Origin: Escherichia phage PBECO4 | Sequence record: KC295538 | Direction: 5' to 3' (one strand) | DNA length: 64,000 nt | In this document: piece after piece, positions 1 to 64,000 of the stretch | Layout: every line of letters starts with the position of its first letter | Numbering within the stretch: the stretch's first letter is position 1 | Program-made: the position numbers and the translations under genes | Notes under the pieces: generated by a model | Told to the model about the DNA's origin: nothing | What the model saw: only the letters and a program-made list of their open reading frames with translations | Databases searched by the model: none

Positions 1-238
1 TATTTTCATCATTGAAATCTAAAATATGTTCATTGTATAGGTAACTAATGTACTTGTTTTTGCATAGTCTAGCATTCATTAGTAACATTTCTACTGCACG
101 TTCATAAGAACAAGGAACAAGGTATAACTTAGTACCATCTTGGTGAATAATTTCCTCAGCACCATGTGGTATAAAACGTTCTGCTGTATGTGGAATATAC
201 GGCTTAGTTTTAAAAATAATTTTGAATTTAGTATCCAT
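1..238 (-). CDS. hypothetical protein (partial; C-terminus beyond window edge)
   Basis: ATG at 236-238 with GGAGG ~7 nt upstream; frame open to position 1 (MDTKFKIIFKTKPYIPHTAERF...). Confidence 0.5.
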   Translation of the reverse strand, partial: MDTKFKIIFKTKPYIPHTAERFIPHGAEEIIHQDGTKLYLVPCSYERAVEMLLMNARLCKNKYISYLYNEHILDFNDEN

Positions 239-254
239 ACCAAATCCTCCAGAT

Positions 255-1103
255 TTATAATGTTTCTTTTATGTTATGTAACATAGTATTAACTATGCAC
301 ATCTTACCACCTAACTTGTAGTAATATTCTAACTTATTAATAATATTACTTTTTAATATATCAAATATTTGATATTCATTTGGATCGAAACTAAGTTCGA
401 ATTGGAATGTATATAAATTGTTAAAGAGGTGAACTAATGATGCATCTGGTGATTCCATTGTAACTGTATATTTTTCACGATAACCAGTACTAATCACTAC
501 TTCGGATATATCACCTTTCATGTATATATCAATATTGTACATCATTGGTCTGCCTGTGGCAATATCTTTCATGCGAAAGAATGCAGTGCTACGATATACA
601 ATGCCTTCTGAAACCTGTTCTTGTATAGTGATATTTGAAACTTCACTCTCTTGGAATTTGGACTCGAATGAATGAGTGTAATTTGTTTTTTCATTATCCG
701 TGTGCATAGTACATGTGTATTTTCCAAAATCATCTCTAGATGTATATGATTTATCACTGCTAGTTTTATAGAACGAAACACCATTGATATGTTGTTCTTT
801 ATACATCATCGTGTCATGGGATTTGTAGTATGAACAATTAGGTGTTGCAAGAGATTCAAACTTGTTCACATCATGACAGTAAGAAATAGAAGAATCGCTA
901 TACATTACTACATCACGAATTGCAACTTCTTTTGTAATACCTTTTTTGACGGAAATTTGAAAGTCATTGTATGGGAAGATTGTATATCCATCGTATGCAT
1001 CTGATGTACTGATACCAAATGGTGTAGTAGAATTCAGAAATTCGTTGATATGTTCAAGTACTGAATACTTTTTAAAATTAAGAAAATCTGAAATGTCTAA
1101 CAT
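255..1103 (-). CDS. hypothetical protein
   Basis: Track ORF 255..1109 starts at TTG; first ATG at 1101-1103 (MLDISDF...). Confidence 0.6.
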   Translation of the reverse strand: MLDISDFLNFKKYSVLEHINEFLNSTTPFGISTSDAYDGYTIFPYNDFQISVKKGITKEVAIRDVVMYSDSSISYCHDVNKFESLATPNCSYYKSHDTMMYKEQHINGVSFYKTSSDKSYTSRDDFGKYTCTMHTDNEKTNYTHSFESKFQESEVSNITIQEQVSEGIVYRSTAFFRMKDIATGRPMMYNIDIYMKGDISEVVISTGYREKYTVTMESPDASLVHLFNNLYTFQFELSFDPNEYQIFDILKSNIINKLEYYYKLGGKMCIVNTMLHNIKETL

Positions 1104-1132
1104 ATACAATCCTCATAAATTTAGACAAAAAA

Positions 1133-1264
1133 TTAGTCGAGAATAAATCTCGACTTGTGTTTTACTTTACCATTTTTCATTTCTTTTTTACGATCCACAT
1201 GTGTCTGAGGTTTATTAAACTCATTCATGTGTTTCTGTACGAAATTGTTAACTTTCTTCGACAT
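1133..1264 (-). CDS. small lysine-rich hypothetical protein (43 aa)
   Basis: ATG..TAA ORF MSKKVNNFVQKHMNEF...; ends in terminator hairpin; below track size cutoff. Confidence 0.3.
   Translation of the reverse strand: MSKKVNNFVQKHMNEFNKPQTHVDRKKEMKNGKVKHKSRFILD
1135..1155 (-). terminator. intrinsic terminator hairpin
   Basis: agtcgagaataaatctcgact inverted repeat followed on minus strand by T-run. Confidence 0.5.
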
Positions 1265-1266
1265 AA

Positions 1267-1740
1267 TTACTCCAAACTAGGATCTTTAACTGTTAGACTT
1301 TCTATGTCACTCGCATAAAGAACTACATTGGATTGATTTTCAGATACTTTAAAGTCGTGATAACTGTCTTTTACGATAAAATTATCTAATATAAACCCTT
1401 TACTACAGCACATCATAATTTTATCATCTTTGATTGTGTAGGTGTTTTTCTTTTTACGTACTTCAGATTGTGGCGTAATACTATCGTTATTACGAATAAC
1501 ACAATCAATATATTGTTCATTTGTACTCATAGGCATACCCATGATAAACGAGTTTTCAGTACTGATTGTTAGTATAAAAACGTTAGTATTTGGGTTGTGA
1601 AAAAAATCATGCATTGTCTTGCTACACAAAAATAGACATTGAATAATGTCCTTCACATTAAACATTATATCATGAACTTTGAATGCGTCCAACTCTAAAA
1701 TGTCATCAATTTTCCCATTTTCAACAGTTTTAATCTCCAT
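1267..1740 (-). CDS. hypothetical protein
   Basis: 157 aa ORF, tightly abutting neighbours. Confidence 0.6.
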   Translation of the reverse strand: MEIKTVENGKIDDILELDAFKVHDIMFNVKDIIQCLFLCSKTMHDFFHNPNTNVFILTISTENSFIMGMPMSTNEQYIDCVIRNNDSITPQSEVRKKKNTYTIKDDKIMMCCSKGFILDNFIVKDSYHDFKVSENQSNVVLYASDIESLTVKDPSLE

Positions 1741-1782
1741 GATCTATCCTTGATCTTCTAATGCACTCCATGTGCGTTTTTA

Positions 1783-2280
1783 TTAAGTCACTGCATTATA
1801 CTTCTCTATAGCATTAGTAATATTTAATATAGCTTCAGGAACCATTTCTTTATTGTATTCACGTTTTAAATTTTCCATTTTCTTAATAATTTCCAAGAAA
1901 AATGGCAAAATACATGAAGTATCTGTAAAATTACATGAGTACAAAGTACTCATTTGAAATAATTCACCTGAATCAATATTAAGAGTATTGTATTCCTTAA
2001 CAATGTTTTCGTTTGAATTGAAAATGTGAAATACTGTTCCCATGTGATGAAGATATACACCATTCTCATTTTGAATATTGCATGGTGTGATTACAATAGC
2101 AGTGTTGTCAATATTATTTACTATTGATAAACGCAGACTATGTAAACCAAAAATAACAGTGCAATCACTTGAACTGCTTTGAATTTGGTCAGCAGTTTGT
2201 GTAACACTTGTAATATTTTCTCCATCAAGACAACTCTTGATTTTATCAAATGAATTTTTCATTGATTTAGTTAGATACAT
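1783..2280 (-). CDS. FamA paralog (FQxS C-terminal module)
   Basis: 165 aa; motif GELFQMSTLY. Confidence 0.7.
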   Translation of the reverse strand: MYLTKSMKNSFDKIKSCLDGENITSVTQTADQIQSSSSDCTVIFGLHSLRLSIVNNIDNTAIVITPCNIQNENGVYLHHMGTVFHIFNSNENIVKEYNTLNIDSGELFQMSTLYSCNFTDTSCILPFFLEIIKKMENLKREYNKEMVPEAILNITNAIEKYNAVT

Positions 2281-2684
2281 TTATGAACACCTTCGAAATA
2301 TTTGATTAATGATTTTATCATATCGCTACTAATGCCATGTAAGTCAACACCTAAACACTCGTATTGAAAAAAATCAATATCCTCCAGCGTGTTTAGATCA
2401 ATTTCCACCTTATCATGACCCAACGAATTCATAATAACACTGCTATCATTAATTGTCAAGAAAGTTTTATTACTTGAACCTAAAAAGATTTTAACATGTT
2501 TATTTGGCATTGCATCATAAGACAACGATTGTGAACCATAAATGTATGTACCTTCCATCGAACCAGTATCTATAAAGTATAGACGAATCCCTTTATGGTA
2601 TTTTGACTCCTTAGTGATCGCCTCTATTAGTTCATCTGTGGTTGTTAACCTTGTTTCTTTCTTCTCTAAATTGCTCAAATGCAT
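2271..2684 (-). CDS. FamA-like paralog (divergent)
   Basis: 137 aa; DIDFFQYECLGV. Confidence 0.55.
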   Translation of the reverse strand: MHLSNLEKKETRLTTTDELIEAITKESKYHKGIRLYFIDTGSMEGTYIYGSQSLSYDAMPNKHVKIFLGSSNKTFLTINDSSVIMNSLGHDKVEIDLNTLEDIDFFQYECLGVDLHGISSDMIKSLIKYFEGVHKCI

Positions 2685-3105
2685 AAAATAATACCTTGAT
2701 CATTTGTAATGTTTCTGACATTACATCAGCAGAAAATTGAACATCAGTGTATTTTACCATAGTACTTTGAGTAAAGAAAGTAGCTTCAATATCTTCAAGG
2801 TCAAATGGCTCATCAAATAAATTAGTACTGAACATATCAGTTTTTTTCTTATAAGTCAACATAAACTTAGCACTGTATCTCAGTACTATTTCATCTTTAC
2901 TTACTAAAATTCGTGCAATGTTCTGTCTTCCAAGCGTCGTAATGTTAACATTAAATGTATTTTTACGTGTCTCGATAATATCAACAAAATATCCATCACC
3001 CTGATAAACATTGTGGTGAACTTCTAAACCTTGTTGTACTGTATTAAACAATGCATCTTGAATAAAATAATTTGCAGTGTCGATGTTTCCTAAAATATCT
3101 AACAT
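2632..3105 (-). CDS. FamA-like paralog (divergent)
   Basis: 157 aa; EATFFTQSTMV. Confidence 0.55.
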   Translation of the reverse strand: MLDILGNIDTANYFIQDALFNTVQQGLEVHHNVYQGDGYFVDIIETRKNTFNVNITTLGRQNIARILVSKDEIVLRYSAKFMLTYKKKTDMFSTNLFDEPFDLEDIEATFFTQSTMVKYTDVQFSADVMSETLQMIKVLFYAFEQFREERNKVNNHR

Positions 3106-3617
3106 AACTTCTCCTTTATAGCTGTCATATTTAGAAGAAATTCAGTAAGCAATTCCTCCGTAACATGCTCTGTATACCAGAATATCACAATATCTTTTGA
3201 AAGTCGTGTATTCATAAAAATATCTACTAACTCTTTGTAGTACTCTAAATCATTAAGATCTTTTAAAATCAATGAGTACTGAAAGAGTAATTCTTCAGTT
3301 AGATTAAATTCTGGGTAGAGTAAATCATTAAATTCATGTGACGCTGTTTGAACTTTAATTTCTTTGAAATCATTTGTTATTCCTCCACATGTTCCATATA
3401 AAGCTGCATAGTCCATGAATCTGGCTTTGGGGTTCAAGTCAAGAACCGTTTCCCCTTTATAGGATAAACGATGGAACGCAGAGAACTTGGTTAATTCCCA
3501 CGGTTGCTTAATGCCTAATTCAAGTATATCAACCCCACTGTACAAAATATCAGTGAATATCTCACCAATCCTCAATAATAATTTAGTACGTGCTAGTACT
3601 GTCATAGGTTCAATCAT
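3099..3617 (-). CDS. FamA paralog
   Basis: 172 aa; EELLFQYSLIL. Confidence 0.7.
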   Translation of the reverse strand: MIEPMTVLARTKLLLRIGEIFTDILYSGVDILELGIKQPWELTKFSAFHRLSYKGETVLDLNPKARFMDYAALYGTCGGITNDFKEIKVQTASHEFNDLLYPEFNLTEELLFQYSLILKDLNDLEYYKELVDIFMNTRLSKDIVIFWYTEHVTEELLTEFLLNMTAIKEKLC

Positions 3618-4030
3618 TATACACCTTCATATTCATCAAGGAAATCTTCGATGATCATTTCAGCTTCATCCATATGCATCGCATCAACTTCAATAATACG
3701 AATTTTAGATGTATCCCAAATCATAAAGCTAGGAACATTGTCTGGCTCGTAATCATTTTTGTACTGAACAGCATCATAACCTTGAGCCGTGCAATTCTCA
3801 ATAAGTGAACGCCACTCATCATCACTGCCTAAATCTTCACACAGAAGCACGTTATCAACATCAACTTCTAAGGTATGCAAGTATACTGTACATGCGTCAA
3901 CAACGTTTAGTGGGCTTCTCAGCTTGCGTAATGCAGCTTCCAAAGCACTGTGTTTGCCTCCCATATGAAGTCCACCATACGGGATATAAAAGTTATCAAT
4001 TTTTACAGTACTCGCATGATACAGTTTCAT
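3617..4030 (-). CDS. hypothetical protein
   Basis: 137 aa ORF; no family motif. Confidence 0.6.
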   Translation of the reverse strand: MKLYHASTVKIDNFYIPYGGLHMGGKHSALEAALRKLRSPLNVVDACTVYLHTLEVDVDNVLLCEDLGSDDEWRSLIENCTAQGYDAVQYKNDYEPDNVPSFMIWDTSKIRIIEVDAMHMDEAEMIIEDFLDEYEGV

Positions 4031-4039
4031 ATTTCATTC

Positions 4040-4624
4040 CTATTTCAGTACTTTAGTCAATGCTTTCACAGCGGTTTCGAGTTGAGCATAGTCGTTAATT
4101 GTAAGGTAATGAATACCATGTGCATTCATTTCAGCATCTATTTTACTATATAAATCAAACATGTCAAGGATATGATTGTATGCATATGAAGTATTTGAAA
4201 CACACAATTCTTGGAACAAACGTTCTTCCAAGTCATTCACAACTTCACCATGAATGTCAAGTACTACACCATCTTTGTAAGTATAGTATTCTTCACTCCA
4301 CTCTTCAGAAAGTCGGAACAGTAACGGATTCCCGCCGAACACTTCCATGTCATAGGAATTTATCTCACTAAGTAGTGTTTCACCTGGTTCTGGTGTGAAG
4401 TCGAAATATGCGAGTGTTGAACCATCATAGTCCTTGAGTGATATACCAGTATGATTTAAGCTTACTTCACCATAATTATTATTCTTGAACTTGATTTTGA
4501 TATTAATCTCAATGTATTTTATTGTCTCATCATCACTGAAATTGTAATCAATTTTATACTTTTCCCAAAGAAGTTTGATATCTTTGAAGTACTTTAATTT
4601 ACTTTCAATTTCTTTAAAGTCCAT
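4040..4624 (-). CDS. FamA paralog
   Basis: 194 aa; EERLFQELCV. Confidence 0.65.
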   Translation of the reverse strand: MDFKEIESKLKYFKDIKLLWEKYKIDYNFSDDETIKYIEINIKIKFKNNNYGEVSLNHTGISLKDYDGSTLAYFDFTPEPGETLLSEINSYDMEVFGGNPLLFRLSEEWSEEYYTYKDGVVLDIHGEVVNDLEERLFQELCVSNTSYAYNHILDMFDLYSKIDAEMNAHGIHYLTINDYAQLETAVKALTKVLK

Positions 4625-5216
4625 CTGGAACCACCATTTCTTGAATGTGCTTACATTTTATATTTGCCATATTAGTATGCAATATAAGGGTGTGATTACG
4701 CAATGATTTTACTTTATAGCACTCATTGAGTACTGAAATAATTCCCCATAACTCTTCTACACTAATAGTGATAGGTTCACTTGTACTCAGTTGCATTAGT
4801 GCTGCTTCAACATCATCTTTGTTATTAATAGTGAACTGAATTCCTCTTTTGAGAATTTTAGTTTTTGGATTGTATTCAGCTAATACATCACCTTCTGGAT
4901 AACCCTCATGAAGTAATAATGTTGTTTCAAAATCACCGCAGTTGAAGTTAATTTCATCATAATCAGGTACACAAATGTTTCCTTCCCCGTACTCATTAGG
5001 TTCAGATTCTAGTGTTAAAATACGCTGAGTCTCATTGCTCAGGATGATAGAATCATTCCAGTACTGGGTAGTGAATGCTCTACGTTTCTTTTGAAAGCAC
5101 ATACTCGACATTGACCCATACTTCTTGTATATGGACTTCTTGAACTCAATAGCAGCAGGAGCCACCTTGATAACTTCACGAATTAAGTCAATAGCTTCTT
5201 GATAACTTTTTCTCAT
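4614..5216 (-). CDS. FamA-like paralog (divergent)
   Basis: 200 aa; EAALMQLSTSE. Confidence 0.55.
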   Translation of the reverse strand: MRKSYQEAIDLIREVIKVAPAAIEFKKSIYKKYGSMSSMCFQKKRRAFTTQYWNDSIILSNETQRILTLESEPNEYGEGNICVPDYDEINFNCGDFETTLLLHEGYPEGDVLAEYNPKTKILKRGIQFTINNKDDVEAALMQLSTSEPITISVEELWGIISVLNECYKVKSLRNHTLILHTNMANIKCKHIQEMVVPDGL

Positions 5217-5764
5217 TTATCGTATCCATATAAAATATGATCTAGTGTACTTTGGACTTCTTCATGAAAGAATGAAGGGTAAACTAGTATTAATTTATCT
5301 TTAAGTTCAAGGGAATGGCATAGTTCTAATGTTTTGTAACAATCCTCGTACTGTGCCAGAACATGCAATGTACTTAACTGAAAATGTTGTTCTTCAGAGT
5401 ACAATAAATCATAAACCATATTATCGGATAAAAGATTAGATTTGATTGAAGGATCAAGTACTGTCTGATGGTGACCAACCCAAAAGATAGCTTTGGAGTT
5501 AATGTTATTACAACCCCATCCTTTCCCCATCTTTTGGTGAATAGCAAATACACAGGAATCATACAAATTAATGTTCAGACGTTCTTCGTCTGCATGGATA
5601 GTTACACCATCAATAGATAGTGTATATTTGAAATCCATAGCCCCCTCACTTCGTGCACGGGAACTAAAGACGATATATCGATGAATTATGGTATTGATTT
5701 TATCTGCCCATCCTTCAACACATTTGGATGCACATAATGTAAAAAGATCATGATTGTAGTTCAT
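5213..5764 (-). CDS. FamA paralog
   Basis: 183 aa; EEQHFQLSTLH. Confidence 0.7.
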   Translation of the reverse strand: MNYNHDLFTLCASKCVEGWADKINTIIHRYIVFSSRARSEGAMDFKYTLSIDGVTIHADEERLNINLYDSCVFAIHQKMGKGWGCNNINSKAIFWVGHHQTVLDPSIKSNLLSDNMVYDLLYSEEQHFQLSTLHVLAQYEDCYKTLELCHSLELKDKLILVYPSFFHEEVQSTLDHILYGYDK

Positions 5765-5825
5765 AAAATTCTCCTTGAGAACAATGTATCATACAAAAAA
5801 ACCAGAGTCAACCCCTGGTACAAAT

Positions 5826-6407
5826 TTAATCCATCATAAGTGGGATGATTGCCCATATCTTTTTCATAATCATATCTTCAGTAAAAACAAATGTTTTAGG
5901 AGCAGTATATGATATTGACACACCAAATGGAAGTTTGATTGCATCATCAATTATATTATGAATATCAAACCATGTTTTAACATAATCATATGGTGGAAGT
6001 TCATGAATTGTACTTAACTGAAAGTAATGTTCTTCACCAAAATCATTATATTCAATTTCACAAATTTTAGTGAATTGTTGATTCCATTTAGATATAATAC
6101 TATTTTTATTATTGTACATAGTAGTTCTATGCATAAAACCATTTTTGCTAGTATGATTTGATATTACGTTTTCTTCAATGTCAGTATCTATTTTAAAATT
6201 CATATCAAAGTTGTAGTACGGACTCGAAGATTCTTTGAATTTTAAATGTAAATTACGATTGTTATTAATTTCAATTTCAATACAAAACACATCTGAATCA
6301 AAACGATTAAACTTGTAATCGTTATCTTCCGGTAGATTCTGTATTTTTTTCATAATACTAAGCATAGGGTGTACTACACTTTTAATAAAATCATTTGTTA
6401 TTTTCAT
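5826..6407 (-). CDS. FamA paralog
   Basis: 193 aa; EEHYFQLSTIH. Confidence 0.7.
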   Translation of the reverse strand: MKITNDFIKSVVHPMLSIMKKIQNLPEDNDYKFNRFDSDVFCIEIEINNNRNLHLKFKESSSPYYNFDMNFKIDTDIEENVISNHTSKNGFMHRTTMYNNKNSIISKWNQQFTKICEIEYNDFGEEHYFQLSTIHELPPYDYVKTWFDIHNIIDDAIKLPFGVSISYTAPKTFVFTEDMIMKKIWAIIPLMMD

Positions 6408-6900
6408 AGTATTCCTTTAGAACTTTATATGATTCAACAATACTATCTTGTGTATAATTTGAACTATATACAACAGCACTTGTTTTAGTTGACCATAGAT
6501 ATGACATAAAGGTTATAACACTACTACATGGACTTAATGTATTGTTTTGGAATTCAATTTCTTCAATGTTATCAGTACTGGTATTGATGAATTGTAAAGT
6601 ATCCATTGATTTATTGTACAGCGATACTATAGTAGAATCCGTACCAGGACTATACATGAATGTCTCATTGCTAATAGTACTATCATTAGTATATGATGGT
6701 TTAGGAATATAAATCAAACGCATGATATCACGCTCCAGACCTGACTTATTACTTTCCACCAAAGAAATCATATCTATATTTGTTATATGTTCAACACTGA
6801 CATGGAACTTTTTGTTTAGAATTACATCTTTTGGAGAATTTTTATATGAAGATAAGATCTCATACATCTCAACTAATTCTCGTGCATTTAATAAACTCAT
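6391..6900 (-). CDS. hypothetical protein
   Basis: 169 aa ORF in array; motif not clear. Confidence 0.55.
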   Translation of the reverse strand: MSLLNARELVEMYEILSSYKNSPKDVILNKKFHVSVEHITNIDMISLVESNKSGLERDIMRLIYIPKPSYTNDSTISNETFMYSPGTDSTIVSLYNKSMDTLQFINTSTDNIEEIEFQNNTLSPCSSVITFMSYLWSTKTSAVVYSSNYTQDSIVESYKVLKEYYENNK

Positions 6901-7325
6901 GTTTTGTCTCTTAATGAAAGAATATCCTTAGTATAAACTGAAACAGAAATATGATTATATTTCATCATTAATTTATACACATAAGAAGCTAGTACTAAAT
7001 CGTAAATTAATTTAGTATTATATAGTACTTGGTATTGTAACGCAAGTGAATCAATATCATCTTTACTTTCAATATCCAGAAATGTACCAAAAATTGTAGT
7101 ACCGTGGAGATGAAAAGTGGAATTAATGCAATCAATGCATTCATTGTCCAACAGAGTAGATGATGATGCCCTCGGTGAATCCCAAATAGTCACTGCGTGT
7201 ATGCCCTCAACGAACAAATCTATCCATATTTTGTGTCGTTGTCTTTTTTTTGTTTTATAATTTTCTGGATTTGAAAGTGTAGTTTCAATTATATCCCATA
7301 TGTACAAACAATCATCTCTTGTCAT
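6897..7325 (-). CDS. hypothetical protein
   Basis: 142 aa ORF; stop/start overlap with neighbours. Confidence 0.55.
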   Translation of the reverse strand: MTRDDCLYIWDIIETTLSNPENYKTKKRQRHKIWIDLFVEGIHAVTIWDSPRASSSTLLDNECIDCINSTFHLHGTTIFGTFLDIESKDDIDSLALQYQVLYNTKLIYDLVLASYVYKLMMKYNHISVSVYTKDILSLRDKT

Positions 7326-7903
7326 TATAGCACCTTATCCATTGCTGCATTTAATGCTTTTAAACGATCTACATTCAAATTATTGAAGATGTATGTTCCT
7401 AACATGTGGAAATCGAACTGGTACTTTTTGTATTCATGATAAATTAAACTACAAAAAATAACAGTACTAAGAACCTCTTCATGTATAACAGTGCTCATCT
7501 GGAACAGTTCTTCTTCAACTGTACTTGATTCTGGATTGATAGCTTTTAACACATACTCTTCATCACCGAATAGTACTTTAATATTATATAAAACACTAAT
7601 AGTACTAATATGGAATGGGTGGTGTGAAAAACTTCCATCATCCTTAATTTGTATATCGGTTCTAATCTCACACTCTTCATTACTTTTATTTTTATTTTTT
7701 ACAATACAAATATTTCTAGCCCCAGAAATAGTAAGAATACCGTGATCGTAATATTCATTGGACCAACATTTAGATGAAATTGCTACATCACGGATGAGGT
7801 ATTGTTTTTCAATTTCTTTTGCACTACTAACAATTGATAACATTTTTGTACTGATATCATATAATAACTGATGGCGTTCTGTCATATAACTATAAGCGTT
7901 CAT
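7325..7903 (-). CDS. FamA paralog
   Basis: 192 aa; EEELFQMSTVIH. Confidence 0.7.
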   Translation of the reverse strand: MNAYSYMTERHQLLYDISTKMLSIVSSAKEIEKQYLIRDVAISSKCWSNEYYDHGILTISGARNICIVKNKNKSNEECEIRTDIQIKDDGSFSHHPFHISTISVLYNIKVLFGDEEYVLKAINPESSTVEEELFQMSTVIHEEVLSTVIFCSLIYHEYKKYQFDFHMLGTYIFNNLNVDRLKALNAAMDKVL

Positions 7904-8474
7904 ATTTTTCCTTAACCGATTCTATATTTTGAAGTAGTGTATTCAGAACATCAGTCTTGTAATTGATAAAATCATTGTACATAACTAGTTCACCACAATC
8001 AAGAACTTTTGCAGTATCGTAACAAAGCATTAAGTACTCGAATTCTTTGTAATTGTCCAACAATGATTTCTGGAAAATGAATGCATCTCGAATATCTTCA
8101 CTTTGGTCTAATTCTGGTGGAACATCCAACCCAATAAAACCATCATCTTCACTGAAATCAGATTCTACAATTTTATTCATTTTTTCATGTAATGCATTCG
8201 CAAATACCATATTAGAAGAAATAGAACCAATACGTTCACGATTTCTGGATGTGCGAATGTACATAGTAATCGTATCCCATGAACTTTTAATTTTTTTAGA
8301 AAATTCATAAGTTTTATATACATCCAACTGAACTGAACCAAAACGATGTTTGGATTTGTTTTCAATTTTCAGTCGATAATCATCAAATTCAACAATTTCT
8401 GTAATGTCATGAATCTCTGAAAGTTCTGCAATGTCATGCATGAGTCTCAAAATTTTAGTTCTGATATGGTTCAT
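7890..8474 (-). CDS. FamA paralog
   Basis: 194 aa; DAFIFQKSLLD. Confidence 0.7.
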   Translation of the reverse strand: MNHIRTKILRLMHDIAELSEIHDITEIVEFDDYRLKIENKSKHRFGSVQLDVYKTYEFSKKIKSSWDTITMYIRTSRNRERIGSISSNMVFANALHEKMNKIVESDFSEDDGFIGLDVPPELDQSEDIRDAFIFQKSLLDNYKEFEYLMLCYDTAKVLDCGELVMYNDFINYKTDVLNTLLQNIESVKEKYERL

Positions 8475-9037
8475 TGTGCATCCTCGAATTTAACAGGTAC
8501 ATATTCATTAATGAAATTCTTAAGAGCCTGTACTAAATCCTCTAATTCTTTTGTACTGTATTTTAAAATAGTTTTAAAGTGAATCAAATCTTTTCTTTCC
8601 ATGATCTTTGGAATTTTATATGCTAACTCTAAACAGCGTACAGTACTGGCATCATACAAAAGGTTTGCGTTGAACATTAGCACATTGTATTCATCAGATG
8701 AAATTTTATAATTATATGTATCAATCACTTCATGTGTGTATAAATTCTTATACACAATTTTATTCTCACTGAAGTTTGAGCAAACACACAGATAATCGTT
8801 GTAAAATGAAGAACGATAATCTTGTTTACGTTGTACATCTGCTATGATTTGTAATACTGTATATTTTTCTTCAGAATCCAACTCAATGTTAGCATAACTG
8901 CTCGCAGTTTCAGATACAAGGATATTGATGTTATATTTCTCATTAACTTTAATGTACTGGCGTGAACCAGTATCAGGAATGAACTTAAAACAATGCTTCA
9001 GAAGTAAGGTAACTTCTTTAATTAATTCAGTACTCAT
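8471..9037 (-). CDS. hypothetical protein
   Basis: 188 aa ORF; motif degenerate. Confidence 0.55.
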   Translation of the reverse strand: MSTELIKEVTLLLKHCFKFIPDTGSRQYIKVNEKYNINILVSETASSYANIELDSEEKYTVLQIIADVQRKQDYRSSFYNDYLCVCSNFSENKIVYKNLYTHEVIDTYNYKISSDEYNVLMFNANLLYDASTVRCLELAYKIPKIMERKDLIHFKTILKYSTKELEDLVQALKNFINEYVPVKFEDAQ

Positions 9038-9108
9038 ATCTTCTCCTATCCTCTATTAAAAGCGATTATAACACATCTGAATGCTACTGTAAAGACATAA
9101 ACACAAAA

Positions 9109-9124
9109 AGACCCATAAGGGTCT
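9109..9124. terminator. bidirectional intrinsic terminator
   Basis: agacccataagggtct hairpin flanked by A-run and T-run. Confidence 0.55.
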
Positions 9125-9691
9125 TTATTTTGGTAAAACACTGTCAATGTACGCTAGAGCTTCATCTCTAAGGTACGTCCCATCTATTGTTAGGTAATAG
9201 TTCATGGGAATATCACTCCCAACGTTCTCATAAATTTTCATACATGATATCACATCTTCATCACAAATGGTACTCAATTGAAAAAGTACTTCATCGGTTA
9301 ACGGTACGATATCAAGTTTAGATATAGGATTGGTATTTTCATTCAACACAATATTAATCAAGTTAGGAGTATTCTTTGACGAAATGTAACGATGCTTACT
9401 ACGAATTACCATTCTCGATAGTGAAATACTGGAACTCCATCTTGGATCAACATCTTCATATGATAACGATATTAACATCTCGTGAAAATCTTGAAATTTC
9501 ATTGACGCATAATATGTTTTGTCCTCACCGTACATTCCAAATGATTTGAATTCAATATCCCCTACTTTGTATGTATCGACATCATTATTTGAGAACTTTA
9601 TTAAACTCTTAATTAGTCTAATTAGAATATCATCTTTATCCATTCTTAAATAACTCCAAGTGCATGTCGTATAAATCTCTGAAGTCTTCAT
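9125..9691 (-). CDS. FamA paralog
   Basis: 188 aa; DEVLFQLSTICD. Confidence 0.7.
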   Translation of the reverse strand: MKTSEIYTTCTWSYLRMDKDDILIRLIKSLIKFSNNDVDTYKVGDIEFKSFGMYGEDKTYYASMKFQDFHEMLISLSYEDVDPRWSSSISLSRMVIRSKHRYISSKNTPNLINIVLNENTNPISKLDIVPLTDEVLFQLSTICDEDVISCMKIYENVGSDIPMNYYLTIDGTYLRDEALAYIDSVLPK

Positions 9692-10199
9692 AGAAATCTT
9701 TTTCTACCAGAATATCCTTTAAACTAGGAAACTCTTCCATAATTTCTTCTATATCCGATTCTATGAAAAACCCTGATCGATTATCGTAGTTTTGTAACAG
9801 ATAACTGAAAGTAATAATGTAAAGAAGTTCATTAGGATTGTGAATTAAACTTAGCTGGAACATAGCTGATTCTAAATCGGATTCAGTACTAAGATCAACC
9901 CAACGTGAATTTCTATAATCAATTCGTACTTGACTTGTATTTGGATTCCATGTGAAGCAATGTGTACCAATATGACCTATACAACCAACCCTTGTACTGT
10001 CTCCGGTATCAACACTGATATCAACAAATAGTTCAACACAGATATCGGATGATGTTACACGACCTTTTTTCAGAAATAAATCATTATCCTTACGAAATTG
10101 TTTGGATGAAAGAGTGTCAATGATGCACATCAATGTTTTTGCAAATGCAACACAATGACGAAATTCAAGCCTATGAAATTGGTAATCATTGATATTCAT
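9636..10199 (-). CDS. FamA paralog
   Basis: 187 aa; ESAMFQLSLIH. Confidence 0.7.
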   Translation of the reverse strand: MNINDYQFHRLEFRHCVAFAKTLMCIIDTLSSKQFRKDNDLFLKKGRVTSSDICVELFVDISVDTGDSTRVGCIGHIGTHCFTWNPNTSQVRIDYRNSRWVDLSTESDLESAMFQLSLIHNPNELLYIITFSYLLQNYDNRSGFFIESDIEEIMEEFPSLKDILVEKDFYEDFRDLYDMHLELFKNG

Positions 10200-10738
10200 A
10201 ATTCAACCCCCAATATTTTATCAGCAATTGATATAACCTTATCATTGAATACATTACCAATCTCAATCCTTATATACATAGCAGGTGGAATCTTTCCTTG
10301 TAGTGAATAATATGTTTGTATACCTAAGTACTCATTATCTGATAATGAAAATTTGATTCTCTCCATATCAATGTCTGTTACTGGTAAATCAATCATTTCA
10401 TAATGGTAGTCAACGTTTTCAGTGTATATTTTATCGAAGTAATTTGAATAATCACTACTAATATAGATGCTATCATCACGAATAATCACTTTATAATCAG
10501 AAGGTTCAAATTTATCTTTAGAAGAAAAGAATGCATCATCTATCTTCTCTTCTCTTATACCGAATAACATTTTACCATCATATTTTACATCAAGAATACT
10601 ACCTAGTATATTAATGGTACAATGCTCATCAATATTATGACGTAAAGAATGAGTCTTGTATTTTGGGTTAATGAAAATTTTCATTAATTTTATACAAATG
10701 TCAGTAATGCATTTTACATTCTCATTTTCTATGTACAT
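10196..10738 (-). CDS. hypothetical protein
   Basis: 180 aa ORF. Confidence 0.55.
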   Translation of the reverse strand: MYIENENVKCITDICIKLMKIFINPKYKTHSLRHNIDEHCTINILGSILDVKYDGKMLFGIREEKIDDAFFSSKDKFEPSDYKVIIRDDSIYISSDYSNYFDKIYTENVDYHYEMIDLPVTDIDMERIKFSLSDNEYLGIQTYYSLQGKIPPAMYIRIEIGNVFNDKVISIADKILGVEL

Positions 10739-11216
10739 TAAAAGCCCTCTTTAATTCTTTTACATTTTTAATGAATACTTTCATTGCAGAAATCTCAAAA
10801 GATAATGTATTAAATTTGCAGTACTTTTTAAAGTACGACATAATGAATAGCATTTTGAGTTCTTTTTCTGTGTAAATTAAACTATTTTGAAAGTAACTTT
10901 CTTCTGATAAATCATCAAGAAACGGATATAAAACTCCATTTGTTCTCAAGAACATGATACCTTCACTCCATGATCTAAATGAAAGGTAATCAGTCTTACC
11001 ACATTCATATAAGGAGTTTATCATTCCATCAATCATTAAGGAGAACTCAATACTGTATCCTAATCTTTCACACTTGTATCTCTTATCTTCTTTCTTTGTA
11101 ATTACGAAGTGATGACCCAGTGAGTCTTTGTTATCGAAAATGAAATCAACTGTCTCTAAACACTCCTTAGCGAACTTCATAGTTTCTCTGTACTTTCGGT
11201 TCATTAGTCTCTCCAA
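10722..11216 (-). CDS. FamA paralog
   Basis: 164 aa; EESYFQNSLIY. Confidence 0.7.
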   Translation of the reverse strand: MERLMNRKYRETMKFAKECLETVDFIFDNKDSLGHHFVITKKEDKRYKCERLGYSIEFSLMIDGMINSLYECGKTDYLSFRSWSEGIMFLRTNGVLYPFLDDLSEESYFQNSLIYTEKELKMLFIMSYFKKYCKFNTLSFEISAMKVFIKNVKELKRAFNVHRK

Positions 11217-11617
11217 ACTTTACCAGGGAAGTGTTTCTCGTAGTACTCATCATCACTTAACATATAATCAGGAGTTTCTACTTCTATGGTTTTGAAGATT
11301 GTTTCTGGAATGTGTGTGACTTTATTGGGTTGTACTTTATGTTCGCGTAAAACCTTCTGTATCGCTCCTAGACGTTGTAAATCGATACATGTAGGAAAGA
11401 CTAAGCTGTACTGAAATAACTCATCAGGGGTCATTATAGACACATCTTTCGCTTGTTTGATTTGATAATTAGTACTAATGAATATATCAAATCCTTGTAC
11501 AGCATTATAGCTTACATAGGTTGTTTTATTTTTGTCAATAGGAGCACTTAAACGATATCCATATACCCCGTGTTGATCAACAAGACAGCGTTGTATAATT
11601 TTAATCATTTCTAACAT
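11204..11617 (-). CDS. FamA paralog
   Basis: 137 aa; PDELFQYSLVF. Confidence 0.7.
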   Translation of the reverse strand: MLEMIKIIQRCLVDQHGVYGYRLSAPIDKNKTTYVSYNAVQGFDIFISTNYQIKQAKDVSIMTPDELFQYSLVFPTCIDLQRLGAIQKVLREHKVQPNKVTHIPETIFKTIEVETPDYMLSDDEYYEKHFPGKVWRD

Positions 11618-11963
11618 AATTTACCTCATATGTATTGTAACACCACGGTTTAACAATATCGATTTGTATATCATTTGCTTCATGAAAATGTTTAAGTACC
11701 TTCTGGTATTCCATTATTTCGTACACATCTTCAGTACTGATAGTGCTCTCCTGAAATAATTCCTCTTCTGATAAAGTACTATAATCAGGGATTTTTATTT
11801 CTGAATATATATCATTTATCTTTCCATTATTTTGATAAATCTGGATATAAAATTGATTGTACTCTGGAATATAGGTTACATAATGGTTGTGGTTGATTAC
11901 ATATCTTGAAACAAAGTATTCAGTACCATCCGTCATGTACTGAATTGTTGTTGTATTATGCAT
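11601..11963 (-). CDS. FamA paralog
   Basis: 120 aa; EEELFQESTIS. Confidence 0.7.
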   Translation of the reverse strand: MHNTTTIQYMTDGTEYFVSRYVINHNHYVTYIPEYNQFYIQIYQNNGKINDIYSEIKIPDYSTLSEEELFQESTISTEDVYEIMEYQKVLKHFHEANDIQIDIVKPWCYNTYEVNYVRND

Positions 11964-12438
11964 TCAAATAATCCACGCATTGATGGTATACAACTAAATC
12001 TATAAAGAATCGTTGTTTGTATTTGTAATGATGAAGTAGTGCACCATAAAGTAATATAGCATTAAGTACTTTTGCATCATGAATACAAGACCCTTGGAAG
12101 TACATTTCTTCTGTCATGAAAACTAACTCACTATAAGGGACAAGCACTGAATCTCTAAAGGTATCAATATTAATCTTCAAATCAGACCCAGGGCAATATG
12201 AAATATATTCGGTTTTGTAATGAAAGTCATTATCATCAAAGTACTCCGCGTAGATTTGATTACCTCTAACATTAGTAAATGCTAGTCTTCCTTTAGATGA
12301 ACTGAACTCATCGTATTGAAACATACCACCAAAAGGCATTCCACCAAAAGGCTTAGGACTTCTGAACTCCTTTGCAATGCGATAGATATTTTCTGTAAAT
12401 TCTAAAACACCATCGTAATCATATTCTGTAGTAATCAT
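11956..12438 (-). CDS. FamA paralog
   Basis: 160 aa; EEMYFQGSCIHD. Confidence 0.7.
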   Translation of the reverse strand: MITTEYDYDGVLEFTENIYRIAKEFRSPKPFGGMPFGGMFQYDEFSSSKGRLAFTNVRGNQIYAEYFDDNDFHYKTEYISYCPGSDLKINIDTFRDSVLVPYSELVFMTEEMYFQGSCIHDAKVLNAILLYGALLHHYKYKQRFFIDLVVYHQCVDYLNA

Positions 12439-12911
12439 AAACCATTTTTCTCCAGGTACTCAATAATACAATCGACATTGTTCAGGTCCAAGTAGAAATG
12501 ATCACTATCGGAATTTAGTTCATTTTTAAGGGCAGTGTAAATCACAGAACTGAAAACAATCCTCTCTGGATACACAGTACTGTACTGGAAGAACTCTTCT
12601 TCAGTGTTAATTACAATCGTATTAAATGCTTCATTTATAAGAAGATGATTGTAGTATTTGAAATTATCTGAACTTGGAAAATGGTATGAAATAAAATCAC
12701 CACTTGGTACTTCATCAAGTACTCTAATGCTACAAGTTGATTCATCTGAACTATAGAGTAACCCATCCATAAATGAAAGGTATCCATTTCGTTTAATAAC
12801 TTTATGTTCCCCCACGGAAAAATCTTCAGTAACATTCGCAAGGAATTTATAAACCCTGATAATGTCTTTTGCTATTTTTTGTGCATTGCTAAATGATAGG
12901 TCTTTGGACAT
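12435..12911 (-). CDS. FamA paralog
   Basis: 158 aa; EEEFFQYSTVY ... FYLDL. Confidence 0.7.
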   Translation of the reverse strand: MSKDLSFSNAQKIAKDIIRVYKFLANVTEDFSVGEHKVIKRNGYLSFMDGLLYSSDESTCSIRVLDEVPSGDFISYHFPSSDNFKYYNHLLINEAFNTIVINTEEEFFQYSTVYPERIVFSSVIYTALKNELNSDSDHFYLDLNNVDCIIEYLEKNGL

Positions 12912-12970
12912 TGTGATATAACCCTTTACAATTAATATAAAGAGATTATATCACAAAGAATCGGAGGGTG

Positions 12971-13555
12971 TCAAGATGGGTTGCGAAGTTCTACCATTTC
13001 TTTCCAAACTAATTGGTAATCTTCTAAGTCCAGATAGAAGTCTTCATTCCAGTGCTCATAAAAGTACTTATACATGAATAGAACTCCTAAATCGTATGCA
13101 GGAAACAATAATGATAGTTGAAAGTAGTATTCCTGATTTAAAACTATATCAATGAACTCTAATGTACGTATGCCACCTTTCGATGAACGTATCTCAATGT
13201 GTGAGGTATCCTTTATACTGTAACACATGAAACCGCCTCTGAATTCTGGATCATATTCACATTCGAACTGCTCACTGTTGTTATAGAAATCTCTCCCACT
13301 TTCTTTATCTTTCGGTCTACGTACTGATACATGAATATTGTTATCACGGTACATTGAACGATTTAGTATTTTCAAACATTTGAACTTATTTTCTTTAATG
13401 AACTTGATAATATCAATTATATCTTGTGCTGTACTGATAGCTGATTCGAATGTATCCAACTTAAGATGATTATATTGTGTTCCATTGTTCATTTTTTCAT
13501 CTAACATATAAACCTCATAATTCATACATTTTTGATTTGAACTGCATATGACCAC
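12971..13555 (-). CDS. FamA paralog
   Basis: 194 aa; QEYYFQLSLLF ... FYLDL. Confidence 0.7.
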   Translation of the reverse strand: MVICSSNQKCMNYEVYMLDEKMNNGTQYNHLKLDTFESAISTAQDIIDIIKFIKENKFKCLKILNRSMYRDNNIHVSVRRPKDKESGRDFYNNSEQFECEYDPEFRGGFMCYSIKDTSHIEIRSSKGGIRTLEFIDIVLNQEYYFQLSLLFPAYDLGVLFMYKYFYEHWNEDFYLDLEDYQLVWKEMVELRNPS

Positions 13556-13850
13556 CTATTTCACATGGATAACAATTCATAATTTTGTTCAATAAAATCT
13601 GGTATTTTTTAATAACTTCTATATCAATTTTTATATTACTATTAAAAACTAATGATTCTTGAAATAATTCACCCTCGTCAAGTGAAGTAAAATCATTTAT
13701 CTTCAACGGTATATTGTTGCATCGCAAGGAGAATGTATTTTCATCACGAATTAAAGTATAGAAATCATTATGTTTTTTATTATAATCAAATTTCACAAGT
13801 AGTAGTTTAATATGAGTAGCGTACATTACTTTCACTAATTCAGTCTTCAT
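13515..13850 (-). CDS. FamA paralog
   Basis: 111 aa; EGELFQESLVF. Confidence 0.7.
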   Translation of the reverse strand: MKTELVKVMYATHIKLLLVKFDYNKKHNDFYTLIRDENTFSLRCNNIPLKINDFTSLDEGELFQESLVFNSNIKIDIEVIKKYQILLNKIMNCYPCEIGGHMQFKSKMYEL

Positions 13851-14202
13851 AACGGAATAAAATTCTCCTGTACTGCTCCGGTCCAGTACTCAATCTCTTC
13901 ACTGGATAATTATCAAAGATTCTTTTCATTTCTTTCTGGATTAAACATAAGAAATCAAAGTTACAATCGTACTTATTATCCCATACTAAACTTTCTTGGA
14001 ATAACTCATCCTCTTGCATTAGTGTAGTGTCAATTACATCTTCACGAACATAGCTATATACTTCATAGCTCTTGAAGCCATCTTCTGATAATTCTAATTC
14101 ATATGCAGCCATATCAAACATATCATCATGGTTTGTCTTCAATGATATAAAACAAGTAACTAATTTTTTAGTTGTATAGTATGTAATACTTAATGTGTTC
14201 AT
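13840..14202 (-). CDS. FamA paralog
   Basis: 120 aa; EDELFQESLVWD. Confidence 0.7.
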   Translation of the reverse strand: MNTLSITYYTTKKLVTCFISLKTNHDDMFDMAAYELELSEDGFKSYEVYSYVREDVIDTTLMQEDELFQESLVWDNKYDCNFDFLCLIQKEMKRIFDNYPVKRLSTGPEQYRRILFRYED

Positions 14203-14207
14203 TTGTT

Positions 14208-14810
14208 TTATACCTCAGTATAAAGCTTACAATAGCTTTCATCAAAATCACAAACACTTCTCAAGTACTGACACAGGTCAGTAAAAATATTTACATTTGC
14301 TATATATACATTATCAAATTCTACTCGTTGAAAGAATGTATGCATAGAATTTGTAATATATCTCATTGCAGATTCACGTTCCATCGTTAAATCATTTGTG
14401 AACATTGCATCTTCATCAGTACTGACTAATTCAATATCAAATGATTGCATATATGGAATACTCTTTCCTAGGGCATAACTATCACCATATGATGCTTCTA
14501 CTGCACCGTTAGAATACACCAATTGATATAAGTCCGAAATAGGGTTATAAAAAGTGCGGCAAATTGAGGAACATAATTTATTATTCATCCAATAGAAAAC
14601 CCTATTTGAATTACCGTCAAATGCTATACGCAATCCATCACCATCTAGAGTAATAATCCCATCCAGAATAAAAGAGAACTGAACTAATGCTTTTTCTAAG
14701 TCCATTCTTTTGTGATAAATGATTTCTTGCATATAGATAATATCATTTACTAATTTCTTAAAAAACAAATGCACATCTGCACTACAACATTTATTTGCAT
14801 TTATTGGCAT
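14208..14810 (-). CDS. FamA-like paralog (divergent)
   Basis: 200 aa; EKALVQFSFILD. Confidence 0.55.
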   Translation of the reverse strand: MPINANKCCSADVHLFFKKLVNDIIYMQEIIYHKRMDLEKALVQFSFILDGIITLDGDGLRIAFDGNSNRVFYWMNNKLCSSICRTFYNPISDLYQLVYSNGAVEASYGDSYALGKSIPYMQSFDIELVSTDEDAMFTNDLTMERESAMRYITNSMHTFFQRVEFDNVYIANVNIFTDLCQYLRSVCDFDESYCKLYTEV

Positions 14811-15361
14811 AATAGTTCCTTATACATATTATGTACTTTACAAATCTCATTATAGTATTTCATATCAATATCATTTGTATTAAAAACGGAAACAGACAAT
14901 ACCGCTAAATCATCAATGAAGTAATTATTATCGGCGTACTCTTTTAACTTATTGAACATATAGATGCATTTTATACTTAATTCATCATGCAACACACTGT
15001 TCTGAAAAATATTCTCTTCAGTATTAGGAGATAAGTAATCTTCAATTATATACGATAAACTACTATCGCAATCTTTATAGATTGAAATTGATGGATGTAA
15101 TGTGTCATACATTACACAAAACAGATCACCGTCATATGTGGATATTAAACTATTATTGGAAACAGTAGGATGATAATATTTCAGTACTGAAAACTTTGAA
15201 CAATCAGTGCAGTAAAAATGATCCATCCCTCGACGACTTTCGTATGAGAATAGTTTACTTGTATATTCAATCCCTTTGGTGCGACGGATTGTTTCATGCA
15301 TTTCATTGCATTGCATTAAAATTACCATACGTTCAAACGCAAGATCTAAATCATCGTACAT
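14801..15361 (-). CDS. FamA paralog
   Basis: 186 aa; EENIFQNSVLHD. Confidence 0.7.
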   Translation of the reverse strand: MYDDLDLAFERMVILMQCNEMHETIRRTKGIEYTSKLFSYESRRGMDHFYCTDCSKFSVLKYYHPTVSNNSLISTYDGDLFCVMYDTLHPSISIYKDCDSSLSYIIEDYLSPNTEENIFQNSVLHDELSIKCIYMFNKLKEYADNNYFIDDLAVLSVSVFNTNDIDMKYYNEICKVHNMYKELLCQ

Positions 15362-15542
15362 AACGGATATCCTTCTTCAACGAATTAATATATTCTAAAA
15401 TAACTTGTTCTTGGTATTGGGTTCCTAAGTACATCAGTACTTTCAACTCTTTGAATTCAGTACTATATGAGTCTGTTTGCATCATTCTAGTAGAATATAT
15501 ATTGAATAGTTTAGCAATGTCATTTTGGTCTATTATTATCAT
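15351..15542 (-). CDS. FamB paralog (LGTxxQE motif) embedded in FamA array
   Basis: 63 aa; MYLGTQYQEQVI. Confidence 0.6.
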   Translation of the reverse strand: MIIIDQNDIAKLFNIYSTRMMQTDSYSTEFKELKVLMYLGTQYQEQVILEYINSLKKDIRYVR

Positions 15543-15738
15543 ATATTCTCTTCTGGATTAGTTCCTGTAAGTGCTGAATATAACCCTTCATTGCAACATC
15601 CTGTTTGTTAGAGCCAACGAAGAACAAGAGCTTAAAGTCATGGTAATCCATTTTTGGTTTAGTAGTGAACCATATGTCCCACACTGCACTCACAGTTCTC
15701 ATGTATTCAATTCGATTAAATGTTTTTGAATACTTCAT
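15520..15738 (-). CDS. FamB-like paralog embedded in FamA array
   Basis: 72 aa; FFVGSNKQDVAM. Confidence 0.55.
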   Translation of the reverse strand: MKYSKTFNRIEYMRTVSAVWDIWFTTKPKMDYHDFKLLFFVGSNKQDVAMKGYIQHLQELIQKRIYDNNRPK

Positions 15739-16252
15739 CGATGTTCATCGCCAATAAGTTAATATACAAATTACTGTTAAATGCAATCTGCAATTCCATA
15801 TAGAACTGAATGATAGCATAGTCAGGGTCAGTACACGATAGTTGAAAACACTGTTCGTCAAATGCATTGTAATTGTACTTAGGGATGTGAATTTCACGCT
15901 TCAAATCAGGTTGACCCCACTTCATCGCATACACACCAATGTTATTGTTCTTTTTCCTTTTCTTAAATGTTAATTGTTGAATATTTCCAGCGTTGTCTAG
16001 GAAAATAGTATTATTCGACACAGGTGCACCAATAGAAAACAATGATGTATCAATTACGTGTGTCTCACGCACCTCACACTTCTGGAATGCCCCAGTACCC
16101 TGTAATACATAATGAAAATTGTACTTCTCATTAACAACAGTACTAGGATCGATTAAACCAGTACTGCATTTTTTGAGTACTGGTACAATGGTGCGAATCT
16201 TTTTTGATAAATCTTGTAATGCATCAAAGTCATTGATGTTAACTTTCATCAC
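15716..16252 (-). CDS. FamA-like paralog (divergent)
   Basis: 178 aa; DEQCFQLSCTD. Confidence 0.55.
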   Translation of the reverse strand: MMKVNINDFDALQDLSKKIRTIVPVLKKCSTGLIDPSTVVNEKYNFHYVLQGTGAFQKCEVRETHVIDTSLFSIGAPVSNNTIFLDNAGNIQQLTFKKRKKNNNIGVYAMKWGQPDLKREIHIPKYNYNAFDEQCFQLSCTDPDYAIIQFYMELQIAFNSNLYINLLAMNIDEVFKNI

Positions 16253-16698
16253 TCGAATGTAGCCTCTTCAGTAGTAACAAAATTGGTTAGTGTATCCAGT
16301 TCAGCAGTGTCAAGATAAAATACATCTAGTACAGATTTCTGATATATTACACTGAATGTGCATAGATTGTCAAGTGTTCCTTGTTCATAAACAGTACTAC
16401 CCTGGAAGTACCCTTCTTCAGTACTCAGGGATAAAATATCTGAAATTTTAAAAGATTCTTCAGTTGTATGTCTTTCTATATTAACTATATTGCCGTTTCG
16501 GTTCAATGAAATATAATCGTATGCTAACTCAATTAGACTATAATTATCCGCATTAGTGTCAAATAAAGCGACAATTTTTCGTCTCAATCTCTCATCGTGA
16601 TCATGGTTTTCATCAGCTAAGTATTCAGGATTTTCTTTGAAGAACTTAACAACTTTTAGAATATCATTTGCTTTCTTGATTGCACTTTCGTAACTCAT
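16249..16698 (-). CDS. FamA paralog
   Basis: 149 aa; EEGYFQGSTVY ... FYLDT. Confidence 0.7.
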   Translation of the reverse strand: MSYESAIKKANDILKVVKFFKENPEYLADENHDHDERLRRKIVALFDTNADNYSLIELAYDYISLNRNGNIVNIERHTTEESFKISDILSLSTEEGYFQGSTVYEQGTLDNLCTFSVIYQKSVLDVFYLDTAELDTLTNFVTTEEATFE

Positions 16699-17003
16699 AA
16701 TAATTCAACCACTCCATCTCTAAAGTACATATAACTACCACCATTGGATACTGTGAATTCTATTGTCCCCAATAATATATTATATTTTTTTATTTCACAT
16801 GTAGTACTTGTAGTGTAAGGCTCACCATCTCCTAAGTACATTGACATATGACATAGAACTTTTCTACCAGCATATTTCTCTTCAAACGATTGTTCAAAAC
16901 TATGCATAATTTGATTTAAAGCTGAAATGTAATTAATAAAGTCAGGTATTTCTGTCAATGAATTATAAACCGTACAAAGTGAATCAAATTCATTTTTAGT
17001 CAT
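16695..17003 (-). CDS. hypothetical protein
   Basis: 102 aa ORF; no family motif. Confidence 0.55.
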   Translation of the reverse strand: MTKNEFDSLCTVYNSLTEIPDFINYISALNQIMHSFEQSFEEKYAGRKVLCHMSMYLGDGEPYTTSTTCEIKKYNILLGTIEFTVSNGGSYMYFRDGVVELL

Positions 17004-17317
17004 TATATTTCTATCTCAATGTAATCCTGTGTGATTAAGTAATCCCAATGATACTTCACCTGCTTTTGTAATTCAATTAACGTAAAGAAGTTGATCGATT
17101 TATCCCACACGAGCGATTCCTGGAAAATAAATGATTCATGTTCATCGTAATAATCACACTCTAAAAAATCAGGTATATATTCACTATCGTGAATGTATTC
17201 AACAAACGAACTAGCTTGGCATTTCTTTACTACTAGTAATAATGAATTATCATGATCAAACAGATACAATAAACTAATTTCACCAGGGACGTACTGAACA
17301 CTGAATAAGTTTTTCAT
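17003..17317 (-). CDS. FamA paralog
   Basis: 104 aa; ESFIFQESLVWD. Confidence 0.7.
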   Translation of the reverse strand: MKNLFSVQYVPGEISLLYLFDHDNSLLLVVKKCQASSFVEYIHDSEYIPDFLECDYYDEHESFIFQESLVWDKSINFFTLIELQKQVKYHWDYLITQDYIEIEI

Positions 17318-17766
17318 TCTATACCTTCTGGATCTTTACGAAGTTCTTCGAAATCCAAATAAAATCGAGGACAGTTAACACTCTTTAAGTACCACATAAT
17401 AACTAATGCTTCAAGTACTTCATCATCGTAAACAGTACTGTTTTGGAAGTAATATTCTTCACTATCCCACGGACCATCCAGTACTTCATAATTCAAAATT
17501 AATGGTTTTTTGCGATTAATAAAACGAATGCTACCATTTTCAACATAACTAATAAATTCTGCATCTCTATTGTATTCAGAAAACGATATAGGACTATTGG
17601 AATTCAACCCAAGAATAACCCTTACACCAACGGAGTTATTATACATTTCATCTTTGTAGTAGTTGCCGTTCTCGGCTTTGTACACTTCTTTGAACTTTCC
17701 TGCCTTTATATCGTCAAAGTATCCATGTAGTTCTTTTGCTTTTTCAAGAGCACTTTGTAATGACAT
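17314..17766 (-). CDS. FamA paralog, MSLQSALEKAK subfamily copy 1
   Basis: 150 aa; WDSEEYYFQNSTVYD; FYLDFEEL. Confidence 0.75.
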   Translation of the reverse strand: MSLQSALEKAKELHGYFDDIKAGKFKEVYKAENGNYYKDEMYNNSVGVRVILGLNSNSPISFSEYNRDAEFISYVENGSIRFINRKKPLILNYEVLDGPWDSEEYYFQNSTVYDDEVLEALVIMWYLKSVNCPRFYLDFEELRKDPEGIE

Positions 17767-18232
17767 TACCTTCTCCTACAGTATTCTCTACATATTCATA
17801 ATCAAAATAGAAACTACTGGAGTCAATACTTTTGAAATACCACATAATCACAATAACATCCAGTTCTTCTTCATTGTACAACGTACTATTCTGGAAGTAA
17901 TACTCTTCACTATCCCACGGACCTTCTAGTACTGAATAAGGAATGATAGTGTCATCAGCATCACTATCTGTGTTGTAGATGGTAATATCTTCATTACGGC
18001 AATAACTAATGTACTGATTGTACATATGATATTCACAGTTATCACTGTCACCAGTATCAGTGTGCAGTACTAATGTTTCTGCACATATCTCGGACTCGTC
18101 ATAATCGTCACGGTCTTTTACAAAAAATTCAGTATCAGATGTTTTATATACACCTGGAACTGAACCTTCTTGTACCATAATCATATACTCATGAATCTTC
18201 TTTGCTTCTTTCAATGCACTTTGTAACGACAT
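17744..18232 (-). CDS. FamA paralog, MSLQSALEKAK subfamily copy 2
   Basis: 162 aa; WDSEEYYFQNSTLYN. Confidence 0.75.
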   Translation of the reverse strand: MSLQSALKEAKKIHEYMIMVQEGSVPGVYKTSDTEFFVKDRDDYDESEICAETLVLHTDTGDSDNCEYHMYNQYISYCRNEDITIYNTDSDADDTIIPYSVLEGPWDSEEYYFQNSTLYNEEELDVIVIMWYFKSIDSSSFYFDYEYVENTVGEGNVITKCS

Positions 18233-18675
18233 TACAAATCCCCTGAACTTAAATATTCACATGCTCCCCAGTCAAGAAAGAATGGTTCAAAATTCAATTC
18301 CTTAAAGTACCACAACACAACCAAGGAATCAAGCATTTCTTGGTTAAAAATGAAACTCTGTTGGAAGTAATACTCTTCAGTACCCCACGGGCCATCAAGT
18401 ACCCCGAAGTCAACAGGTGCATTTGATGTGTCAAACGTAATCTTAGTACCTGGAATATATACAAAAAAACTAGTATATTGACTACATGAAGAGTACTGTA
18501 TAGTATTGTCTTTATCCTGTCCCATAAGTAAAATATCATCAGAATATGTCTTTATACCTGATAGATAATACTCATCACCAAATGCACTTACTTTATCACC
18601 ATAGAACCCACTTTTTATGTTATCGTGGAAGTGATGTATTCTGTGTGCTAGTTCAAGTGCACTTGCTAAACTCAT
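18232..18675 (-). CDS. FamA paralog, MSLQSALEKAK subfamily copy 3
   Basis: 147 aa; WGTEEYYFQQSFIFN. Confidence 0.75.
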   Translation of the reverse strand: MSLASALELAHRIHHFHDNIKSGFYGDKVSAFGDEYYLSGIKTYSDDILLMGQDKDNTIQYSSCSQYTSFFVYIPGTKITFDTSNAPVDFGVLDGPWGTEEYYFQQSFIFNQEMLDSLVVLWYFKELNFEPFFLDWGACEYLSSGDL

Positions 18676-19142
18676 ATATCCTCTTTAATAACTCGTAGTA
18701 GATCCAAGTCCAAATAGAAGCTAGGACAATCTGTATTATTAAAGTACCACAGAATGACAAGCTTGTCAAGTACATCTTCTGCGTAGATCGTATTCTGCTG
18801 GAAGTAGTACTCTTCACTTCCCCAGTCATTATCCAGTACTGAATACGGAAGATGTTTCTCTGCTGCACCAGATATAATGTCAGAATCTTGTATTAAAATA
18901 TCAGCATCACGACAGAAGTACATGTAATTATCTTCCAAATTAACATCACACCCATTGAGTGTTGTTTCAGAAGAATCTAAGTTTTCTTCATACATGTGAA
19001 TGTACTCACTACTGTCATCGTATCTCATTCGACAATAAGATTTACCTTCCTTGAATAGATATCCATTGAGACAATTTGCTACAATTTCTTTGCTGCATAA
19101 ATCAATTAACTTCGCAATCTCTAATGCTCTTTCTAAACTCAT
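18672..19142 (-). CDS. FamA paralog, MSLQSALEKAK subfamily copy 4
   Basis: 156 aa; WGSEEYYFQQNTIYA. Confidence 0.75.
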   Translation of the reverse strand: MSLERALEIAKLIDLCSKEIVANCLNGYLFKEGKSYCRMRYDDSSEYIHMYEENLDSSETTLNGCDVNLEDNYMYFCRDADILIQDSDIISGAAEKHLPYSVLDNDWGSEEYYFQQNTIYAEDVLDKLVILWYFNNTDCPSFYLDLDLLRVIKEDI

Positions 19143-19143
19143 T

Positions 19144-19635
19144 TTAACCCCTGTTAATACCGTTATCTACAGTTTTCTTTACGTATTTGTAATCGAAATA
19201 GAAGTTCCCAGAACCAATACTTTTAAAGTACCACATAATTATAATAACATCAAGCACTTCATTATCGTATACAGTACTTTGTTGGAAGTAATACTCTTCA
19301 CTATCCCACGGACCTTCCAGTACTTCACTCGGAATTATAATGTCATCGGAATCGCTATCAGTACTGTAGATGGTATCTGTATCATTAATATAGACCATGT
19401 ACTCATTATGCATATTAATGAAGCATTCATAATCATTAGGGTCGGTATCCAGTACACACGTTTCTGTATCCAGTACGCACGTTTCTGTATCTGAGTCGTC
19501 ATTATTAAGGAGGTTATCCGGTACATAATATTGAGTACTTGTGTCTTTGAAAACACCGTAAACTGAACCTTCTTTTGCCATATTCATGTACTCATGAATC
19601 TTCTTTGCTTTTTCCAATGAACTCTGTAATGTCAT
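19144..19635 (-). CDS. FamA paralog, MSLQSALEKAK subfamily copy 5
   Basis: 163 aa; WDSEEYYFQQSTVYD. Confidence 0.75.
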   Translation of the reverse strand: MTLQSSLEKAKKIHEYMNMAKEGSVYGVFKDTSTQYYVPDNLLNNDDSDTETCVLDTETCVLDTDPNDYECFINMHNEYMVYINDTDTIYSTDSDSDDIIIPSEVLEGPWDSEEYYFQQSTVYDNEVLDVIIIMWYFKSIGSGNFYFDYKYVKKTVDNGINRG

Positions 19636-19644
19636 TTTATAATC

Positions 19645-19998
19645 TCATATATTGAAATAATAATTATTCGTTCTTGATGGGGATGGATTAAATACGTTTT
19701 CTTTTTCAAATCTCTTCATTTCATTTTGCAAAGAAACCATTTCTTCAAATGTACAGGAGTACTTATTCTTATCAAACACTAATGCAGCCTGAAATAGTTC
19801 ACCATCGTCCAGTACTGTATAATCTATAAGACTCTCAGATTCATAGTCATCATGTGATACATGAATAAATTTAAAACAAGAATCTTTGTAATGCATATAT
19901 AAACTCAACTCATGTTCCGAGTCTCCCTTAATAAGATTACAGCACAAGTCCCATCCTTTAGGTAACTTATAATAGTACATAGAATAATCATATGTCAT
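19645..19998 (-). CDS. FamA paralog, LFQxALVFDKKY subfamily
   Basis: 117 aa; DGELFQAALVFDKNKYSCTFEEM. Confidence 0.7.
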   Translation of the reverse strand: MTYDYSMYYYKLPKGWDLCCNLIKGDSEHELSLYMHYKDSCFKFIHVSHDDYESESLIDYTVLDDGELFQAALVFDKNKYSCTFEEMVSLQNEMKRFEKENVFNPSPSRTNNYYFNI

Positions 19999-20354
19999 TC
20001 TTGAATTCCTAAATTGAATTTGTATTCTTGATTAATACTTGCATTGGGTTTATTCAAAGCAGCATACTCTTTCATTTCATTTTGTATTGCAATAACTTCT
20101 TCAAATGTACACAAGTACTTCTTATCAAATACTAATGATTCTTGGAATAGTTCTGCGGTATCCATTAATGTATAGTCAGGCATATCTTGGTGTGGATACT
20201 GTAATGAACTGTAATCAATGAATGTAAATTTACCCTGAGTGTAATGAATATACTCATTTGCACTGTGCATTAAATCACCTTTGTTTAAATTACAAAAGTA
20301 CTGATAACTGTGCTTAAAAGAATGTACTGATATTAAAAAATCAAATTCCATCAC
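19995..20354 (-). CDS. FamA paralog, LFQxALVFDKKY subfamily
   Basis: 119 aa; TAELFQESLVFDKKYLCTFEEV. Confidence 0.7.
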   Translation of the reverse strand: MMEFDFLISVHSFKHSYQYFCNLNKGDLMHSANEYIHYTQGKFTFIDYSSLQYPHQDMPDYTLMDTAELFQESLVFDKKYLCTFEEVIAIQNEMKEYAALNKPNASINQEYKFNLGIQE

Positions 20355-20728
20355 TCTTCCCCTAGATTGAAATGATTACAAAAATTATCTTCACCAGTAC
20401 TGCACCAGATATCTATACATTCCCTGTGAATACATTTAATTCTACGCTGTAATTCAATCATCTCTTCTAATGTACAGATGTACTTCTTATCAAATACTAA
20501 TGCCTCCTGAAACAGTGCAGCATCATCAAGTACTGTATAGTCCAACATCTCGGTTGCTTTACCCCTAAACCCAGTACTAAAATCCATCAAATAAAAGTCA
20601 GCATTCCAGTACTTTAAAATCTTGTCCCTAGCGTAGTTTAAATCACCCTTGTATAAGTTAGAGTGCGTAACTAACTCACCAGTGTACATCCATGTCCTTG
20701 CACAAAATTCATTATATTTTATTTCCAT
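20351..20728 (-). CDS. FamA paralog, LFQxALVFDKKY subfamily
   Basis: Start moved to ATG at 20728 (MEIKYNEF...); DAALFQEALVFDKKYICTLEEM. Confidence 0.7.
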   Translation of the reverse strand: MEIKYNEFCARTWMYTGELVTHSNLYKGDLNYARDKILKYWNADFYLMDFSTGFRGKATEMLDYTVLDDAALFQEALVFDKKYICTLEEMIELQRRIKCIHRECIDIWCSTGEDNFCNHFNLGEE

Positions 20729-20778
20729 CTTAATCTCTACTATAATTAATAAGGTAAACTCCAATATAAGGAGCACGT

Positions 20779-20909
20779 TGCGGGGCGGGGTATTTTTTTG
20801 TTTCAGGAAACATGCCCTGTACTCTGAAAAACACAATATAAAACTTTATATTAAACATATACCTTAACATGTTTTTCAGCGGAAATTTTTTTGACCCCCC
20901 CCTGCGGCC
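20779..20909. other. GC-rich structured intergenic element (G-tract ... C-tract)
   Basis: gcggggcgggg + T-run at 20780-20800 and gacccccccctgcggcc at 20893-20909 can pair across ~100 nt; unusual in AT-rich context. Confidence 0.4.
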
Positions 20910-20927
20910 TGTCAAAATGAAACGTCT

Positions 20928-21137
20928 CTATTTATTCAGCCTAGAAAGCTTGATTTCTTCAATCCTTTTCATTGCACAAAGCCTTCGACTCGTCATCTCG
21001 TATAAATTCAATACTCGGTTTACCGTATTATCTACACTCTGAACCAAATATGTATCCTTCAAAATCAAATCCATCATGTATTCAAAACCCTTAATACTAT
21101 GCGAACTTATCACTTCCGGCTCTTCAAACGTAATCAT
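20928..21137 (-). CDS. hypothetical protein
   Basis: 69 aa ORF. Confidence 0.5.
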   Translation of the reverse strand: MITFEEPEVISSHSIKGFEYMMDLILKDTYLVQSVDNTVNRVLNLYEMTSRRLCAMKRIEEIKLSRLNK

Positions 21138-21327
21138 AATTCCAATCCCCTATTCCCTCTAACCTTCTAAGATATCTTGCGTAAATTATTTCGAAATATC
21201 TGTGCAACGAAATTACGGATTGCTCATAATCATCATTCCTGTACATTGTGCATGTAAGAAAATCATTTAAACCGTAATCTAAACTGCACTTGAACTTCTC
21301 CTTTGCAACATCTCTAAAATTATTCAT
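21124..21327 (-). CDS. hypothetical protein
   Basis: 67 aa ORF. Confidence 0.5.
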   Translation of the reverse strand: MNNFRDVAKEKFKCSLDYGLNDFLTCTMYRNDDYEQSVISLHRYFEIIYARYLRRLEGIGDWNYDYV

Positions 21328-21487
21328 AATATGTCCTCTGTACAGCGTAGGTGTACTGTGAACTCAGCACCACTAATAGGTAATCTATATTGTAAGCACG
21401 ATTTCCTCGTTGACTAGCACGACTGGAATAAAGAATATTATCCACATATGCATTGAACTGATCTTCAAATAACTCTTTCATCAGCAT
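21324..21487 (-). CDS. small hypothetical protein (54 aa)
   Basis: ATG ORF MLMKELFEDQFNAY...; ATGA stop/start overlap with downstream gene. Confidence 0.35.
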
Positions 21488-21509
21488 TATACCATCACAT
21501 AATCATACA

Positions 21510-22061
21510 TCATACATTAACAACTTTATCGATGTAATCTTCTAACATATCAATATATCTGGTATTGGTTCTAACTAAAAGGTATGCAAATCCAGAAAAC
21601 TCCTGTGTATAATGCTTTACAGCGTACATACAACGAAGCTTATCATTGTCATACATTGTACTGTACTGAAACAAACTCTCGTCTGATAGCTCTAATAACG
21701 CTTGGGCTTCACTTCTCGTGAACTTCATAGGGTCATGTACTGCATCACAAAAACAAACCTGTGTCTCGCTATTGAAACCCTGTGATAGATATATACCTTC
21801 ACACTCTGAACGCACCGATACTGCATTATAACTATGTGTTGCCCCCATCATATCTGAACTCAAAACTAAAATCAACCCATTTTTATTTTTAATCAACAAA
21901 TCTGACTTAAGGGATTTGATCTCCGTATGGGAAATATCACCAAATCTTCCTGGGACTTCAAACTTATCAACGTTGTATACAATCTTTTGTACTTGCTCTT
22001 TTAAACGCTTAATTGCACTTCTGTCTTTTTCTAATGTATCTAATAAACTCATTGAACTCAT
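21510..22061 (-). CDS. FamA paralog
   Basis: Start moved to ATG at 22061 (MSSMSLL...); DESLFQYSTMYD. Confidence 0.65.
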   Translation of the reverse strand: MSSMSLLDTLEKDRSAIKRLKEQVQKIVYNVDKFEVPGRFGDISHTEIKSLKSDLLIKNKNGLILVLSSDMMGATHSYNAVSVRSECEGIYLSQGFNSETQVCFCDAVHDPMKFTRSEAQALLELSDESLFQYSTMYDNDKLRCMYAVKHYTQEFSGFAYLLVRTNTRYIDMLEDYIDKVVNV

Positions 22062-22071
22062 TGTACTTTCC

Positions 22072-22416
22072 TTACATATTTGTACCGAACAAAACGGAAC
22101 TTTGAATGCCATTAATCGACACTTCATGTACATATATATTTTGTCTGAACAAAGGAACTAATTGAACTAAACTCGTTTGCATAATAATATGCATATGTAC
22201 ATTGTCATATGCCGTTTCGTATTGGAATCGTGCAGCTTCATCTTCTATGAAATTCGGAACTTGGACTGGATTCTCAAAATTTGTCCTTGTACTGAACTGT
22301 ACATCATTGTCCTGTACCTTAATACCATATGAATTATCATTGTTATCAACTACATCAAATTCAATTAAACTACCATCTTTACTGACGTTTACTATATAAA
22401 CCGAAAATCGACTCAT
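22072..22416 (-). CDS. FamA-like paralog (divergent)
   Basis: 114 aa; EAARFQYETAYD. Confidence 0.5.
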   Translation of the reverse strand: MSRFSVYIVNVSKDGSLIEFDVVDNNDNSYGIKVQDNDVQFSTRTNFENPVQVPNFIEDEAARFQYETAYDNVHMHIIMQTSLVQLVPLFRQNIYVHEVSINGIQSSVLFGTNM

Positions 22417-22928
22417 AAACCTATTTCCTCTAAATCTTTGACAAATGTATCATAATCCGATAATGACAAAAATATGTCTGTACTGATGTTCTGACGTAAT
22501 GTATTAAACAAATTATGTACCTGTAATAAATCAGGTGAATAAATCAGGGATTGCTGGAAATACGATTCTTCTGTATCTAATATATCCCTGCACTCAATTT
22601 CACGAACTCGTTGGTATATTGAATTTAATAATACATTTTCATCTTTGAGCATTGGAAGGTATCGGATGTACATGTTCTCCATCAACTCATCTTGGATTGA
22701 ACCCCTGAACTGCAACACGTATTCAAAACACATCACTACATCTTGTAGGTAATTGGCACTGTACTGATTACTATACACGATTTTATGACAACTGAACTCG
22801 GAATCATTTCTGAACCAATTGTTACCCTCTTTCCTGTACTTATGACTAAGCTTCCCATCCTCCAACGCTCGAATGAACTTCATAATGTTAATTGCAAAAT
22901 CATATGAATGATGCTTGTGTTGATGCAT
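22413..22928 (-). CDS. FamA paralog
   Basis: 171 aa; EESYFQQSLIY. Confidence 0.7.
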   Translation of the reverse strand: MHQHKHHSYDFAINIMKFIRALEDGKLSHKYRKEGNNWFRNDSEFSCHKIVYSNQYSANYLQDVVMCFEYVLQFRGSIQDELMENMYIRYLPMLKDENVLLNSIYQRVREIECRDILDTEESYFQQSLIYSPDLLQVHNLFNTLRQNISTDIFLSLSDYDTFVKDLEEIGL

Positions 22929-22936
22929 TTTTTACC

Positions 22937-23131
22937 TCAATTCTGTCCGAAAAAATAACCAAAATGTTTAAAGCAAGAAAGCATTACTATGTTCATCACT
23001 CTATCATCAAATTCATCTTGTGTTTCTGCACATAATGTTTCACTGATATTCATATGTAATAATTCAAGCTGGAAACTATCGGTGAACCAATCAAACTTAC
23101 GGTATTTTTGTTTAACATCAACTGTAAGCAT
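22937..23131 (-). CDS. hypothetical protein
   Basis: 64 aa ORF. Confidence 0.45.
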   Translation of the reverse strand: MLTVDVKQKYRKFDWFTDSFQLELLHMNISETLCAETQDEFDDRVMNIVMLSCFKHFGYFFGQN

Positions 23132-23132
23132 A

Positions 23133-23756
23133 CTATATATCCAACCCTTTTACAACATCTACGAAATGTTCAAACACTTCTTTTGAAAAATAACCACCTT
23201 CACAAAAAAGCATACTAAACGGTGGCAGCATGTCCGATAACTCTTTAGCTAAATTGATTTCTGCTCTTAACTCTTGAACATCAATGATATCATGTACTAA
23301 AGATAATTGAAACATGAATGCATCTACATCTTCATTCATTTCTGAATTGTAATATAACTCTTCAGGGAATTTGTCGGTTTCGTAATAATAAAAAACTTTA
23401 TTGTTGAACACACCACTAATAGGAACATCATTTTCATCTTTCTTTGAAATGTTTGTTTCCCATGACTCTATATTATTAGGAACAAAAAAATCATAGGCTG
23501 ATTTTGAACCCTGTACTGAATCCAACTTTATTCCATAATATTCCGTATCCATGTATTTCTGCTGTAATGTAATACCACGTGTACTGACATTCACTTGGAA
23601 TATATCATCTTTATCTGGAACGCTAAATGGAATACATAACACTGAATTCTCAGGGTATTTGGCAATGAATGCATCCAGCACTTTATTAAGCACTGGAATG
23701 GCAATTTTACTGTACTGCATCAAATCATACATTTTAATTCTGGTCATATCATTCAC
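23133..23756 (-). CDS. FamA paralog
   Basis: 207 aa; DAFMFQLSLVHD. Confidence 0.7.
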   Translation of the reverse strand: MNDMTRIKMYDLMQYSKIAIPVLNKVLDAFIAKYPENSVLCIPFSVPDKDDIFQVNVSTRGITLQQKYMDTEYYGIKLDSVQGSKSAYDFFVPNNIESWETNISKKDENDVPISGVFNNKVFYYYETDKFPEELYYNSEMNEDVDAFMFQLSLVHDIIDVQELRAEINLAKELSDMLPPFSMLFCEGGYFSKEVFEHFVDVVKGLDI

Positions 23757-24279
23757 CTGTGTATGTTTTCACCCTTAGCGATTCAAAATCCCATACATCA
23801 CTGATTGTACCATTGTGCCTGTAATCATAATATTCTACTAATACATTATACAATAACTTCAACGATACAAATTCATGATTCCACGGAGCTTTATTCTCAT
23901 GAACACATTTGGTGATATAAGGTATAATATATAAACTAAACAACACTAATGGTGAATGTATACATTGCATTTGAAAATATTCTTCTTCTTGCATACAATG
24001 TTCAGGAATAATTAGATCATAATGTGTCTCAAATAAATGTAAACCTATTGTGGTTTTTTTCGTATCACATGCGTACCATATTGTACTATCCGAAATAAAT
24101 GGAATGATACCATTATTGTTTGCAATGTACATCATATGGTAAGAGCGATTTGTCTTGTTAAATATCTCGATACTTTCGATATTACTACAAATCATGTATT
24201 CAAGGCAATCAATGATCTTATCTTTAAATGTACCAATTTCATTGAATGACATTGCTTTCTGTACTGTTGTACTGCTCAT
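23749..24279 (-). CDS. FamA paralog
   Basis: 176 aa; EEEYFQMQCIH. Confidence 0.65.
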   Translation of the reverse strand: MSSTTVQKAMSFNEIGTFKDKIIDCLEYMICSNIESIEIFNKTNRSYHMMYIANNNGIIPFISDSTIWYACDTKKTTIGLHLFETHYDLIIPEHCMQEEEYFQMQCIHSPLVLFSLYIIPYITKCVHENKAPWNHEFVSLKLLYNVLVEYYDYRHNGTISDVWDFESLRVKTYTGE

Positions 24280-24818
24280 ATGTTCTCCTTAAAAAAATCC
24301 AAATACTCTTCATTGAAAGCATATGTATCATCTTTTATGTTATGCACCACATAATCATAAAGAGCTATGAATGCAGGGATTATGATCTTACATGATGTAT
24401 TATTATATTTGTGCTGCTCCAAATCAACGGTATTCAATTTAGCAATAAGCATAGCAACAAAGATATCTTCATGGCGGTGTACTGTACTGTACTGAAAATA
24501 TTCATCCTCTCCAATATCAGGATGATATAACGGTATATCCAAATTATTACGAATTGACATTTTATATTTTTGTAATGCAGCTAAATGCATGAACCACAAT
24601 CTATCTTCATGGAAAGATGGAAAAATAATTTTGTCTGTGCTAATAAAAATTTCTTCATTTCGATTATTTGTCACAAGAGGTGCATACATTTTAATTTTTG
24701 CAGATCTAATAATTAAATTAAAAATATAATGAATCTTATGAACTGCACTTGATGCATCTTCGTATGTACTTGGGATTATGAAACTCACTATATGTTCTCC
24801 TTTAAAATGATTACACAT
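24276..24818 (-). CDS. FamA paralog
   Basis: 180 aa; EDEYFQYSTVH. Confidence 0.7.
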   Translation of the reverse strand: MCNHFKGEHIVSFIIPSTYEDASSAVHKIHYIFNLIIRSAKIKMYAPLVTNNRNEEIFISTDKIIFPSFHEDRLWFMHLAALQKYKMSIRNNLDIPLYHPDIGEDEYFQYSTVHRHEDIFVAMLIAKLNTVDLEQHKYNNTSCKIIIPAFIALYDYVVHNIKDDTYAFNEEYLDFFKENI

Positions 24819-24870
24819 GATAACAGCTTTGGTCTTCTATGTCAATACCAAAACGAAAAAAGCCCATATC

Positions 24871-25377
24871 TTACGATACAGGCGTTCTGGGCATGTTTAT
24901 TTGAATTTCATTGTACAAATCATCAATATATAGACATGAAAACGATACACTTTCTTTAACTATATTGTTGTGATAAAGCATTTTAAATGCAATATAGAAA
25001 AATAAATCAATATCATCATGTACTAAATTCTGCTGGAACCACCACTCTTCTGTTAAATCTTGTGCATTAAAATCATCAGGAACTACAATTGACGACATAT
25101 CAGAATCTTCTTTGTACTCAAACCACATGTCGTCATTCGGATAACGTTCATGCTTCTCTGGGTAACAATTGGTGGGATTAAATGCTAAAATATAAAATGC
25201 CGTCGAAGAATGTTCTTTATTAAAAAATGAATTATTCCACACCTGATACCTTTCACCAACATCAAGCTCTTTTGATACTGATGTTATTGCACATAATGTA
25301 CTGTATATTGTTTCTATTTTGTGAACAAATTTAAATGCTGCATCTAAACTGAACTCTAAATCAGACATGCGGTGCAT
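24871..25377 (-). CDS. FamA paralog
   Basis: 168 aa; EEWWFQQNLVHD. Confidence 0.7.
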   Translation of the reverse strand: MHRMSDLEFSLDAAFKFVHKIETIYSTLCAITSVSKELDVGERYQVWNNSFFNKEHSSTAFYILAFNPTNCYPEKHERYPNDDMWFEYKEDSDMSSIVVPDDFNAQDLTEEWWFQQNLVHDDIDLFFYIAFKMLYHNNIVKESVSFSCLYIDDLYNEIQINMPRTPVS

Positions 25378-25697
25378 AAAATTACCTCAACTAAAACAAG
25401 AACGGTATTGAATTCGATGCAACCTTTGATTCCTTGATTGTACATGTACTTTGCTACTACATATTTCTGTACTAAATTATAATTTTTAAATTCCTCAAAA
25501 TTGTAATTTAGAACAAAATCTGTACTCAAAAATAACTTATGCATCTCTAATGCACTTTGATAATACGCGTACAACTCACGGATATCAATACTGGTTAAAT
25601 TATATTGTTCATATCTATGATACGGGATGGCTTCAATTTCAATACTATAAAACCATTCTCTTAACTTATTAATATCAAATGTATTATTCAGCTTCAT
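25356..25697 (-). CDS. hypothetical protein
   Basis: 113 aa ORF. Confidence 0.5.
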   Translation of the reverse strand: MKLNNTFDINKLREWFYSIEIEAIPYHRYEQYNLTSIDIRELYAYYQSALEMHKLFLSTDFVLNYNFEEFKNYNLVQKYVVAKYMYNQGIKGCIEFNTVLVLVEVILCTACLI

Positions 25698-26250
25698 AAC
25701 TCAATACCTCCATTAAACACTCATACACACCATCAATCGCATAAGCACAAAAATTGAAATTAATTTTGTGATTCTTGTGTAATGGACTATTGTGTACTGT
25801 ACTCATTATGACATTATAAAATAACAAACGCACTGGTACAAGCATTGAACCTTGGAAAAATTCTTCCTCTGATTTATATGTATTGTACTCTATTGCTTTG
25901 TTCGTTTCTGTATCATATTTTACCATTACTAACGGGGCATTTTTATTATACCATGCGTACTCTAAATCATTCTTTCCAATAACAGCACCAGGTGCAAAAT
26001 CCAAAAGACCAATAACACTACGGGCATTTGGTGTATCAGGTGTATTGAATCGTTTATCAAAATGACTCGTGCACGTAATATATGTATTGTACTTCGATGG
26101 AATAATACCAATACATTTGTGGAAATGACGCTTGTGATATTTCTGGGCATTATATAAGGCTGCAACAATACAAGCTAACTTTTGTCCCATAAGGATGGCA
26201 TTAGCGTAGGTGTACTGAATATCATTGCTGGTACGGTACTTCGAGGTCAT
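25684..26250 (-). CDS. FamA paralog
   Basis: 188 aa; EEEFFQGSMLV. Confidence 0.7.
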   Translation of the reverse strand: MTSKYRTSNDIQYTYANAILMGQKLACIVAALYNAQKYHKRHFHKCIGIIPSKYNTYITCTSHFDKRFNTPDTPNARSVIGLLDFAPGAVIGKNDLEYAWYNKNAPLVMVKYDTETNKAIEYNTYKSEEEFFQGSMLVPVRLLFYNVIMSTVHNSPLHKNHKINFNFCAYAIDGVYECLMEVLSYEAE

Positions 26251-26533
26251 AATATTTCCTTTGCCATATCATGGGCTTAAAATCAATAACAGCTTTCTGT
26301 ATCTTTTTTAATAATAAGACATCATAACCACCCGTGTCAATCACTAATTGCTGTTGGAACAATTCTTCATCGGATAATGTATTGAAATCTACAAAATAAT
26401 CTGTAACTATCGAATCATTTAAATGTGCCATGTACCAACCTGAACTTCTTGAATAAATCAAATTCCACCCATCGTCATCATCTTCTAATTCAACATAAAT
26501 CATATCTGGGGTATACATCATTTTATACTTCAT
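26222..26533 (-). CDS. FamA paralog
   Basis: 103 aa; DEELFQQQLVID. Confidence 0.65.
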   Translation of the reverse strand: MKYKMMYTPDMIYVELEDDDDGWNLIYSRSSGWYMAHLNDSIVTDYFVDFNTLSDEELFQQQLVIDTGGYDVLLLKKIQKAVIDFKPMIWQRKYYDLEVPYQQ

Positions 26534-27077
26534 AACTATATCCTTGCATTAATAAATCATAAACTACATGGACTAAATTTAATTGAATATAAAATTTTAA
26601 ACCTTTAATTAATGAATTCAAATGCATTGTACTGAATAACATTAGATACATCATCTCATGCGGTTTTGTGATTAATGATTTTTGAAATACTTCAGCTTCA
26701 TCATAAGGGTCTATGAACTGAAATTTGTCTTCATCATAATTTGTATTGGAATGCTGATATATAAAATAATCATCATTGGTATTGTACCACAAATATCCTT
26801 CGAATCCTGTACTAACATCTTTGGTCAATGGGGATGCTGATACTGGATTTGAACTGATTAATGCACCTACATCAACAATCCCCGTTGTATCATATTCGAT
26901 TTCAACATCAATGTCAATATCAATGTATTTCCTTGCGATATCTGCGTTTATGGACAAATATAAACTACCACCTGTCCTCTGACTCAGGATTCCATCTATC
27001 TGCGATATAGGATGGTTGTTATTGAGGATAAGCATTATTGTACTTATCTTGTGTGCTAATAACTCTATCTCATTCAT
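26523..27077 (-). CDS. FamA paralog
   Basis: 184 aa; EAEVFQKSLIT. Confidence 0.7.
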   Translation of the reverse strand: MNEIELLAHKISTIMLILNNNHPISQIDGILSQRTGGSLYLSINADIARKYIDIDIDVEIEYDTTGIVDVGALISSNPVSASPLTKDVSTGFEGYLWYNTNDDYFIYQHSNTNYDEDKFQFIDPYDEAEVFQKSLITKPHEMMYLMLFSTMHLNSLIKGLKFYIQLNLVHVVYDLLMQGYSYEV

Positions 27078-27277
27078 AATTTACCTATCGATGGATACCT
27101 AGGATTTGTAGGATGTAAAATCCTGTCCTGTACTGAAAGGTGCTCAAATGTAATTAAACTCAAATAATAATCGTAATTATCAATACCACCCTTCAAATGT
27201 ATATTGTAATACATCTTAATACTATCTAATAATGAATCCTGTAATGCATTTAATGTTATCGTATTAATCTTTTGCAT
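27074..27277 (-). CDS. hypothetical protein
   Basis: 67 aa ORF. Confidence 0.45.
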   Translation of the reverse strand: MQKINTITLNALQDSLLDSIKMYYNIHLKGGIDNYDYYLSLITFEHLSVQDRILHPTNPRYPSIGKL

Positions 27278-27425
27278 TAATGTTCTTCTCTTAAAAATCG
27301 TTTGATAGCATAATCTAAATAAAATTCATAACACATGCTATCTCTGTTCTTTATCCATATTTTGTAATCGGATTTTATATTACGCAACAAATAATTTGTA
27401 TTAATTGTGTAATAATCTAATCGCC

Positions 27426-27812
27426 CTAATCTTTCCATTTAATAGGATACTCCTTTCCTTGTACTATATATGACAAAATCCATCCGTAATGAATAGGATG
27501 ATTTTTATCTGAATCAGGAATAAAATATAAAGCTGTACTTGGATTATGACTGAATAAATCTTTATTGTCAAATGTAAAATGTGATAATATAATTTTCCTT
27601 GTACTTGGACGAATAACATTCTTAACACTGAACTCTGTTCCTTTGTATTTCTCCGAGAATTCAAATAATGCATCTGTAATTAAATCACTGAACTCTTGGA
27701 TTACAAAATTCTGATAAAATGCATTAATCTCTTTTAACTCTGTATACAATTCACTTCTGGTATTCAAAAGGAATATTACTTGTTTAAGATCCTGTACTAT
27801 TGTTGGGTTCAT
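27426..27812 (-). CDS. hypothetical protein
   Basis: 128 aa ORF. Confidence 0.55.
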   Translation of the reverse strand: MNPTIVQDLKQVIFLLNTRSELYTELKEINAFYQNFVIQEFSDLITDALFEFSEKYKGTEFSVKNVIRPSTRKIILSHFTFDNKDLFSHNPSTALYFIPDSDKNHPIHYGWILSYIVQGKEYPIKWKD

Positions 27813-28071
27813 ATTTGTTTATCTCATTATGTACCTTAAGCATAAAAATTTGCATATGAATTTTTTGTTCAAGGTGCTTGATAAATTTCTGTACTGTATC
27901 TTCTTGATCTTTTGTACCAAGATAAAATAACATATTAAATTCAGATAATCTCAGAGAGAAATCTTCCTCTCCCCCTCGTAAACAAAAATCCCTGTACTTT
28001 GAAGCGTACAATAAAGAATCTACCTTTTTATATATTTGGGTCTGCATTGTATCTCCATTTTCAAGGACCAT
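27784..28071 (-). CDS. FamB paralog
   Basis: 95 aa; LFYLGTKDQEDTV. Confidence 0.6.
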   Translation of the reverse strand: MVLENGDTMQTQIYKKVDSLLYASKYRDFCLRGGEEDFSLRLSEFNMLFYLGTKDQEDTVQKFIKHLEQKIHMQIFMLKVHNEINKYEPNNSTGS

Positions 28072-28232
28072 ATGAGCTTATCAACGCATTGATCCTGTGC
28101 TATTGTCCCTAGATAAAATAATACATCAAAATCTGATATTTTGATATTAAAAGGATCGGTGTGTACATTTTTAATAAACTCCCTGTACTTCATTTCATAT
28201 GCATTAGGTATATTCTTATATGTCAATTTCAA
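28020..28232 (-). CDS. FamB paralog
   Basis: 70 aa; LFYLGTIAQDQCV. Confidence 0.6.
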   Translation of the reverse strand: MKLTYKNIPNAYEMKYREFIKNVHTDPFNIKISDFDVLFYLGTIAQDQCVDKLIWSLKMEIQCRPKYIKR

Positions 28233-28533
28233 TGATCCTCCCTGACATACCTTGTATTAGCTTATCATACATATCGAGCATCACTTTTTGAATACTAATT
28301 AGTACTGGCATCGTGCAAATATCAATGTCGTATACTAAGCTGTACTGGAATAATTCATCTTCCTGCATTTGTACTAAATTAGGTAAAAGATAATTGTCTG
28401 CCTCTTCATCCTGGTACTTGAAATGCATAACACCATCCTTTTTGTACAAAAGAATGTCAATATCACCCAACTCTTCGGCATAACCAAATATACATATATT
28501 AGATGTTTTTGCTATATTAAATTTCATCTCCAC
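28216..28533 (-). CDS. FamA paralog (short)
   Basis: 105 aa; EDELFQYSLVYD. Confidence 0.7.
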   Translation of the reverse strand: MEMKFNIAKTSNICIFGYAEELGDIDILLYKKDGVMHFKYQDEEADNYLLPNLVQMQEDELFQYSLVYDIDICTMPVLISIQKVMLDMYDKLIQGMSGRIIEIDI

Positions 28534-28769
28534 CTCTCTCCGTCAGCACAAGAGTACTGGTACGTTGTCGTTAGGGTAGGGACCATGTTCGTAATGGGCA
28601 TGTTGTTAACAATAACCGTAACAGGCATAAGAATCGTCTCTACTCTACTCTGTCCTGTCCTTGTGCAATTCATCTTCTGCATTTCATCTGAATCCATGAA
28701 ATACAATACAAATGGTGCAATCCCAAGAACAATACACAAGACGATAAGGAAATTTAAAAAATTTAACAT
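28524..28769 (-). CDS. small membrane protein (single N-terminal TM helix)
   Basis: 81 aa; hydrophobic FLNFLIVLCIVLGIAPFVLYF. Confidence 0.5.
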   Translation of the reverse strand: MLNFLNFLIVLCIVLGIAPFVLYFMDSDEMQKMNCTRTGQSRVETILMPVTVIVNNMPITNMVPTLTTTYQYSCADGERWR

Positions 28770-28830
28770 AATTTTCTACCCTAATGATTAACGTACAGGT
28801 ACTATATCAGTAATGAAAAGTACTGTCAAG

Positions 28831-29226
28831 CTAGTATTGCACTGTTCTAATGAAAGTACCTTTACTCATGGATTTAAGCTTATGAACCTCTTCCTGTATA
28901 CCCTTGATTAACCCTAAAGGTATAGGTACATCATGTACTAAGCTGTACTGAAAGTATTCTTCTTCAGATAAAGTACTAACATCTGGAACGCCAATTTTAG
29001 TTAGATAATCTTGATGTGTTGACCAATAAATTATATCTTCAGTACTATTGTACTCCCCATATACTGAACAATATTGATGAATATCTTTCCTGTACCCTTG
29101 AGCAATAAAGAACTTATCTACTGCATTACCAGCATTAATAGAATTCACTTCGATTGTCACAGTACTTGAGCTTGTATAACTCTTAATATTATCAGTACTC
29201 AACTGTGTGTTCTTCATAATCACCAT
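28831..29226 (-). CDS. FamA paralog
   Basis: 131 aa; EEEYFQYSLVHD. Confidence 0.7.
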   Translation of the reverse strand: MVIMKNTQLSTDNIKSYTSSSTVTIEVNSINAGNAVDKFFIAQGYRKDIHQYCSVYGEYNSTEDIIYWSTHQDYLTKIGVPDVSTLSEEEYFQYSLVHDVPIPLGLIKGIQEEVHKLKSMSKGTFIRTVQY

Positions 29227-29536
29227 TAGGCTCCTGTTTAGATTCTTTCATTAGTACTATCATCTTATGTACTAATGGCATAGGAAACTCTAAATCCCAT
29301 ACTAATGATTCCTGAAAGTATTCCTCTGGTGATAAAGTACTTAAATCTTTAATATCAACGTGCTTGTATATTTTATTTTCGTAATTAACAAATGATATAT
29401 ATAAATCACTAACATAAGAATCATAGGTAATTGTGAATGGCTTACCCTTGTAATCCATTACATCTCTACATAGACTACTTTTGATATATGTATGTTCAAA
29501 TGATTTATATACCTTGAGTTGTATATTAGTTTTCAT
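29192..29536 (-). CDS. FamA paralog
   Basis: 114 aa; PEEYFQESLVWD. Confidence 0.7.
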   Translation of the reverse strand: MKTNIQLKVYKSFEHTYIKSSLCRDVMDYKGKPFTITYDSYVSDLYISFVNYENKIYKHVDIKDLSTLSPEEYFQESLVWDLEFPMPLVHKMIVLMKESKQEPNGDYEEHTVEY

Positions 29537-29801
29537 ATTTCTCTTTATTAGCTTGTTTGGTTTTATAGTGAATTAAATCTATTAATGTAATCAAGTACAA
29601 CGTCAAATAGTACTCTTGTTGATCTGTACCTAATGATACAAAGAACTTGTGCTCATAGATTAAAACCTGTTTCTCTTCAAATGGACATTTAATCCTCTGT
29701 ATAGGCTTAAGTAAATGATAGTACTTATTAAATCTATGATACATTTCTAGTTCTGTCAGTACTTTCATATTAAACATGTACTCCATTAGCAGTAGCATCA
29801 C
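29526..29801 (-). CDS. FamB paralog
   Basis: 91 aa; FFVSLGTDQQEYY. Confidence 0.6.
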   Translation of the reverse strand: MMLLLMEYMFNMKVLTELEMYHRFNKYYHLLKPIQRIKCPFEEKQVLIYEHKFFVSLGTDQQEYYLTLYLITLIDLIHYKTKQANKEKYEN

Positions 29802-29991
29802 GTAAAGCTGTCAAATACTTCTGTACGGCTTGCTCTTGCTTATTTGTACCTAAAAGTATATACATCCATAATTCACTGTAATGTACATCTTGTGTATAAG
29901 GGTTGTTGTAACTTTTTGATAATATAGCATCAAATTCAGATGCATGAACCCTTGTGAACTTAAGAATATCTTGTTGTGTTATGATTCTCAT
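29770..29991 (-). CDS. FamB paralog
   Basis: 73 aa; YILLGTNKQEQAV. Confidence 0.65.
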   Translation of the reverse strand: MRIITQQDILKFTRVHASEFDAILSKSYNNPYTQDVHYSELWMYILLGTNKQEQAVQKYLTALRDATANGVHV

Positions 29992-30203
29992 ATCTTTTCC
30001 TGAACTATCTGCATAAGAATCCCTATGTGTGAATTAACAGTTCTCTCTTGATGCTGTGTTCCTAAGAGTGTCAGTACTATCATCTCTGAACGCAAAAGAT
30101 TTTTTTCAAGTTCACTTATATCAGTTCTTGAATCAAGTGCCATATATTTGTGATTATTCTTCCTGAATAGTGCCAAGTACTCTTGATTTGATATTTCCTT
30201 CAT
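29988..30203 (-). CDS. FamB paralog
   Basis: 71 aa; LTLLGTQHQERTV. Confidence 0.65.
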   Translation of the reverse strand: MKEISNQEYLALFRKNNHKYMALDSRTDISELEKNLLRSEMIVLTLLGTQHQERTVNSHIGILMQIVQEKI

Positions 30204-30430
30204 AGTTTATTCCTGATGCCATTTAAAAGTGCTCTAATATGCTCATTGACAAATCGCTCTTGGGAATCTGTTCCTAGAGTGAGTAGCAATCTTAAATCTG
30301 AACTTTTGATGTGATATTCTAAATCATTCTTTGATTCTTGCATCAGTTTCTTAAAGGATGAGAAGTTTGCAGCCATTAGTTCAATGTATTCTGCTGTTCC
30401 TAGGGGTTTGTGTGTGTGCTGTCTGTGCAT
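30200..30430 (-). CDS. FamB paralog
   Basis: 76 aa; LTLGTDSQERFV. Confidence 0.65.
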   Translation of the reverse strand: MHRQHTHKPLGTAEYIELMAANFSSFKKLMQESKNDLEYHIKSSDLRLLLTLGTDSQERFVNEHIRALLNGIRNKL

Positions 30431-30642
30431 TTTAATTGTATTACCCTTTTGAGTGTATTAATGTAATTATACACATTGGCTTCTTGATAGTTTGTTCCTA
30501 GAGTAGCTTGAACGTAGATTTCATTTAACTTAATAATTTTATCAGTATCTGGAAGTTTTGATGTGTTAATGGCAAATAACTTCGAAAACAGTCCATTTAT
30601 GATTGTTAGGTATTCTACTTCGGTAATGATTCGCATTTGCAT
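30400..30642 (-). CDS. FamB paralog
   Basis: 80 aa; QATLGTNYQEANV. Confidence 0.65.
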   Translation of the reverse strand: MQMRIITEVEYLTIINGLFSKLFAINTSKLPDTDKIIKLNEIYVQATLGTNYQEANVYNYINTLKRVIQLKCTDSTHTNP

Positions 30643-30854
30643 TGGATAAACCTTTTTAGTTCATTGATGTAATCATTAATATTGCATTCTTGATAGTTAG
30701 TCCCTAGTGTAGCTTGAACATAGATTTCACTTACTAGAATACTTATTTCATCATCTGGTAATTTCATGCTTTTTGTTATAAACAGCTTTAGAATTAAACT
30801 ACTTAATAGTTGGTTGTATTCTGTGGGTGAAATGATTTTCATTTGCATTTGCAT
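30615..30854 (-). CDS. FamB paralog
   Basis: 79 aa; QATLGTNYQECNI. Confidence 0.65.
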   Translation of the reverse strand: MQMQMKIISPTEYNQLLSSLILKLFITKSMKLPDDEISILVSEIYVQATLGTNYQECNINDYINELKRFIQCKCESLPK

Positions 30855-31060
30855 TTTCTCAGTACTGATTCTTTAAGTTCATTAATGTAGCACTCTACAT
30901 ATTCTTCTTGTAGGTTTGTTCCGATATGTAACAGTACTCTTAAATCTGCTCTCAGTACTTCTTTGTCATCTTCATCTATATCAGACAGTGTTATGTTTAA
31001 GAATTTACTTGAACTCTCTATAAGTAATATTACTGAATCACCTTTGCTTAAAATTTTCAT
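30839..31060 (-). CDS. FamB paralog
   Basis: 73 aa; LLHIGTNLQEEYV. Confidence 0.65.
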   Translation of the reverse strand: MKILSKGDSVILLIESSSKFLNITLSDIDEDDKEVLRADLRVLLHIGTNLQEEYVECYINELKESVLRKCKCK

Positions 31061-31268
31061 AATCTCTTTTTGCTTTCCTCGCCAAAAGGTACATATACGA
31101 TTCTTCGTATTGTGCTTGGAAGTTTGTGTTTAAGAGTCGAAACAACTTCTGTTCTGCTAGAACGAGTTGCTTATCTTCATAACAACGGTAGCGTATCAAC
31201 TTTTTGTATTCGATGTTGATTACATCCATTACTATAAGTCCATGTTCATCATCTGTCAAGTGTTTCAT
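31038..31268 (-). CDS. FamB paralog
   Basis: 76 aa; FRLLNTNFQAQYE. Confidence 0.6.
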   Translation of the reverse strand: MKHLTDDEHGLIVMDVINIEYKKLIRYRCYEDKQLVLAEQKLFRLLNTNFQAQYEESYMYLLARKAKRDYENFKQR

Positions 31269-31507
31269 GCATTTTTTCTTTTTCTTATATGTTTAGTTAA
31301 AAGGTATATTAGTTTTCTGATGTATTCTTCCTGATAGTTTGTTCCTAGGAGTGCAAGAAGTTTTGCTTCAACTAAAGCTAATTGACGTTCTTCGAATGTG
31401 TGTTCCAGTATGTACTTGGGGTTTGATTTTTTAGAAATTGCACTATTAGTTTTCATTACAATCGTATGATATTCATTAACTGTTAGGATTTTTAAATTCT
31501 TGAGCAT
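31265..31507 (-). CDS. FamB paralog
   Basis: 80 aa; LALLGTNYQEEYI. Confidence 0.65.
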   Translation of the reverse strand: MLKNLKILTVNEYHTIVMKTNSAISKKSNPKYILEHTFEERQLALVEAKLLALLGTNYQEEYIRKLIYLLTKHIRKRKNA

Positions 31508-31727
31508 GTATCTTTTCCTTTATAGAGAATTTAAGATATCGAAGCATACTTTCAATGTAATACTCTTGTCTGTCAGTGCCAAGAAAGTACATGAGTTGAA
31601 TGTATAAAACTTCTGCACTCCTTTCGGCATGTGACTTGTTTGTGTCGTTTGGAAGTTGATTTGTAAGTTTTCTGGATTTAATTAGTCGTTCTTTTAACTC
31701 ATCGTCTGTTAAGTATTTCATTTGCAT
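31476..31727 (-). CDS. FamB paralog
   Basis: 83 aa; MYFLGTDRQEYYI. Confidence 0.65.
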   Translation of the reverse strand: MQMKYLTDDELKERLIKSRKLTNQLPNDTNKSHAERSAEVLYIQLMYFLGTDRQEYYIESMLRYLKFSIKEKIHAQEFKNPNS

Positions 31728-31953
31728 TTACTTTTTCCTTAATAGTGATTTTAAGATATCTAATCATACGTGCAACATATTCCTCTTGTCTATCAGTTCC
31801 AAGAAGGTATGGTAGTGATTGGAATAAAACTTCTGCACTCCTTTCGGCAGGGGTTTGGTTTAGGTCAATTGGACGTTTATTGGTATATCTCTTGGCACGA
31901 ACTAATCTCTCGACGTATTCATTATAGGTTAAGTATATCATTTCATTTTGCAT
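31699..31953 (-). CDS. FamB paralog
   Basis: 84 aa; PYLLGTDRQEEYV. Confidence 0.65.
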   Translation of the reverse strand: MQNEMIYLTYNEYVERLVRAKRYTNKRPIDLNQTPAERSAEVLFQSLPYLLGTDRQEEYVARMIRYLKITIKEKVNANEILNRR

Positions 31954-32169
31954 TTACATTCTCTCATGTACATCCTGGGTTAAAAGATCAATCCAGATTT
32001 CCACATATCGTTGTTGGTGTTGCGTCCCTAATAGTACACCCAACTTAGCTTCACACTCTAATAACAATCTGGTTTTGTATGGTAGACTTTGGAATCCTAT
32101 AGTAGCATCTAATTTGGTAATTGCATAGTTGATTCGGATGAATCTTTCTTGCAATGTGATGTTGATCAT
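31954..32169 (-). CDS. FamB paralog
   Basis: 71 aa; GVLLGTQHQQRYV. Confidence 0.65.
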   Translation of the reverse strand: MINITLQERFIRINYAITKLDATIGFQSLPYKTRLLLECEAKLGVLLGTQHQQRYVEIWIDLLTQDVHERM

Positions 32170-32429
32170 TTCTTAGTACACCTCAGTGGTTGGGTCATTT
32201 GATGAAAGTACAGCTTACCTCTGATTTCCAGTAGCAACTCCGCGATTAAGCGATTTACTTCTGTATCTTGATAGTTTGTTCCTAAGAATACACCCATCTT
32301 TAACTCACGCATCATAATCATTTTCTTACTGTGTTGAATTTCTGGGTTGTGATAGATTGTATTACGTTTGTGCGTAATTTTTGTCATACGCTCGGTATAT
32401 TCATCTTTACTTAAATTGATCATTTGCAT
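32166..32429 (-). CDS. FamB paralog
   Basis: Start moved to ATG at 32429 (MQMINLSKDEY); GVFLGTNYQDTEV. Confidence 0.65.
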   Translation of the reverse strand: MQMINLSKDEYTERMTKITHKRNTIYHNPEIQHSKKMIMMRELKMGVFLGTNYQDTEVNRLIAELLLEIRGKLYFHQMTQPLRCTKK

Positions 32430-32458
32430 GTTAATTACCCTTACATTTATTTTCAATA

Positions 32459-32698
32459 CTATTCTTTAGTTTGTAGATATAGTTTTCTTCCAATGTATCT
32501 CTTAAGTGCGATTATGTATTCATCTACATAATACTCCTGATAGTTTGTTCCTATGAATGCACCCACCTTTAACTCAAGTTTCATAATCATCTTATTTCCG
32601 TGTTTAATGACTTCTCCGTGATGGATTTCATTAAGTCCAGGTGCAATTTTTACCAGGCGTTCTTTATATTTTGCTTGAGATAATTTAATCATTTTCAT
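32459..32698 (-). CDS. FamB paralog
   Basis: Start moved to ATG at 32698 (MKMIKLSQAKY); GAFIGTNYQEYYV. Confidence 0.65.
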   Translation of the reverse strand: MKMIKLSQAKYKERLVKIAPGLNEIHHGEVIKHGNKMIMKLELKVGAFIGTNYQEYYVDEYIIALKRYIGRKLYLQTKE

Positions 32699-32699
32699 G

Positions 32700-32930
32700 T
32701 TAATTACCCTTACATTTATTTTCAATACTATTCATGAGTTCTATAAGATAGTTTTCTACCTTACCTTCCTGATAGTTAGTCCCTAGGAAGTTGCACAACA
32801 CGGCTTCTATGATTTTGATTTTCCTGATATCAGGCTTCAATCTTTTGTTATTGAATATTTGAATCCTTATATCTCTGGATGCATTTAAACGTTTTTGATA
32901 TTCATGGTAAGTTAAATTAATCATTTTCAT
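32700..32930 (-). CDS. FamB paralog
   Basis: 76 aa; CNFLGTNYQEGKV. Confidence 0.65.
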   Translation of the reverse strand: MKMINLTYHEYQKRLNASRDIRIQIFNNKRLKPDIRKIKIIEAVLCNFLGTNYQEGKVENYLIELMNSIENKCKGN

Positions 32931-33145
32931 TTACGTTTAACCTCTCGCTGGAGGGCATCAATTAACATCAGTACAGCATTCTCTTGATAGTTTGTTCCTA
33001 AGACTGAAAGCATCTTTATCTCATTTACTAAAATCAACTTCTTTGAGGGTTCAATAATGTGACTATCATAAACGGCCTTACGTGCTGGATAAGTTTTCGC
33101 CAGTATAACATAAAATTCGTCTTTACTTAAATTAATCATTTGCAT
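32927..33145 (-). CDS. FamB paralog
   Basis: 72 aa; LSVLGTNYQENAV. Confidence 0.65.
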   Translation of the reverse strand: MQMINLSKDEFYVILAKTYPARKAVYDSHIIEPSKKLILVNEIKMLSVLGTNYQENAVLMLIDALQREVKRK

Positions 33146-33354
33146 TTACTTTTAACCTCTTTCTGTAGAGCGTCAATCCATAGATCTACATACATTTGTT
33201 GATAGTTTGTGCCTAAGAGTGCACCTACATAGAGTTCAGTTACTAGTGCGTGCTTAAGGTTAGCTTGGATGCTCTTATCGCTTGATAAGATTTTCCTTCT
33301 GCTGGTGCATGTTTTCAGGAGTCTGATGTATTCAAAGCCTTGTAATTTTCTCAT
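33136..33354 (-). CDS. FamB paralog
   Basis: 72 aa; GALLGTNYQQMYV. Confidence 0.65.
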   Translation of the reverse strand: MRKLQGFEYIRLLKTCTSRRKILSSDKSIQANLKHALVTELYVGALLGTNYQQMYVDLWIDALQKEVKSKCK

Positions 33355-33566
33355 TCTTTTGATATCACCTTGTTACGTAAGGCACTTAACAATACGTCAG
33401 TGTAGATGTTTTGATAGTTTGTCCCTACGAAAGCACCCAACTTCATTTCAGCTATTATAACACATTTGTCCTCTTGTGCAATAGATTTGTTTAACACAAT
33501 ACTATACACTTTTGATTTGATAGTTTGTAACCTCCAATGATACTGATACTCATTAAGGATTATCAT
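33351..33566 (-). CDS. FamB paralog
   Basis: 71 aa; GAFVGTNYQNIYT. Confidence 0.65.
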   Translation of the reverse strand: MIILNEYQYHWRLQTIKSKVYSIVLNKSIAQEDKCVIIAEMKLGAFVGTNYQNIYTDVLLSALRNKVISKE

Positions 33567-33801
33567 TCTCTTTCCTCCAGATTTCGGTTCTCATGTGTTG
33601 GCAGTGTGCTTCGATGAACATATCTATTGATTTGGCAATTGCGTTTTTATCAGTGCCTGTCATCAGTACAAGCATCTCTGCCTCACTATGAATTAAACGC
33701 ATGATATCATAGGGTAATATTTCAGATACAGTGTCATAGTGTTTCTGTGCCAGTGTCTGCAATAGTTTACAATACATTTTGTGATTTAGTCTTTGTCGCA
33801 T
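33553..33801 (-). CDS. FamB-like paralog (divergent)
   Basis: 82 aa; LVLMTGTDKNAIA. Confidence 0.5.
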   Translation of the reverse strand: MRQRLNHKMYCKLLQTLAQKHYDTVSEILPYDIMRLIHSEAEMLVLMTGTDKNAIAKSIDMFIEAHCQHMRTEIWRKENDNP

Positions 33802-34058
33802 TGTTTATTCCATTCTTTTTTGGCTCTATGGGTTTTATATTGGATTTGGTTTCTCAATGCTGCCAGGTATCGTAGAATGAACAGTTCTTGATAGTTTGTT
33901 CCAATGAATTTCATAAGATAAACATCACCGTTGATAACATCCAATTCAGGTGCACCATGTAATGTATAGTTTTTTCTAAGGGTGTTAAGAATAGAGAAGA
34001 GGGCGGTTTGATACTCAGAGCTTGATAAAGTTTTCATATTTTTCCACAATTCGTTCAT
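33786..34058 (-). CDS. FamB paralog
   Basis: 90 aa; MKFIGTNYQELFI. Confidence 0.65.
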   Translation of the reverse strand: MNELWKNMKTLSSSEYQTALFSILNTLRKNYTLHGAPELDVINGDVYLMKFIGTNYQELFILRYLAALRNQIQYKTHRAKKEWNKQCDKD

Positions 34059-34272
34059 TTAGTTTTATCTGTATAAGATCCATTAGTTGTTCAAGATAAT
34101 CGGTACAATATTTCTCTTGATATTGGGTTCCCACAAAGTACAGCAACCATAGCTCATGAACTTTAACTTTCATCTCGTTCCATGAAAGTGCATCGTCATC
34201 GTAGATTACTCTTGCTTCTGGGGTGAGCTTTCGAATTCTAAGTGAATATTCATCGTTCGTCAAGTGTTTCAT
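34015..34272 (-). CDS. FamB paralog
   Basis: 85 aa; LYFVGTQYQEKYC. Confidence 0.65.
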   Translation of the reverse strand: MKHLTNDEYSLRIRKLTPEARVIYDDDALSWNEMKVKVHELWLLYFVGTQYQEKYCTDYLEQLMDLIQIKLNERIVEKYENFIKL

Positions 34273-34273
34273 T

Positions 34274-34428
34274 TACATTTATCCCTTATTAGATTTGTGA
34301 GTGCAACTATGTGTTCATGGATATAAAAATTCTGATGAGAAGTTCCAAGAAAGTACAACATCCCTCCCTCACTCTGCTCGACTTCTAGTTTAGTATCGAG
34401 TTGGTCAGATATGTTAATGAAAACCATT
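34274..34428 (-). CDS. FamB paralog (51 aa, below track cutoff)
   Basis: ATG ORF MVFINISDQ...MLYFLGTSHQNFYI; ATGA overlap with upstream gene. Confidence 0.5.
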
Positions 34429-34651
34429 AGTTCTTTTCCTTTCTTTCTATTTGTTTCATAAGAACATTGATATACTCACCCGCAAACCTATTCTGATACT
34501 GCGTCCCCATGAATTCCAACATCCATACTTCAGCAACCTTTTCTTCAATTTCAGTCCATTGTAAGTACATCATAGTGAAGTAAATGGTGTTCTCTTTTTT
34601 TCTGGCACTCTTAGCACGGGCCTCGTATTCAAAGTTATTAATGATGTTCAT
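34427..34651 (-). CDS. FamB paralog
   Basis: Start moved to ATG at 34651 (MNIINNFEYE); LEFMGTQYQNRFA. Confidence 0.6.
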   Translation of the reverse strand: MNIINNFEYEARAKSARKKENTIYFTMMYLQWTEIEEKVAEVWMLEFMGTQYQNRFAGEYINVLMKQIERKEKN

Positions 34652-34865
34652 TACATTTGTCCATAATGTAATTCTTGAGTGCAACTATGTGTGCAATAAC
34701 ATACTCTTCCTGGAAGTTCGTCCCCAGTACAGCCATCATGCGTTTATCGGTGGTGTTTATCCTGTGTTCCCTTACACATAAACCTTCTTTGTGAGGAAGT
34801 GTAAAATATTTGTTTATTGCAGCAACGATAATTTTATTCTTCTCGGAGTTACTTAAATGTTTCAT
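34638..34865 (-). CDS. FamB paralog
   Basis: 75 aa; MAVLGTNFQEEYV. Confidence 0.65.
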   Translation of the reverse strand: MKHLSNSEKNKIIVAAINKYFTLPHKEGLCVREHRINTTDKRMMAVLGTNFQEEYVIAHIVALKNYIMDKCNEHH

Positions 34866-35074
34866 AGTTTACTCCTGATATAATTCTGAAGTGCAATTAA
34901 GTATTCCCCTACATAATACACCTGAAAGTCTGTATCAAGGAATGCACCCATAAGTAAATCTTTTTCTAATACCCTTGATAAGTTAAGGTCTGCATTTGAA
35001 AGGTATATAAGTAAGATTTCACCCTGTGCGGAATTGAAACGTTTCTTATATTCTTCTGGTGTTAAAAAAATCAT
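34862..35074 (-). CDS. FamB paralog
   Basis: 70 aa; GAFLDTDFQVYYV. Confidence 0.6.
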   Translation of the reverse strand: MIFLTPEEYKKRFNSAQGEILLIYLSNADLNLSRVLEKDLLMGAFLDTDFQVYYVGEYLIALQNYIRSKL

Positions 35075-35286
35075 AATTTGCTCCTGATATATTTCTCAAG
35101 AGATGACAAATACTTTTCCTCATAATACTTCTGATAGTCTGTTCCTAAGAATGCACCCAATAGTATATCATTTTCCAATACCTCGGCTAAGTTTAAATCA
35201 GAAGTCTCTTCGTATATTATGAGGATTTCAAGTTGTCTGGCAGCGATGCGTTCAGTATATTGATATGAGTTTTCTATAATAATCAT
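35071..35286 (-). CDS. FamB paralog
   Basis: 71 aa; GAFLGTDYQKYYE. Confidence 0.65.
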   Translation of the reverse strand: MIIIENSYQYTERIAARQLEILIIYEETSDLNLAEVLENDILLGAFLGTDYQKYYEEKYLSSLEKYIRSKL

Positions 35287-35492
35287 AATTTACTCTTTAT
35301 ATCTTGAATTAAAAATCGAATCCATTCTTCAACATAATCTTCCTGATGGTTTGTGTTCAGTACAGCCAACATGCGGATCTCTGCTCTTGCAACTTCAATT
35401 TCAGTTTTAGGAAGGTCTTTGCTGATATCCACCATTAAGTCCATGTATTTCAAGATAAGACCGTATGATTGGGTTCGTGTTATAGTTTTCAT
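35283..35492 (-). CDS. FamB paralog
   Basis: 69 aa; LAVLNTNHQEDYV. Confidence 0.6.
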   Translation of the reverse strand: MKTITRTQSYGLILKYMDLMVDISKDLPKTEIEVARAEIRMLAVLNTNHQEDYVEEWIRFLIQDIKSKL

Positions 35493-35689
35493 TGTTTCCT
35501 CGTGGACAATATTTTATTTTTCAATGTATCCATATATTGAATCACCCATCTTTCCTGATAGTTAGTTCCCAAAGTAATCAAAAGGTATAACTCCATTCGT
35601 TCTACGTGTGTGTCTGTATTATAAATCTTTGTGAAGTTTTTACGTAACAGTGATTGATATTCTTCTTTATTTAAAATACGCATTTTCAT
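35489..35689 (-). CDS. FamB paralog
   Basis: 66 aa; ITLGTNYQERWV. Confidence 0.65.
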   Translation of the reverse strand: MKMRILNKEEYQSLLRKNFTKIYNTDTHVERMELYLLITLGTNYQERWVIQYMDTLKNKILSTRKQ

Positions 35690-35883
35690 AGTTTACTCGT
35701 TATATCTTCAATTAAATACCAAATCCAATCGTTGACATACCTTTCCTGAAAGTTAGTTCCAATGAATAGTGCCATAATTAATTCACGCTTATAGGCAATA
35801 CCACGGTCATGGGACTTATACATTATCATAGCCATGTTATTGATAAGTCTTTCGTGGTGCTGTTCTTTAGTTAAAATACGCAT
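35686..35883 (-). CDS. FamB paralog
   Basis: 65 aa; LFIGTNFQERYV. Confidence 0.65.
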   Translation of the reverse strand: MRILTKEQHHERLINNMAMIMYKSHDRGIAYKRELIMALFIGTNFQERYVNDWIWYLIEDITSKL

Positions 35884-35916
35884 AGGATAAAATCCATAGG
35901 TTCATATGTGAAAAAA

Positions 35917-35942
35917 CATCATACCCCATGTGAGGCATGATG
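35917..35942 (-). terminator. intrinsic terminator
   Basis: catcataccccatgtgaggcatgatg hairpin followed on minus strand by T6. Confidence 0.5.
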
Positions 35943-35969
35943 TCAAGATGTTTTGTTCATATAAATGCA

Positions 35970-36335
35970 TTATACTTCAAATGAAATATTCCCAGTAGCA
36001 CGTGAGTCTTTACAATTCTCAATAGTAGTACATCCCAATTTTTGTATTTCACGTACCAATTCAATAGGAAGTTTAAAATCCCATTTCTTCGCTTCTTTTG
36101 CGAACGCTTTCTCGGACAGTACAACTAAGTTTTTTATACGAATCAATGAATAGATATCTGCATATTGATTTTCATCAATAGAAAATACCATTTCGTTATT
36201 GTTGCTAACAACTGATACAAGGGTGTCAGGTGCTTCAGTGATATCAGCAATGAATGATTTTATAGTAGATGTAGGTTTAAAAAACAACCATTCTACATTA
36301 AAGGAAGTACCACATTTATTAGATGATGGATTCAT
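35970..36335 (-). CDS. hypothetical protein
   Basis: 121 aa ORF. Confidence 0.55.
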   Translation of the reverse strand: MNPSSNKCGTSFNVEWLFFKPTSTIKSFIADITEAPDTLVSVVSNNNEMVFSIDENQYADIYSLIRIKNLVVLSEKAFAKEAKKWDFKLPIELVREIQKLGCTTIENCKDSRATGNISFEV

Positions 36336-36425
36336 AGTTCGGTGACCTCTAAAGTTGAGTTAATGTAACTAACATATAAAATATGAATGAAATATAATAT
36401 AGACTATATATTATCAGAATTATAT

Positions 36426-36590
36426 AAAAAGTCAAGCCCCTATCACTCCTTTTTTCGAAGTCGCTAAGGTTACCCGCCCTTTAGCCCCCTACGCATTTTG
36501 CCATAGTCCAATCCCTTTTATTTCAAAAAAGTCAAGGGATTACCTATGCATTTTTTTAACGCATAATTTTAAAAACGCCTTGACTTTTTT
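36426..36590. repeat. intergenic repeat cluster (aaaaagtcaagg direct and inverted copies; tacgcatt repeats)
   Basis: aaaaagtcaagcccc, aaaaaagtcaaggg and inverted ccttgactttttt within 165 bp of ORF-free DNA. Confidence 0.5.
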
Positions 36591-36618
36591 CTGAATCAGT
36601 ACTAGATCCCTTTACGCA

Positions 36619-36828
36619 TTAATCCTTCGTTACGCTAACGATTATCTGTGTATCCCCGTAGTCCTGCCATACTTCCACGCCATCGGTCGCCCTGGTTAGT
36701 CGTGCTGTCATCTGCTTAATGGTCTTAGGCTTTAGTGGAACCTGTTGCAGTACTGTACGCATAGCATCATTGACGTTATCATGTACGCCTGCAATAGTAC
36801 CTAGAACGCTGTATACTGTATAGAACAT
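36619..36828 (-). CDS. hypothetical protein
   Basis: 69 aa ORF; AGGAG SD. Confidence 0.55.
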   Translation of the reverse strand: MFYTVYSVLGTIAGVHDNVNDAMRTVLQQVPLKPKTIKQMTARLTRATDGVEVWQDYGDTQIIVSVTKD

Positions 36829-36896
36829 ATGTATGTACTCCTGATATAGTTAAGGCCGCTACAAGGCGGCCTATGATGTTTGGTGATGTGTAACGC

Positions 36897-37298
36897 TTAC
36901 AGTCCTAAGATAGTGCGTGCTTCGTTACGTTCCGTACACAGCTGCATGATGTGAGCAAGTAAGTCCTTGCTAATGTATCCGTTGTCCATAGCTTCACGGA
37001 TAGATACATCATAAGCACCGAACCCCGTGCGAACGATACGCACATCATTCAGGTTAGTATTATAGATACCGCCGAGATCAACGGCTTCGAATACTACATC
37101 AACAGAATATTCATTGTTGCCATCGTGGAAGTTTTCCAGTGCAATAGTATTGGATACCGCCCAACGTTTGCAGTTTCCAATGATGCGGCACTGTTCCGGT
37201 TGGATAGTGCCATTACTTACAGCGTACTCCAGTGCATCTTTACCGAAAGTCCGAGCCAGTACTAAAACGTCAGCGAAGGAATTGATTGAGAAGGTCAT
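36897..37298 (-). CDS. hypothetical protein
   Basis: Start moved to ATG at 37298 downstream of leader hairpin and AGGAG SD. Confidence 0.6.
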   Translation of the reverse strand: MTFSINSFADVLVLARTFGKDALEYAVSNGTIQPEQCRIIGNCKRWAVSNTIALENFHDGNNEYSVDVVFEAVDLGGIYNTNLNDVRIVRTGFGAYDVSIREAMDNGYISKDLLAHIMQLCTERNEARTILGL

Positions 37299-37318
37299 GA
37301 TAAAACTCCTTAATTTAG

Positions 37319-37380
37319 GAGGGAGAACCATTTCCCCCTCTCTATGTAAAACATTATACTTGATTCTAAGTACTATGCAA
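37319..37380 (-). promoter_or_regulatory. sigma70-like promoter + 5'-leader stem-loop (PeSL-like cassette)
   Basis: minus strand TTGCAT-N16-TATAAT, then gagggggaaatggttctccctc hairpin, then AGGAG-ATG. Confidence 0.6.
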
Positions 37381-37387
37381 GTACTTT

Positions 37388-37720
37388 TTACATTTTAATT
37401 CCTGGATTCAGGTAACGGTGAGATCCATATTCTGGATAGGTTTCGTTCCAGTACTGTAAATCGATAGTACCTTTCGCGTTAATCTTGTCTACCAGCTTAT
37501 TCATCTTAGCGTATACTACGTCAGCATCGATGCGTTTAAAGCCAGTAGCTTTAGTGAAGTAGTAGTGATTTGCTTCACTATCATTAAGGATATACCGAGC
37601 ACCGTTTGCAGTCTGTGCGATAATGATTGAGTATTCTACTTCCCGATCCAGACCGTCGATGAATACAGATGAAACATTGGTACGGATGAAAGCTTTAACG
37701 ATAGCGATTGAAGTACTCAT
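37388..37720 (-). CDS. hypothetical protein
   Basis: 110 aa ORF. Confidence 0.6.
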   Translation of the reverse strand: MSTSIAIVKAFIRTNVSSVFIDGLDREVEYSIIIAQTANGARYILNDSEANHYYFTKATGFKRIDADVVYAKMNKLVDKINAKGTIDLQYWNETYPEYGSHRYLNPGIKM

Positions 37721-37870
37721 TTTGAATCTCCTAACTTTGTGGGCCGTCGCACCATTGCCGCCCTACGAGATACATTATTGCAGTACTGATATACTTTGTC
37801 AATACTTTTTTATTAATAGTTTTAGTTCCACCAGCAGATAGTTACTCACCGTTATTAACTATATATTTTG

Positions 37871-37953
37871 GATACACTTATGCACCCTGTGGGCTGATTT
37901 GTTTCTATGCGTATATAATAGCAAAGGGACTGACCGGAGTCAATCCCTTTTTT
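37871..37953 (+). repeat. terminator-bearing repeat, copy 1 (candidate small RNA cassette)
   Basis: gatacact..gcaccctgtgggc..tatataatagcaaa + gggactgaccggagtcaatccc hairpin + T6. Confidence 0.5.
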
Positions 37954-37964
37954 ATTCTTTTTTG

Positions 37965-38165
37965 TTAGATGATTCTCCAATCATCAACGATCATGGTAAG
38001 ATACCGAACCAGTGATTCGAGTGATTCGTGTTCTCGATAGTCTGCCGCACCGCCAGCGGTACAAGTACAGCCGATTAAGCCGTTTTGCAATTCCTTAATC
38101 TGTACATCGATAAGGTTGGCTTTAGCTTCTTTCAGTACTTCAACCAGGGCGAGAGCGATAGACAT
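37965..38165 (-). CDS. hypothetical protein
   Basis: 66 aa ORF; GGAG SD. Confidence 0.55.
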   Translation of the reverse strand: MSIALALVEVLKEAKANLIDVQIKELQNGLIGCTCTAGGAADYREHESLESLVRYLTMIVDDWRII

Positions 38166-38188
38166 AATGTTTTACTCCAAACTATTGG

Positions 38189-38250
38189 CGGGAGAACTAT
38201 TCCCCCGCTCTATGTAAAACATTATACATTACTGGTTAGTACTGTCAAAT
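38189..38250 (-). promoter_or_regulatory. sigma70-like promoter + 5'-leader stem-loop (PeSL-like)
   Basis: TTGACA-N17-TATAAT then gcgggggaatagttctcccgcc hairpin. Confidence 0.65.
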
Positions 38251-38255
38251 AGTTT

Positions 38256-38513
38256 TTATGAAATATCTTCGATGTAGTCGGCCCATTTCATTTTTTCAGT
38301 ACTGTCAATGGCTACCGGATTATTTGGATCAAACCATTCACCATTACCGCAATACATACCAACGGCTACGGTTTTATAGCCATCCTGGGCCGTACACCAC
38401 GACATTGCACGATAGATATGGCCTTTAACTGGTTGCAGTACTGGTAACGTTTTATGGTCTTCTACGTAGGCCATAGCTTGAGGATTTACCCGATATTGTG
38501 TGAATTGTTCCAT
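38256..38513 (-). CDS. hypothetical protein
   Basis: 85 aa ORF. Confidence 0.55.
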   Translation of the reverse strand: MEQFTQYRVNPQAMAYVEDHKTLPVLQPVKGHIYRAMSWCTAQDGYKTVAVGMYCGNGEWFDPNNPVAIDSTEKMKWADYIEDIS

Positions 38514-38589
38514 TATGTTTCCCCTTGTAGTTAGTAAAGTTATTACATCAGTACTATCAAGCTATGTCAATAGTACTGAAATAAAACTT

Positions 38590-38814
38590 TTAGATTAGAT
38601 TATTGAGGCCGTCAATGGTAGACTCACTTTCTTCTTTCTCCCATTGTCGGTAGTACTTCCATGCTTCATGATAGGTGGCGATTAGTTCATCTTTTTGATC
38701 CTGGTTACATGCCAGTACTGAATCACGGTGAGCGGTGTTATAGATAGAATCGAATGATTTCTTCTCTTCTGCCAGGTTAGCTACTTCCCGCATCAGTTCA
38801 TCAAAGTTAGCCAT
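38590..38814 (-). CDS. hypothetical protein
   Basis: 74 aa ORF. Confidence 0.55.
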   Translation of the reverse strand: MANFDELMREVANLAEEKKSFDSIYNTAHRDSVLACNQDQKDELIATYHEAWKYYRQWEKEESESTIDGLNNLI

Positions 38815-38832
38815 TTTATTACTCCTTTTAGT

Positions 38833-38889
38833 GGGGGAGGATATCTCCCCCTATGCAAAACATTATACTTTGTTTTAGTTATTATGCAA
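38833..38889 (-). promoter_or_regulatory. PeSL-like promoter + leader hairpin
   Basis: TTGCAT..TATAAT then gggggagatatcctccccc hairpin. Confidence 0.6.
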
Positions 38890-39145
38890 GTACTTTTTTC
38901 ATATAAACATTAAATTCTACACCGCCGTAACCTTCCACGATGATATGTTTTGCGTTATCACGTTTGCACATAGTGAAACCATCGTTTACGTGTTTTGCAT
39001 TTTCCAGGGCGACATCACCGATAGCGGCACATACAGCACTAATAACGATATTCCGCAAAGTACTGGTATCATTAGCGGTCATAGTAGTTTGCATGATTAC
39101 GTTGTCGTATACGTGTGCATTGATAGTGATTTCGATAGTGTTCAT
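38882..39145 (-). CDS. hypothetical protein
   Basis: 87 aa ORF; AGGAG SD. Confidence 0.6.
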   Translation of the reverse strand: MNTIEITINAHVYDNVIMQTTMTANDTSTLRNIVISAVCAAIGDVALENAKHVNDGFTMCKRDNAKHIIVEGYGGVEFNVYMKKVLA

Positions 39146-39162
39146 GGTGTATCTCCTGGACT

Positions 39163-39224
39163 GGCGGGAGAACTATTCCCCCGCTCTATGTAAAACATTA
39201 TACGTTAATCTAACTACAATGCAA
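39163..39224 (-). promoter_or_regulatory. PeSL-like promoter + leader hairpin
   Basis: TTGCAT-N17-TATAAT then gcgggggaatagttctcccgcc. Confidence 0.6.
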
Positions 39225-39231
39225 GTACTTT

Positions 39232-39423
39232 TTAAATTTTATTTCCGATATAGTCTGGCCTGTTCTTTTCGGTCATACGCTTAAGCATTTTTTGCATATG
39301 GCTTATTGCTTGTAGTGTATCCTCTTCCAGGGATGAATCGAGATAATCAGGATCATTCTTCACCTTGCAATGATTATGATAGCGTAGTACTGCCAGTACT
39401 TTTTTAACTTCTTCAACTGTCAT
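39232..39423 (-). CDS. hypothetical protein
   Basis: 63 aa ORF. Confidence 0.5.
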   Translation of the reverse strand: MTVEEVKKVLAVLRYHNHCKVKNDPDYLDSSLEEDTLQAISHMQKMLKRMTEKNRPDYIGNKI

Positions 39424-39692
39424 AATAAGTACTCCACTTCGTTAGCTTTCAGGTTAGTATCAATCATCAATGGTTTTTTGTAGTTCACAAAACGATTAGT
39501 TTTTTCGATAGCGAATCCCATATAATCCAGCTTACTAACAGTACATTCATTCTTAAAAACTTCTTTCGCTGCATCGATGGCTGATTGCATGGATAACCGA
39601 CCATCTAAATTAATGTTTCCAAATGATCCACCAGCAGAAGTAGGATTACCGTTCATATCTTTAATGATCATAGTAGCGGAGTAGCTGGACAT
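39420..39692 (-). CDS. hypothetical protein
   Basis: 90 aa ORF. Confidence 0.55.
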   Translation of the reverse strand: MSSYSATMIIKDMNGNPTSAGGSFGNINLDGRLSMQSAIDAAKEVFKNECTVSKLDYMGFAIEKTNRFVNYKKPLMIDTNLKANEVEYLL

Positions 39693-39713
39693 AATTTTGT
39701 TTCCTTTTAGTAT

Positions 39714-39773
39714 CGGGGAGAACTATTCTCCCCTTGATGTAAACTATTATACAGTACTAATATACTTTGTCAA
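39714..39773 (-). promoter_or_regulatory. PeSL-like promoter + leader hairpin
   Basis: TTGACA-N16-TATAAT then ggggagaatagttctcccc. Confidence 0.65.
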
Positions 39774-39776
39774 TAC

Positions 39777-39998
39777 TTAATTACGTTTAAAATGATATGT
39801 GCCTTTATCATCCTGTACGCCCCATACTGATTTACCATCAACACCAGTGAAGCCGGATTGTAATTCAATATGGAAACCATTATTATCAACTACAAAAACT
39901 TTTTTATTTTCATCCCGATAACATTGATATTCTGAATCAACATTAAAGGCCGCATCATTCAGAAGATTGGAAGCGTAAATGCAAGTCATTGTAGTCAT
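39777..39998 (-). CDS. hypothetical protein
   Basis: Start moved to ATG at 39998 (MTTMTCIY...); track N-terminus MFYIERGKRFS is the translated leader hairpin. Confidence 0.55.
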   Translation of the reverse strand: MTTMTCIYASNLLNDAAFNVDSEYQCYRDENKKVFVVDNNGFHIELQSGFTGVDGKSVWGVQDDKGTYHFKRN

Positions 39999-40017
39999 GA
40001 TTTTATTCCTTATTGCC

Positions 40018-40078
40018 AGGGAGAACCGTTTCCCCCTCTCGATATAAAACATTATACTTGATTCTAAGTACAATGCAA
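40018..40078 (-). promoter_or_regulatory. PeSL-like promoter + leader hairpin
   Basis: TTGCAT-N16-TATAAT then gagggggaaacggttctccc. Confidence 0.6.
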
Positions 40079-40120
40079 GTACTTTTTTAAAATAGTTTTC
40101 AGTACTGAATACTTATATAA

Positions 40121-40210
40121 TAGATACACTTCCGCACCCTATGGGTCAGTGAGTTATCTCTCAATGAATATATAATAGCAAAGGGACTGACCGGAGTCAA
40201 TCCCTTTTTT
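40121..40210 (+). repeat. terminator-bearing repeat, copy 2 (candidate small RNA cassette)
   Basis: TATAAT-agatacacttccgcaccctatgggtc...aaagggactgaccggagtcaatccc + T6. Confidence 0.5.
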
Positions 40211-40218
40211 AATCTTTT

Positions 40219-40803
40219 TTATCGTGTTATAGTTACGGCTTTTACATCACGCTTTTTATAGTACTGATTCCAGATATTGCGGGTTAAACCGTAATCAAGT
40301 ACTTTAATAAGGCCGTTGCGATCCTGGCCGATATTCTGTTTTCTGATATCTCTTATCGTTAGTGTTGACAGTGTATCATCAACGTGTTGTAGTGCATCAG
40401 CAAAGCGGTGCTGGCGTTCAATAGCATTACGTTTAATATTGTACTTTAATTCGTTGCACGCGTTAACGTGCTTCACACTGCCTTTACTTGCAGTACTCAA
40501 CCGATCCATAACAATAAACATATTATCAGGATCGCTTAAATGCATATGCACTTTAGCGAAGAACTGTTTCAACTGAGGGCGGTCATAGTCTAAAAAATTC
40601 CATACCCTACATTCTGTTTCATTTTGTTCTACACCCGCATCACAATTCGCGACCTTGATCACTAACCGATCATTTAAAGCGAAAACTATACGGGAAGAAC
40701 CCGCACCGATGATCTCCAGACCAGCTAACCGACAAGCTGAAAGGATCTCTTTGTTGGTTTCCATTGCTGACAGGGTACGGATGAATTTAGTATAATTACG
40801 CAT
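40219..40803 (-). CDS. putative protein kinase (minimal eukaryotic-like kinase fold)
   Basis: Gly-rich loop IGAGSSRIVF, VIKV lysine, DIRKQN catalytic-loop-like, DYG (DFG-like), all in canonical order; start moved to ATG at 40803 with AAGGAG SD. Confidence 0.55.
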   Translation of the reverse strand: MRNYTKFIRTLSAMETNKEILSACRLAGLEIIGAGSSRIVFALNDRLVIKVANCDAGVEQNETECRVWNFLDYDRPQLKQFFAKVHMHLSDPDNMFIVMDRLSTASKGSVKHVNACNELKYNIKRNAIERQHRFADALQHVDDTLSTLTIRDIRKQNIGQDRNGLIKVLDYGLTRNIWNQYYKKRDVKAVTITR

Positions 40804-40831
40804 TGCATGTTCTCCTTGAGTTAATGAAACT

Positions 40832-40860
40832 ATCTTACAGTACTTTACTATCAATGGCAA
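40832..40860 (-). promoter_or_regulatory. sigma70-like promoter
   Basis: minus strand TTGCCA-N17-TAAGAT upstream of kinase-like gene. Confidence 0.5.
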
Positions 40861-41077
40861 CTACTTTTTTTACACTAACCGCGTGAATCACTTCCTTAGT
40901 GTTTTTAGTACTGAATACTTTCGCCGTGCCTTGTTCTACTGCAATACGATAACGACCGTTAACATCAACCATATTAATAAAGTCCGGTGTACTAAACCGA
41001 GTAGTTTTACATTTCAGTACTGTTAACAGTTCCACCAGCGATGTGGTTTCTTTGATACGTTTTTCTAAAGTAATCAT
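40835..41077 (-). CDS. hypothetical protein
   Basis: Start moved to ATG at 41077 (MITLEKRIKE...). Confidence 0.5.
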   Translation of the reverse strand: MITLEKRIKETTSLVELLTVLKCKTTRFSTPDFINMVDVNGRYRIAVEQGTAKVFSTKNTKEVIHAVSVKKVVAIDSKVL

Positions 41078-41130
41078 TTTGTTTTCCCCGTGTTGGTATG
41101 TACATATAGTACTAAAACATTTGAGTACTG

Positions 41131-41385
41131 TCAACGTGATATTAGTTTTATTTTCTTATTATATTGTTGATGTTCATAAAGGTTTATCTTTCCTGTGTTC
41201 TCTATTACTATTCTGTTGTTAGTGTCTACATCGATTACACGCAGTTTTCCGTTGCTTAACTTCCTTGGTAATAGGTTACCATTAATAAACTCATTAGCAA
41301 GCTGTACGGCCTTTGTGATGATTCTCTGAGGTGCTTTATAGTGTACCCGCAAGATATTATCTTTAGATAGTTGTACCTTAATCAT
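41131..41385 (-). CDS. hypothetical protein
   Basis: 84 aa ORF. Confidence 0.55.
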   Translation of the reverse strand: MIKVQLSKDNILRVHYKAPQRIITKAVQLANEFINGNLLPRKLSNGKLRVIDVDTNNRIVIENTGKINLYEHQQYNKKIKLISR

Positions 41386-41406
41386 TTTAGTTTATCCTAT
41401 AAAAAA

Positions 41407-41425
41407 GGCGGGAACTGATCCCGCC
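41407..41425 (-). terminator. intrinsic terminator
   Basis: ggcgggaactgatcccgcc hairpin followed on minus strand by T6. Confidence 0.6.
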
Positions 41426-41447
41426 GTGTTGTTAGTACTGCAAGTTA

Positions 41448-41843
41448 TTAGATAACCTGTCGGCGTTTACTATATACTGTTACACGATTACCCTTACGGT
41501 CGTGTCGGATCTCTTTCTGGTTGCGTACCAGTTCACTTGGACGCTTCAGGTTTGCCAGGTGATCCGCGTGAGTCCAAGCGGTATGGTTTGTCTGTACTTT
41601 GATATCAGAATCAGCGATAAACTCATCTTGTGCATCAAGTATTGACGCCAGTAAATCCGCTCGTTTTAGTTCTGCTGCTGTTAGTACTGGCTCCGGTGAA
41701 TTCACAATATCAGAGATCTCTTTGAACTGTACGGCCCAGCGTTGACCTTTCGGTGCATCTTTGCCCATGTCTTTAAATGTTTCGCCTTCCTCGCGTGCAA
41801 CAATACGGGCAGCTTCACGGGTAGCGTAGAATTTAGTAATCAT
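41448..41843 (-). CDS. hypothetical protein (paralog of 54341..54607)
   Basis: shared KFYATREAARIxAR..GxTFKDMG and DRKGNRVTVY; start moved to ATG at 41843. Confidence 0.65.
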   Translation of the reverse strand: MITKFYATREAARIVAREEGETFKDMGKDAPKGQRWAVQFKEISDIVNSPEPVLTAAELKRADLLASILDAQDEFIADSDIKVQTNHTAWTHADHLANLKRPSELVRNQKEIRHDRKGNRVTVYSKRRQVI

Positions 41844-41938
41844 GGTATACATCCTATTAGTTGAGTTAGTACTACAAGTTAGAGTCTATTATAAAGTACT
41901 ATCTGGGCAATGTCAAATAGTACTTTAAATGGATTCTA

Positions 41939-42262
41939 TTACATGTCTTTCTTACGTTTTACATCGTGGTAGCGAACTGTTATTTCTTTGTTGATCTCTT
42001 CCTCGATGCGGTGAATAACTGTTTCTTTCGGGTTGAAACCTATAACGGTTTCTTTAATGATCTCCAAGCCCGTGTATTCTCCTTGTGTACCGTAACCGTA
42101 AGTAAAGGTTTCATGTCCCAGGTCTTCCCAGCGGTCGCCAATTAACGCGGACACGTAGCAAGAGTGGTAAGTGTTACCGTTCCGATCAGTCCAGCGATTA
42201 ACTTTAATGTCAAAGGAGGTTACAATTTTCAGTTCTACTTTCTGGGTAAGGATCATAGCCAT
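41939..42262 (-). CDS. hypothetical protein (paralog of 48709..49032)
   Basis: shared RWTDxxGNTYHSC.VS and DVKRKKD. Confidence 0.65.
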   Translation of the reverse strand: MAMILTQKVELKIVTSFDIKVNRWTDRNGNTYHSCYVSALIGDRWEDLGHETFTYGYGTQGEYTGLEIIKETVIGFNPKETVIHRIEEEINKEITVRYHDVKRKKDM

Positions 42263-42286
42263 TTTTATTTCTCTCTCTCTTTGTTA

Positions 42287-42350
42287 GGAGGGGAACCGTT
42301 TCCCCTCGCTTGATGTAAACTATTATACAGTACTAAGATACTTTGTCAAT
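42287..42350 (-). promoter_or_regulatory. PeSL-like promoter + leader hairpin
   Basis: TTGACA-N17-TATAAT then ggggaaacggttcccc. Confidence 0.65.
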
Positions 42351-42352
42351 AC

Positions 42353-42535
42353 TTATTTTTTGGAAAGTTTACGCATTAATTCTACGCTTTCTTGTGAACG
42401 TTTTGCTACCTGGCAATCTGTATGGGTAGTAAACATTTTTGTATAGTCTGACGGTTTGCCACCGAACCGAGCGGCACGCTCACGGGCACTTGGAACTAAT
42501 ACGATTTCTTTCTTACAGATAGTGCACTTAGCCAT
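42353..42535 (-). CDS. hypothetical small protein (possible Cys/His metal-binding)
   Basis: 60 aa; CTICKK ... HTDC. Confidence 0.5.
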   Translation of the reverse strand: MAKCTICKKEIVLVPSARERAARFGGKPSDYTKMFTTHTDCQVAKRSQESVELMRKLSKK

Positions 42536-42557
42536 TTTTATTTCTCTCTCTTTGTTA

Positions 42558-42616
42558 GGAGGGGAACCATTCCCCCCTTGATGTAAACTATTATACAGTA
42601 CTAAGATACTTTGTCA
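42558..42616 (-). promoter_or_regulatory. PeSL-like promoter + leader hairpin
   Basis: TTGACA-N16-TATAAT then gggggaatggttcccc. Confidence 0.65.
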
Positions 42617-42620
42617 ATAC

Positions 42621-42896
42621 TTAATTATTGTAAATGCAGTGAATAGTGATAAAGTTTTTACGACCGTAAACCTGCAAATCAATATCAATGTAGTGCTTAT
42701 CAAGTACATCCTCGACGCTTAACGCGGTGTCGTGAATATCTTCGTAGAATTGAGGATCTACAATCTTGCTTAAGTCATCCGGCGTTAACTTATCGTTAAG
42801 CCATTGAACCGCCTGGATATCTGCTTCACGTTTCCAGTCTTCCAGGTTAGTAGTCAGTACTTGCTCGATTTCGTTAGCTGTCAGTAGAATCCGCAT
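42621..42896 (-). CDS. hypothetical protein
   Basis: 91 aa ORF. Confidence 0.6.
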   Translation of the reverse strand: MRILLTANEIEQVLTTNLEDWKREADIQAVQWLNDKLTPDDLSKIVDPQFYEDIHDTALSVEDVLDKHYIDIDLQVYGRKNFITIHCIYNN

Positions 42897-42961
42897 TTTT
42901 ATGTTTCCTTATCAGTAGTTGATGTAAGTATTATACTCGTTTACTTTCTATTGTCAATCTT

Positions 42962-43060
42962 TTTTTATCAGGGGAGTTTTTCGTATGTCTTACTCCTGGA
43001 CTACTTAACGGGGTTACTTGTTTTGTTCCCCGTCCTGATGTAAAACATTATACTTGATTC
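42962..43060 (-). promoter_or_regulatory. long conserved 5'-leader element (copy 1 of 3) with promoter
   Basis: atcaggggagtttttcgt..cttactcctgg..acgggg..ccccgtcctgatgtaaaacattatac; near-identical at 53653-53760, variant at 50455-50555. Confidence 0.5.
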
Positions 43061-43093
43061 TAAGTACAATGCAAGTACTTTTTAAAAATAGTT

Positions 43094-43258
43094 TTACTTA
43101 CTCATATTAACAGGCTTGAACGGTGGCAATGTAAGATCATGCGGGGTTAAACTATCATGCTTTGCCCACATACCGGAATCCCTACGGAATAATACCTTAT
43201 TGTTTTTTATACGATAAAAGTTACCATTATCAGTGTTTTTGTACCATATCATTTTCAT
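43094..43258 (-). CDS. small hypothetical protein (54 aa)
   Basis: ATG ORF MKMIWYKNTDNGNFYRIK...; AGGAG SD; below track cutoff. Confidence 0.45.
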   Translation of the reverse strand: MKMIWYKNTDNGNFYRIKNNKVLFRRDSGMWAKHDSLTPHDLTLPPFKPVNMSK

Positions 43259-43343
43259 TTACTCCTGGTTATGTCGTTATTAAACATTATACGGGGTTAT
43301 AGATAGTTTTCAAGTATATTTCAGTACTAGCCACCAGCATATA

Positions 43344-43430
43344 ATAGATACATTTATGCACCCTATGGGCTGATTTTTTTCTATGCGTATATAATAGCAA
43401 AGGGACTGACCGGAGTCAATCCCTTTTTTA
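43344..43430 (+). repeat. terminator-bearing repeat, copy 3 (candidate small RNA cassette)
   Basis: TATAAT-agatacatttatgcaccctatgggctg...gggactgaccggagtcaatccc + T6. Confidence 0.5.
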
Positions 43431-43437
43431 ATTCTTT

Positions 43438-43587
43438 TTAAACTTCTTTCGGGTTGCGATATGTGATAGCGTTCGGGTACATTTGTTTAATGTTATTCCA
43501 TGCCTGGTTAACATTGTAACCACTTGAGCGAATCAGTTGGTTACTACCGACACCTTGAAACACTACTTCGAATAAGAATTCTTTCAT
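43438..43587 (-). CDS. small hypothetical protein (49 aa)
   Basis: ATG ORF MKEFLFEVVFQGVGS...; GAGGTG SD. Confidence 0.4.
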   Translation of the reverse strand: MKEFLFEVVFQGVGSNQLIRSSGYNVNQAWNNIKQMYPNAITYRNPKEV

Positions 43588-43756
43588 GCTTTCACCTCGC
43601 TATCTGCTTTACCTTTACGCCAGGACATTACTAATTGTTCGCGTTGCCATAAATCGAGTGATACAAAAAGTTTTGCGGTATCACTTTTAGGATACTCGCC
43701 AGTAGTACCTAACCGATAAAACAGATCTTTCAGTACTGATAATTCTACTTGAATCA
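43584..43756 (-). CDS. small hypothetical protein (57 aa)
   Basis: ATG ORF MIQVELSVLKDLFYR...; AGGAG SD; ATGA overlap. Confidence 0.4.
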
Positions 43757-43863
43757 TTTTATTACTCCTGATTGATTTAATACTTCTACTATTGCATGAA
43801 TGATCATAAGTACAGCTAAAACAATAATCATCGGATTCATTTGCATAAGCTGTACTCCTTCTA

Positions 43864-44076
43864 TTAATCTTTCAGCCAATGATCTTGAATGAATTTTTCA
43901 CAGAATCCCTGTTTCATGGATTCCAACAGGCGTTCGCGGTGAGCGTTTGCGAATTGCTCAGTACTATGCGTTACGCCAGGCTGATAACGTGATACCCCAT
44001 CCGGTCCGATGTATTGTACATCCCACGGTTTTTCGTTAGTATCAGACCATTTACGAACGATTAGTTGACCTTGCAT
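43864..44076 (-). CDS. hypothetical protein
   Basis: 70 aa ORF. Confidence 0.55.
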   Translation of the reverse strand: MQGQLIVRKWSDTNEKPWDVQYIGPDGVSRYQPGVTHSTEQFANAHRERLLESMKQGFCEKFIQDHWLKD

Positions 44077-44092
44077 TTTTCTTTCCTCTCAG

Positions 44093-44153
44093 TGGGGAGA
44101 ATCATTTCTCCCCTTCATGTAACTTATTATACAGTACTAGATTATCTTGTCAA
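44093..44153 (-). promoter_or_regulatory. PeSL-like promoter + leader hairpin
   Basis: TTGACA-N16-TATAAT then ggggagaaatgattctcccc. Confidence 0.65.
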
Positions 44154-44159
44154 TAGTTT

Positions 44160-44483
44160 TTATTCACCTTGTTTGAATTTAGTTTTCTCCATTGATTCCA
44201 TGATTGCAACCAATACGCCGTGGATCTCGCTTAACGCGGAATCACTGAAAGCATTAATGAATAGTCGATCATTCTCGCGAATATTTTTAATGTACTTTTC
44301 AGCAGTAGTTGCGAATTCATTCAACGGTAGATCAAATGCTTTATCCCATGATGGATGGCGTAATTGTAACAGTACTGGATTATCACGATCACCAGGGGAA
44401 AACGTACCAGTGATGAAACATACGCCCGGAATACTTTCGAACTGGCAACGGACTTCCTTTGTGATAGTAGTATGAATGTACAT
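44160..44483 (-). CDS. hypothetical protein
   Basis: 107 aa ORF; GAGGA SD. Confidence 0.6.
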   Translation of the reverse strand: MYIHTTITKEVRCQFESIPGVCFITGTFSPGDRDNPVLLQLRHPSWDKAFDLPLNEFATTAEKYIKNIRENDRLFINAFSDSALSEIHGVLVAIMESMEKTKFKQGE

Positions 44484-44510
44484 TTATTGTTATCCTCTAT
44501 TAAATTAATA

Positions 44511-44705
44511 TTACAGTTTATGAATCAATTCTTTATCTAAGCGATAGCGTACATTATTAATAGTAACGGCATTGTTTTTAATGCTACGCTGTACAGGTCC
44601 ACCAGCAATAACAAATGTTGCTTTATTACCCCGAACAATGATAGCACTTCCAGGATTACCGAAATCATCTTGTACTAAAATACTTGATAAGTTTTCCATT
44701 TTCAT
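44511..44705 (-). CDS. hypothetical protein
   Basis: 64 aa ORF. Confidence 0.55.
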   Translation of the reverse strand: MKMENLSSILVQDDFGNPGSAIIVRGNKATFVIAGGPVQRSIKNNAVTINNVRYRLDKELIHKL

Positions 44706-44716
44706 TTCCTCTTAGT

Positions 44717-44773
44717 AGGGGAAGATGTTTCCCCTTGATGTAAGTACTATAACACTACTGGATAGTACTGTCA
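44717..44773 (-). promoter_or_regulatory. PeSL-like promoter + leader hairpin
   Basis: TTGACA..TATAGT then ggggaaacatcttcccc. Confidence 0.55.
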
Positions 44774-44780
44774 ATACTTT

Positions 44781-45038
44781 TTATCTCATAGATCTATGCC
44801 AACAATTACGCGGGGGACGTTTAAAAGTACTATCATGATCCTCCTGGCAAGTTATGCAGTACTTACATCCCTTAACGGCCTGGCGTCGTTTCTCAGGGAT
44901 TATATCGCCGCAGTCGAGGCAATGTATCAGTGATTCTATTTGTGCGTTAATTTGCTTTCTAGCGTGGTTAACGGCGGCCTGAATCACTGCGTTAATCTCG
45001 TCTTGTTCGGCCCCATCTTTCGCGAATCCTACAGCCAT
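44781..45038 (-). CDS. TraR/DksA-family C4 zinc-finger protein
   Basis: CLDCGDIIPEKRRQAVKGCKYCITCQ: CxxC-N17-CxxC typical of phage TraR/DksA-like proteins. Confidence 0.6.
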   Translation of the reverse strand: MAVGFAKDGAEQDEINAVIQAAVNHARKQINAQIESLIHCLDCGDIIPEKRRQAVKGCKYCITCQEDHDSTFKRPPRNCWHRSMR

Positions 45039-45242
45039 TATTTTAACCTCATTATAAAAATACTATAGTACTGTAATGCGACAATAATATTACTTGTTCT
45101 TACTTTTTCCAATCCACATGATACCACATATTCATCCCCATATGTGCGGAACGATACACCATGAAAATTTTTATACACTTGCACTACTAATCATAACCTT
45201 TCGTCTAACCAACTGCATAGAATTATACTACTTTACGCAAAT

Positions 45243-45275
45243 TGATCAAGTATTGATCAGATCATTTTTTGATCA
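45243..45275. promoter_or_regulatory. cluster of three TGATCA palindromes (GATC sites) in long leader
   Basis: ttgatcaagtattgatcagatcattttttgatcaa; overlaps TTGATC-N17-TATAAT on minus strand. Confidence 0.45.
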
Positions 45276-45369
45276 ATATTATACAGTTACATTTGTGCAC
45301 CCTATGGGTTAGTGACGTTCTCGTCTTGATGTAAGTATTATGCCAGTACTTGATGATATTGTCAATAGT

Positions 45370-45567
45370 TTATTTTAATTTTTTTCTGTCATTGATTAAT
45401 GCTTTCAGTACTATACTAATGATTTGCAATGATTCATCAATGACTATAAAATTATTCTCTTTCATTAGATGATAGTTACCATTGATTGTATATTCTAAGG
45501 AGTACTGTTTACGTTTAATTTTTGATAATGTTTCTATTTGTTTTTGTACTGATTTCATGCTAATCAT
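45370..45567 (-). CDS. hypothetical protein
   Basis: 65 aa ORF. Confidence 0.5.
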   Translation of the reverse strand: MISMKSVQKQIETLSKIKRKQYSLEYTINGNYHLMKENNFIVIDESLQIISIVLKALINDRKKLK

Positions 45568-45672
45568 TGTTAAACGTCCTGTAACGCATTCTAACGAGAT
45601 AAACGGTTTAGTACTGGCATTGTATAGGGTAATGAATTAAAGCCCACCAGCGTTAACCAGTGGGCTATAATC

Positions 45673-45816
45673 TTACATCTTGCGGATAATCTTAACAGTA
45701 TCTTTCACCGATTTACCGTCTTGCTGGCATTGCTCGATCATTGCGTATTGTTCTGCTGTAAGATCCTCGCCAGTTTTTGCCAGTACTGCGTCGATGAATG
45801 AATCCAGTGCGATCAT
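45673..45816 (-). CDS. small hypothetical protein (47 aa)
   Basis: ATG ORF MIALDSFIDAVLAKTGEDL...; below track cutoff. Confidence 0.4.
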   Translation of the reverse strand: MIALDSFIDAVLAKTGEDLTAEQYAMIEQCQQDGKSVKDTVKIIRKM

Positions 45817-45915
45817 TTTGTTTCTCTCTTAGGTTAAGTTAACTACTGTTTATAAAACTTATTATACAGTACTATCAAACGTTGTCAATATCTTTAATAG
45901 TACTGGTAATATATT

Positions 45916-46158
45916 TTAGCGGTAATCGTCGTATGCTTTATTCACCTGGCGAATGTAACTTTCAAAGGCTTCGTCTACCGTTTCATACTCCCGAACATAA
46001 TCACCATAGGAAACTACATACATACCTTTTTGATCTTCAAACGACATGATGATAGAATCCAGGCCGATGATTTCAGTTTTTGCGATGATAGCCATTTTTA
46101 ATTCCTTAGTAGTGTAGTTGATAAAAGTTATTATGCCAGTACTATCAATCAGTGTCAA
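45916..46158 (-). CDS. hypothetical protein
   Basis: 80 aa ORF. Confidence 0.55.
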   Translation of the reverse strand: MTLIDSTGIITFINYTTKELKMAIIAKTEIIGLDSIIMSFEDQKGMYVVSYGDYVREYETVDEAFESYIRQVNKAYDDYR

Positions 46159-46178
46159 TAGTACTGTGATAATATTTT

Positions 46179-46391
46179 TTAGTTAATAATAGTCAGTGTA
46201 AAATTGTAATCCCCTGCCTGGTATAGTACTTTATCGCCGAACGTTCCAACACGTTTCATATTGCAATAGATACCCATAACACTTTTTACATCTTTGATAT
46301 TCCGAACGCCAGTAATATCCTTGTTTAAATGATCGTGATCAGAAAATAAAACTTGTTTTGCATTTTTCAGTACAGTGCAGATATTAGCCAT
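46179..46391 (-). CDS. hypothetical protein
   Basis: 70 aa ORF. Confidence 0.55.
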   Translation of the reverse strand: MANICTVLKNAKQVLFSDHDHLNKDITGVRNIKDVKSVMGIYCNMKRVGTFGDKVLYQAGDYNFTLTIIN

Positions 46392-46411
46392 TTTGTTTTC
46401 TCTCTGTTAGT

Positions 46412-46471
46412 GGGGAGAATCATTTCTCCCCTTCATGTAACTTATTATACAGTACTATAATCTATTGTCAA
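46412..46471 (-). promoter_or_regulatory. PeSL-like promoter + leader hairpin
   Basis: TTGACA..TATAAT then ggggagaaatgattctcccc. Confidence 0.65.
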
Positions 46472-46485
46472 ACTATTTTTTTATA

Positions 46486-46827
46486 TTATTCGAAATCTTC
46501 TGGACCGGACTGATAATCATCTTCACCGTATGCACTTTCTAACTTCTCGCCAGTGTGATCATCAGTTAGTGAATCATCCTCATAATTCACGTCTACGCCT
46601 ACAATGTAAAACTGGCTATCGTCTGGATCATTGAAATTAATTTTCTGAATGTTTACAATAACTGTATTGATGCCCAGGACACAGCCATCAGCCGTTACAA
46701 AGTACTGATAGTTTTCACAACCGCCTGAATTGAAACCGTAATTGATTTCGGCCCGACCATCATTTAAACGCAGTGCCTGGGCGATGATTTCGTTTTCAAA
46801 GTTAGATTGAGCAATTGAGATAGTCAT
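46486..46827 (-). CDS. hypothetical protein (acidic C-terminus)
   Basis: 113 aa ORF. Confidence 0.6.
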   Translation of the reverse strand: MTISIAQSNFENEIIAQALRLNDGRAEINYGFNSGGCENYQYFVTADGCVLGINTVIVNIQKINFNDPDDSQFYIVGVDVNYEDDSLTDDHTGEKLESAYGEDDYQSGPEDFE

Positions 46828-46847
46828 GATTCGTTTCCTTATTACTA

Positions 46848-46906
46848 GGGGAAACCGTTTCCCCTTTCGATGTAAAACATTATACGCTTATTGAGATAGT
46901 TTGCAA
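46848..46906 (-). promoter_or_regulatory. PeSL-like promoter + leader hairpin
   Basis: TTGCAA-N16-TATAAT then ggggaaacggtttcccc. Confidence 0.6.
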
Positions 46907-46960
46907 GTACTTTTTATCAAATACTTTAAAATAGTTTTCAGTACTCAAACATTATACAAT

Positions 46961-47050
46961 AGATACACTCCTGCACCCTGTGGGCTAGTGAGCTATCTCT
47001 CAATGATTATATAATAACAAAATGGCTGACCGAAGTCAACCACTTTTTTC
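46961..47050 (+). repeat. terminator-bearing repeat, copy 4 (variant)
   Basis: TACAAT-agatacactcctgcaccctgtgggct...tggctgaccgaagtcaacca + T6. Confidence 0.45.
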
Positions 47051-47052
47051 AT

Positions 47053-47187
47053 TTATTTTTTAGCTTTAAGTACTGCGGCCTTTCGTGTCATGCCTTGCTT
47101 GATGTATTCCTGTACTTTCGCTTTACGTGCTTTAGCTTTATCTGCTTTAGTTTTAGGAGTACTGTAAACTATACCGTTAGGATTCAT
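47053..47187 (-). CDS. small lysine-rich hypothetical protein (44 aa)
   Basis: ATG ORF MNPNGIVYSTPKTKADKAKARKAK... Confidence 0.35.
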   Translation of the reverse strand: MNPNGIVYSTPKTKADKAKARKAKVQEYIKQGMTRKAAVLKAKK

Positions 47188-47273
47188 TTAAATCACCATA
47201 AAGAATAGATAGGTTACTAACAACGCCGCGATCAATGCACCGACCAGGGCCGAACTGTAATAAGCTAAGGATC

Positions 47274-47426
47274 TCATTTTTTAGCCTGAAAATAATGTTT
47301 AATTTGTGCGGCGGTCAGTGCACAATTACGCAGGAAGTTTTCTGTATAACTGCGGCGAGTATTAAAAGAGAATTGACCTTTACCGTTACCGATAGTTACA
47401 TCCATCCGAGCGTTGTATTGTTTCAT
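47274..47426 (-). CDS. hypothetical protein
   Basis: Start moved to ATG at 47426 (MKQYNARMDV...) after leader hairpin. Confidence 0.5.
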   Translation of the reverse strand: MKQYNARMDVTIGNGKGQFSFNTRRSYTENFLRNCALTAAQIKHYFQAKK

Positions 47427-47444
47427 TTTGTATCTCCTGTTATC

Positions 47445-47504
47445 GGGGAGAATCATTTCTCCCCTTCATGTAAAACATTATACAGTACTAAAAACTAATT
47501 GCAA
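47445..47504 (-). promoter_or_regulatory. PeSL-like promoter + leader hairpin
   Basis: TTGCAA-N17-TATAAT then ggggagaaatgattctcccc. Confidence 0.65.
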
Positions 47505-47507
47505 GTA

Positions 47508-47750
47508 TTATTTTAAACTTTGTGCGACTAATTTCGCACGGTCAATCATATACTGCCATTTTTGGATCTCTTCTGGCAGAAAACGATATTCACCAATAAC
47601 AATAGTGATACACTTTTCAGCTTGGTCAATGTATGTAGTATCAATCTCGACTTGAACGGGTACACGTTCGCCGTATTCAGTCCCTGGGATAATGCAATCA
47701 TTATCATAAGTTACAGTAGTAGTAGTGTCTTTGATTAAAATTGTTTCCAT
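47508..47750 (-). CDS. hypothetical protein
   Basis: 80 aa ORF. Confidence 0.55.
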   Translation of the reverse strand: METILIKDTTTTVTYDNDCIIPGTEYGERVPVQVEIDTTYIDQAEKCITIVIGEYRFLPEEIQKWQYMIDRAKLVAQSLK

Positions 47751-47774
47751 TATACTTTCCTCGTTAGGTGTAAG

Positions 47775-47828
47775 GGGAACGTTTTCCCCTTCATGTAAAA
47801 CATTATACAGTACTGAAAACTAATTGCA
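47775..47828 (-). promoter_or_regulatory. PeSL-like promoter + leader hairpin
   Basis: TTGCAA..TATAAT then ggggaaaacgttcccc. Confidence 0.6.
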
Positions 47829-48029
47829 AGTACTTTCCGAAAGTAAATGCTCATACGCTGCATTAACTACATTTTCAATAACCGACTGTACAGAAAGATC
47901 CCCCACGTCCTGGCTATAGTAGAAATTGCTTACAGTGGTGTCATCGTATGCAAATACTTTACCAGGTACTGCATCAATCACATACATATTAACCTTTAAG
48001 ATGTCGATCTTATCCTGTACAGTAAGCAT
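47820..48029 (-). CDS. hypothetical protein
   Basis: 69 aa ORF. Confidence 0.55.
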   Translation of the reverse strand: MLTVQDKIDILKVNMYVIDAVPGKVFAYDDTTVSNFYYSQDVGDLSVQSVIENVVNAAYEHLLSESTCN

Positions 48030-48034
48030 ATTAA

Positions 48035-48307
48035 TTAACCTTTTAAGTACTGGCTTAAGTAGTCTTTTTGATCTTCGGTGATTGCAGTCATCTTCCCTAG
48101 TACTGGATTGATGATATAATCCCCTGTAACGTCCTGTAACGCATTCTCAGGCGGTTTAACGGCTGGGGTAGCCATAGCCATTGCCTGGACTTGTTCGACG
48201 CTGTAACGCTCATAAAGGCGGCATTCTTCCGGTGTTAACATAGCATCAGTACGCTTCATCGGTTTAATGATGCTTTCGATCTCATTCAGTACTTGATTAA
48301 CGTTCAT
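48035..48307 (-). CDS. hypothetical protein
   Basis: 90 aa ORF. Confidence 0.55.
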   Translation of the reverse strand: MNVNQVLNEIESIIKPMKRTDAMLTPEECRLYERYSVEQVQAMAMATPAVKPPENALQDVTGDYIINPVLGKMTAITEDQKDYLSQYLKG

Positions 48308-48358
48308 GGTATAATCCCCAATATAAGCGGCCTAAATCGACCGCTAACGATGTTTTGA

Positions 48359-48628
48359 TTAATAGGTGTAAGGTTGACGCTCAAACAATGATTGTACGCT
48401 GTACGCCCCGCTAATGGGCTTCGCTGGCAAATCAATTTTATATTGTTCACGCTTAAAGATAATAAAACGGCAATTGTTTTTAACATCAAAATTGATTGAA
48501 CGTTCCAGGAGTTTTCCATCGTGCACAAATACAAGATAACCGCTTGGTACTTGTTTTGTAGAACTGGTTGCAACCATAGACCGACGAACATGTGTACCTG
48601 CATCGATTAAAGTACTGATATTTTTCAT
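48359..48628 (-). CDS. hypothetical protein
   Basis: 89 aa ORF; GAGGA SD; preferred over overlapping alternative frame. Confidence 0.55.
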   Translation of the reverse strand: MKNISTLIDAGTHVRRSMVATSSTKQVPSGYLVFVHDGKLLERSINFDVKNNCRFIIFKREQYKIDLPAKPISGAYSVQSLFERQPYTY

Positions 48629-48708
48629 TTTACTATCCTCTTAAGTTGATTTAATTTCTTTCCCCTATGCAGACACTGTATCAAAGTATCTGCATAAAGT
48701 AAAGCTAA

Positions 48709-49032
48709 TTAAAGATCTTTTTTACGTTTTACATCCTGTACAGTACAATGCAACGGGATAGACAAATCATTACACAAACGAGTAAGGGAGGTTTCAACAG
48801 TATCAAGCCCGTCTACTGATTCCTTTAAGAGATCAAACGCCGTTTGTTGATATGCATCTTCATAGCCATAAGTAAATGATTCAACCGCCAGATCATTCAA
48901 ACCGTTATCCAGTTCAACGCTTACATGACAAGAATGATAAGTATTGCCATATGAATCAGTCCAACGTTTACCGTCAACATTGATTGCATGGATTGCAGCC
49001 AGGGAAACGGTATTGATGATAGTTTTAGCCAT
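48709..49032 (-). CDS. hypothetical protein (paralog of 41939..42262)
   Basis: 107 aa; shared RWTDSYGNTYHSCHVS and DVKRKKD. Confidence 0.65.
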   Translation of the reverse strand: MAKTIINTVSLAAIHAINVDGKRWTDSYGNTYHSCHVSVELDNGLNDLAVESFTYGYEDAYQQTAFDLLKESVDGLDTVETSLTRLCNDLSIPLHCTVQDVKRKKDL

Positions 49033-49123
49033 TTTAGTATTCCTTAAATTAATATGTGTCGTCTTGATAAAATCTATTATGCCAGTACTATCAAACTATG
49101 TCAATAGTACTGTGATAATATTT

Positions 49124-49336
49124 TTACTTACTTTCTTTCGCTGCTTTATATGTTGCCACTGCCATAACCACATCAGCACGAACAAAGTTTTTAACCGTGT
49201 CACTGTAATAATTGATCGCATCATCTATATCTGCGAACGTCCGATACATACCGCACCAAGATACTTTATAACCTTCTTTCACTTCTGCCAGTTTAACGAT
49301 AGTCTTGTTAACTTTGATTTTAGTAATGATAGCCAT
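49124..49336 (-). CDS. hypothetical protein
   Basis: Start moved to ATG at 49336 (MAIITKIKV...). Confidence 0.55.
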   Translation of the reverse strand: MAIITKIKVNKTIVKLAEVKEGYKVSWCGMYRTFADIDDAINYYSDTVKNFVRADVVMAVATYKAAKESK

Positions 49337-49355
49337 TTTAGTTTCCTCATTATCA

Positions 49356-49414
49356 GGGAGAACCATTTCTCCCCTTGATGTAATGTATTATACTTTATTC
49401 GATTTACTTTGCAA
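49356..49414 (-). promoter_or_regulatory. PeSL-like promoter + leader hairpin
   Basis: TTGCAA..TATAAT then ggggagaaatggttctccc. Confidence 0.6.
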
Positions 49415-49423
49415 GTACTTTTT

Positions 49424-49651
49424 TTAATTTAATTCATCCAGGCAAAGGATACGCTCAACGCCCAAATCAGTTAAACTAATCGACGGCACTTGATAGGTTT
49501 CAATGTATGCTACACTTGCCCACTGACCGAACTCATTAACGGCCCAGGTATTCATTGCATTTTGCAATTCCGCACCTGCCTTGTTAGTAATGACTGCAAC
49601 TACTTGTTCGTTGCCAGTAGTACCAGATACGCGAGTAATGATAATAGCCAT
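49424..49651 (-). CDS. hypothetical protein
   Basis: Start moved to ATG at 49651 (MAIIITRVSG...). Confidence 0.55.
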   Translation of the reverse strand: MAIIITRVSGTTGNEQVVAVITNKAGAELQNAMNTWAVNEFGQWASVAYIETYQVPSISLTDLGVERILCLDELN

Positions 49652-49674
49652 TGTTTTGATTCCTTTGATTTGGA

Positions 49675-49734
49675 AGGAGAACCGTTTCCCCCTCTCGATG
49701 TAAAACATTATACGCTAATCTCTTAATCGTGCAA
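49675..49734 (-). promoter_or_regulatory. PeSL-like promoter + leader hairpin
   Basis: promoter then gagggggaaacggttctcc hairpin. Confidence 0.6.
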
Positions 49735-49893
49735 GTACTTTTTATTACTTTTTGCAAAATACTTTAAACGCTCTCAATCGCATTCTAACGACCTTAACGC
49801 CACCAGCTAGGGCGATGTATCAGATAATCAGTTTAATGCGTTAGAATCGATTCTAGGCGGTGCTGGTGGACTGGAATACTACAGACACAAAAA

Positions 49894-49915
49894 AGCCCAC
49901 TGTTTAAGGTGGGCT
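49894..49915 (-). terminator. intrinsic terminator
   Basis: agcccaccttaaacagtgggct + T6 on minus strand; identical copy at 50628-50649. Confidence 0.65.
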
Positions 49916-49936
49916 AGTGATTCAGTACTTTAATTG

Positions 49937-50434
49937 TTATGCTTCAACTTTGCGATGAGCTTCGATCCATTCCTCGCGAGTCATACCGCTTTCTTTGATA
50001 GCGTCCAGTACTACCGCAATGCAGTTACCGCGTACAGGAATCATATGTTCTTCCCCGTTATCAAGTACTACAGTAACACGTTCTTGAATCCATTTTTTAG
50101 GTTTAGATTCTGGCTTATCTTCACCATACTTAACCGCCAGGGCTTTATGTGCCATTTCTACAACTACTTCCAGATCCAATCCAGCCACCGCCGCCTGGAT
50201 ACTTTCGATTGTTGCTTGCAGTTCGGCTTCACGGGCTTTTTTCTGTTCTTCCAGTTCTGCTACCTTTTTGGCTTGCAGTTCTTTAGCTTCACTGTACGCA
50301 ATGTTAAAATTGTTGCGTACTGCTTTCATGGTATCGTTATCCAGGTCAGCCAACAATTCAGCAGCAATAACAGTATCGTTTGAAATCAGTGCTTTCAGGA
50401 ATGATTTTACATTAGCCATTTTATAAATCCTCAA
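49937..50434 (-). CDS. hypothetical protein (predicted coiled-coil, basic C-terminal region)
   Basis: 165 aa ORF; heptad-like AELEEQKKAREAELQATIESIQ. Confidence 0.6.
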   Translation of the reverse strand: MRIYKMANVKSFLKALISNDTVIAAELLADLDNDTMKAVRNNFNIAYSEAKELQAKKVAELEEQKKAREAELQATIESIQAAVAGLDLEVVVEMAHKALAVKYGEDKPESKPKKWIQERVTVVLDNGEEHMIPVRGNCIAVVLDAIKESGMTREEWIEAHRKVEA

Positions 50435-50454
50435 TTAAAGTTTAGTTTACGTTT

Positions 50455-50555
50455 ATTAGTGTATCAAAGTTTTATCGACGTGTCCAGTTTTTCGTTCGAC
50501 TTACTGGCGGTCTACTTAGTGCTCCCCGTCTTGATGTAATACATTCTACGCCTTT
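50455..50555 (-). promoter_or_regulatory. long conserved 5'-leader element (copy 2, variant)
   Basis: gtccagtttttcgttcgacttactggcggtctacttagtgctccccgtcttgatgtaatacattctac. Confidence 0.4.
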
Positions 50556-50627
50556 TTGTGGTAATGTCAACTACTATTTTAAAACTATTTTTAAAGTATG
50601 CAGTACTACGATAATACAAAAACAAAA

Positions 50628-50649
50628 AAGCCCACTGTTTAAGGTGGGC
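50628..50649 (-). terminator. intrinsic terminator
   Basis: same hairpin + T-run as 49894-49915. Confidence 0.65.
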
Positions 50650-50667
50650 TAGTGATTCAGTACTATA

Positions 50668-50967
50668 TTATAAACAGTTAATTACTCCGGTGTGCGTTAC
50701 TTTCTCAGTATCCATAACCGTGACCGATCCACGCTTAGTACTTACATCGTAATAAATTGTCGTGCTACCTTTTTCGTCTTCTTCATGGAACGGGCCGCTT
50801 TTAAATGCTTCTGGCTGGATCTCTAAATCCTTTAAAACAATCTCGCCAGTACTTTCATCTGTCATCGCAACAGTGCACTGAATGAATTTTTCACTACTTA
50901 CATCTAACGACGCATTAACAGCGAAAGAGGAAACAGATAAAGCCAGGGCGATGATTGCAATTTTCAT
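50668..50967 (-). CDS. exported small protein (signal peptide)
   Basis: MKIAIIALALSVSSFAVNA / SLD: hydrophobic core with AxA-type cleavage motif. Confidence 0.6.
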   Translation of the reverse strand: MKIAIIALALSVSSFAVNASLDVSSEKFIQCTVAMTDESTGEIVLKDLEIQPEAFKSGPFHEEDEKGSTTIYYDVSTKRGSVTVMDTEKVTHTGVINCL

Positions 50968-50987
50968 TTGATTATCCTTAGTTACCA

Positions 50988-51046
50988 GGGGGAACCGCTC
51001 CCCCGTGCGATGTAAAATATTGTACAGTACTAAAAACTAATTGCAA
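50988..51046 (-). promoter_or_regulatory. PeSL-like promoter + leader hairpin
   Basis: TTGCAA..TACAAT then gggggagcggttccccc. Confidence 0.6.
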
Positions 51047-51051
51047 GTACT

Positions 51052-51288
51052 TTATGATTTTTTATAAAACATTTCGGCAGTAATATTTTTACCCGTTGGT
51101 TGTACTTTATCCAGAATTTTTTGATGCCCTGGCCGTCCAAATGAATATGATCCGTAAACCGTAAACCAGTAGTTACCCTCAGTGTTTACATGTACAGCAC
51201 AATAGGGAACGCCCCGCGATTCATCACCAATAAAGTGTGATACCGTTCCCGTTACATTAGCAGACGTTGATTTGATTTGTTCAAGCAT
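51052..51288 (-). CDS. hypothetical protein
   Basis: 78 aa ORF. Confidence 0.55.
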   Translation of the reverse strand: MLEQIKSTSANVTGTVSHFIGDESRGVPYCAVHVNTEGNYWFTVYGSYSFGRPGHQKILDKVQPTGKNITAEMFYKKS

Positions 51289-51309
51289 TTTCTTATTCCT
51301 TAGTTACCA

Positions 51310-51363
51310 GGGGGAACCGCTCCCCCTATGCAAAACATTATACGCGTTTAAAAACTAATAGCA
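51310..51363 (-). promoter_or_regulatory. PeSL-like promoter + leader hairpin
   Basis: promoter then gggggagcggttccccc. Confidence 0.55.
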
Positions 51364-51397
51364 AGTATTTTAATAAAAAGTATTTGAAAAATAATTG

Positions 51398-51426
51398 TTG
51401 ACAACTGCATCCAGTACTGGCATAAT
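51398..51426 (+). promoter_or_regulatory. plus-strand sigma70-like promoter (antisense to flanking genes)
   Basis: TTGACA-N17-CATAAT, reading into ..ctaacccaccgggtgc.. element. Confidence 0.5.
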
Positions 51427-51506
51427 TACTACATCAAGACGAAACAGTCACTAACCCACCGGGTGCCGAGATCCGTCTATTAAATGATTCAGTACTTAAC
51501 AATAAA

Positions 51507-51524
51507 GGGGATCAATCGATCCCC
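51507..51524 (-). terminator. intrinsic terminator
   Basis: ggggatcaatcgatcccc perfect palindrome + T-run on minus strand. Confidence 0.55.
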
Positions 51525-51530
51525 TATGTA

Positions 51531-51752
51531 TTACTTAGTAAGGTATAAACAGAAGTCACCTTTATTTGCTACGCCGCCAGTGTAACGCGATGAATAGTTA
51601 GAAACGTCCTGGACTTCTGCTATTACCAGTGTATCATCATTCAATTCGTCGCAGAAGCAAACGGCTGGATCTTTTACGCCGATCTTGTCGGCATGTTCCC
51701 GCATAGATTTAACCAGTGCTTCCAGTTGAGAAAGAGTAGTGATATTAGCCAT
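51531..51752 (-). CDS. hypothetical protein
   Basis: Start moved to ATG at 51752 (MANITTL...). Confidence 0.55.
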   Translation of the reverse strand: MANITTLSQLEALVKSMREHADKIGVKDPAVCFCDELNDDTLVIAEVQDVSNYSSRYTGGVANKGDFCLYLTK

Positions 51753-51771
51753 TGTATTTTCCTCATTACCA

Positions 51772-51830
51772 GGGAGAACCATTTCTCCCCTCTATGTAAA
51801 CTATTATACAGTACTGAAAACTAATTGCAA
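51772..51830 (-). promoter_or_regulatory. PeSL-like promoter + leader hairpin
   Basis: TTGCAA-N16-TATAAT then ggggagaaatggttctccc. Confidence 0.65.
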
Positions 51831-51836
51831 GTACTT

Positions 51837-52025
51837 TTAATTAAATTCCATAAAATCATTCTCAACGTGCACAACAATTTGATTGTTTTTAAAGTCCGCA
51901 GCGAACTCGATGCAATCATAAACCGCTTTTTGTGTTACAATGCTATGAGTACCAATCGGATTAATAGGGGATTGAATTGTTTCAATCTCGTTCCCTTGCT
52001 CATTAACAATTAAAATATTAAACAT
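51837..52025 (-). CDS. hypothetical protein
   Basis: 62 aa ORF. Confidence 0.5.
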   Translation of the reverse strand: MFNILIVNEQGNEIETIQSPINPIGTHSIVTQKAVYDCIEFAADFKNNQIVVHVENDFMEFN

Positions 52026-52081
52026 CGCTGTTACTCCTGGGTAGTGTTAACTCGATATAAAGTATTATACGCCTTTATTGC

Positions 52082-52288
52082 TTAGTGTCCAGTACTTTTT
52101 AAAACATATTCATAAACACTACGCACATCATTGATCATCGCCTGGCGGTTAGCAGGTAACGCACCAGGATCGCCACTATCCCAGGCATTGATAAAACTCC
52201 CCAAATCATGAAAGATTTTATTCTGTAAGCCGATTAACTGCAATTCTTTTTCTTCAAGCTCTTTGATACGGTCAATTAAAAGACTCAT
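52082..52288 (-). CDS. hypothetical protein
   Basis: Start moved to ATG at 52288 (MSLLIDRIKE...); GAGGAttatctaATG context shared with next gene. Confidence 0.55.
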   Translation of the reverse strand: MSLLIDRIKELEEKELQLIGLQNKIFHDLGSFINAWDSGDPGALPANRQAMINDVRSVYEYVLKSTGH

Positions 52289-52305
52289 TAGATAATCCTC
52301 AGTAC

Positions 52306-52593
52306 TTAATTGTAAGATCCGCAACGGTTACAATAGTGCCCGTCTTCCTCGTCATCGTCAACGAATTGACCGACGAAATTATCTACTTTCTCTTTGAGAT
52401 TCTGATAATTGTTTTCAACTTCCTTTAGACGTTCCTGGTAGTATTCCAGGGCTTGCACATACGCCGCCTCAGCCGTTTTCGCTCTTAAGGCTAAATTCAT
52501 GCCACGCGTTTCATCGTACATCCAAAAGCCATCGGTGCACTCACTGATTGACAATGATTTGGTTAACACTTTATAGTCAATTACTTTGCTCAT
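52306..52593 (-). CDS. hypothetical protein
   Basis: Start moved to ATG at 52593 (MSKVIDYKV...) after ggcgggtgtggttcccgcc hairpin. Confidence 0.55.
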   Translation of the reverse strand: MSKVIDYKVLTKSLSISECTDGFWMYDETRGMNLALRAKTAEAAYVQALEYYQERLKEVENNYQNLKEKVDNFVGQFVDDDEEDGHYCNRCGSYN

Positions 52594-52649
52594 TAGATAA
52601 TCCTCAGTAAAGGCGGGAACCACACCCGCCATTGATTCAGTACTGAATG

Positions 52650-52889
52650 TTACATTCCAACCATTGCAGCACGGATCGCCGTAGTGCTATACTTGAATCC
52701 GTCCGGTGTTGTAGTAGTACCGTTGGCTTTTAATCTGCGGTACATACATTGGGCCGCAATATCTTTAGTTTTACATTGTGCGATGCAACTTTGAGCAAGC
52801 CGATATAATGACTCACCGTTATTAATCCACAATGAAACATTCCAATGAGTTTTGTTTTTGTGCCCGTTGTAAGTTTTAGTAGTAGCCAT
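52650..52889 (-). CDS. hypothetical protein (paralog of 54698..54937)
   Basis: 79 aa; shared GHKNKTHWNVSLWINN and TPDGFKYSTTAIRAAMVGM. Confidence 0.65.
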   Translation of the reverse strand: MATTKTYNGHKNKTHWNVSLWINNGESLYRLAQSCIAQCKTKDIAAQCMYRRLKANGTTTTPDGFKYSTTAIRAAMVGM

Positions 52890-52911
52890 TTTTAAATCCT
52901 CGTTTAATTGA

Positions 52912-52973
52912 GCGGGAGAACCATTCCCCCGCCTCGATATAAAGTATTATACGCTTTTAAACTTAGTTTGCAA
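52912..52973 (-). promoter_or_regulatory. PeSL-like promoter + leader hairpin
   Basis: TTGCAA..TATAAT then gcgggggaatggttctcccgc. Confidence 0.65.
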
Positions 52974-52985
52974 GTACTTTTTAAA

Positions 52986-53597
52986 TTAATATGCGATTGA
53001 TTCTACTACGTCATCAATAACATTGAATTGATACTCGTTACCCTCGATCAGTGCCGTGATGTTCTCAGTAGTGAATTGATCCTCATATGCATTCTCTAAA
53101 TCACGGTACAACTTGCGGGACAATTCACGAATAGTATCAGTGAGTAGTTCCTCAAGCTCATTAACTAACGTTTCTTGTTTTGCGGTTAAATCAGTGTAAG
53201 CCGATTCAATGTACCCGCTTACAGTATTCTCATGCGAGTAGTGGGAGTGCGAACGCTTTACACTCATCGCCAAATCATCTTCATTCAGCAAGTGACGGAT
53301 TGAGCGATACTTAGTTAATGCTCTTACCTTGCGTAAAAACTTCACTGCGTCAACGTGGTCAGTACTGATTGATGCACCGTCACCCTGGGACCAAAAACCA
53401 CTGAATTGTATTTCAGCTTCATTAATGCCATATTCCGGTAGTACTGTTTCTTTATAGTATTCAATTTCACTTTCAGAAAAATAATTGTCGTTTGAGTTTT
53501 TTTCACGTTCCCGAACCAGTTCGATAGCTGACGTTTGTTGTTCTGCGTTCAATTCAGAAAAATCCATAACGAAAGTAGTAGTAGTGATAGTTTTCAT
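52986..53597 (-). CDS. hypothetical protein
   Basis: 203 aa ORF; largest gene of cassette region. Confidence 0.6.
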   Translation of the reverse strand: MKTITTTTFVMDFSELNAEQQTSAIELVREREKNSNDNYFSESEIEYYKETVLPEYGINEAEIQFSGFWSQGDGASISTDHVDAVKFLRKVRALTKYRSIRHLLNEDDLAMSVKRSHSHYSHENTVSGYIESAYTDLTAKQETLVNELEELLTDTIRELSRKLYRDLENAYEDQFTTENITALIEGNEYQFNVIDDVVESIAY

Positions 53598-53652
53598 TTT
53601 GTAACCCTCATTCAGTAGTTGATGTAAGTATTATACGCTTTTAAAAACATTT

Positions 53653-53760
53653 GTCAAACTATTTTATCAGGGGAGTTTTTCGTGTGCCTTACTCCTGGGC
53701 TACTTAACGGGAAGTTACTTATTTCGTTCCCCGTCCTGATGTAAAACATTATACGCCTTT
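53653..53760 (-). promoter_or_regulatory. long conserved 5'-leader element (copy 3) with tandem promoters
   Basis: near-identical to 42962-43060; second TTGACA..TATAAT promoter closer to the ATG. Confidence 0.5.
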
Positions 53761-53818
53761 AAACATAGTTTGCAAGTACTTTTTAAAAATAGTTTTCAGT
53801 ACTGAATATTAAAAAAGT

Positions 53819-53847
53819 ATTGACAGCATTATCAAGTACTGGCATAA
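53819..53847 (+). promoter_or_regulatory. plus-strand sigma70-like promoter
   Basis: TTGACA-N17-CATAAT; convergent with a minus-strand TTGACT..CATAAT promoter ~100 bp away. Confidence 0.5.
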
Positions 53848-54022
53848 TATACCACATGACAACAGCTAACCCACCGGGTGCACAATTGTAACTATACTAA
53901 ACTAATTTTTCTATAGATACACTCCCGCACCCTATGGGCTACGGCTTATCTGCCAATGAATACATTATGCCAGTACTGACAAAATAAGTCAATACCGGCA
54001 ATTGTAAAGATTTGTAAACTAC

Positions 54023-54253
54023 TTATACTGCAATCGCGTCCAGGCTATAATAATAATAAGTGCCGTATTGGTGTACTTTATTACCTTTTATTTCAGTACT
54101 GAATGAATCCGAACGATTTGCATATGATGTTAATTTAAAGTACTTTGATTTGCTGATACGTTGCCATACACCACAGATCCGCTGTAAGTAAGTAGTTTTA
54201 TTCGTGGTAGTATCTTTTACGGTTTTAACTTCAGTCATATACATATTAGTCAT
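54023..54253 (-). CDS. hypothetical protein
   Basis: 76 aa ORF. Confidence 0.55.
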   Translation of the reverse strand: MTNMYMTEVKTVKDTTTNKTTYLQRICGVWQRISKSKYFKLTSYANRSDSFSTEIKGNKVHQYGTYYYYSLDAIAV

Positions 54254-54273
54254 TTTTATTACTCCAGGTTATA

Positions 54274-54333
54274 GGCGGGAAGAGTTCCCGCTCTCGATGT
54301 AAAACATTATACGCCTTTAAACATAGTTTGCAA
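54274..54333 (-). promoter_or_regulatory. PeSL-like promoter + leader hairpin
   Basis: TTGCAA..TATAAT then gcgggaactcttcccgcc. Confidence 0.65.
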
Positions 54334-54340
54334 GTACTTT

Positions 54341-54607
54341 TTATTCAAGTACTGCAATCTTTTTAGTACGGTACACGGTCACGCGGTTGCCCTTTCGGTC
54401 GAGCTTTATTTCTACCACTCGACGCGATACACTATCGGGACTTTTTAAGGCCGCTAACCAGTACTGTAATGATCTGGCTGTACTACGCTTTACAATGGCC
54501 CAACGTTTACCACGTTCCGATTGTACGCCCATATCTTTAAACGTTGCCCCGTCCTGGCGTGCGGCGATCCGAGCTTGTTCACGCGTCGCAAAATACTTAA
54601 TATTCAT
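54341..54607 (-). CDS. hypothetical protein (paralog of 41448..41843)
   Basis: Start moved to ATG at 54607 (MNIKYFATREQ...). Confidence 0.65.
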   Translation of the reverse strand: MNIKYFATREQARIAARQDGATFKDMGVQSERGKRWAIVKRSTARSLQYWLAALKSPDSVSRRVVEIKLDRKGNRVTVYRTKKIAVLE

Positions 54608-54697
54608 GCTGTTGCCCTTATCGTTGGTGTATGAATAAAACACTATTATAAAGTACTATCGCAAAAAATGATAGTACTTTAAATAAATTCTATTCTA

Positions 54698-54937
54698 TTA
54701 CATTCCAACCATCGCCGCACGGATCGCAGTAGTGCTATACTTAAAGCCGTCCGGTGTTTTATCTTGTCCAGTCTGTTCTAAAAATAGCATCATATGACGG
54801 GCCGCATCATTACGATTAGTATTGGCGGCAATAAAGTCCTGGGCCAACCGATACAATCCCTCATCGTTATTAATCCAAAGGCTTACATTCCAATGAGTTT
54901 TGTTTTTGTGACCTAAGAACATTTTTGATTTAGCCAT
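54698..54937 (-). CDS. hypothetical protein (paralog of 52650..52889)
   Basis: Start moved to ATG at 54937 (MAKSKMFLGHKNK...). Confidence 0.65.
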   Translation of the reverse strand: MAKSKMFLGHKNKTHWNVSLWINNDEGLYRLAQDFIAANTNRNDAARHMMLFLEQTGQDKTPDGFKYSTTAIRAAMVGM

Positions 54938-54957
54938 TTTTTTAATCCTCTTATATA

Positions 54958-55016
54958 GTGGGGAACTATTCCCCACCTGATGTAAAGTATTATACGCTTT
55001 TAAATTTAGTTTGCAA
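54958..55016 (-). promoter_or_regulatory. PeSL-like promoter + leader hairpin
   Basis: TTGCAA..TATAAT then gtggggaatagttccccac. Confidence 0.65.
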
Positions 55017-55019
55017 GTA

Positions 55020-55253
55020 CTATTTTTTCAGTACTGGTAAACCTTTGATCTCACCTGGCTGTACTTCCTCAAAGGCGACCGCCATCATACGGCTATCATC
55101 TTCCTTACATTCTTCCATCGCATCACAAAAATGATTAATAACGTCCGGTGCAACGTCAACCACATCAAACAAGCCAACCTCAGTGCAACGGCTTAAAGCG
55201 TTTAATAGGTCAGTCAGTGCAACGGATTGAGAAACAGTTAAAATAGTACTCAT
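55020..55253 (-). CDS. hypothetical protein
   Basis: 77 aa ORF. Confidence 0.55.
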   Translation of the reverse strand: MSTILTVSQSVALTDLLNALSRCTEVGLFDVVDVAPDVINHFCDAMEECKEDDSRMMAVAFEEVQPGEIKGLPVLKK

Positions 55254-55273
55254 ACAATTAATCTCTTAATTAT

Positions 55274-55333
55274 AGTGGGGAACTATTCCCCACCTGATGT
55301 AAAACATTATACGCTTTTAAACTTAGTTTGCAA
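55274..55333 (-). promoter_or_regulatory. PeSL-like promoter + leader hairpin
   Basis: same hairpin sequence as 54958-54976. Confidence 0.65.
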
Positions 55334-55347
55334 GTACTTTATTAAAC

Positions 55348-55710
55348 TTATTTGTAAATTTTGCCACTGTCAGCCCATACCAGGAAACGAGGCATATTAT
55401 CCCATGCATCTTGTTTTAAATTTAAACCGTGCAATTCCTCAGTAGTTGCCATCCCTGGTACTGGCTTACTACACACCGCGAAATTTTCGCCCATATACTG
55501 ATAAACCATCGTCAAATCATTTGAGATCATCTTATGGATCATCGCATCAAGCATCACGGTAGCGGCGTATTGTTCACGCTTAAGCGGCAGCATTTTAATC
55601 AGTTCGCGGTATGCGTCAATGTGAGTTTTAACCGTTGCCGCCGGAAGATCTTTCATCTCGTCGCGGAAGTTAACCAGGTTAGCAATAATTTTGGTGATTT
55701 GAGTTGCCAT
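55348..55710 (-). CDS. hypothetical protein
   Basis: Start moved to ATG at 55710 (MATQITKII...). Confidence 0.6.
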   Translation of the reverse strand: MATQITKIIANLVNFRDEMKDLPAATVKTHIDAYRELIKMLPLKREQYAATVMLDAMIHKMISNDLTMVYQYMGENFAVCSKPVPGMATTEELHGLNLKQDAWDNMPRFLVWADSGKIYK

Positions 55711-55733
55711 CGTTTTAATCTCTCTTAAAGTGT

Positions 55734-55793
55734 AGCGGGAACACTTCCCGCTCTCGATGTAAAACATTATACGCTTTTATCAGTACGGTGCAA
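55734..55793 (-). promoter_or_regulatory. PeSL-like promoter + leader hairpin
   Basis: promoter then agcgggaagtgttcccgct. Confidence 0.6.
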
Positions 55794-55825
55794 GTACTTT
55801 CTACAAATACTTTTAAAATAGTTTT

Positions 55826-55917
55826 CTTTCTATATAGGAGTACTATTATTCAGTACTGAATCAATCCAGGGGAACTATCTTTCTATATAGGAGTACTATT
55901 ATTCAGTACTGAATCAA
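55826..55917. repeat. tandem direct repeat (2 x ~40 bp)
   Basis: ctttctatataggagtactattattcagtactgaatcaa twice, 13-bp spacer. Confidence 0.7.
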
Positions 55918-56069
55918 CCAAATCACTACTACACCCCATAAAACGGCCTCAGACGCATTCTAACGCATTAATACACCTAAGCTATACATTTGCACCACTC
56001 CCAACAATCCAGGGCGTTACGGGCCGTTTAAACGCGTTAAATTATTTTCAATTATTTTGTTTTTAGGTA

Positions 56070-56097
56070 TTGACTTGATCCTGAAAAAGCGTATAAT
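56070..56097 (+). promoter_or_regulatory. plus-strand sigma70-like promoter
   Basis: TTGACT-N16-TATAAT in ORF-free region. Confidence 0.5.
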
Positions 56098-56284
56098 TAC
56101 TACATAGACGCGAGAAAGCGGAAACCCCAGAGGGTGCGGAATTACGCCCAAAATTCAAGATATAAAAAAAGGATACACTCCCGCACCCTAGCAGGTAAAC
56201 GCACTTTCTCAGTACTGAATTATAGTACCATAGTCCGGCCCAGGATGGCAAGCAAATTAATTAAAACTTTTTTCATCCAGGGTA

Positions 56285-56312
56285 TTGCTTTATTTTTCCA
56301 GTACTGTATAAT
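56285..56312 (+). promoter_or_regulatory. plus-strand sigma70-like promoter
   Basis: TTGCTT-N16-TATAAT. Confidence 0.45.
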
Positions 56313-56409
56313 AGTTCCATCAAGTCGAGAAAGACTCAAGCCCACCGGGTGCATAGTTACGCCCAAAATTCAGTACTGAAAAAATTTTTAAAAATATCCG
56401 TCCAGGCCG

Positions 56410-56438
56410 TTGACATTGCCCCCAGTTTATAAGATAAT
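56410..56438 (+). promoter_or_regulatory. plus-strand sigma70-like promoter
   Basis: TTGACA-N17-GATAAT upstream of iteron-like array. Confidence 0.5.
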
Positions 56439-56534
56439 GATTCCAGATTCAGAAAAATCTAACTCCAGATACTGCGGGGAAACTATCCCCACGCGGTAGG
56501 GGAACTATTGGAAAAAACAAAATAAAATTTTGAT

Positions 56535-56655
56535 TTAGCCGTCTATACTTCCAGACGTGTAACCATCTAGCCGTTTAGCCGTCCAAACGTCTAGCCATCC
56601 AGCCATCCAGAAATCTAGCCGTTTAGCCGTCTAGATGGATAGCCATCTTTACTTC
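56535..56655. repeat. iteron-like direct repeat array (TAGCCGTY / AGCCATC units)
   Basis: ttagccgtc, ctagccgtttagccgtc (twice), ctagccatccagccatccag, agatggatagccatc within ~120 bp. Confidence 0.65.
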
Positions 56656-57048
56656 CAGACTTCTGGAGGGCTAGACATATCTACGTCCAAAATCCACCCA
56701 GGGTAACTACGCCCAAAATCCGTCAGTACTATACCATAGATCTATCTTTTGAAAGGGAGTATTCAGTACTGCCACAATAGCCCTCACTATGTTACCCTAG
56801 GAGGATGAAGACTATCATGTAGTACTGAATACTGTTAGAGGGAATCCACCAGCTTGTGCTGGTGGCATAATGCTTTAGATTAAAATCAGTACTGACACCA
56901 TTCTGTTAATATCAGTACTGTTATTACGATTTTCATATGAGGTTCAAAAAGATGTACCACCACAGGAGGAACTATCTTTTCTGTACTGTCTCACGACAGG
57001 AGGTAGAGTAAATGAATTGTTCGCAGCAACTCATCACCCTATGTAGAA

Positions 57049-57077
57049 CATTATACAGTACTGAATCATAATGTCAA
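57049..57077 (-). promoter_or_regulatory. minus-strand sigma70-like promoter reading into ORF-free region
   Basis: TTGACA-N17-TATAAT on minus strand; no ORF downstream for >1 kb. Confidence 0.5.
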
Positions 57078-57705
57078 TAGCTTTCTTTCATTATTCAGTA
57101 CTGATATTCTTGAGAACTACCCGACTACAAACATCATTATATCCCACAAATCATAAACGTCCCAACGTAAATTTCAACTTTCGAAGATCCAACTTTTATT
57201 TCATAGGTACTCCAAAATTTTTAGGATCGAGATTTAGGATGGAGTACTAACCAACTTTTTGCTGGAGCCTCAAGGGGTAATGGAATTTTACCCCGAAGGG
57301 TAAAGGGGTAATTGAAATTAAGGTGAAAGTAATAATTCAGTACTAATCATTGCGTGATTACTTTTGATTACATTTGATGTAATTTGAAAAATGGAAAAGG
57401 AGCTTGGAAACTACAAAGTACGGCAGACTTCCTCTGCCTACTTAGTGGCATATCAGTACTGAATCCTTCCCGTGCATTCTTGAGCATTCTTGTCTATACT
57501 AATCAGTACTGAATCATATATAATCATTCTGTGATTCTACGGTGCTCATATAAATGTTTATATATGATTACTTATGACTACCTATGATTACGGGGTTTAG
57601 CCTGGGGAGAATCCTAGTGATCGCATTTGTCCAGGCTGAATTTTAACAATTCGCCTGTACATAAAGGTTGTTCACTAGGAGCTTCCCCTGTCTACTTGTG
57701 TTTAA

Positions 57706-57897
57706 TTACTTCCTATATATAAGCATTAAGATATAGTAGTACTGATTATACTGTACATTCTCTTTAATATTATAAGGGTCTATAGCAATCTCGGTACATC
57801 TGTTAAATGCATATCTATTAAATGCCAGTGGAATTATAGATCTAATCCATACTTGTTCATTTTCTTTTAGTTTACTTATATAGAAGTTTTTATACAT
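57706..57897 (-). CDS. FamC paralog
   Basis: 63 aa; MYKNFYISKL ... YYYILMLIYRK. Confidence 0.6.
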   Translation of the reverse strand: MYKNFYISKLKENEQVWIRSIIPLAFNRYAFNRCTEIAIDPYNIKENVQYNQYYYILMLIYRK

Positions 57898-57912
57898 AGT
57901 ATTCTCTATTAA

Positions 57913-58095
57913 TTAATATGATAGTACTAGTGTTAGTACTGAGCACAATTGTTCTTTGTAGTTCTTAGGGTATATAGAATCTTTTATGCACTCATTGAAG
58001 TGCCATAGGTATAATCTTGGGTCGCATTCTTTATATATTCTTACGGGGACGAATGTTAGTTTTCGTATATAGAATTCTTTATGTTCTTTATTCAT
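57913..58095 (-). CDS. FamC paralog
   Basis: 60 aa; MNKEHKEFYIRKL ... FNECIKDSI. Confidence 0.6.
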   Translation of the reverse strand: MNKEHKEFYIRKLTFVPVRIYKECDPRLYLWHFNECIKDSIYPKNYKEQLCSVLTLVLSY

Positions 58096-58096
58096 A

Positions 58097-58285
58097 TTAG
58101 TACCTGAATATAAGTAGGATTATGTTATAGTACTGGTTAGTACTGCAATGATTCTCTATACATCGATTAACAGTTATGGAATAGCTATATCTGGCGTAAG
58201 CATTATCCAGCGGGATTTTACATTGAGCACTTAGAGAAAGTACAGTAGGTAGTGTATTCAAATAGAAGTCTTTGTAATTATTCAT
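58097..58285 (-). CDS. FamC paralog
   Basis: 62 aa; MNNYKDFYLNTL ... YYNIILLIFRY. Confidence 0.6.
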   Translation of the reverse strand: MNNYKDFYLNTLPTVLSLSAQCKIPLDNAYARYSYSITVNRCIENHCSTNQYYNIILLIFRY

Positions 58286-58487
58286 ACAGGAATAGTATAC
58301 CTATGATACCTGAGTACAGGTTAGTACTGTTACCATCTTCGTTTGCGTTTAAAGTCATTTGAATACAATTATTGTAGCATACTCTGCCGAAAAATGTATT
58401 AGTACTTAAAGGTGGAGTAGTCCTTAGAAACATTTGTTCTGAGGGGCTTATGTATTTGGAGTAGAATTCTTTATGTTCTTTATTCAT
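58278..58487 (-). CDS. FamC paralog
   Basis: 69 aa; MNKEHKEFYSKY ... YNNCIQMTL. Confidence 0.6.
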   Translation of the reverse strand: MNKEHKEFYSKYISPSEQMFLRTTPPLSTNTFFGRVCYNNCIQMTLNANEDGNSTNLYSGIIGILFLYE

Positions 58488-58492
58488 ATTAG

Positions 58493-58678
58493 TTAGTGTC
58501 TGTATATAAGTAATAGTAAGAATACGTACTGCACATCTTCATCTTTAGTATTGAGTACTGTACGTATTGCGTCATTAAACAAGAATATAGTACTTGGGTC
58601 ATGAAAATTTAAAGGGGTTCTGGGTACGGCATGTTTGTAGTTCCCTTTAACAAATTGTGTGTAGTATTCTCTATGCAT
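58493..58678 (-). CDS. FamC paralog
   Basis: 61 aa; MHREYYTQFV ... YVFLLLLIYRH. Confidence 0.6.
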   Translation of the reverse strand: MHREYYTQFVKGNYKHAVPRTPLNFHDPSTIFLFNDAIRTVLNTKDEDVQYVFLLLLIYRH

Positions 58679-58679
58679 A

Positions 58680-58865
58680 TTAGTACCTATATATTAGGGC
58701 GAGAATGTAGTACAATTCATATGGAATGTAATTTGGGGTGATCGCACACTGTGTATGGTAAATGAATTGTTCGGTATTTTTCTTATCCTTGATATCTATT
58801 GGGATTTGTGGTATAAGCATTTTGGAGTTTAGATCGAGATGGCTTAAGTAGAATTCTTTATGCAT
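58680..58865 (-). CDS. FamC paralog
   Basis: 61 aa; MHKEFYLSHL ... YYILALIYRY. Confidence 0.6.
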   Translation of the reverse strand: MHKEFYLSHLDLNSKMLIPQIPIDIKDKKNTEQFIYHTQCAITPNYIPYELYYILALIYRY

Positions 58866-58874
58866 ATTGTTCTC

Positions 58875-59063
58875 TTAGAATACGAAAGCTAGGTACAGGG
58901 TATGATACAGTACTCGATGATAGCTGTCAAAATCTAGTATACATGCTTTAGTGCACATAGTAAAGTACACTTTATCGTTTTGTGCATTGATACCGCGAGG
59001 TTTATCTAATAGATTAGTTCTGAGGTACATTGGGAAATATTTTGTGTAGTATTCTTTATGCAT
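58875..59063 (-). CDS. FamC paralog
   Basis: Start moved to ATG at 59063 (MHKEYYTKYF...). Confidence 0.6.
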   Translation of the reverse strand: MHKEYYTKYFPMYLRTNLLDKPRGINAQNDKVYFTMCTKACILDFDSYHRVLYHTLYLAFVF

Positions 59064-59064
59064 A

Positions 59065-59247
59065 TTAGTACCTGAATATAAGTAGGATAGTGTTATATAG
59101 CTGGTCATAACTACTACTATTTTCTATACTTCGTTCTATGCAGTTATTGAATCCCAGTACTGCCAAATCGTTATCCAGGGGGACTTTGTATCTGGTGTAG
59201 TGTTCAAAAATGCTGGGGAGAAATTGTGTGTAGTATTCTTTGTGCAT
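59065..59247 (-). CDS. FamC paralog
   Basis: 60 aa; MHKEYYTQFL ... FNNCIERSI ... LYNTILLIFRY. Confidence 0.6.
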   Translation of the reverse strand: MHKEYYTQFLPSIFEHYTRYKVPLDNDLAVLGFNNCIERSIENSSSYDQLYNTILLIFRY

Positions 59248-59248
59248 A

Positions 59249-59434
59249 TTAGTACTTATATATTAGTAAAAGGATGTGATACAGTACTCGATTATAGTCT
59301 TCAATATATATCGAGGATTTAGTGCACTGAATGAAGTAGTCTTTTTCGTAGTTTTTTTCTATACCCAATGCAACGTTTGGTACAAGGTGTTGGAGATACA
59401 TTGGGAGTTTCTCTATGTAGTATTCTTTATACAT
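59249..59434 (-). CDS. FamC paralog
   Basis: 61 aa; MYKEYYIEKL ... YHILLLIYKY. Confidence 0.6.
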   Translation of the reverse strand: MYKEYYIEKLPMYLQHLVPNVALGIEKNYEKDYFIQCTKSSIYIEDYNRVLYHILLLIYKY

Positions 59435-59443
59435 ATATTATCC

Positions 59444-59644
59444 TTAGTACTGGAACGCAAGGTACAGGGTGTGGTACAGTTGTACTTGATAATTGTTTTC
59501 ATTAGCTTCTTCATTAAGTACTTGTTCAGTACATGTACGGAAGTAATCAGCTTCATATATACAGTCAATACCGCGAGGTTCATCTTCTAATAGATTTCCT
59601 TGTAGAAACTTTGGTAGTTCTTTTATGTAGAATTCTTTATACAT
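59444..59644 (-). CDS. FamC paralog
   Basis: Start moved to ATG at 59644 (MYKEFYIKEL...). Confidence 0.6.
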   Translation of the reverse strand: MYKEFYIKELPKFLQGNLLEDEPRGIDCIYEADYFRTCTEQVLNEEANENNYQVQLYHTLYLAFQY

Positions 59645-60308
59645 AGTTTGTAATATACGTAATGAGGTGATGCATTTTCTTATTAGTACTGATAATTTCC
59701 TGTACATGTTTTGTCAGATTGTACGCGTTTTTATAGAGTGCTGGATTATCGATTACAGTACTGTACATGAATAGTTCTTCCTCGGATAATTCTTTGCCTT
59801 GTAATTCTTTGAGGAATTGTAGTACTGTATCAGTTTCTTCTGTACGTTGTGCTTGCCAGAAGTGCATATTCTCGTGTACTTTTTCTGCATCAGTAGAGTA
59901 TATGCCACCCATTTGGAATTGTGCTGTATTGACATCGTGGGAGGTGTTACAATTCCCGAAGAAGTATGTATTCCCGAAGTATAGCATTAAAGTGCACGGG
60001 GTATTATCCAACTGCATATTGATGATGAAGGATGCGTTCTTTAGTACCTTTGTGCTCGTATTAGTACTCAATACTTTTAAATCAGTATTATAGATATTCA
60101 TATAATGAACAGCTATATTATTTTTCTTCATGTACAATTCAAGGTTCTTTGATACGTTAACTCCATTTGTACTGGATTTTTCCTTTTTATTTCGTTTCTT
60201 TAGTACATTCGGGTGATACGTATATGCAGATGTAACTGATTCTGCCTGAATACTATTGAGGTACTTAAAGTGCTTAAGGTATTGTTTGCTGTGTGCATTA
60301 AGTTTCAT
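59637..60308 (-). CDS. hypothetical protein with FamA-like motif
   Basis: 223 aa; EEELFMYSTVID near C-terminus. Confidence 0.6.
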   Translation of the reverse strand: MKLNAHSKQYLKHFKYLNSIQAESVTSAYTYHPNVLKKRNKKEKSSTNGVNVSKNLELYMKKNNIAVHYMNIYNTDLKVLSTNTSTKVLKNASFIINMQLDNTPCTLMLYFGNTYFFGNCNTSHDVNTAQFQMGGIYSTDAEKVHENMHFWQAQRTEETDTVLQFLKELQGKELSEEELFMYSTVIDNPALYKNAYNLTKHVQEIISTNKKMHHLITYITNYV

Positions 60309-60318
60309 TTGGTTTCCT

Positions 60319-60498
60319 TTATATAGATGCCAGGGCGAGGATTTCCCTGTAGGGATTATCTTGTGTTAGTACAGCATAAATGCAGCTATTGAGATTAATA
60401 TTTTTAGTACTTTTTGTTCCTAGTTTGTAGTACTTCACGAAGGTGTCGTACATGAAACGGTCTTTTATGGTTATACGTTCTCTATAGAATTGTTGCAT
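60319..60498 (-). CDS. FamC-like small protein (59 aa)
   Basis: ATG ORF MQQFYRERITIKDRFMYDTFVKYY...; below track cutoff. Confidence 0.4.
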   Translation of the reverse strand: MQQFYRERITIKDRFMYDTFVKYYKLGTKSTKNINLNSCIYAVLTQDNPYREILALASI

Positions 60499-60506
60499 AG
60501 TATTCC

Positions 60507-60689
60507 TTAAATAGCGATTAGTTTCATTACTTCTCTGTATGTGTACTTTTCGTTTTGTGCATCTCTTGTGACGACATATAGGAAGGTGTGTTTATCTTTT
60601 TTGTTCCCGCAATTGTAGAAAATATTGAACTTATTGAAGTTGAATCTTTCGGCGTGTTGTAGTTTAGTTAAATAGAATTCTATGTTCAT
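60507..60689 (-). CDS. FamC-like paralog
   Basis: 60 aa; MNIEFYLTKL ... KYTYREVMKLIAI. Confidence 0.55.
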   Translation of the reverse strand: MNIEFYLTKLQHAERFNFNKFNIFYNCGNKKDKHTFLYVVTRDAQNEKYTYREVMKLIAI

Positions 60690-60697
60690 TTTCTTCC

Positions 60698-60883
60698 TTA
60701 CATTTCAATAAGTTTCAGTACTGCTCGGTACGTGTACTTAGTTGTCAGTGCTTCTTTAATAGAAATACAGAAGTAATGTTGTTTGTCTCTTATACTGCCG
60801 CGTTTGTAGTACCACACATGGGAGTTGTGACTGTACTTGTCTCTGTCGGATAGTTGTTGGTAGTAGTAGCTTATATGATTCAT
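60698..60883 (-). CDS. FamC-like paralog
   Basis: 61 aa; ... TKYTYRAVLKLIEM. Confidence 0.55.
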   Translation of the reverse strand: MNHISYYYQQLSDRDKYSHNSHVWYYKRGSIRDKQHYFCISIKEALTTKYTYRAVLKLIEM

Positions 60884-60930
60884 TGTAATTAGCCTTACTA
60901 TGTTAAAGTACTCGGTCCCTGGTGTACCTT

Positions 60931-61125
60931 TTAGAACTTAAAGATGAGGTTCAGGATAGAGCGGTACTTAGTTGCAGGGAACGTATGTTCTATTGCATAA
61001 CGTGTCACCATCCTGAAATCGTAATTATAATACAGATTATCCTTTCTCATAGGTGGTGCTAAAGAGAATGATAGCTGTTCTTGTTTGGGTAGTTTACTAC
61101 AATAGAAATCTTTATGATTATTCAT
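60931..61125 (-). CDS. FamC paralog
   Basis: 64 aa; MNNHKDFYCSKL ... KYRSILNLIFKF. Confidence 0.6.
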   Translation of the reverse strand: MNNHKDFYCSKLPKQEQLSFSLAPPMRKDNLYYNYDFRMVTRYAIEHTFPATKYRSILNLIFKF

Positions 61126-61327
61126 AGAAATATATTAGTCCTATTAAACCTGAGTACATAATATTTTTGTTATTACATTCGATTGCTTCTATAGTACTAC
61201 GTATACAATTATTAAAGCAATCTCTGGCGTGTGGTGTATCTATACTTAAAGGTGATACACTCCTTAGAAACAATTGTTCTTCGTTGCTAAGGTATTTGGT
61301 GTAGAATTCTTTATGTTCAGTATTCAT
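61118..61327 (-). CDS. FamC paralog
   Basis: 69 aa; MNTEHKEFYTKY ... FNNCIRSTI; close paralog of 58278..58487. Confidence 0.6.
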   Translation of the reverse strand: MNTEHKEFYTKYLSNEEQLFLRSVSPLSIDTPHARDCFNNCIRSTIEAIECNNKNIMYSGLIGLIYFYE

Positions 61328-61328
61328 A

Positions 61329-61532
61329 TTAGTACTCGATTAAAAGGGCAAGGATATAATAGTATTGCATACTTTCTGCCCCTTGTAAAGCATTTCTTAT
61401 GATATTACTCCTGTACGAGTTCAGGAGTTTAGGACAACGTTTGTAGTGTATAAAAGTATTTTGTGTATACAGTAGGCTTTCTCGTAGACCTTTTGTTGGT
61501 AGTGCATCGATGTAGTACTGTTCAATGTTCAT
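61329..61532 (-). CDS. FamC paralog
   Basis: 67 aa; MNIEQYYIDAL ... YYYILALLIEY. Confidence 0.6.
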   Translation of the reverse strand: MNIEQYYIDALPTKGLRESLLYTQNTFIHYKRCPKLLNSYRSNIIRNALQGAESMQYYYILALLIEY

Positions 61533-61756
61533 ATAGATAGCAGTACTAAGATTTTTGATAATTGTTTATTGCTATCCCCGCAGATGTTGCTGTGTAAAAT
61601 ACTCACAATGAGGGTATCAATTGCATTGTTCATCATAAGGGTGCATCCTGGACTATTATAATTTTTTAGCTCAATTAGCCACGAACTATCCGCGAGAAAT
61701 TCCCCGTACTCTAGTTCATTTAGAGTATTGAGGTAGTACTTAAGAGTATTTGTCAT
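61529..61756 (-). CDS. FamC-like paralog
   Basis: 75 aa; MTNTLKYYLNTL... Confidence 0.5.
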   Translation of the reverse strand: MTNTLKYYLNTLNELEYGEFLADSSWLIELKNYNSPGCTLMMNNAIDTLIVSILHSNICGDSNKQLSKILVLLSI

Positions 61757-61858
61757 GTGTAGTTCTCCTTATATTCCTTCTATAGTACACCAGTACTGAA
61801 AGGATGTCAAGGGTTTTCTTTATGGGGTAAATATGATATAATGAATAAGGAGGGAAAT

Positions 61859-63061
61859 ATGTTACCTTTTGGAAGAATGGTTAAGTACGCAAATATTGCA
61901 CCAGGTCCAGAACCTGTAGAGTTCTCAGATGTTTTACAACAACATTATACAAACTGTATGTATCTACATAACCCAACTAATACTTTATATGGTTATGGTA
62001 GTAATAACATGTATCAATTTGGTCTTGGGAATTCAGCAGCAGTTTCGTCATTTACAGTACTTGCAAGGAACTGTGCAGCCTTTTGGCTTGGTGTTCAAGG
62101 TTCGTTGATGATTGATTTGGATAATAAAATATACTACACTGGGTCTGTGGCTGCATTTTCTGATTATGGAGATGCAACACCTGTTAATGGTTATTTGACA
62201 ACATGGACTGATGTTACTGTTGCATTTAATAAAATAGGTGTTATGGCTAATATGATCAAGAGTGTATATATAGGTGAAAGTACTAGAATATTATTAACCG
62301 ATGGTAGAGTAATTGCGTGTGGAAGAAATACCAATGGTGAATGTGGCTCTGGTAATAAAAATTCCATCCCTACACTCACAGTTATGACTAATATGGGTGA
62401 AGTTACACATATGGCATGTTCATTACAAGGAACGCACTATATCAAATCAAATAAAGATGCATGGTTTTGTGGTAAGGATAACTTTGGTGAAAGTGGATGT
62501 GGTGGTAGTTCTGTTGTATATTTGAACAAATTCGTGATTAGTAATGTAGAACATATTAGTACTACATACGATGTTACTTGGTGGTTTACTACTGGTGGGT
62601 CTGTATATTATAGCGGGGCTAACAGTACTGGACAAGCGGGTAATGGTACGACTACATCGGTAAATCAGCTAACACCAATTAGGAACACATCGGTCACGGT
62701 TGATGTAAGTAAGTACAGTACTTTTATTTGTCCAAGTAATATGGGAAATGCATCAATTGGTGCACCTATGGCACAATACGCACCATATGTTAGAAGTAGT
62801 GGTGCTAACTCATATGGTCAAGAAGGTAATGGAACTAATACATTAGTTAGAACTTGGAATATTTTTAATCTTAGTGCAATAAGTGGTGGTTATGAAAATG
62901 TTCTTATGGCATCTAAAGATTGGAGCAGAACCATAATAATTACTAAAGATTATAAATTATATGCATGTGGTGGCTGGAATGGAAATGGTGGTAGATTGCC
63001 AGATGGCACTTATAGTATTACTACACTAACATTAATGCCAACGCAGTTATGGCAACAATAG
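61859..63061 (+). CDS. RCC1-like repeat (beta-propeller) protein
   Basis: Repeated G-x-N-x-x-G-Q/E-x-G-x-G units (GANSTGQAGNGTTTS, GANSYGQEGNGTNT, GRNTNGECGSGNKNS); GGAGGG SD before ATG at 61859. Confidence 0.65.
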   Translation: MLPFGRMVKYANIAPGPEPVEFSDVLQQHYTNCMYLHNPTNTLYGYGSNNMYQFGLGNSAAVSSFTVLARNCAAFWLGVQGSLMIDLDNKIYYTGSVAAFSDYGDATPVNGYLTTWTDVTVAFNKIGVMANMIKSVYIGESTRILLTDGRVIACGRNTNGECGSGNKNSIPTLTVMTNMGEVTHMACSLQGTHYIKSNKDAWFCGKDNFGESGCGGSSVVYLNKFVISNVEHISTTYDVTWWFTTGGSVYYSGANSTGQAGNGTTTSVNQLTPIRNTSVTVDVSKYSTFICPSNMGNASIGAPMAQYAPYVRSSGANSYGQEGNGTNTLVRTWNIFNLSAISGGYENVLMASKDWSRTIIITKDYKLYACGGWNGNGGRLPDGTYSITTLTLMPTQLWQQ

Positions 63062-63069
63062 GAGGGAAT

Positions 63070-64000: not shown

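Follow-up and report, generated by a model that had tools for sequence, protein, structure and literature searches.

A gene-free, repeat-rich region of Escherichia phage PBECO4 is probably the cis-acting end of a long direct terminal repeat and carries a predicted MetJ-type operator array

The gene-free stretch at positions 55768-57705 of the window (64,000 nucleotides of Escherichia phage PBECO4, record KC295538) is probably the untranslated, cis-acting end of a long direct terminal repeat (DTR), bringing together a cut site, promoters, the recruitment of host factors and an end-related role. As such, it would act as a DNA substrate and encode no product. A comparison of genome records shows that the region holds the site at which the concatemer is cut, which gives the right end of the chromosome and is also the inner boundary of the left copy of the repeat. 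The original prediction had described this stretch as a candidate replication origin, packaging site or non-coding RNA locus. The existence of a gene-free, repeat-rich stretch is confirmed, and most of the features described for it are found at or near the places first assigned to them.

The window comes from an Asteriusvirus (121Q/G17-like, about 350 kb), and the ORF-free stretch lies between the minus-strand ORFs 55348-55767 and 57706-57897. Its longest internal ORFs are of 81, 62 and 59 amino acids, none with a PHROG match, in agreement with the claim that no credible ORF is present; a search of PHROG with the seven longest gave zero matches. Moreover, in a comparison with nine relatives, a 1-nt indel shifts the frame of the 81-aa ORF in all of them (9/9), and the 59-aa ORF has lost its ATG in 4/9, which makes hidden coding capacity unlikely. 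Zero genes are annotated in the region in the curated records G17, CRJP21, fEgEco12, vB_Ec-M-J and BF17, and no tRNA or tmRNA was detected in the window by ARAGORN. The region is kept in 33 Asteriusvirus records, with 83-99% identity across 92-100% of its length. A 1.1-kb "insertion" that appears in some of the BLAST matches is an artefact, produced when a paralogous promoter match was joined. These results also bear on annotation, as spurious "hypothetical proteins" have been put into the region in several GenBank records.

The terminal position of the region is revealed by a comparison of the two ends of G17, where positions 1-20668 are 100% identical, with no gaps, to the last 20668 bp. Mapped onto the window, this identity corresponds to positions 36467-57442, a DTR of 20,976 bp that contains about 48 small minus-strand genes and has a GC content of 38-40%, compared with 30-35% in its flanks. 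With these limits, the region takes up the final 1,675 bp of the DTR and continues for 263 bp into the unique DNA outside it. The left junction (36456-36472) reads CGAAGTCGCTA/AGGTTA, where the slash marks the cut between 36466 and 36467 and base 1 of G17 is found; the left junction of Muenster shows the identical AAGTGCTA/AG context. On the opposite side, the right end, or inner DTR boundary, falls between 57442 and 57443, in an element (57417-57448) formed by a terminal hairpin, AGUAC-GGCAGA-CUUCC-UCUGCC-UACU (z = -3.6), and then the cut-site context, GACTTC (57426-57431)-N11/TAGTGG (57443-57448). The CT/TAG step of this context, read outward from the repeat, also marks the other boundary (36466/36467), which in that direction is CT/TAGCGACTTC.

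Nine records (G17, CRJP21, ELP-22, E9.1, fEgEco12, vB_Ec-M-J, BF17, WPEC3 and WPEC5) end exactly at the base equal to 57442; the eight besides G17, which start or end at this base, come from other laboratories, and some of the record ends may be copied from earlier records and not measured. The cut-site context is common to Asteriusvirus, Alcyoneusvirus, Mimasvirus and Eneladusvirus, RAAGTC being found at nucleotides 12-17 from the end in these four genera and TAGTGG directly after the junction in RaK2 and GAP32. With a chromosome end at 57442/57443 inside the region and this context so widely kept, the packaging-site option of the original prediction is sustained. Also, DTRs are annotated in the vB_Ec-M-J and Muenster records, and for relatives a terminal redundancy of about 20 kb was deduced from coverage (PMC6563267) and a terminal repeat of 20,668 bp was obtained by PhageTerm (PMC11895373). 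A differing DTR of 8,298 bp is reported for one relative, from a Nextera library (PMC12805682). Further inside, a sub-terminal block containing TAGGATCGAGATTTAGGATGGAGTACT (57201-57267) is conserved, with 82-84% identity to XbC2 and Kaldavass over 67-68 nt.

A comparison across four jumbo-phage genera demonstrates that the order of elements is kept, from outward promoters with their hairpin to the 8-bp array, the inward promoter and finally the cut-site context. In this shared layout, the outward promoters are of the sigma-70 type with a conserved hairpin, and the inward one, of consensus sequence, lies about 365 bp from the end. Three plus-strand promoters and one minus-strand promoter had been proposed, and all these sites are located, three of them with 11/12 to 12/12 matches to the consensus. 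Promoter P1 (TTGACT-16-TATAAT, 56070-56097, plus strand, 11/12) points to the chromosome end and has counterparts in XbC2, Kaldavass, GAP32, BF, RaK2 and Muenster. Just 3' of P1, a 122-nt imperfect palindrome (56104-56225), whose stem is formed by AGGGUGCGG/CCGCACCCU and GAGAAA/UUUCUC, is the best cross-genus block of the region, with 88% identity to XbC2 over 77 nt, and its folding z-score is -4.2 for the plus strand and -5.05 for the minus strand. Promoter P2 (TTGCTT-16-TATAAT, 56285-56312, plus strand) has CAGTACTG within its spacer and is followed on its 3' side by a paralogous copy of the P1 module's 5' half. Promoter P3 (TTGACA-17-GATAAT, 56410-56438, plus strand, 11/12) reads into the 8-bp array, with a conserved GCGG.AGGGGAACTAATGGAAAA block between them. 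On the minus strand, a perfect-consensus promoter (TTGACA-16-TATAAT, 57050-57077, 12/12) is directed inward to the DTR genes, and in RaK2/Muenster, XbC2, BF and GAP32 its equivalents are about 270-400 bp away from the end. Promoter-like sites as a whole show no excess (14, compared with 13.2 in shuffles); the top sites are conserved across genera.

The conservation of promoter-plus-hairpin modules across genera, some compensatory changes included, makes a non-coding RNA locus possible. In its strongest form, in which small non-coding RNAs made from P1-P3 and from a convergent minus-strand promoter would be the main function of the region, this explanation is improbable. The convergent site is TTGCCA-18-TACTAT (56222-56251, minus strand, overlapping a TATAAT), which faces the palindrome and has a terminator-like hairpin downstream on the same strand (56189-56170); the strong folding z-scores and the abundant DTR non-coding RNAs of PA5oct (PMC7318152) also speak for RNA products. 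Nonetheless, a scan of the region against Rfam gave nothing at gathering scores, only one chance-level scaRNA match (E = 0.15). Also, the alignment fold of the P1 palindrome has 16 pairs, 7 of them with compensatory change, and a covariation term of -0.48 kcal/mol, weak because the core of the stem is invariant. The element being a DNA palindrome, a cruciform or a dimeric protein site would explain it equally well, so that fold and covariation are not decisive for RNA. Moreover, of the 1,940 bp, the RNAs would explain no more than about 300.

The probable chromosome-end region also contains the 8-bp array, noticed at first as an iteron-like repeat and recovered by TRF with a period of 8 and 12.4 copies (56536-56634), in register to about 56680. 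Its boxes, AG(C/A)C(G/A)TCT, extend over 56537-56680, with 14 consecutive in-register units at 56537-56648 and further ones at 56657 and 56673. Boxes were scored with the metbox rule (Augustus and Spicer 2011, PMC3228920), namely at least two adjacent 8-bp boxes, each with at least 1/4 of the consensus bits, and a summed score at least equal to the consensus, using the published half-metbox matrix (consensus 12.58 bits). The 14 adjacent boxes pass this rule with a total of 102.8 bits, and 200 shuffles gave runs of at most 3 boxes and totals no higher than 21.3 bits. From this score we infer a tandem MetJ-type operator of 14-16 boxes, a predicted one, whose reader could be another protein with a related preference.

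Matching arrays are found in three phage families, the RaK2-like jumbo myoviruses, the T5-like Demerecviridae and the T7-like Autographiviridae. In T5-like phages, the array adjoins the DnaA-box and palindrome part of the iss-type region, and in the T7-like PGT2 it is inside the 260-bp DTR, at a distance of 38 nt from the end. Only five gamma-proteobacterial orders have MetJ (PMC3228920); 83 of the 84 array-bearing phage records have hosts from MetJ-bearing orders (Enterobacterales, Vibrionales and Aeromonadales), the exception being labelled Xanthomonas. At the level of single positions, 117 phage boxes have A1 in 97%, G2 in 74%, C4 in 92%, T6 in 94%, C7 in 85% and T8 in 75%. On the other hand, position 3 is C in 56% of the phage boxes versus 10% of natural metboxes, which makes the phage box directional, and the perfect AGACGTCT palindrome occurs in only 1 of the 117.

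This directionality, together with the near absence of the perfect MetJ palindrome, would be accounted for if the array were instead read in a pac-type manner by a phage protein, for instance the small subunit of terminase or a protein of the ribbon-helix-helix (RHH) type, its likeness to metboxes being convergent. The presence of arrays in or near terminal repeats in three families, and of different short-repeat arrays beside the terminal repeat of T7 itself, could be taken in the same sense. We consider this a possible but less likely alternative, since three unrelated families would each need a protein of equal specificity and the host range of the array-bearing phages fits the MetJ-bearing orders. 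In addition, a tblastn search with E. coli MetJ against 50,697 phage records matched only three mis-filed bacterial sequences, and no RHH/Arc/MetJ domain was found by Pfam in the 48 DTR ORFs. Finally, in RaK2 and Muenster a Fur-box-like array takes the slot of the 8-bp array. In the PBECO4 region, a scan for Fur-like boxes (at least 14/19) and for LexA-type CTGT-N8-ACAG sites found none.

The exchange of arrays for different host regulators at one slot could also be understood if the array were a decoy. As phage DNA multiplies, it would titrate MetJ and derepress the host synthesis of methionine and SAM, the position at the end being incidental, and Fur-like and DnaA boxes would do likewise in other phages. 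The number of boxes is in line with such a sponge, 16 per repeat copy and hence 32 per genome; natural MetJ operators hold 2-5. However, this explanation gives no reason why the arrays are consistently found in or beside terminal repeats in three families, and for us it has a low probability. A broader idea, put forward tentatively and with somewhat less than even confidence, is that three unrelated families put long arrays of host MetJ boxes in or beside their terminal repeats, the region being a landing pad for host proteins in the control of chromosome ends, with Fur-like, LexA-like or DnaA variants in the same slot and polar Chi clusters as part of the same system. Here, end control would mean packaging, the entry or pausing of DNA, or the protection of ends, and the T5 injection stop would be one of its cases.

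The explanation favored in the original prediction was a replication origin, either transcription-activated (of the R-loop type, by analogy with T4 oriF/oriG) or bound at iterons. Strong convergent promoters do flank the array, short A/T tracts are present at 56379-56398 and 56510-56535, and the GC skew changes sign near 57.0-57.4 kb. However, the region is not AT-rich as had been assumed, its GC of 37-44% being higher than the approximately 30-35% of the DNA that flanks the repeat, and no DnaA box (TTWTNCACA) was found on either strand of 55800-57700. Also, its units are abutting 8-mers, as in a repressor operator, and not spaced initiator sites of 17-22 bp. The skew flip near 57 kb was set aside as an origin signal, since the DTR edge, and a switch to a different gene family on the same strand, fall at the same place. 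The equivalent region of T5 was likewise argued to be unlikely for replication, because the origins of this phage map near the genome centre (bioRxiv 10.1101/866236). Taken together, a role as origin is very unlikely.

Regarding the smaller repeats, the claimed pair of 40-bp repeats exists as exact direct copies on the plus strand at 55825-55864 and 55878-55917, with starts 53 bp apart, each with AGTACT and TCAGTACTGA; G17 is about 35 bp shorter at this site, consistent with one copy. The palindrome TCAGTACTGA is less frequent than the "about 15" copies first counted, with 8 exact ones in the region, which also holds 12 CAGTACTG and 18 AGTACT. Over the whole window, there are 19 exact TCAGTACTGA compared with 0.12 expected, and 258 AGTACT compared with about 21 expected, a 12-fold over-representation. 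A role of TCAGTACTGA as a protein site specific to the region was ruled out, as AGTACT is found window-wide, just upstream of -10-like boxes. Among the three hairpins originally named, CCACCAGCttgtGCTGGTGG is real (z = -3.1), and weak values were obtained for the others (z = -1.35 and -1.5). The TGATTAC direct repeats are present as described, as 10-bp repeats on the plus strand at 57355-57388, 54-87 bp inside the terminus, and as a second set at 57555-57588, 113-146 bp outside it. The terminal-repeat context, the double-Chi nature of one hairpin and the genome-wide spread of TCAGTACTGA had gone without mention in the first description.

This double-Chi hairpin (56846-56865) is formed by two inverted Chi sites, CCACCAGC-ttgt-GCTGGTGG, and is annotated as a terminator in G17. 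Its plus-strand Chi (56858-56865) is separated from the right end by 577 bp and has the orientation that is active on RecBCD entering there. The window has 10 exact Chi sites (GCTGGTGG), where 0.36 would be expected; every one lies within the DTR, and their flanks are unrelated. They are strongly polar, with 8-9 sites versus 1-2 oriented toward one end, and both the enrichment and the polarity are repeated in RaK2 and G17.

Based on these elements, a set of roles can be proposed for the untranslated repeat end. The outermost host-RNA-polymerase promoters of an early, host-takeover repeat would sit here, a function suggested by their sequence. In the related phage PA5oct, which depends on the RNA polymerase of its host, many DTR genes are highly transcribed early (PMC7318152). 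The inward consensus promoter would serve roughly 48 small leftward genes, and the three outward promoters would run into the conserved hairpin and the 8-bp array, on which the host methionine repressor MetJ would assemble into a long filament dependent on SAM. Moreover, the double-Chi hairpin would provide the sole Chi of the right end oriented to stop RecBCD, and eight further Chi sites would protect the left end. For the array with its bound protein, an end-related role is the most likely. It may assist terminase in finding or processing the repeat boundary, in the way that IHF acts at lambda cosB, and/or it may block transcription or the passage of DNA at this boundary, as proposed for the injection-stop region of T5. 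Two observations weigh against this, namely that the array is 760-900 bp away from the cut, far for a site recognized by terminase, and that Alcyoneusvirus does without the array.

The option of a block overlaps with a full T5-type injection stop, in which the left end would enter first and the transfer would pause at the region, held or blocked by host proteins bound to the array; the small DTR genes would be expressed before the rest of the genome enters. The layout fits that of Repeat Region 3 of T5, the 8-bp array is common to Demerecviridae, where it abuts DnaA-box palindromes, Fur-like repeats are common to T5 and RaK2/Muenster, and the polarity of Chi defends the left end. However, the PBECO4 region is without a DnaA box, two-step transfer was never reported for the clade, and an injection stop would be senseless at the place of the array in PGT2, 38 nt from the end. 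Also, the DTR ORFs yielded no homologue of A1, A2 or dmp; in this case, the Pfam search of the 48 ORFs for T5 A1/A2-like proteins, which gave none, has limited sensitivity for small proteins. The 10 largest DTR ORFs match only PHROGs of unknown function, save one weak secondary match to a DNA ligase. An injection stop of the T5 type is unlikely as the complete explanation, and the broader reading, an untranslated repeat end acting in cis, is the one retained here.

It is poorly understood how chromosome ends are defined, protected and delivered in phages with long terminal repeats, and even for T5 the mechanism of the injection stop signal is still unresolved (bioRxiv 10.1101/866236). The conserved cut-site context, the fixed order of elements in four genera and an array matching the operator of one specific, dispensable host protein offer a handle on this problem across families. 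If host repressors were recruited to phage ends, this would constitute a new kind of host-factor dependence, and infection could be tied to the SAM or iron state of the cell.

A comparison with known systems places these features in context. In phage P1, Chi sites are clustered in or near the terminal redundancy and were proposed to act in RecBCD-dependent recombination and protection (PMC12315714). PBECO4 resembles P1 in having many Chi gathered where its linear virion DNA is terminally repeated, and differs from it in being a virulent jumbo phage with exact DTRs instead of headful packaging and with a strong Chi polarity. As in lambda cosB, a candidate site for a host DNA-binding protein would be present within the packaging-end region. 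However, in cosB, where the host factor IHF assists terminase, this is a single bend site adjoining the cut, whereas the PBECO4 array is long and about 0.8 kb away from it. Compared with the MetJ operators of E. coli (AGACGTCT), the array shares 8-bp boxes placed head to tail, with CTAG junctions and all above threshold. Nonetheless, it has 14-16 boxes, and up to 28 are found in AhSzq-1, versus 2-5 in natural operators; its position 3 prefers C, so that the box is directional, and no methionine gene is near.

The left end of T7, with promoters A0 and A1-A3, a terminal repeat of 160 bp and a role for promoters in DNA entry, is likewise a gene-free chromosome end (925 bp), with strong inward host promoters a few hundred bp from the end plus an outward one, and with short-repeat arrays beside the terminal repeat. 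In contrast, the T7 unit is CCTAAAG, which rules out these arrays as metboxes and forms no metbox run, and the PBECO4 repeat is of 21 kb. Another close resemblance is with Repeat Region 3 of T5, an untranslated region of 1.2 kb packed with repeats and palindromes, located upstream of leftward genes and mostly in the left repeat, whose boundary it overruns by 270 bp (bioRxiv 10.1101/866236). The PBECO4 region is also kilobase-scale, gene-free and rich in direct repeats, inverted repeats and palindromes, it lies upstream of leftward early genes, and it is mostly inside a long terminal repeat, with an overrun of 263 bp. Differences from the T5 iss are the lack of DnaA-box pairs and of the LexA-type palindrome and a DTR without detected A1/A2 homologues, and T5 itself has Fur-like repeats and zero metbox array. 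In T5-like phages of Vibrio and Aeromonas, however, the iss-type region holds the same 8-bp array as PBECO4.

The stretch between positions 55768 and 57705 is bordered by two minus-strand ORFs and holds no credible gene, as the original prediction had proposed. None of its longest internal ORFs (81, 62, and 59 aa) matches a PHROG; moreover, each of the nine relatives compared has a 1-nt indel in the 81-aa ORF, and four of the nine lack the ATG of the 59-aa ORF. A sequence search with 2.1 kb around this ORF-free region matched 42 phage records, among them the Asteriusvirus jumbo coliphages 121Q, phAPEC6, G17, Sharanji, and SP27 (~350 kb), with 90 to 98% identity over the full length. The homologous region is left empty by carefully curated records, whereas automatic annotation populates it with "hypothetical proteins" (5–13 such CDSs in OR699183, OR699282, PP886230, PV611058, and other GenBank records), which are very likely spurious. 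Neither tRNAs nor Rfam families at gathering scores were detected in the 64-kb window.

A comparison with G17 places this region at a chromosome end. In that phage, the first 20668 bases (1–20668) are identical to the last 20668, and this direct terminal repeat (DTR) corresponds to 36467–57442 on the window (20,976 bp). Eight more records (CRJP21, ELP-22, E9.1, fEgEco12, vB_Ec-M-J, BF17, WPEC3, and WPEC5) begin or stop exactly at the base equal to 57442, where the junction reads ...GGCAGACTTCCTCTGCCTACT|TAGTGGCAT..., and the DTR is annotated in the vB_Ec-M-J record. Therefore, 1,675 bp of the ORF-free region form the final part of the DTR, and the other 263 bp are unique DNA: the DTR boundary is the chromosome end, and it lies within the ORF-free region. 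In two-copy records (366–384 kb), the homologous region is found 18 to 22 kb from one end. Published data include a terminal redundancy of about 20 kb in G17, from coverage (PMC6563267), and of 20,668 bp in Sharanji, by PhageTerm (PMC11895373). For the relative UE-S1, PhageTerm on a Nextera library gave a DTR of 8,298 bp (PMC12805682), which conflicts with the ~20.7-kb DTR of other isolates; the layout of this record is not built around the boundary found here, and the shorter value is probably an outlier due to a method artefact.

The ORF-free region lies upstream of all ~48 small DTR genes, every one on the minus strand, and the chromosome terminates in a hairpin-forming stretch of 26 nt (z = −3.6). 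Pfam searches on the 48 ORFs (36619–55767) returned one DksA/TraR zinc-finger, the type of RNA-polymerase-binding factor expected for a host-takeover module, one ParE-like toxin domain, two DUF7249, and one DUF7247, the remainder being without family. The region is not AT-rich as had been claimed, its GC content being 37 to 44% versus about 30 to 35% in the DNA flanking the DTR. Also, the DTR as a whole is compositionally distinct (38–40% versus 30–35% on either side), and the Klebsiella phage RaK2 has the same pattern (35.9% versus 30.6% and 28.2% outside). The GC skew turns from negative to positive at about 57.0 to 57.4 kb, with minus-strand genes on both sides; to the right, at 57706–61756, ~20 tightly packed tandem ORFs of similar size (~60 aa each) resemble a family of paralogues whose coding strand is C-rich.

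Sensitive searches and direct reading of the sequences extended the comparison to Alcyoneusvirus (Klebsiella phages Muenster and RaK2), Eneladusvirus (Serratia phage BF), and Mimasvirus (XbC2, Kaldavass, and GAP32). A gene-free stretch of 1.3 to 1.8 kb opens the Muenster (PhageTerm DTR, 1..20030), BF, and XbC2 records, and the same gene-poor stretch is internal in the collapsed or differently started records of RaK2, GAP32, and Kaldavass. In window orientation, the order of elements agrees across these genera: promoter P1; a palindrome of ~120 nt with the stem AGGGTGCGG/CCGCACCCT; promoters P2 and P3; the block GCGG.AGGGGAACTAATGGAAAA; an array; an AGTACT-rich stretch; an inward-pointing promoter (type TTGAC(A/G)-17-TAnnAT), about 270 to 400 bp from the end; the block TAGGATCGAGATTTAGGAT.GAGTACT; and the chromosome end. 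The architecture is, then, deeply conserved. RAAGTC occupies nt 12 to 17 counted from the end in all four genera, TAGTGG directly follows the junction in RaK2 and GAP32, whose records are collapsed, like in the window, and CT|TAG, read outward from the repeat, is found at both DTR boundaries in the window and Muenster. Such conservation on both sides of the junction across genera is strong and independent evidence that cutting here is site-specific.

The original prediction had correctly located the 8-bp array, both 40-nt repeats, the main hairpin, and the TGATTAC repeats. The 40-nt repeat (55825–55917) probably represents a polymorphism in copy number; here G17 (about 19125–19130) is shorter by ~35 bp, with adjacent BLAST blocks, consistent with a single copy.

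The array (56537–56680), previously regarded as iterons, reads differently when its units are shifted by one base, giving AGCCGTCT, AGACGTGT, AAACGTCT, AGCCATCT, and so on, boxes that follow one another head to tail without spacing, each junction reading CTAG. Natural MetJ operators are built of 2 to 5 boxes that abut in this way, with the consensus AGACGTCT. This consensus is borne out by a published matrix, which we used for scoring together with its rule (PMC3228920). In 56537–56648, 14 consecutive boxes pass, summing 102.8 bits, and 2 more follow in register, whereas 200 window shuffles gave at most 3 boxes in a run and a best total of 21.3 bits. Judged by sequence, then, what had been taken for iterons is an operator array of the MetJ type. 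Arrays of the same box occur in BF, XbC2, and GAP32, in T5-like Demerecviridae (pVp-1 with 9 boxes, AhSzq-1 with 28, PSTCR5, and Chester together with many more Vibrio phages), and in T7-like Autographiviridae (PGT2, phiKT, and KPV811). In PGT2, the array belongs to the 260-bp DTR and is separated from the end by 38 nt; in the T5-like phages it is adjoined by DnaA boxes and a ACTGTATA..TATACAGT palindrome, which correspond to the inverted repeats of the T5 injection stop signal (iss).

No phage record searched encodes a MetJ homologue, and the 48 DTR ORFs contain no RHH or MetJ domain. Across the 84 matching records, hosts belong to the Enterobacterales, Vibrionales, or Aeromonadales, which are among the only five gamma-proteobacterial orders with MetJ (PMC3228920). 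The sole exception is labeled Xanthomonas (XbC2, OP292654.1); this phage is classed in Mimasvirus alongside Cronobacter phage GAP32 and shares 91% identity with Erwinia phage Kaldavass (PQ464595.1) over the terminal 1.7 kb, so the label may deserve checking. We infer that host MetJ would load onto the array. As caveats, the 117 phage boxes have C at position 3 in 56% of cases versus 10% in natural boxes, and the phage box is therefore directional; the perfect box occurs only once among them.

The same slot is occupied by metboxes in Asteriusvirus, Eneladusvirus, and Mimasvirus and by AAATGAGAATCATTATCATT repeats in RaK2 (1780–2110) and Muenster (780–1100). These repeats match the Fur-box consensus GATAATGATAATCATTATC at 14 to 16 of 19 positions, RaK2 having 5 such sites versus 0.12 in shuffles. 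The T5 iss (T5 9194–10409) has these very repeats in its "direct repeat C" and palindromes E–I, with 14 to 16 of 19 matches there too. Moreover, T5-like iss regions carry a LexA-box-type CTGT-N8-ACAG palindrome beside the DnaA boxes (T5 palindrome D, TACTGTATAAATATACAGTA, at position 533 of the T5 sequence L013; also in L014, L015, and L025), which is absent from the ORF-free region of the window. LexA, Fur, MetJ, and Chi go unmentioned in the T5 preprint (bioRxiv 10.1101/866236).

The main hairpin, CCACCAGC-ttgt-GCTGGTGG, consists of two inverted Chi sites. Chi (GCTGGTGG) occurs 10 times in the window versus 0.36 expected, always within the DTR (37828–56865) and with unrelated flanks. RecBCD entering from 36467 would meet eight sites in the active orientation, and from 57442 it would meet two, the nearer of these two being the hairpin Chi, 577 bp from the end. 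The DTR also holds all 10 Chi sites of G17 and, with the same polarity, 9 of 10 in a 40-kb sample of RaK2. In both phages, this enrichment and polarity recur at non-homologous positions. RecBCD would be recruited at Chi, and the pattern suggests that the 36467 end may be exposed, and possibly first-entering, or that Chi could drive recombination between repeat copies. Phage P1 offers a precedent: of its 50 Chi sites, the majority fall within the terminal repeats or close to them (PMC12315714).

Regarding transcription, the best sigma-70 matches score 12/12 and 11/12 and keep their position across genera, the total count of promoter-like sites not being above chance. In PA5oct, a distant clade member relying on the host polymerase, early transcription is high for many DTR genes and DTR ncRNAs are abundant (PMC7318152). 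The ORF-free region would supply the outermost early promoters. The palindrome beside promoter P1 gives good folds on either strand (z = −4.2 and −5.05), and its stem is kept in eight sequences with some compensatory changes, the core being invariant and the covariation term small; an RNA hairpin, a cruciform, and a site bound by a dimer are all possible readings. BF carries a second promoter-plus-palindrome module of this type at 3683–3822, in the opposite orientation and 3.7 kb from the record start; therefore, at least one genus has the module as a dispersed repeat.

For TCAGTACTGA, about 15 copies had been claimed, and we count 8 in the region, with 12 of CAGTACTG and 18 of AGTACT. AGTACT occurs 258 times in the window versus about 21 expected (12-fold), and a −10-like hexamer lies 1 to 2 nt past it at about 7 times the expected frequency. 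This excess, with the nearby hexamer, suggests that AGTACT/TCAGTACTGA is best taken for a promoter-spacer or operator element used throughout the family. AGTACT is nearly missing from 22 to 28 kb and 32 to 36 kb of the window and is plentiful also in RaK2, GAP32, BF, and XbC2. The AGTACT core of TCAGTACTGA also recurs in GTGAGTACTCAC, the SlmA site.

Finally, nothing in the sequence favors the replication origin originally proposed. Candidate roles for the array are help to terminase at the boundary, a block to transcription or DNA passage like that of the T5 iss, and titration of MetJ. The DTR itself is already in database entries; to our knowledge, the anatomy of the ORF-free region, MetJ-type arrays common to three phage families, and polar Chi clusters in jumbo-phage DTRs had not been described in the literature searched. 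Two features of the T5 iss, the DnaA boxes and the A1/A2 proteins, were not found here, and the ORF-free region would work like T5 Repeat Region 3, the untranslated region at the end of the T5 left terminal repeat, and the left-end control region of T7.

What the first reader, a model, noticed from the sequence alone, without database searches (positions are those of the whole stretch)
57706..61756. Third expanded family: ~17 tandem ~60 aa paralogs (M-x-KE-x-KEFY ... FNxCI ... YxxILLLIYRY) (FamC)
Consecutive 60-77 aa ORFs share an N-terminal MNKEHKEFY/MHKEYY/MYKEFY start, a central (F/Y)NxCIxxx(I/L) segment and a hydrophobic aromatic C-terminus (ILLLIYRY, LLLLIYRH, IGILFLYE). Intergenic spacers are short and themselves repeated (..cttatattcaggtactaatATG..). 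With FamA and FamB this gives roughly 95 of ~170 genes in three lineage-specific families.
Basis: seen in the sequence. Interest (0 to 1): 0.7.

Follow-up and report, generated by a model that had tools for sequence, protein, structure and literature searches.

The report
Tandem small-protein gene family, jumbo coliphage
A 4-kb operon of a giant E. coli phage (genus Asteriusvirus) holds 17 back-to-back genes for ~60-residue soluble helical proteins, at least 16 of them copies of one genus-restricted family of unknown function whose copy number differs between related phages; it is real but an ordinary kind of viral accessory-gene expansion.

Summary
Window 57706-61756 (minus strand) carries 17 small ORFs (59-75 aa) plus one embedded 223-aa ORF, about 97% coding.

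- **Family membership:** twelve ORFs are clear paralogs (leave-one-out HMM E 3e-8 to 2e-20). Iterative profiles recruit four more with no decoys. The first gene stays unproven.
- **Coding status:** pN/pS is 0.42 in frame and 1.05 in both off-frames.
- **Source:** an Asteriusvirus jumbo coliphage, 99.5% identical to vB_EcoM_CRJP21.
- **Distribution:** the family (PHROG 11711, unknown function) was found only in Asteriusvirus-like sequences: 30 clusters among 1.84 billion representatives.
- **Known relatives:** none in Pfam, PDB sequences or folds.
- **Structure:** AlphaFold2 gives a confident four-helix model (pLDDT 90.5) and there is no transmembrane segment.
- **Array dynamics:** arrays hold 14-22 members in ten genomes, on a conserved skeleton.
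- **Position:** the operon has a conserved sigma-70-type promoter and ends 264 bp before the right direct terminal repeat.

Best reading, with function inferred only: an early, translationally coupled operon of diversified host-interaction proteins that evolves by gene gain and loss.

Corrections: the "repeated spacers" are mostly conserved C-terminal codons plus stop. Two ORFs are over-extended. Membrane association is not supported.

The parts
61757..61810 (-). Operon promoter and leader. TTGACA (61810-61805), 6 nt, CAGTACTG, 3 nt, TACTAT (to 61782), with an A-rich stretch upstream. AAGGAG Shine-Dalgarno lies 8 nt before the first ATG.
   Evidence: Consensus scan, 10 of 12 matches; sequence; near-invariant in 9 Asteriusvirus genomes. 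The same TTGACA/TTGCAA..CAGTACTG..TATAAT layout occurs at promoter-like sites inside the terminal repeat. Activity not shown.
61529..61756 (-). Gene 1 (75 aa, orthogroup H). Family-like ends (xxYYLNTL.. and ..ILVLLSI), but membership is unproven.
   Evidence: Not recruited by the iterated HMM. E 0.04-0.4 against the family HMM and hhalign P=0.017 over 16 N-terminal residues. Present in all genomes compared.
61329..61532 (-). Gene 2 (67 aa, orthogroup I), a divergent member. Its start overlaps gene 1 by 4 nt (ATGA).
   Evidence: Recruited at iterations 1-3 of the profile search; C-terminus YYYILALLIEY.
61118..61327 (-). Gene 3 (69 aa, orthogroup A), a core member of the '..FYE' subtype. One-nucleotide gap after gene 2.
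   Evidence: Leave-one-out E 2.3e-20; 74% nucleotide duplicate of 58248-58493 (D2).
60931..61125 (-). Gene 4 (64 aa, orthogroup B), a core member. 8-nt overlap with gene 3.
   Evidence: Leave-one-out E 2.2e-11; universal in 10 genomes.
60698..60883 (-). Gene 5 (61 aa, orthogroup C), subgroup '..YTYRxxLKLIxx'.
   Evidence: Alignment A3; recruited by the iterated HMM; hhalign of core against this subgroup P=0.003 over 48 columns.
60507..60689 (-). Gene 6 (60 aa, orthogroup Q), same subgroup. Present in only 4 of 10 genomes.
60319..60498 (-). Gene 7 (59 aa, orthogroup D), same subgroup. Universal.
59637..60308 (-). Embedded 223-aa gene, not a family member. It is universal in the arrays and always separates the upstream block from the downstream core block.
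   Evidence: PHROG 29152, unknown function. No Pfam or PADLOC match. Homologs only on Asteriusvirus-like contigs. hhalign against the family E 0.15. AlphaFold2 pLDDT 42.5, unusable.
59444..59644 (-). Gene 9 (66 aa, orthogroup U), a core member. The true start is the internal Met of the 87-aa ORF; 8-nt overlap with the 223-aa gene.
   Evidence: annotated in CRJP21 as 201 nt; PHROG 11711, E 4e-27.
59249..59434 (-). Gene 10 (61 aa, orthogroup J), a core member.
   Evidence: Leave-one-out E 3.7e-18.
59065..59247 (-). Gene 11 (60 aa, orthogroup K), a core member and the sequence that was modelled.
   Evidence: PHROG 11711, E 5.6e-24. AlphaFold2 pLDDT 90.5, four helices. The independent BFVD model of the ortholog matches at TM 0.96.
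58875..59063 (-). Gene 12 (62 aa, orthogroup E), a core member. The true start is the internal Met of the 77-aa ORF.
58680..58865 (-). Gene 13 (61 aa, orthogroup L), a core member.
   Evidence: E 7.3e-10.
58493..58678 (-). Gene 14 (61 aa, orthogroup F), a core member. Universal.
58278..58487 (-). Gene 15 (69 aa, orthogroup M), a paralog of gene 3. It belongs to a duplicated two-gene unit and is absent from 121Q and G17.
   Evidence: (D2).
58097..58285 (-). Gene 16 (62 aa, orthogroup P), the counterpart of gene 4. 8-nt overlap with gene 15; present in 5 of 10 genomes.
57913..58095 (-). Gene 17 (60 aa, orthogroup N), a core member.
   Evidence: E 2.9e-8; PHROG 11711, E 1.6e-6.
57706..57897 (-). 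Gene 18 (63 aa, orthogroup G), the last gene of the operon. Universal.
57443..57705 (-). 3' untranslated stretch between the last stop codon and the terminal repeat. It folds stably and contains a 60-nt block (57647-57588) that is identical in 10 genomes.
   Evidence: Alignment; block coordinates; RNA fold z = -4.0. No canonical terminator with a U-tract. In L011, high conservation begins exactly at this block.
57422..57442 (-). First bases of the direct terminal repeat (AGTAGGCAGAGGAAGTCTGCC, hairpin-capable). This is context that fixes the array's position in the chromosome.
   Evidence: 40/40 match to base 1 of fEgEco12. Its 20,993-bp terminal repeat was defined by PhageTerm and restriction digests (PMC13070987).

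Best explanation
The region is a single polycistronic operon of an Asteriusvirus jumbo coliphage. It holds 18 tightly packed genes, many of them probably translationally coupled.

Seventeen genes encode ~60-aa soluble, Tyr-rich proteins, and at least 16 of these belong to one genus-restricted family. The predicted fold is a small four-helix domain. Its buried positions (N-terminal HKE[FY]Y, F33, C36, I41 and the C-terminal Y..IL.LI.RY helix) are conserved, while its surface and net charge vary widely between paralogs.

The array changes by gain and loss of genes, probably through unequal recombination between the conserved gene junctions. This gives 14-22 copies per genome on a fixed skeleton.

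It sits at the right end of the unique sequence, 264 bp before the right terminal repeat, behind a conserved sigma-70-type promoter of the same layout as promoter-like sites inside the repeat.

Inferred, not shown: host RNA polymerase transcribes it early, and the paralogs are non-virion host-interaction proteins (take-over or counter-defence) that each bind a different or variant target.

My confidence by step:
- real protein-coding tandem family: about 0.93;
- single operon transcribed early from a sigma-70 promoter: about 0.6;
- host-interaction or anti-defence role: about 0.35.
For: **Shown here**
- ORFs and paralogy.
- Coding signature: pN/pS 0.42 in frame against 1.05 in both off-frames, with a third-position excess (p=3e-8). 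Core positions give 0.19 and variable positions 0.48.
- Structure: confident four-helix model, reproduced by an independent BFVD model of the ortholog at TM 0.96. Conserved residues follow a helical-core spacing.
- Solubility: no 19-residue window exceeds a Kyte-Doolittle mean of 1.18. pI ranges from 4.4 to 9.6.
- Operon layout: about 97% coding density, overlaps or one-nucleotide gaps at 9 of 17 junctions, and TAAGGA-type ribosome sites at most others.
- Promoter conserved in 9 genomes.
- Copy number 14-22, about 33 orthogroups at 70% identity, 7 of them universal, and a duplicated two-gene unit.
- Fast divergence: in metagenomic relative L011 the members are 26-59% identical to the window's, while the adjacent terminal-repeat gene is 95.7% identical.
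- Position next to the terminal repeat.

**From the literature, by analogy**
- In the related phage CBB, RpoD-like promoters cluster over short hypothetical ORFs next to and inside the terminal repeat. That region is proposed to be early and to serve host take-over (PMC5259590).
- In PA5oct, RNA-seq shows most terminal-repeat genes to be early, and the phage relies on host RNA polymerase (PMC7318152).
- The 62 virion proteins of phAPEC6 include the neighbouring RCC1-like gp549 and gp551 but no gene of this array (PMC7247149).
Against: - No expression, proteomic or phenotypic data exist for any member.
- The promoter is only a consensus match. The whole-region scan found no more promoter-like sites than shuffled sequence (27 against 31.6).
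- No similarity to any known anti-defence or take-over protein.
- pN/pS never exceeds 1, so positive selection is not demonstrated.
- Virion mass spectrometry often misses 7-kDa proteins, and most of these ORFs were not annotated in phAPEC6 (H12: only 8 features).
- The sharp conservation contrast in L011 could reflect recombinational exchange of the terminal repeat rather than fast evolution of the array.
- Membership of gene 1 is unproven.
Confidence: 0.45

Rival explanations
1. The genes are mostly dispensable passengers. Repeated junction sequences cause unequal recombination that keeps generating and deleting copies. The copies persist under weak constraint, with no distinct role for each one.
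For: Copy number and content vary even between phages about 95% identical. Overall pN/pS is only moderately low, at 0.42. The junction sequences are the most repeated DNA in the array (D3-D6). No function is known.
Against: Seven orthogroups are present in all ten genomes and keep their order. Core positions are under clear constraint, at pN/pS 0.19. The fold is confidently predicted. The promoter and ribosome site are nearly invariant. Reading frames stay intact even in the very divergent L011.
Confidence: 0.2
2. The proteins are assembly factors or minor virion components that serve the divergently transcribed array of RCC1-like virion proteins next door.
For: The two arrays share a 102-bp divergent control region, and both are multi-copy. 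RCC1-like proteins are in the phAPEC6 virion.
Against: No member is among the 62 phAPEC6 virion proteins. The promoter is sigma-70-type, not the ATAAATA late type described for structural genes in related phages. The genes run away from the RCC1 array and toward the terminal repeat.
Confidence: 0.1
3. The proteins are small membrane proteins anchored by the hydrophobic aromatic C-terminus, for example for superinfection exclusion or lysis timing.
Against: The hydrophobic run is only about 10 residues. The highest 19-residue Kyte-Doolittle mean is 1.18, and 0.01-1.02 in the core members. In the model this helix packs against helix 3 as the core of a globular domain. There is no signal peptide-like N-terminus.
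Confidence: 0.04
4. The primary function lies in the DNA, as a periodic array of AGTACT-bearing repeats used for recombination, packaging or protein binding near the chromosome end. The ORFs would then be secondary.
For: AGTACT is about 14-fold over-represented and recurs roughly once or twice per gene unit. Several junctions contain AGTACTAA or GGTACTAA. The array abuts the terminal repeat.
Against: The AGTACT excess is present throughout the window and all relatives, not just in this array. Only 3 CAGTACTG copies lie in the array. Frame-specific purifying selection shows that the protein products matter.
Confidence: 0.04
5. The ORFs are chance open frames in AT-rich repeated DNA and are not translated.
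For: Gene callers disagree. CRJP21 annotates only 4 of the 18 genes, and BF17 and G17 skip several.
Against: pN/pS is 0.42 in frame against 1.05 off-frame. All 18 frames are intact across ten genomes and in L011. Ribosome sites or coupling junctions precede every gene. The structure prediction is confident.
Confidence: 0.02

Closest known systems
PHROG 11711 (with PHROG 29152 for the embedded 223-aa gene): phage protein clusters of unknown function
   Same: Six tested core members match phrog_11711 at E 1.6e-6 to 4e-27 over the full 62-position profile. The 223-aa protein matches phrog_29152 at E 9e-156. The sequences are therefore already catalogued, and they are deposited as 'hypothetical protein' in about 35 GenBank phage records.
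   Different: The PHROG entry carries no function, structure or description of the tandem organisation. The 60319-60883 subgroup and genes 1-2 do not match it. None of the papers I found and read on these phages describes the family.
Terminal multigene families of large eukaryotic DNA viruses, such as African swine fever virus MGF100/110/360/505 and poxvirus terminal families with 'genomic accordion' copy-number change (from my own knowledge, not tested here)
   Same: Tandem paralogs of small proteins lie next to the terminal repeats of a large linear dsDNA genome. Copy number differs between close isolates. Divergence is faster than in the neighbouring sequence. Several unrelated families are involved: FamA and FamB beside the left repeat, FamC and the RCC1-like genes beside the right.
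   Different: There is no sequence or fold relationship. The host is a bacterium. The host-range or immune-evasion role that defines those families is untested here. Selection is purifying overall, not demonstrably positive.
Proposed early host-take-over regions of Rak2-like jumbo phages, such as the CBB_390-546 region and terminal repeat (PMC5259590), and the T4 early small ORFs in plastic regions (the latter from my own knowledge)
   Same: Runs of short hypothetical ORFs lie behind RpoD-like promoters with A-rich upstream elements, adjacent to or inside the terminal repeat.
   Different: In those regions the ORFs are mostly unrelated singletons; only 22 paralogous ORFs were reported for all of CBB. 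Here 16-17 consecutive genes are one family in one operon. Early timing has not been measured for any Asteriusvirus.
Lineage-specific expansions in other jumbo phages, for example about 35 zinc-ribbon copies in Bacillus phage G (PMC7824862)
   Same: A small domain is amplified to tens of copies within one phage lineage, with the function only guessed.

Membership tests
PHROG 11711 (unknown function) | Significant full-length match to the family HMM | tested here: met
   Six core members give E 1.6e-6 to 4e-27 over profile positions 1-62. The tested divergent members (60319, 60698, 61329) do not match. 61529 was not scanned against PHROGs.
Any Pfam-A, PADLOC or PDB-sequence family | Match above the curated or significance threshold | tested here: not met
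   Best Pfam hits are E 0.04-0.1, far below the gathering scores. PADLOC gives none. Best PDB sequence-profile hit is E 0.54.
Single FamC superfamily (all 17 ORFs) | Each ORF linked to the core by a significant profile match, with no decoys | tested here: inconclusive
   Sixteen of 17 are linked by an iterated HMM with 0 of 964 decoys. Gene 1 (61529-61756) reaches only E 0.04-0.4 and hhalign P=0.017.
Small integral membrane proteins | A hydrophobic segment of about 18-20 residues (Kyte-Doolittle 19-residue mean of about 1.6 or more) | tested here: not met
   Highest 19-residue mean is 1.18, and 0.01-1.02 in core members. The C-terminal helix is modelled as part of a globular core.
Helix-turn-helix or other known DNA-binding folds | Structural match to a solved DNA-binding domain | tested here: not met
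Early, host-RNA-polymerase-transcribed take-over genes of Rak2-like phages | RpoD-like promoter (TTGACA, 16-18 nt, TATAAT-like) with an A-rich upstream element | tested here: met
   TTGACA-17-TACTAT preceded by ATAAAGAAAA and conserved in 9 genomes. This is a consensus match only.
Early, host-RNA-polymerase-transcribed take-over genes of Rak2-like phages | Transcript present in the first minutes of infection; effect on a host process | not testable with these tools
   No transcriptome or functional study of an Asteriusvirus was found. The only support is analogy to CBB and PA5oct.
Terminal multigene families (African swine fever virus or poxvirus type; analogy only) | Tandem paralogs adjacent to the terminal repeats, with copy number varying between isolates | tested here: met
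   The array ends 264 bp before the terminal-repeat start. Ten genomes carry 14-22 members.
Terminal multigene families (African swine fever virus or poxvirus type; analogy only) | Role in host range or evasion of host defence | not testable with these tools
   This needs deletion mutants and host panels.
Virion structural proteins | Detection in purified particles | tested here: not met
   The phAPEC6 ESI-MS/MS list of 62 proteins has no gp53x and no gp54x other than gp549, which is RCC1-like. Caveat: the proteins are small and poorly annotated.

The most novel reading that the evidence does not exclude
FamC could be a phage-encoded repertoire of small binding proteins. A previously unseen four-helix scaffold would have a fixed core and a freely varying surface and charge. 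It would be amplified and reshuffled at the chromosome end so that each paralog neutralises a different host factor or defence-system variant. That would make it a bacterial-virus counterpart of the terminal multigene families of African swine fever virus and poxviruses. Together with FamA, FamB and the RCC1-like genes, this would mean Asteriusviruses keep dedicated 'arms-race' gene arrays flanking both terminal repeats.
Probability: 0.2. Interest if true: 0.7.

Novelty: new member of a known kind. Interest (0 to 1): 0.4.

Why it matters
About 80% of the genes of jumbo phages have no known function, and Asteriusviruses are being proposed for therapy.

This work turns 17 scattered 'hypothetical proteins', many of them missed by gene callers, into a defined object. 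It is one operon and essentially one family, with a confident small fold, a conserved promoter, a fixed place next to the terminal repeat and a documented pattern of gene gain and loss.

That makes a clean experiment possible: delete or swap the array and test host range and sensitivity to defence systems. If the members prove to be counter-defence or take-over proteins, the family would be a source of new small inhibitors. It would also be an example of terminal multigene-family evolution in a bacterial virus. If not, it remains a well-documented but ordinary accessory-gene expansion.

Tried and rejected
1. **Homology to known families.** Pfam, PADLOC, PDB sequence profiles, a 5.8-billion-protein word-indexed search and an exhaustive HMM search of 1.84 billion representatives returned only Asteriusvirus-like hits.
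3. **A FamC-like C-terminal domain in the 223-aa protein.** I suspected this by eye. hhalign gave E 0.15 and the AlphaFold2 model had pLDDT 42.5, so I dropped the idea.
4. **A FamB-FamC relationship.** hhalign gave P 0.05-0.17, so the families are unrelated.
5. **Membrane anchoring.** Rejected by hydropathy.
6. **Positive selection on variable positions.** pN/pS was 0.48, so it is not demonstrated.
7. **Rfam scan of 55000-62500.** Nothing above threshold; one chance-level hit at E 0.25.
8. **A canonical intrinsic terminator after the array.** None found. The 'terminator-like' hairpin at 57438-57422 is actually the first bases of the terminal repeat.
9. **Literature.** I found no description of this family or of the CAGTACTG motif.

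Full report
**What the window is**

The region is 99.5% identical to Escherichia phage vB_EcoM_CRJP21. It matches about 35 jumbo coliphage and Salmonella phage records of the genus Asteriusvirus, such as 121Q, G17, phAPEC6 and fEgEco12. The window contains no tRNA gene.

**Checking the observation**

ORF listing and translation confirm an uninterrupted run of minus-strand ORFs from 61756 down to 57706.

Two small ORFs are over-extended. The 77-aa and 87-aa versions overlap the upstream gene by 44-71 nt. Starting at the internal Met gives 58875-59063 (62 aa) and 59444-59644 (66 aa), both with the family's usual N-terminus and junction. Related records annotate them that way.

- Tyr6 is invariant in all 17.
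- Among 83 distinct core sequences from ten genomes, the conserved positions are H2-K3-E4-[FY]5-Y6, L10, P23, F33, C36, [TI]37, I41, [YL]50, Y51, L54, L56, I57 and [YF]58.

The "repeated intergenic spacers" are mostly not spacers. For example, cttatattcaggtacTAAtATG is the codons for ..L-I-F-R-Y, then the stop, one nucleotide and the next start. Of the 17 junctions, 4 are overlaps (4 or 8 nt), 5 are one-nucleotide gaps, 7 are 5-15 nt gaps that usually contain TAAGGA, and one is 47 nt. Only 116 of 4051 nt are non-coding.

**Is it one family, and more than chance?**

An HMM built from any 11 of the 12 core members finds the twelfth at E 2.9e-8 to 2.3e-20 against the window's 964 six-frame ORFs. 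Nothing else in the window scores.

The other five ORFs are only marginal against the core profile, at E 0.1-1.3. I collected the arrays of ten genomes, giving 176 members. An iterated profile search starting from the core then recruited the 61329 type, next a bridging type absent from this window, and finally the whole 60319-60883 subgroup. It converged with no decoy hit. hhalign of the core against that subgroup gives P=0.003 over 48 collinear columns.

The first gene (61529-61756, 75 aa) is never recruited. It scores E 0.04-0.4, and hhalign gives P=0.017 over the N-terminal 16 residues. Sixteen of 17 are therefore demonstrable members.

FamB, the neighbouring ~70-aa family, is unrelated. 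So is the 223-aa protein.

**Are they genes?**

I compared 44 ungapped ortholog pairs. pN/pS is 0.42 in the annotated frame and 1.05 in each of the two shifted frames. Substitutions are concentrated at third codon positions (222, 213 and 332; p=3e-8).

Over 126 distinct ortholog pairs, positions conserved among paralogs give pN/pS 0.19 and variable positions 0.48. The pairs are not phylogenetically independent; the frame control is what matters.

All frames stay open in ten genomes and in a much more divergent metagenomic relative. So these are protein-coding genes under moderate purifying selection. I found no proteomic or ribosome-profiling data.

**What the proteins look like**

AlphaFold2, run on an 18-sequence alignment, gives a confident model with mean pLDDT 90.5 and pTM 0.73. 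It has helices at 3-7, 12-17, 27-42 and 46-58. The independently built BFVD model of the ortholog superposes at TM 0.96.

The conserved residues have the spacing expected of a buried helical core, and the variable ones would be exposed. The hydrophobic aromatic C-terminus is therefore a core helix. No 19-residue window reaches a transmembrane-like hydropathy (highest 1.18). The proteins are Tyr-rich (11% against 6.2% in the other minus-strand ORFs below coordinate 57000), and pI spans 4.4-9.6.

No structural relative emerged:
- Foldseek against the PDB gives E 4 or worse;
- BFVD returns only the protein's own ortholog.

The 223-aa protein could not be modelled (pLDDT 42.5).

**Distribution**

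- tblastn finds the family in 32 phage records, all Escherichia or Salmonella jumbo phages; those I examined are Asteriusvirus or closely similar.
- A profile search of 5.8 billion proteins returns 49 hits. All the sequences I inspected are orthologs of the window's members, several on contigs of about 350 kb.
- An exhaustive HMM search of 1.84 billion cluster representatives returns only 30 clusters. All but one truncated 41-aa sequence are 57-69 aa and match over nearly their full length.
- One of the most distant hits lies on a contig with the same architecture: leader genes, 223-aa gene, array, ORF-free stretch and first terminal-repeat gene.
- There is no match in Pfam, PADLOC or PDB sequences. 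The only catalogue entry is PHROG 11711, of unknown function.
- The papers I found and read on these phages do not describe the family.

**Array dynamics**

Ten genomes carry 14 to 22 members. Clustering at 70% identity gives about 33 orthogroups. Seven are universal, and the skeleton is conserved:

H I A B C .. D [223-aa gene] .. J K E L F .. G

- The subgroup block between C and D varies from 2 to 6 copies. The downstream core block also varies.
- This window has a two-gene unit (58278-58487 plus 58097-58285) that duplicates 61118-61327 plus 60931-61125 at 74% nucleotide identity. The unit is absent from 121Q and G17.
- In BF17 and fEgEco12 the A-type gene sits in the downstream block instead.
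- The most repeated DNA in the array is 60-70 nt spanning each junction, that is, a C-terminus plus the next N-terminus (D3-D6). These repeats are plausible substrates for unequal recombination; that step is inference.

**Genomic position and control**

The fEgEco12 genome has a 20,993-bp direct terminal repeat, established by PhageTerm and restriction digests (PMC13070987). Its first 40 bases match window 57442 downward exactly.

The array's last stop codon (57706) is therefore 264 bp upstream of the right terminal repeat. The G+C step at about 36,000 fits the other end of the repeat.

Upstream of gene 1 lies TTGACA-N6-CAGTACTG-N3-TACTAT, with an A-rich stretch before it and an AAGGAG ribosome site after it. 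This segment is almost invariant in nine genomes. The same layout recurs at promoter-like sites inside the terminal repeat, for example TTGACA-N8-CAGTACTG-TATAAT at 57077-57050.

No terminator-like site lies inside the array on the coding strand. The 265 nt after the last gene fold unusually stably (z = -4.0) and contain a 60-nt block identical in ten genomes.

**Rate contrast**

In the divergent relative L011, FamC proteins are 26-59% identical to their best window counterparts, and the 223-aa protein is 40% identical. From the 60-nt block onward, however, the DNA is 94% identical, and the first terminal-repeat gene is 95.7% identical at the protein level. Either the operon evolves much faster than its neighbour, or the terminal repeat has been exchanged by recombination.

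**Interpretation**

Shown:
- a genus-restricted tandem family of real genes for small soluble helical proteins;
- packing into one dense unit behind a conserved sigma-70-like promoter at the edge of the terminal repeat;
- turnover of members between genomes.

Inferred by analogy: early transcription by host RNA polymerase.
- In CBB, RpoD-like promoters over short ORFs next to and in the terminal repeat are proposed to mark the early take-over region (PMC5259590).
- In PA5oct, terminal-repeat genes are early by RNA-seq, and the phage depends on host polymerase (PMC7318152).

Also inferred: a non-virion role. The phAPEC6 virion proteome lists the adjacent RCC1-like gp549 and gp551 but no array gene (PMC7247149). 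The caveat is that the proteins are small and poorly annotated.

The conserved core with a variable surface and charge, the copy-number changes and the terminal location all resemble accessory host-interaction families of large DNA viruses. I therefore favour diversified take-over or counter-defence proteins, at about 0.35 confidence for that step.

The main rival is that most copies are weakly constrained passengers of a recombination-prone locus. Membrane, structural, DNA-level and non-coding readings are each disfavoured by specific tests.

**Verdict**

It is a new, undescribed member of a familiar kind: a lineage-specific expansion of small accessory genes in a large virus. Interest is moderate. 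It would rise if a host target or a defence-related phenotype were found.

Noticed in passing
whole window; densest at 55851-57511; also L001-L011: The palindromic octamer CAGTACTG occurs 54 times against 0.73 expected. Its core AGTACT occurs 258 times in the window, and 82 times against 5.9 expected in 14 kb of phage E9.1. Every one of the most frequent 8-mers contains it. Flanks in coding regions are not conserved, so paralogy does not explain it. Twelve copies lie in the ORF-free stretch, usually as TTCAGTACTGAAT. Some sit between the -35 and -10 elements of promoter-like sites, including the FamC promoter. It could be a regulator or nucleoid-protein site, a promoter element or a modification target. 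I found no literature on it.
   Followed up: partly
window 55768-57705: An ORF-free stretch of about 1.9 kb is conserved as ORF-free in 121Q, G17, A4 and fEgEco12. It contains the physical start of the direct terminal repeat at 57442, whose first 21 nt (AGTAGGCAGAGGAAGTCTGCC) can form a hairpin. It also holds a perfect TTGACA-16-TATAAT site at 57077-57050 on the minus strand and an 8-nt-period tandem repeat (CGTCTAGC, CATCCAGC and so on) at 56540-56690 (D1). No Rfam family matches.
   Followed up: partly
window 57588-57647 (minus strand) and L011 4140-4199: A 60-nt block (GTTAAAATTCAGCCTGGACAAATGCGATCACTAGGATTCTCCCCAGGCTAAACCCCGTAA) is identical in ten genomes although its flanks vary. It contains a CCTGG/CCAGG stem. 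In the divergent contig L011 it marks the exact point where identity to the window jumps from under 76% to 94%. It could be a 3'-end or processing element of the operon, or a recombination or packaging boundary.
   Followed up: partly
window ~36,000-57,442: G+C is 0.36-0.39 here against 0.29-0.34 in the rest of the window below 36,000. The length of about 21 kb matches the direct terminal repeat reported for fEgEco12 and Sharanji. The window therefore seems to come from an assembly with the repeat collapsed to one copy, and it reads across the junction between the unique region and the repeat.
   Followed up: partly
window 29526-35883 (FamB) and 1-28000 (FamA): Two further minus-strand paralog arrays lie just beyond the other end of the terminal repeat. 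FamB has 25-28 members of 65-90 aa with a conserved GTNYQ motif. FamA-type genes of 150-200 aa form clusters of 14 and 11 or more. FamB is unrelated to FamC by hhalign.
   Followed up: partly
window 61841-64000 (plus strand): An array of RCC1-like (beta-propeller) paralogs is transcribed divergently from FamC (Pfam RCC1, E 4.8e-10). The true start of the first gene is probably the second Met at 61859, which follows AAGGAGG. Orthologs gp549 and gp551 are virion proteins in phAPEC6, which encodes eleven such genes.
   Followed up: no
public records L002 (CRJP21), L004 (G17), L006 (BF17), phAPEC6: Annotation of this array is very uneven. CRJP21 annotates 4 of 18 genes, while BF17, G17 and phAPEC6 skip several. 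E9.1 and 121Q annotate nearly all. Gene counts and 'unique gene' claims in comparative papers on these phages will be affected.
   Followed up: no
window 39777-40052, 49424-49708, 55348-55767; 52650-52889 and 54698-54937; 41939-42262 and 48709-49032; 41448-41852 and 54341-54607: Small paralog pairs and a triplet occur among the terminal-repeat genes, for example the MFYIE(R/S)GK.. proteins and the MA(T/K)..GHKNKTHWNVSLWINN.. pair. Duplication is therefore common inside the repeat as well.
   Followed up: no
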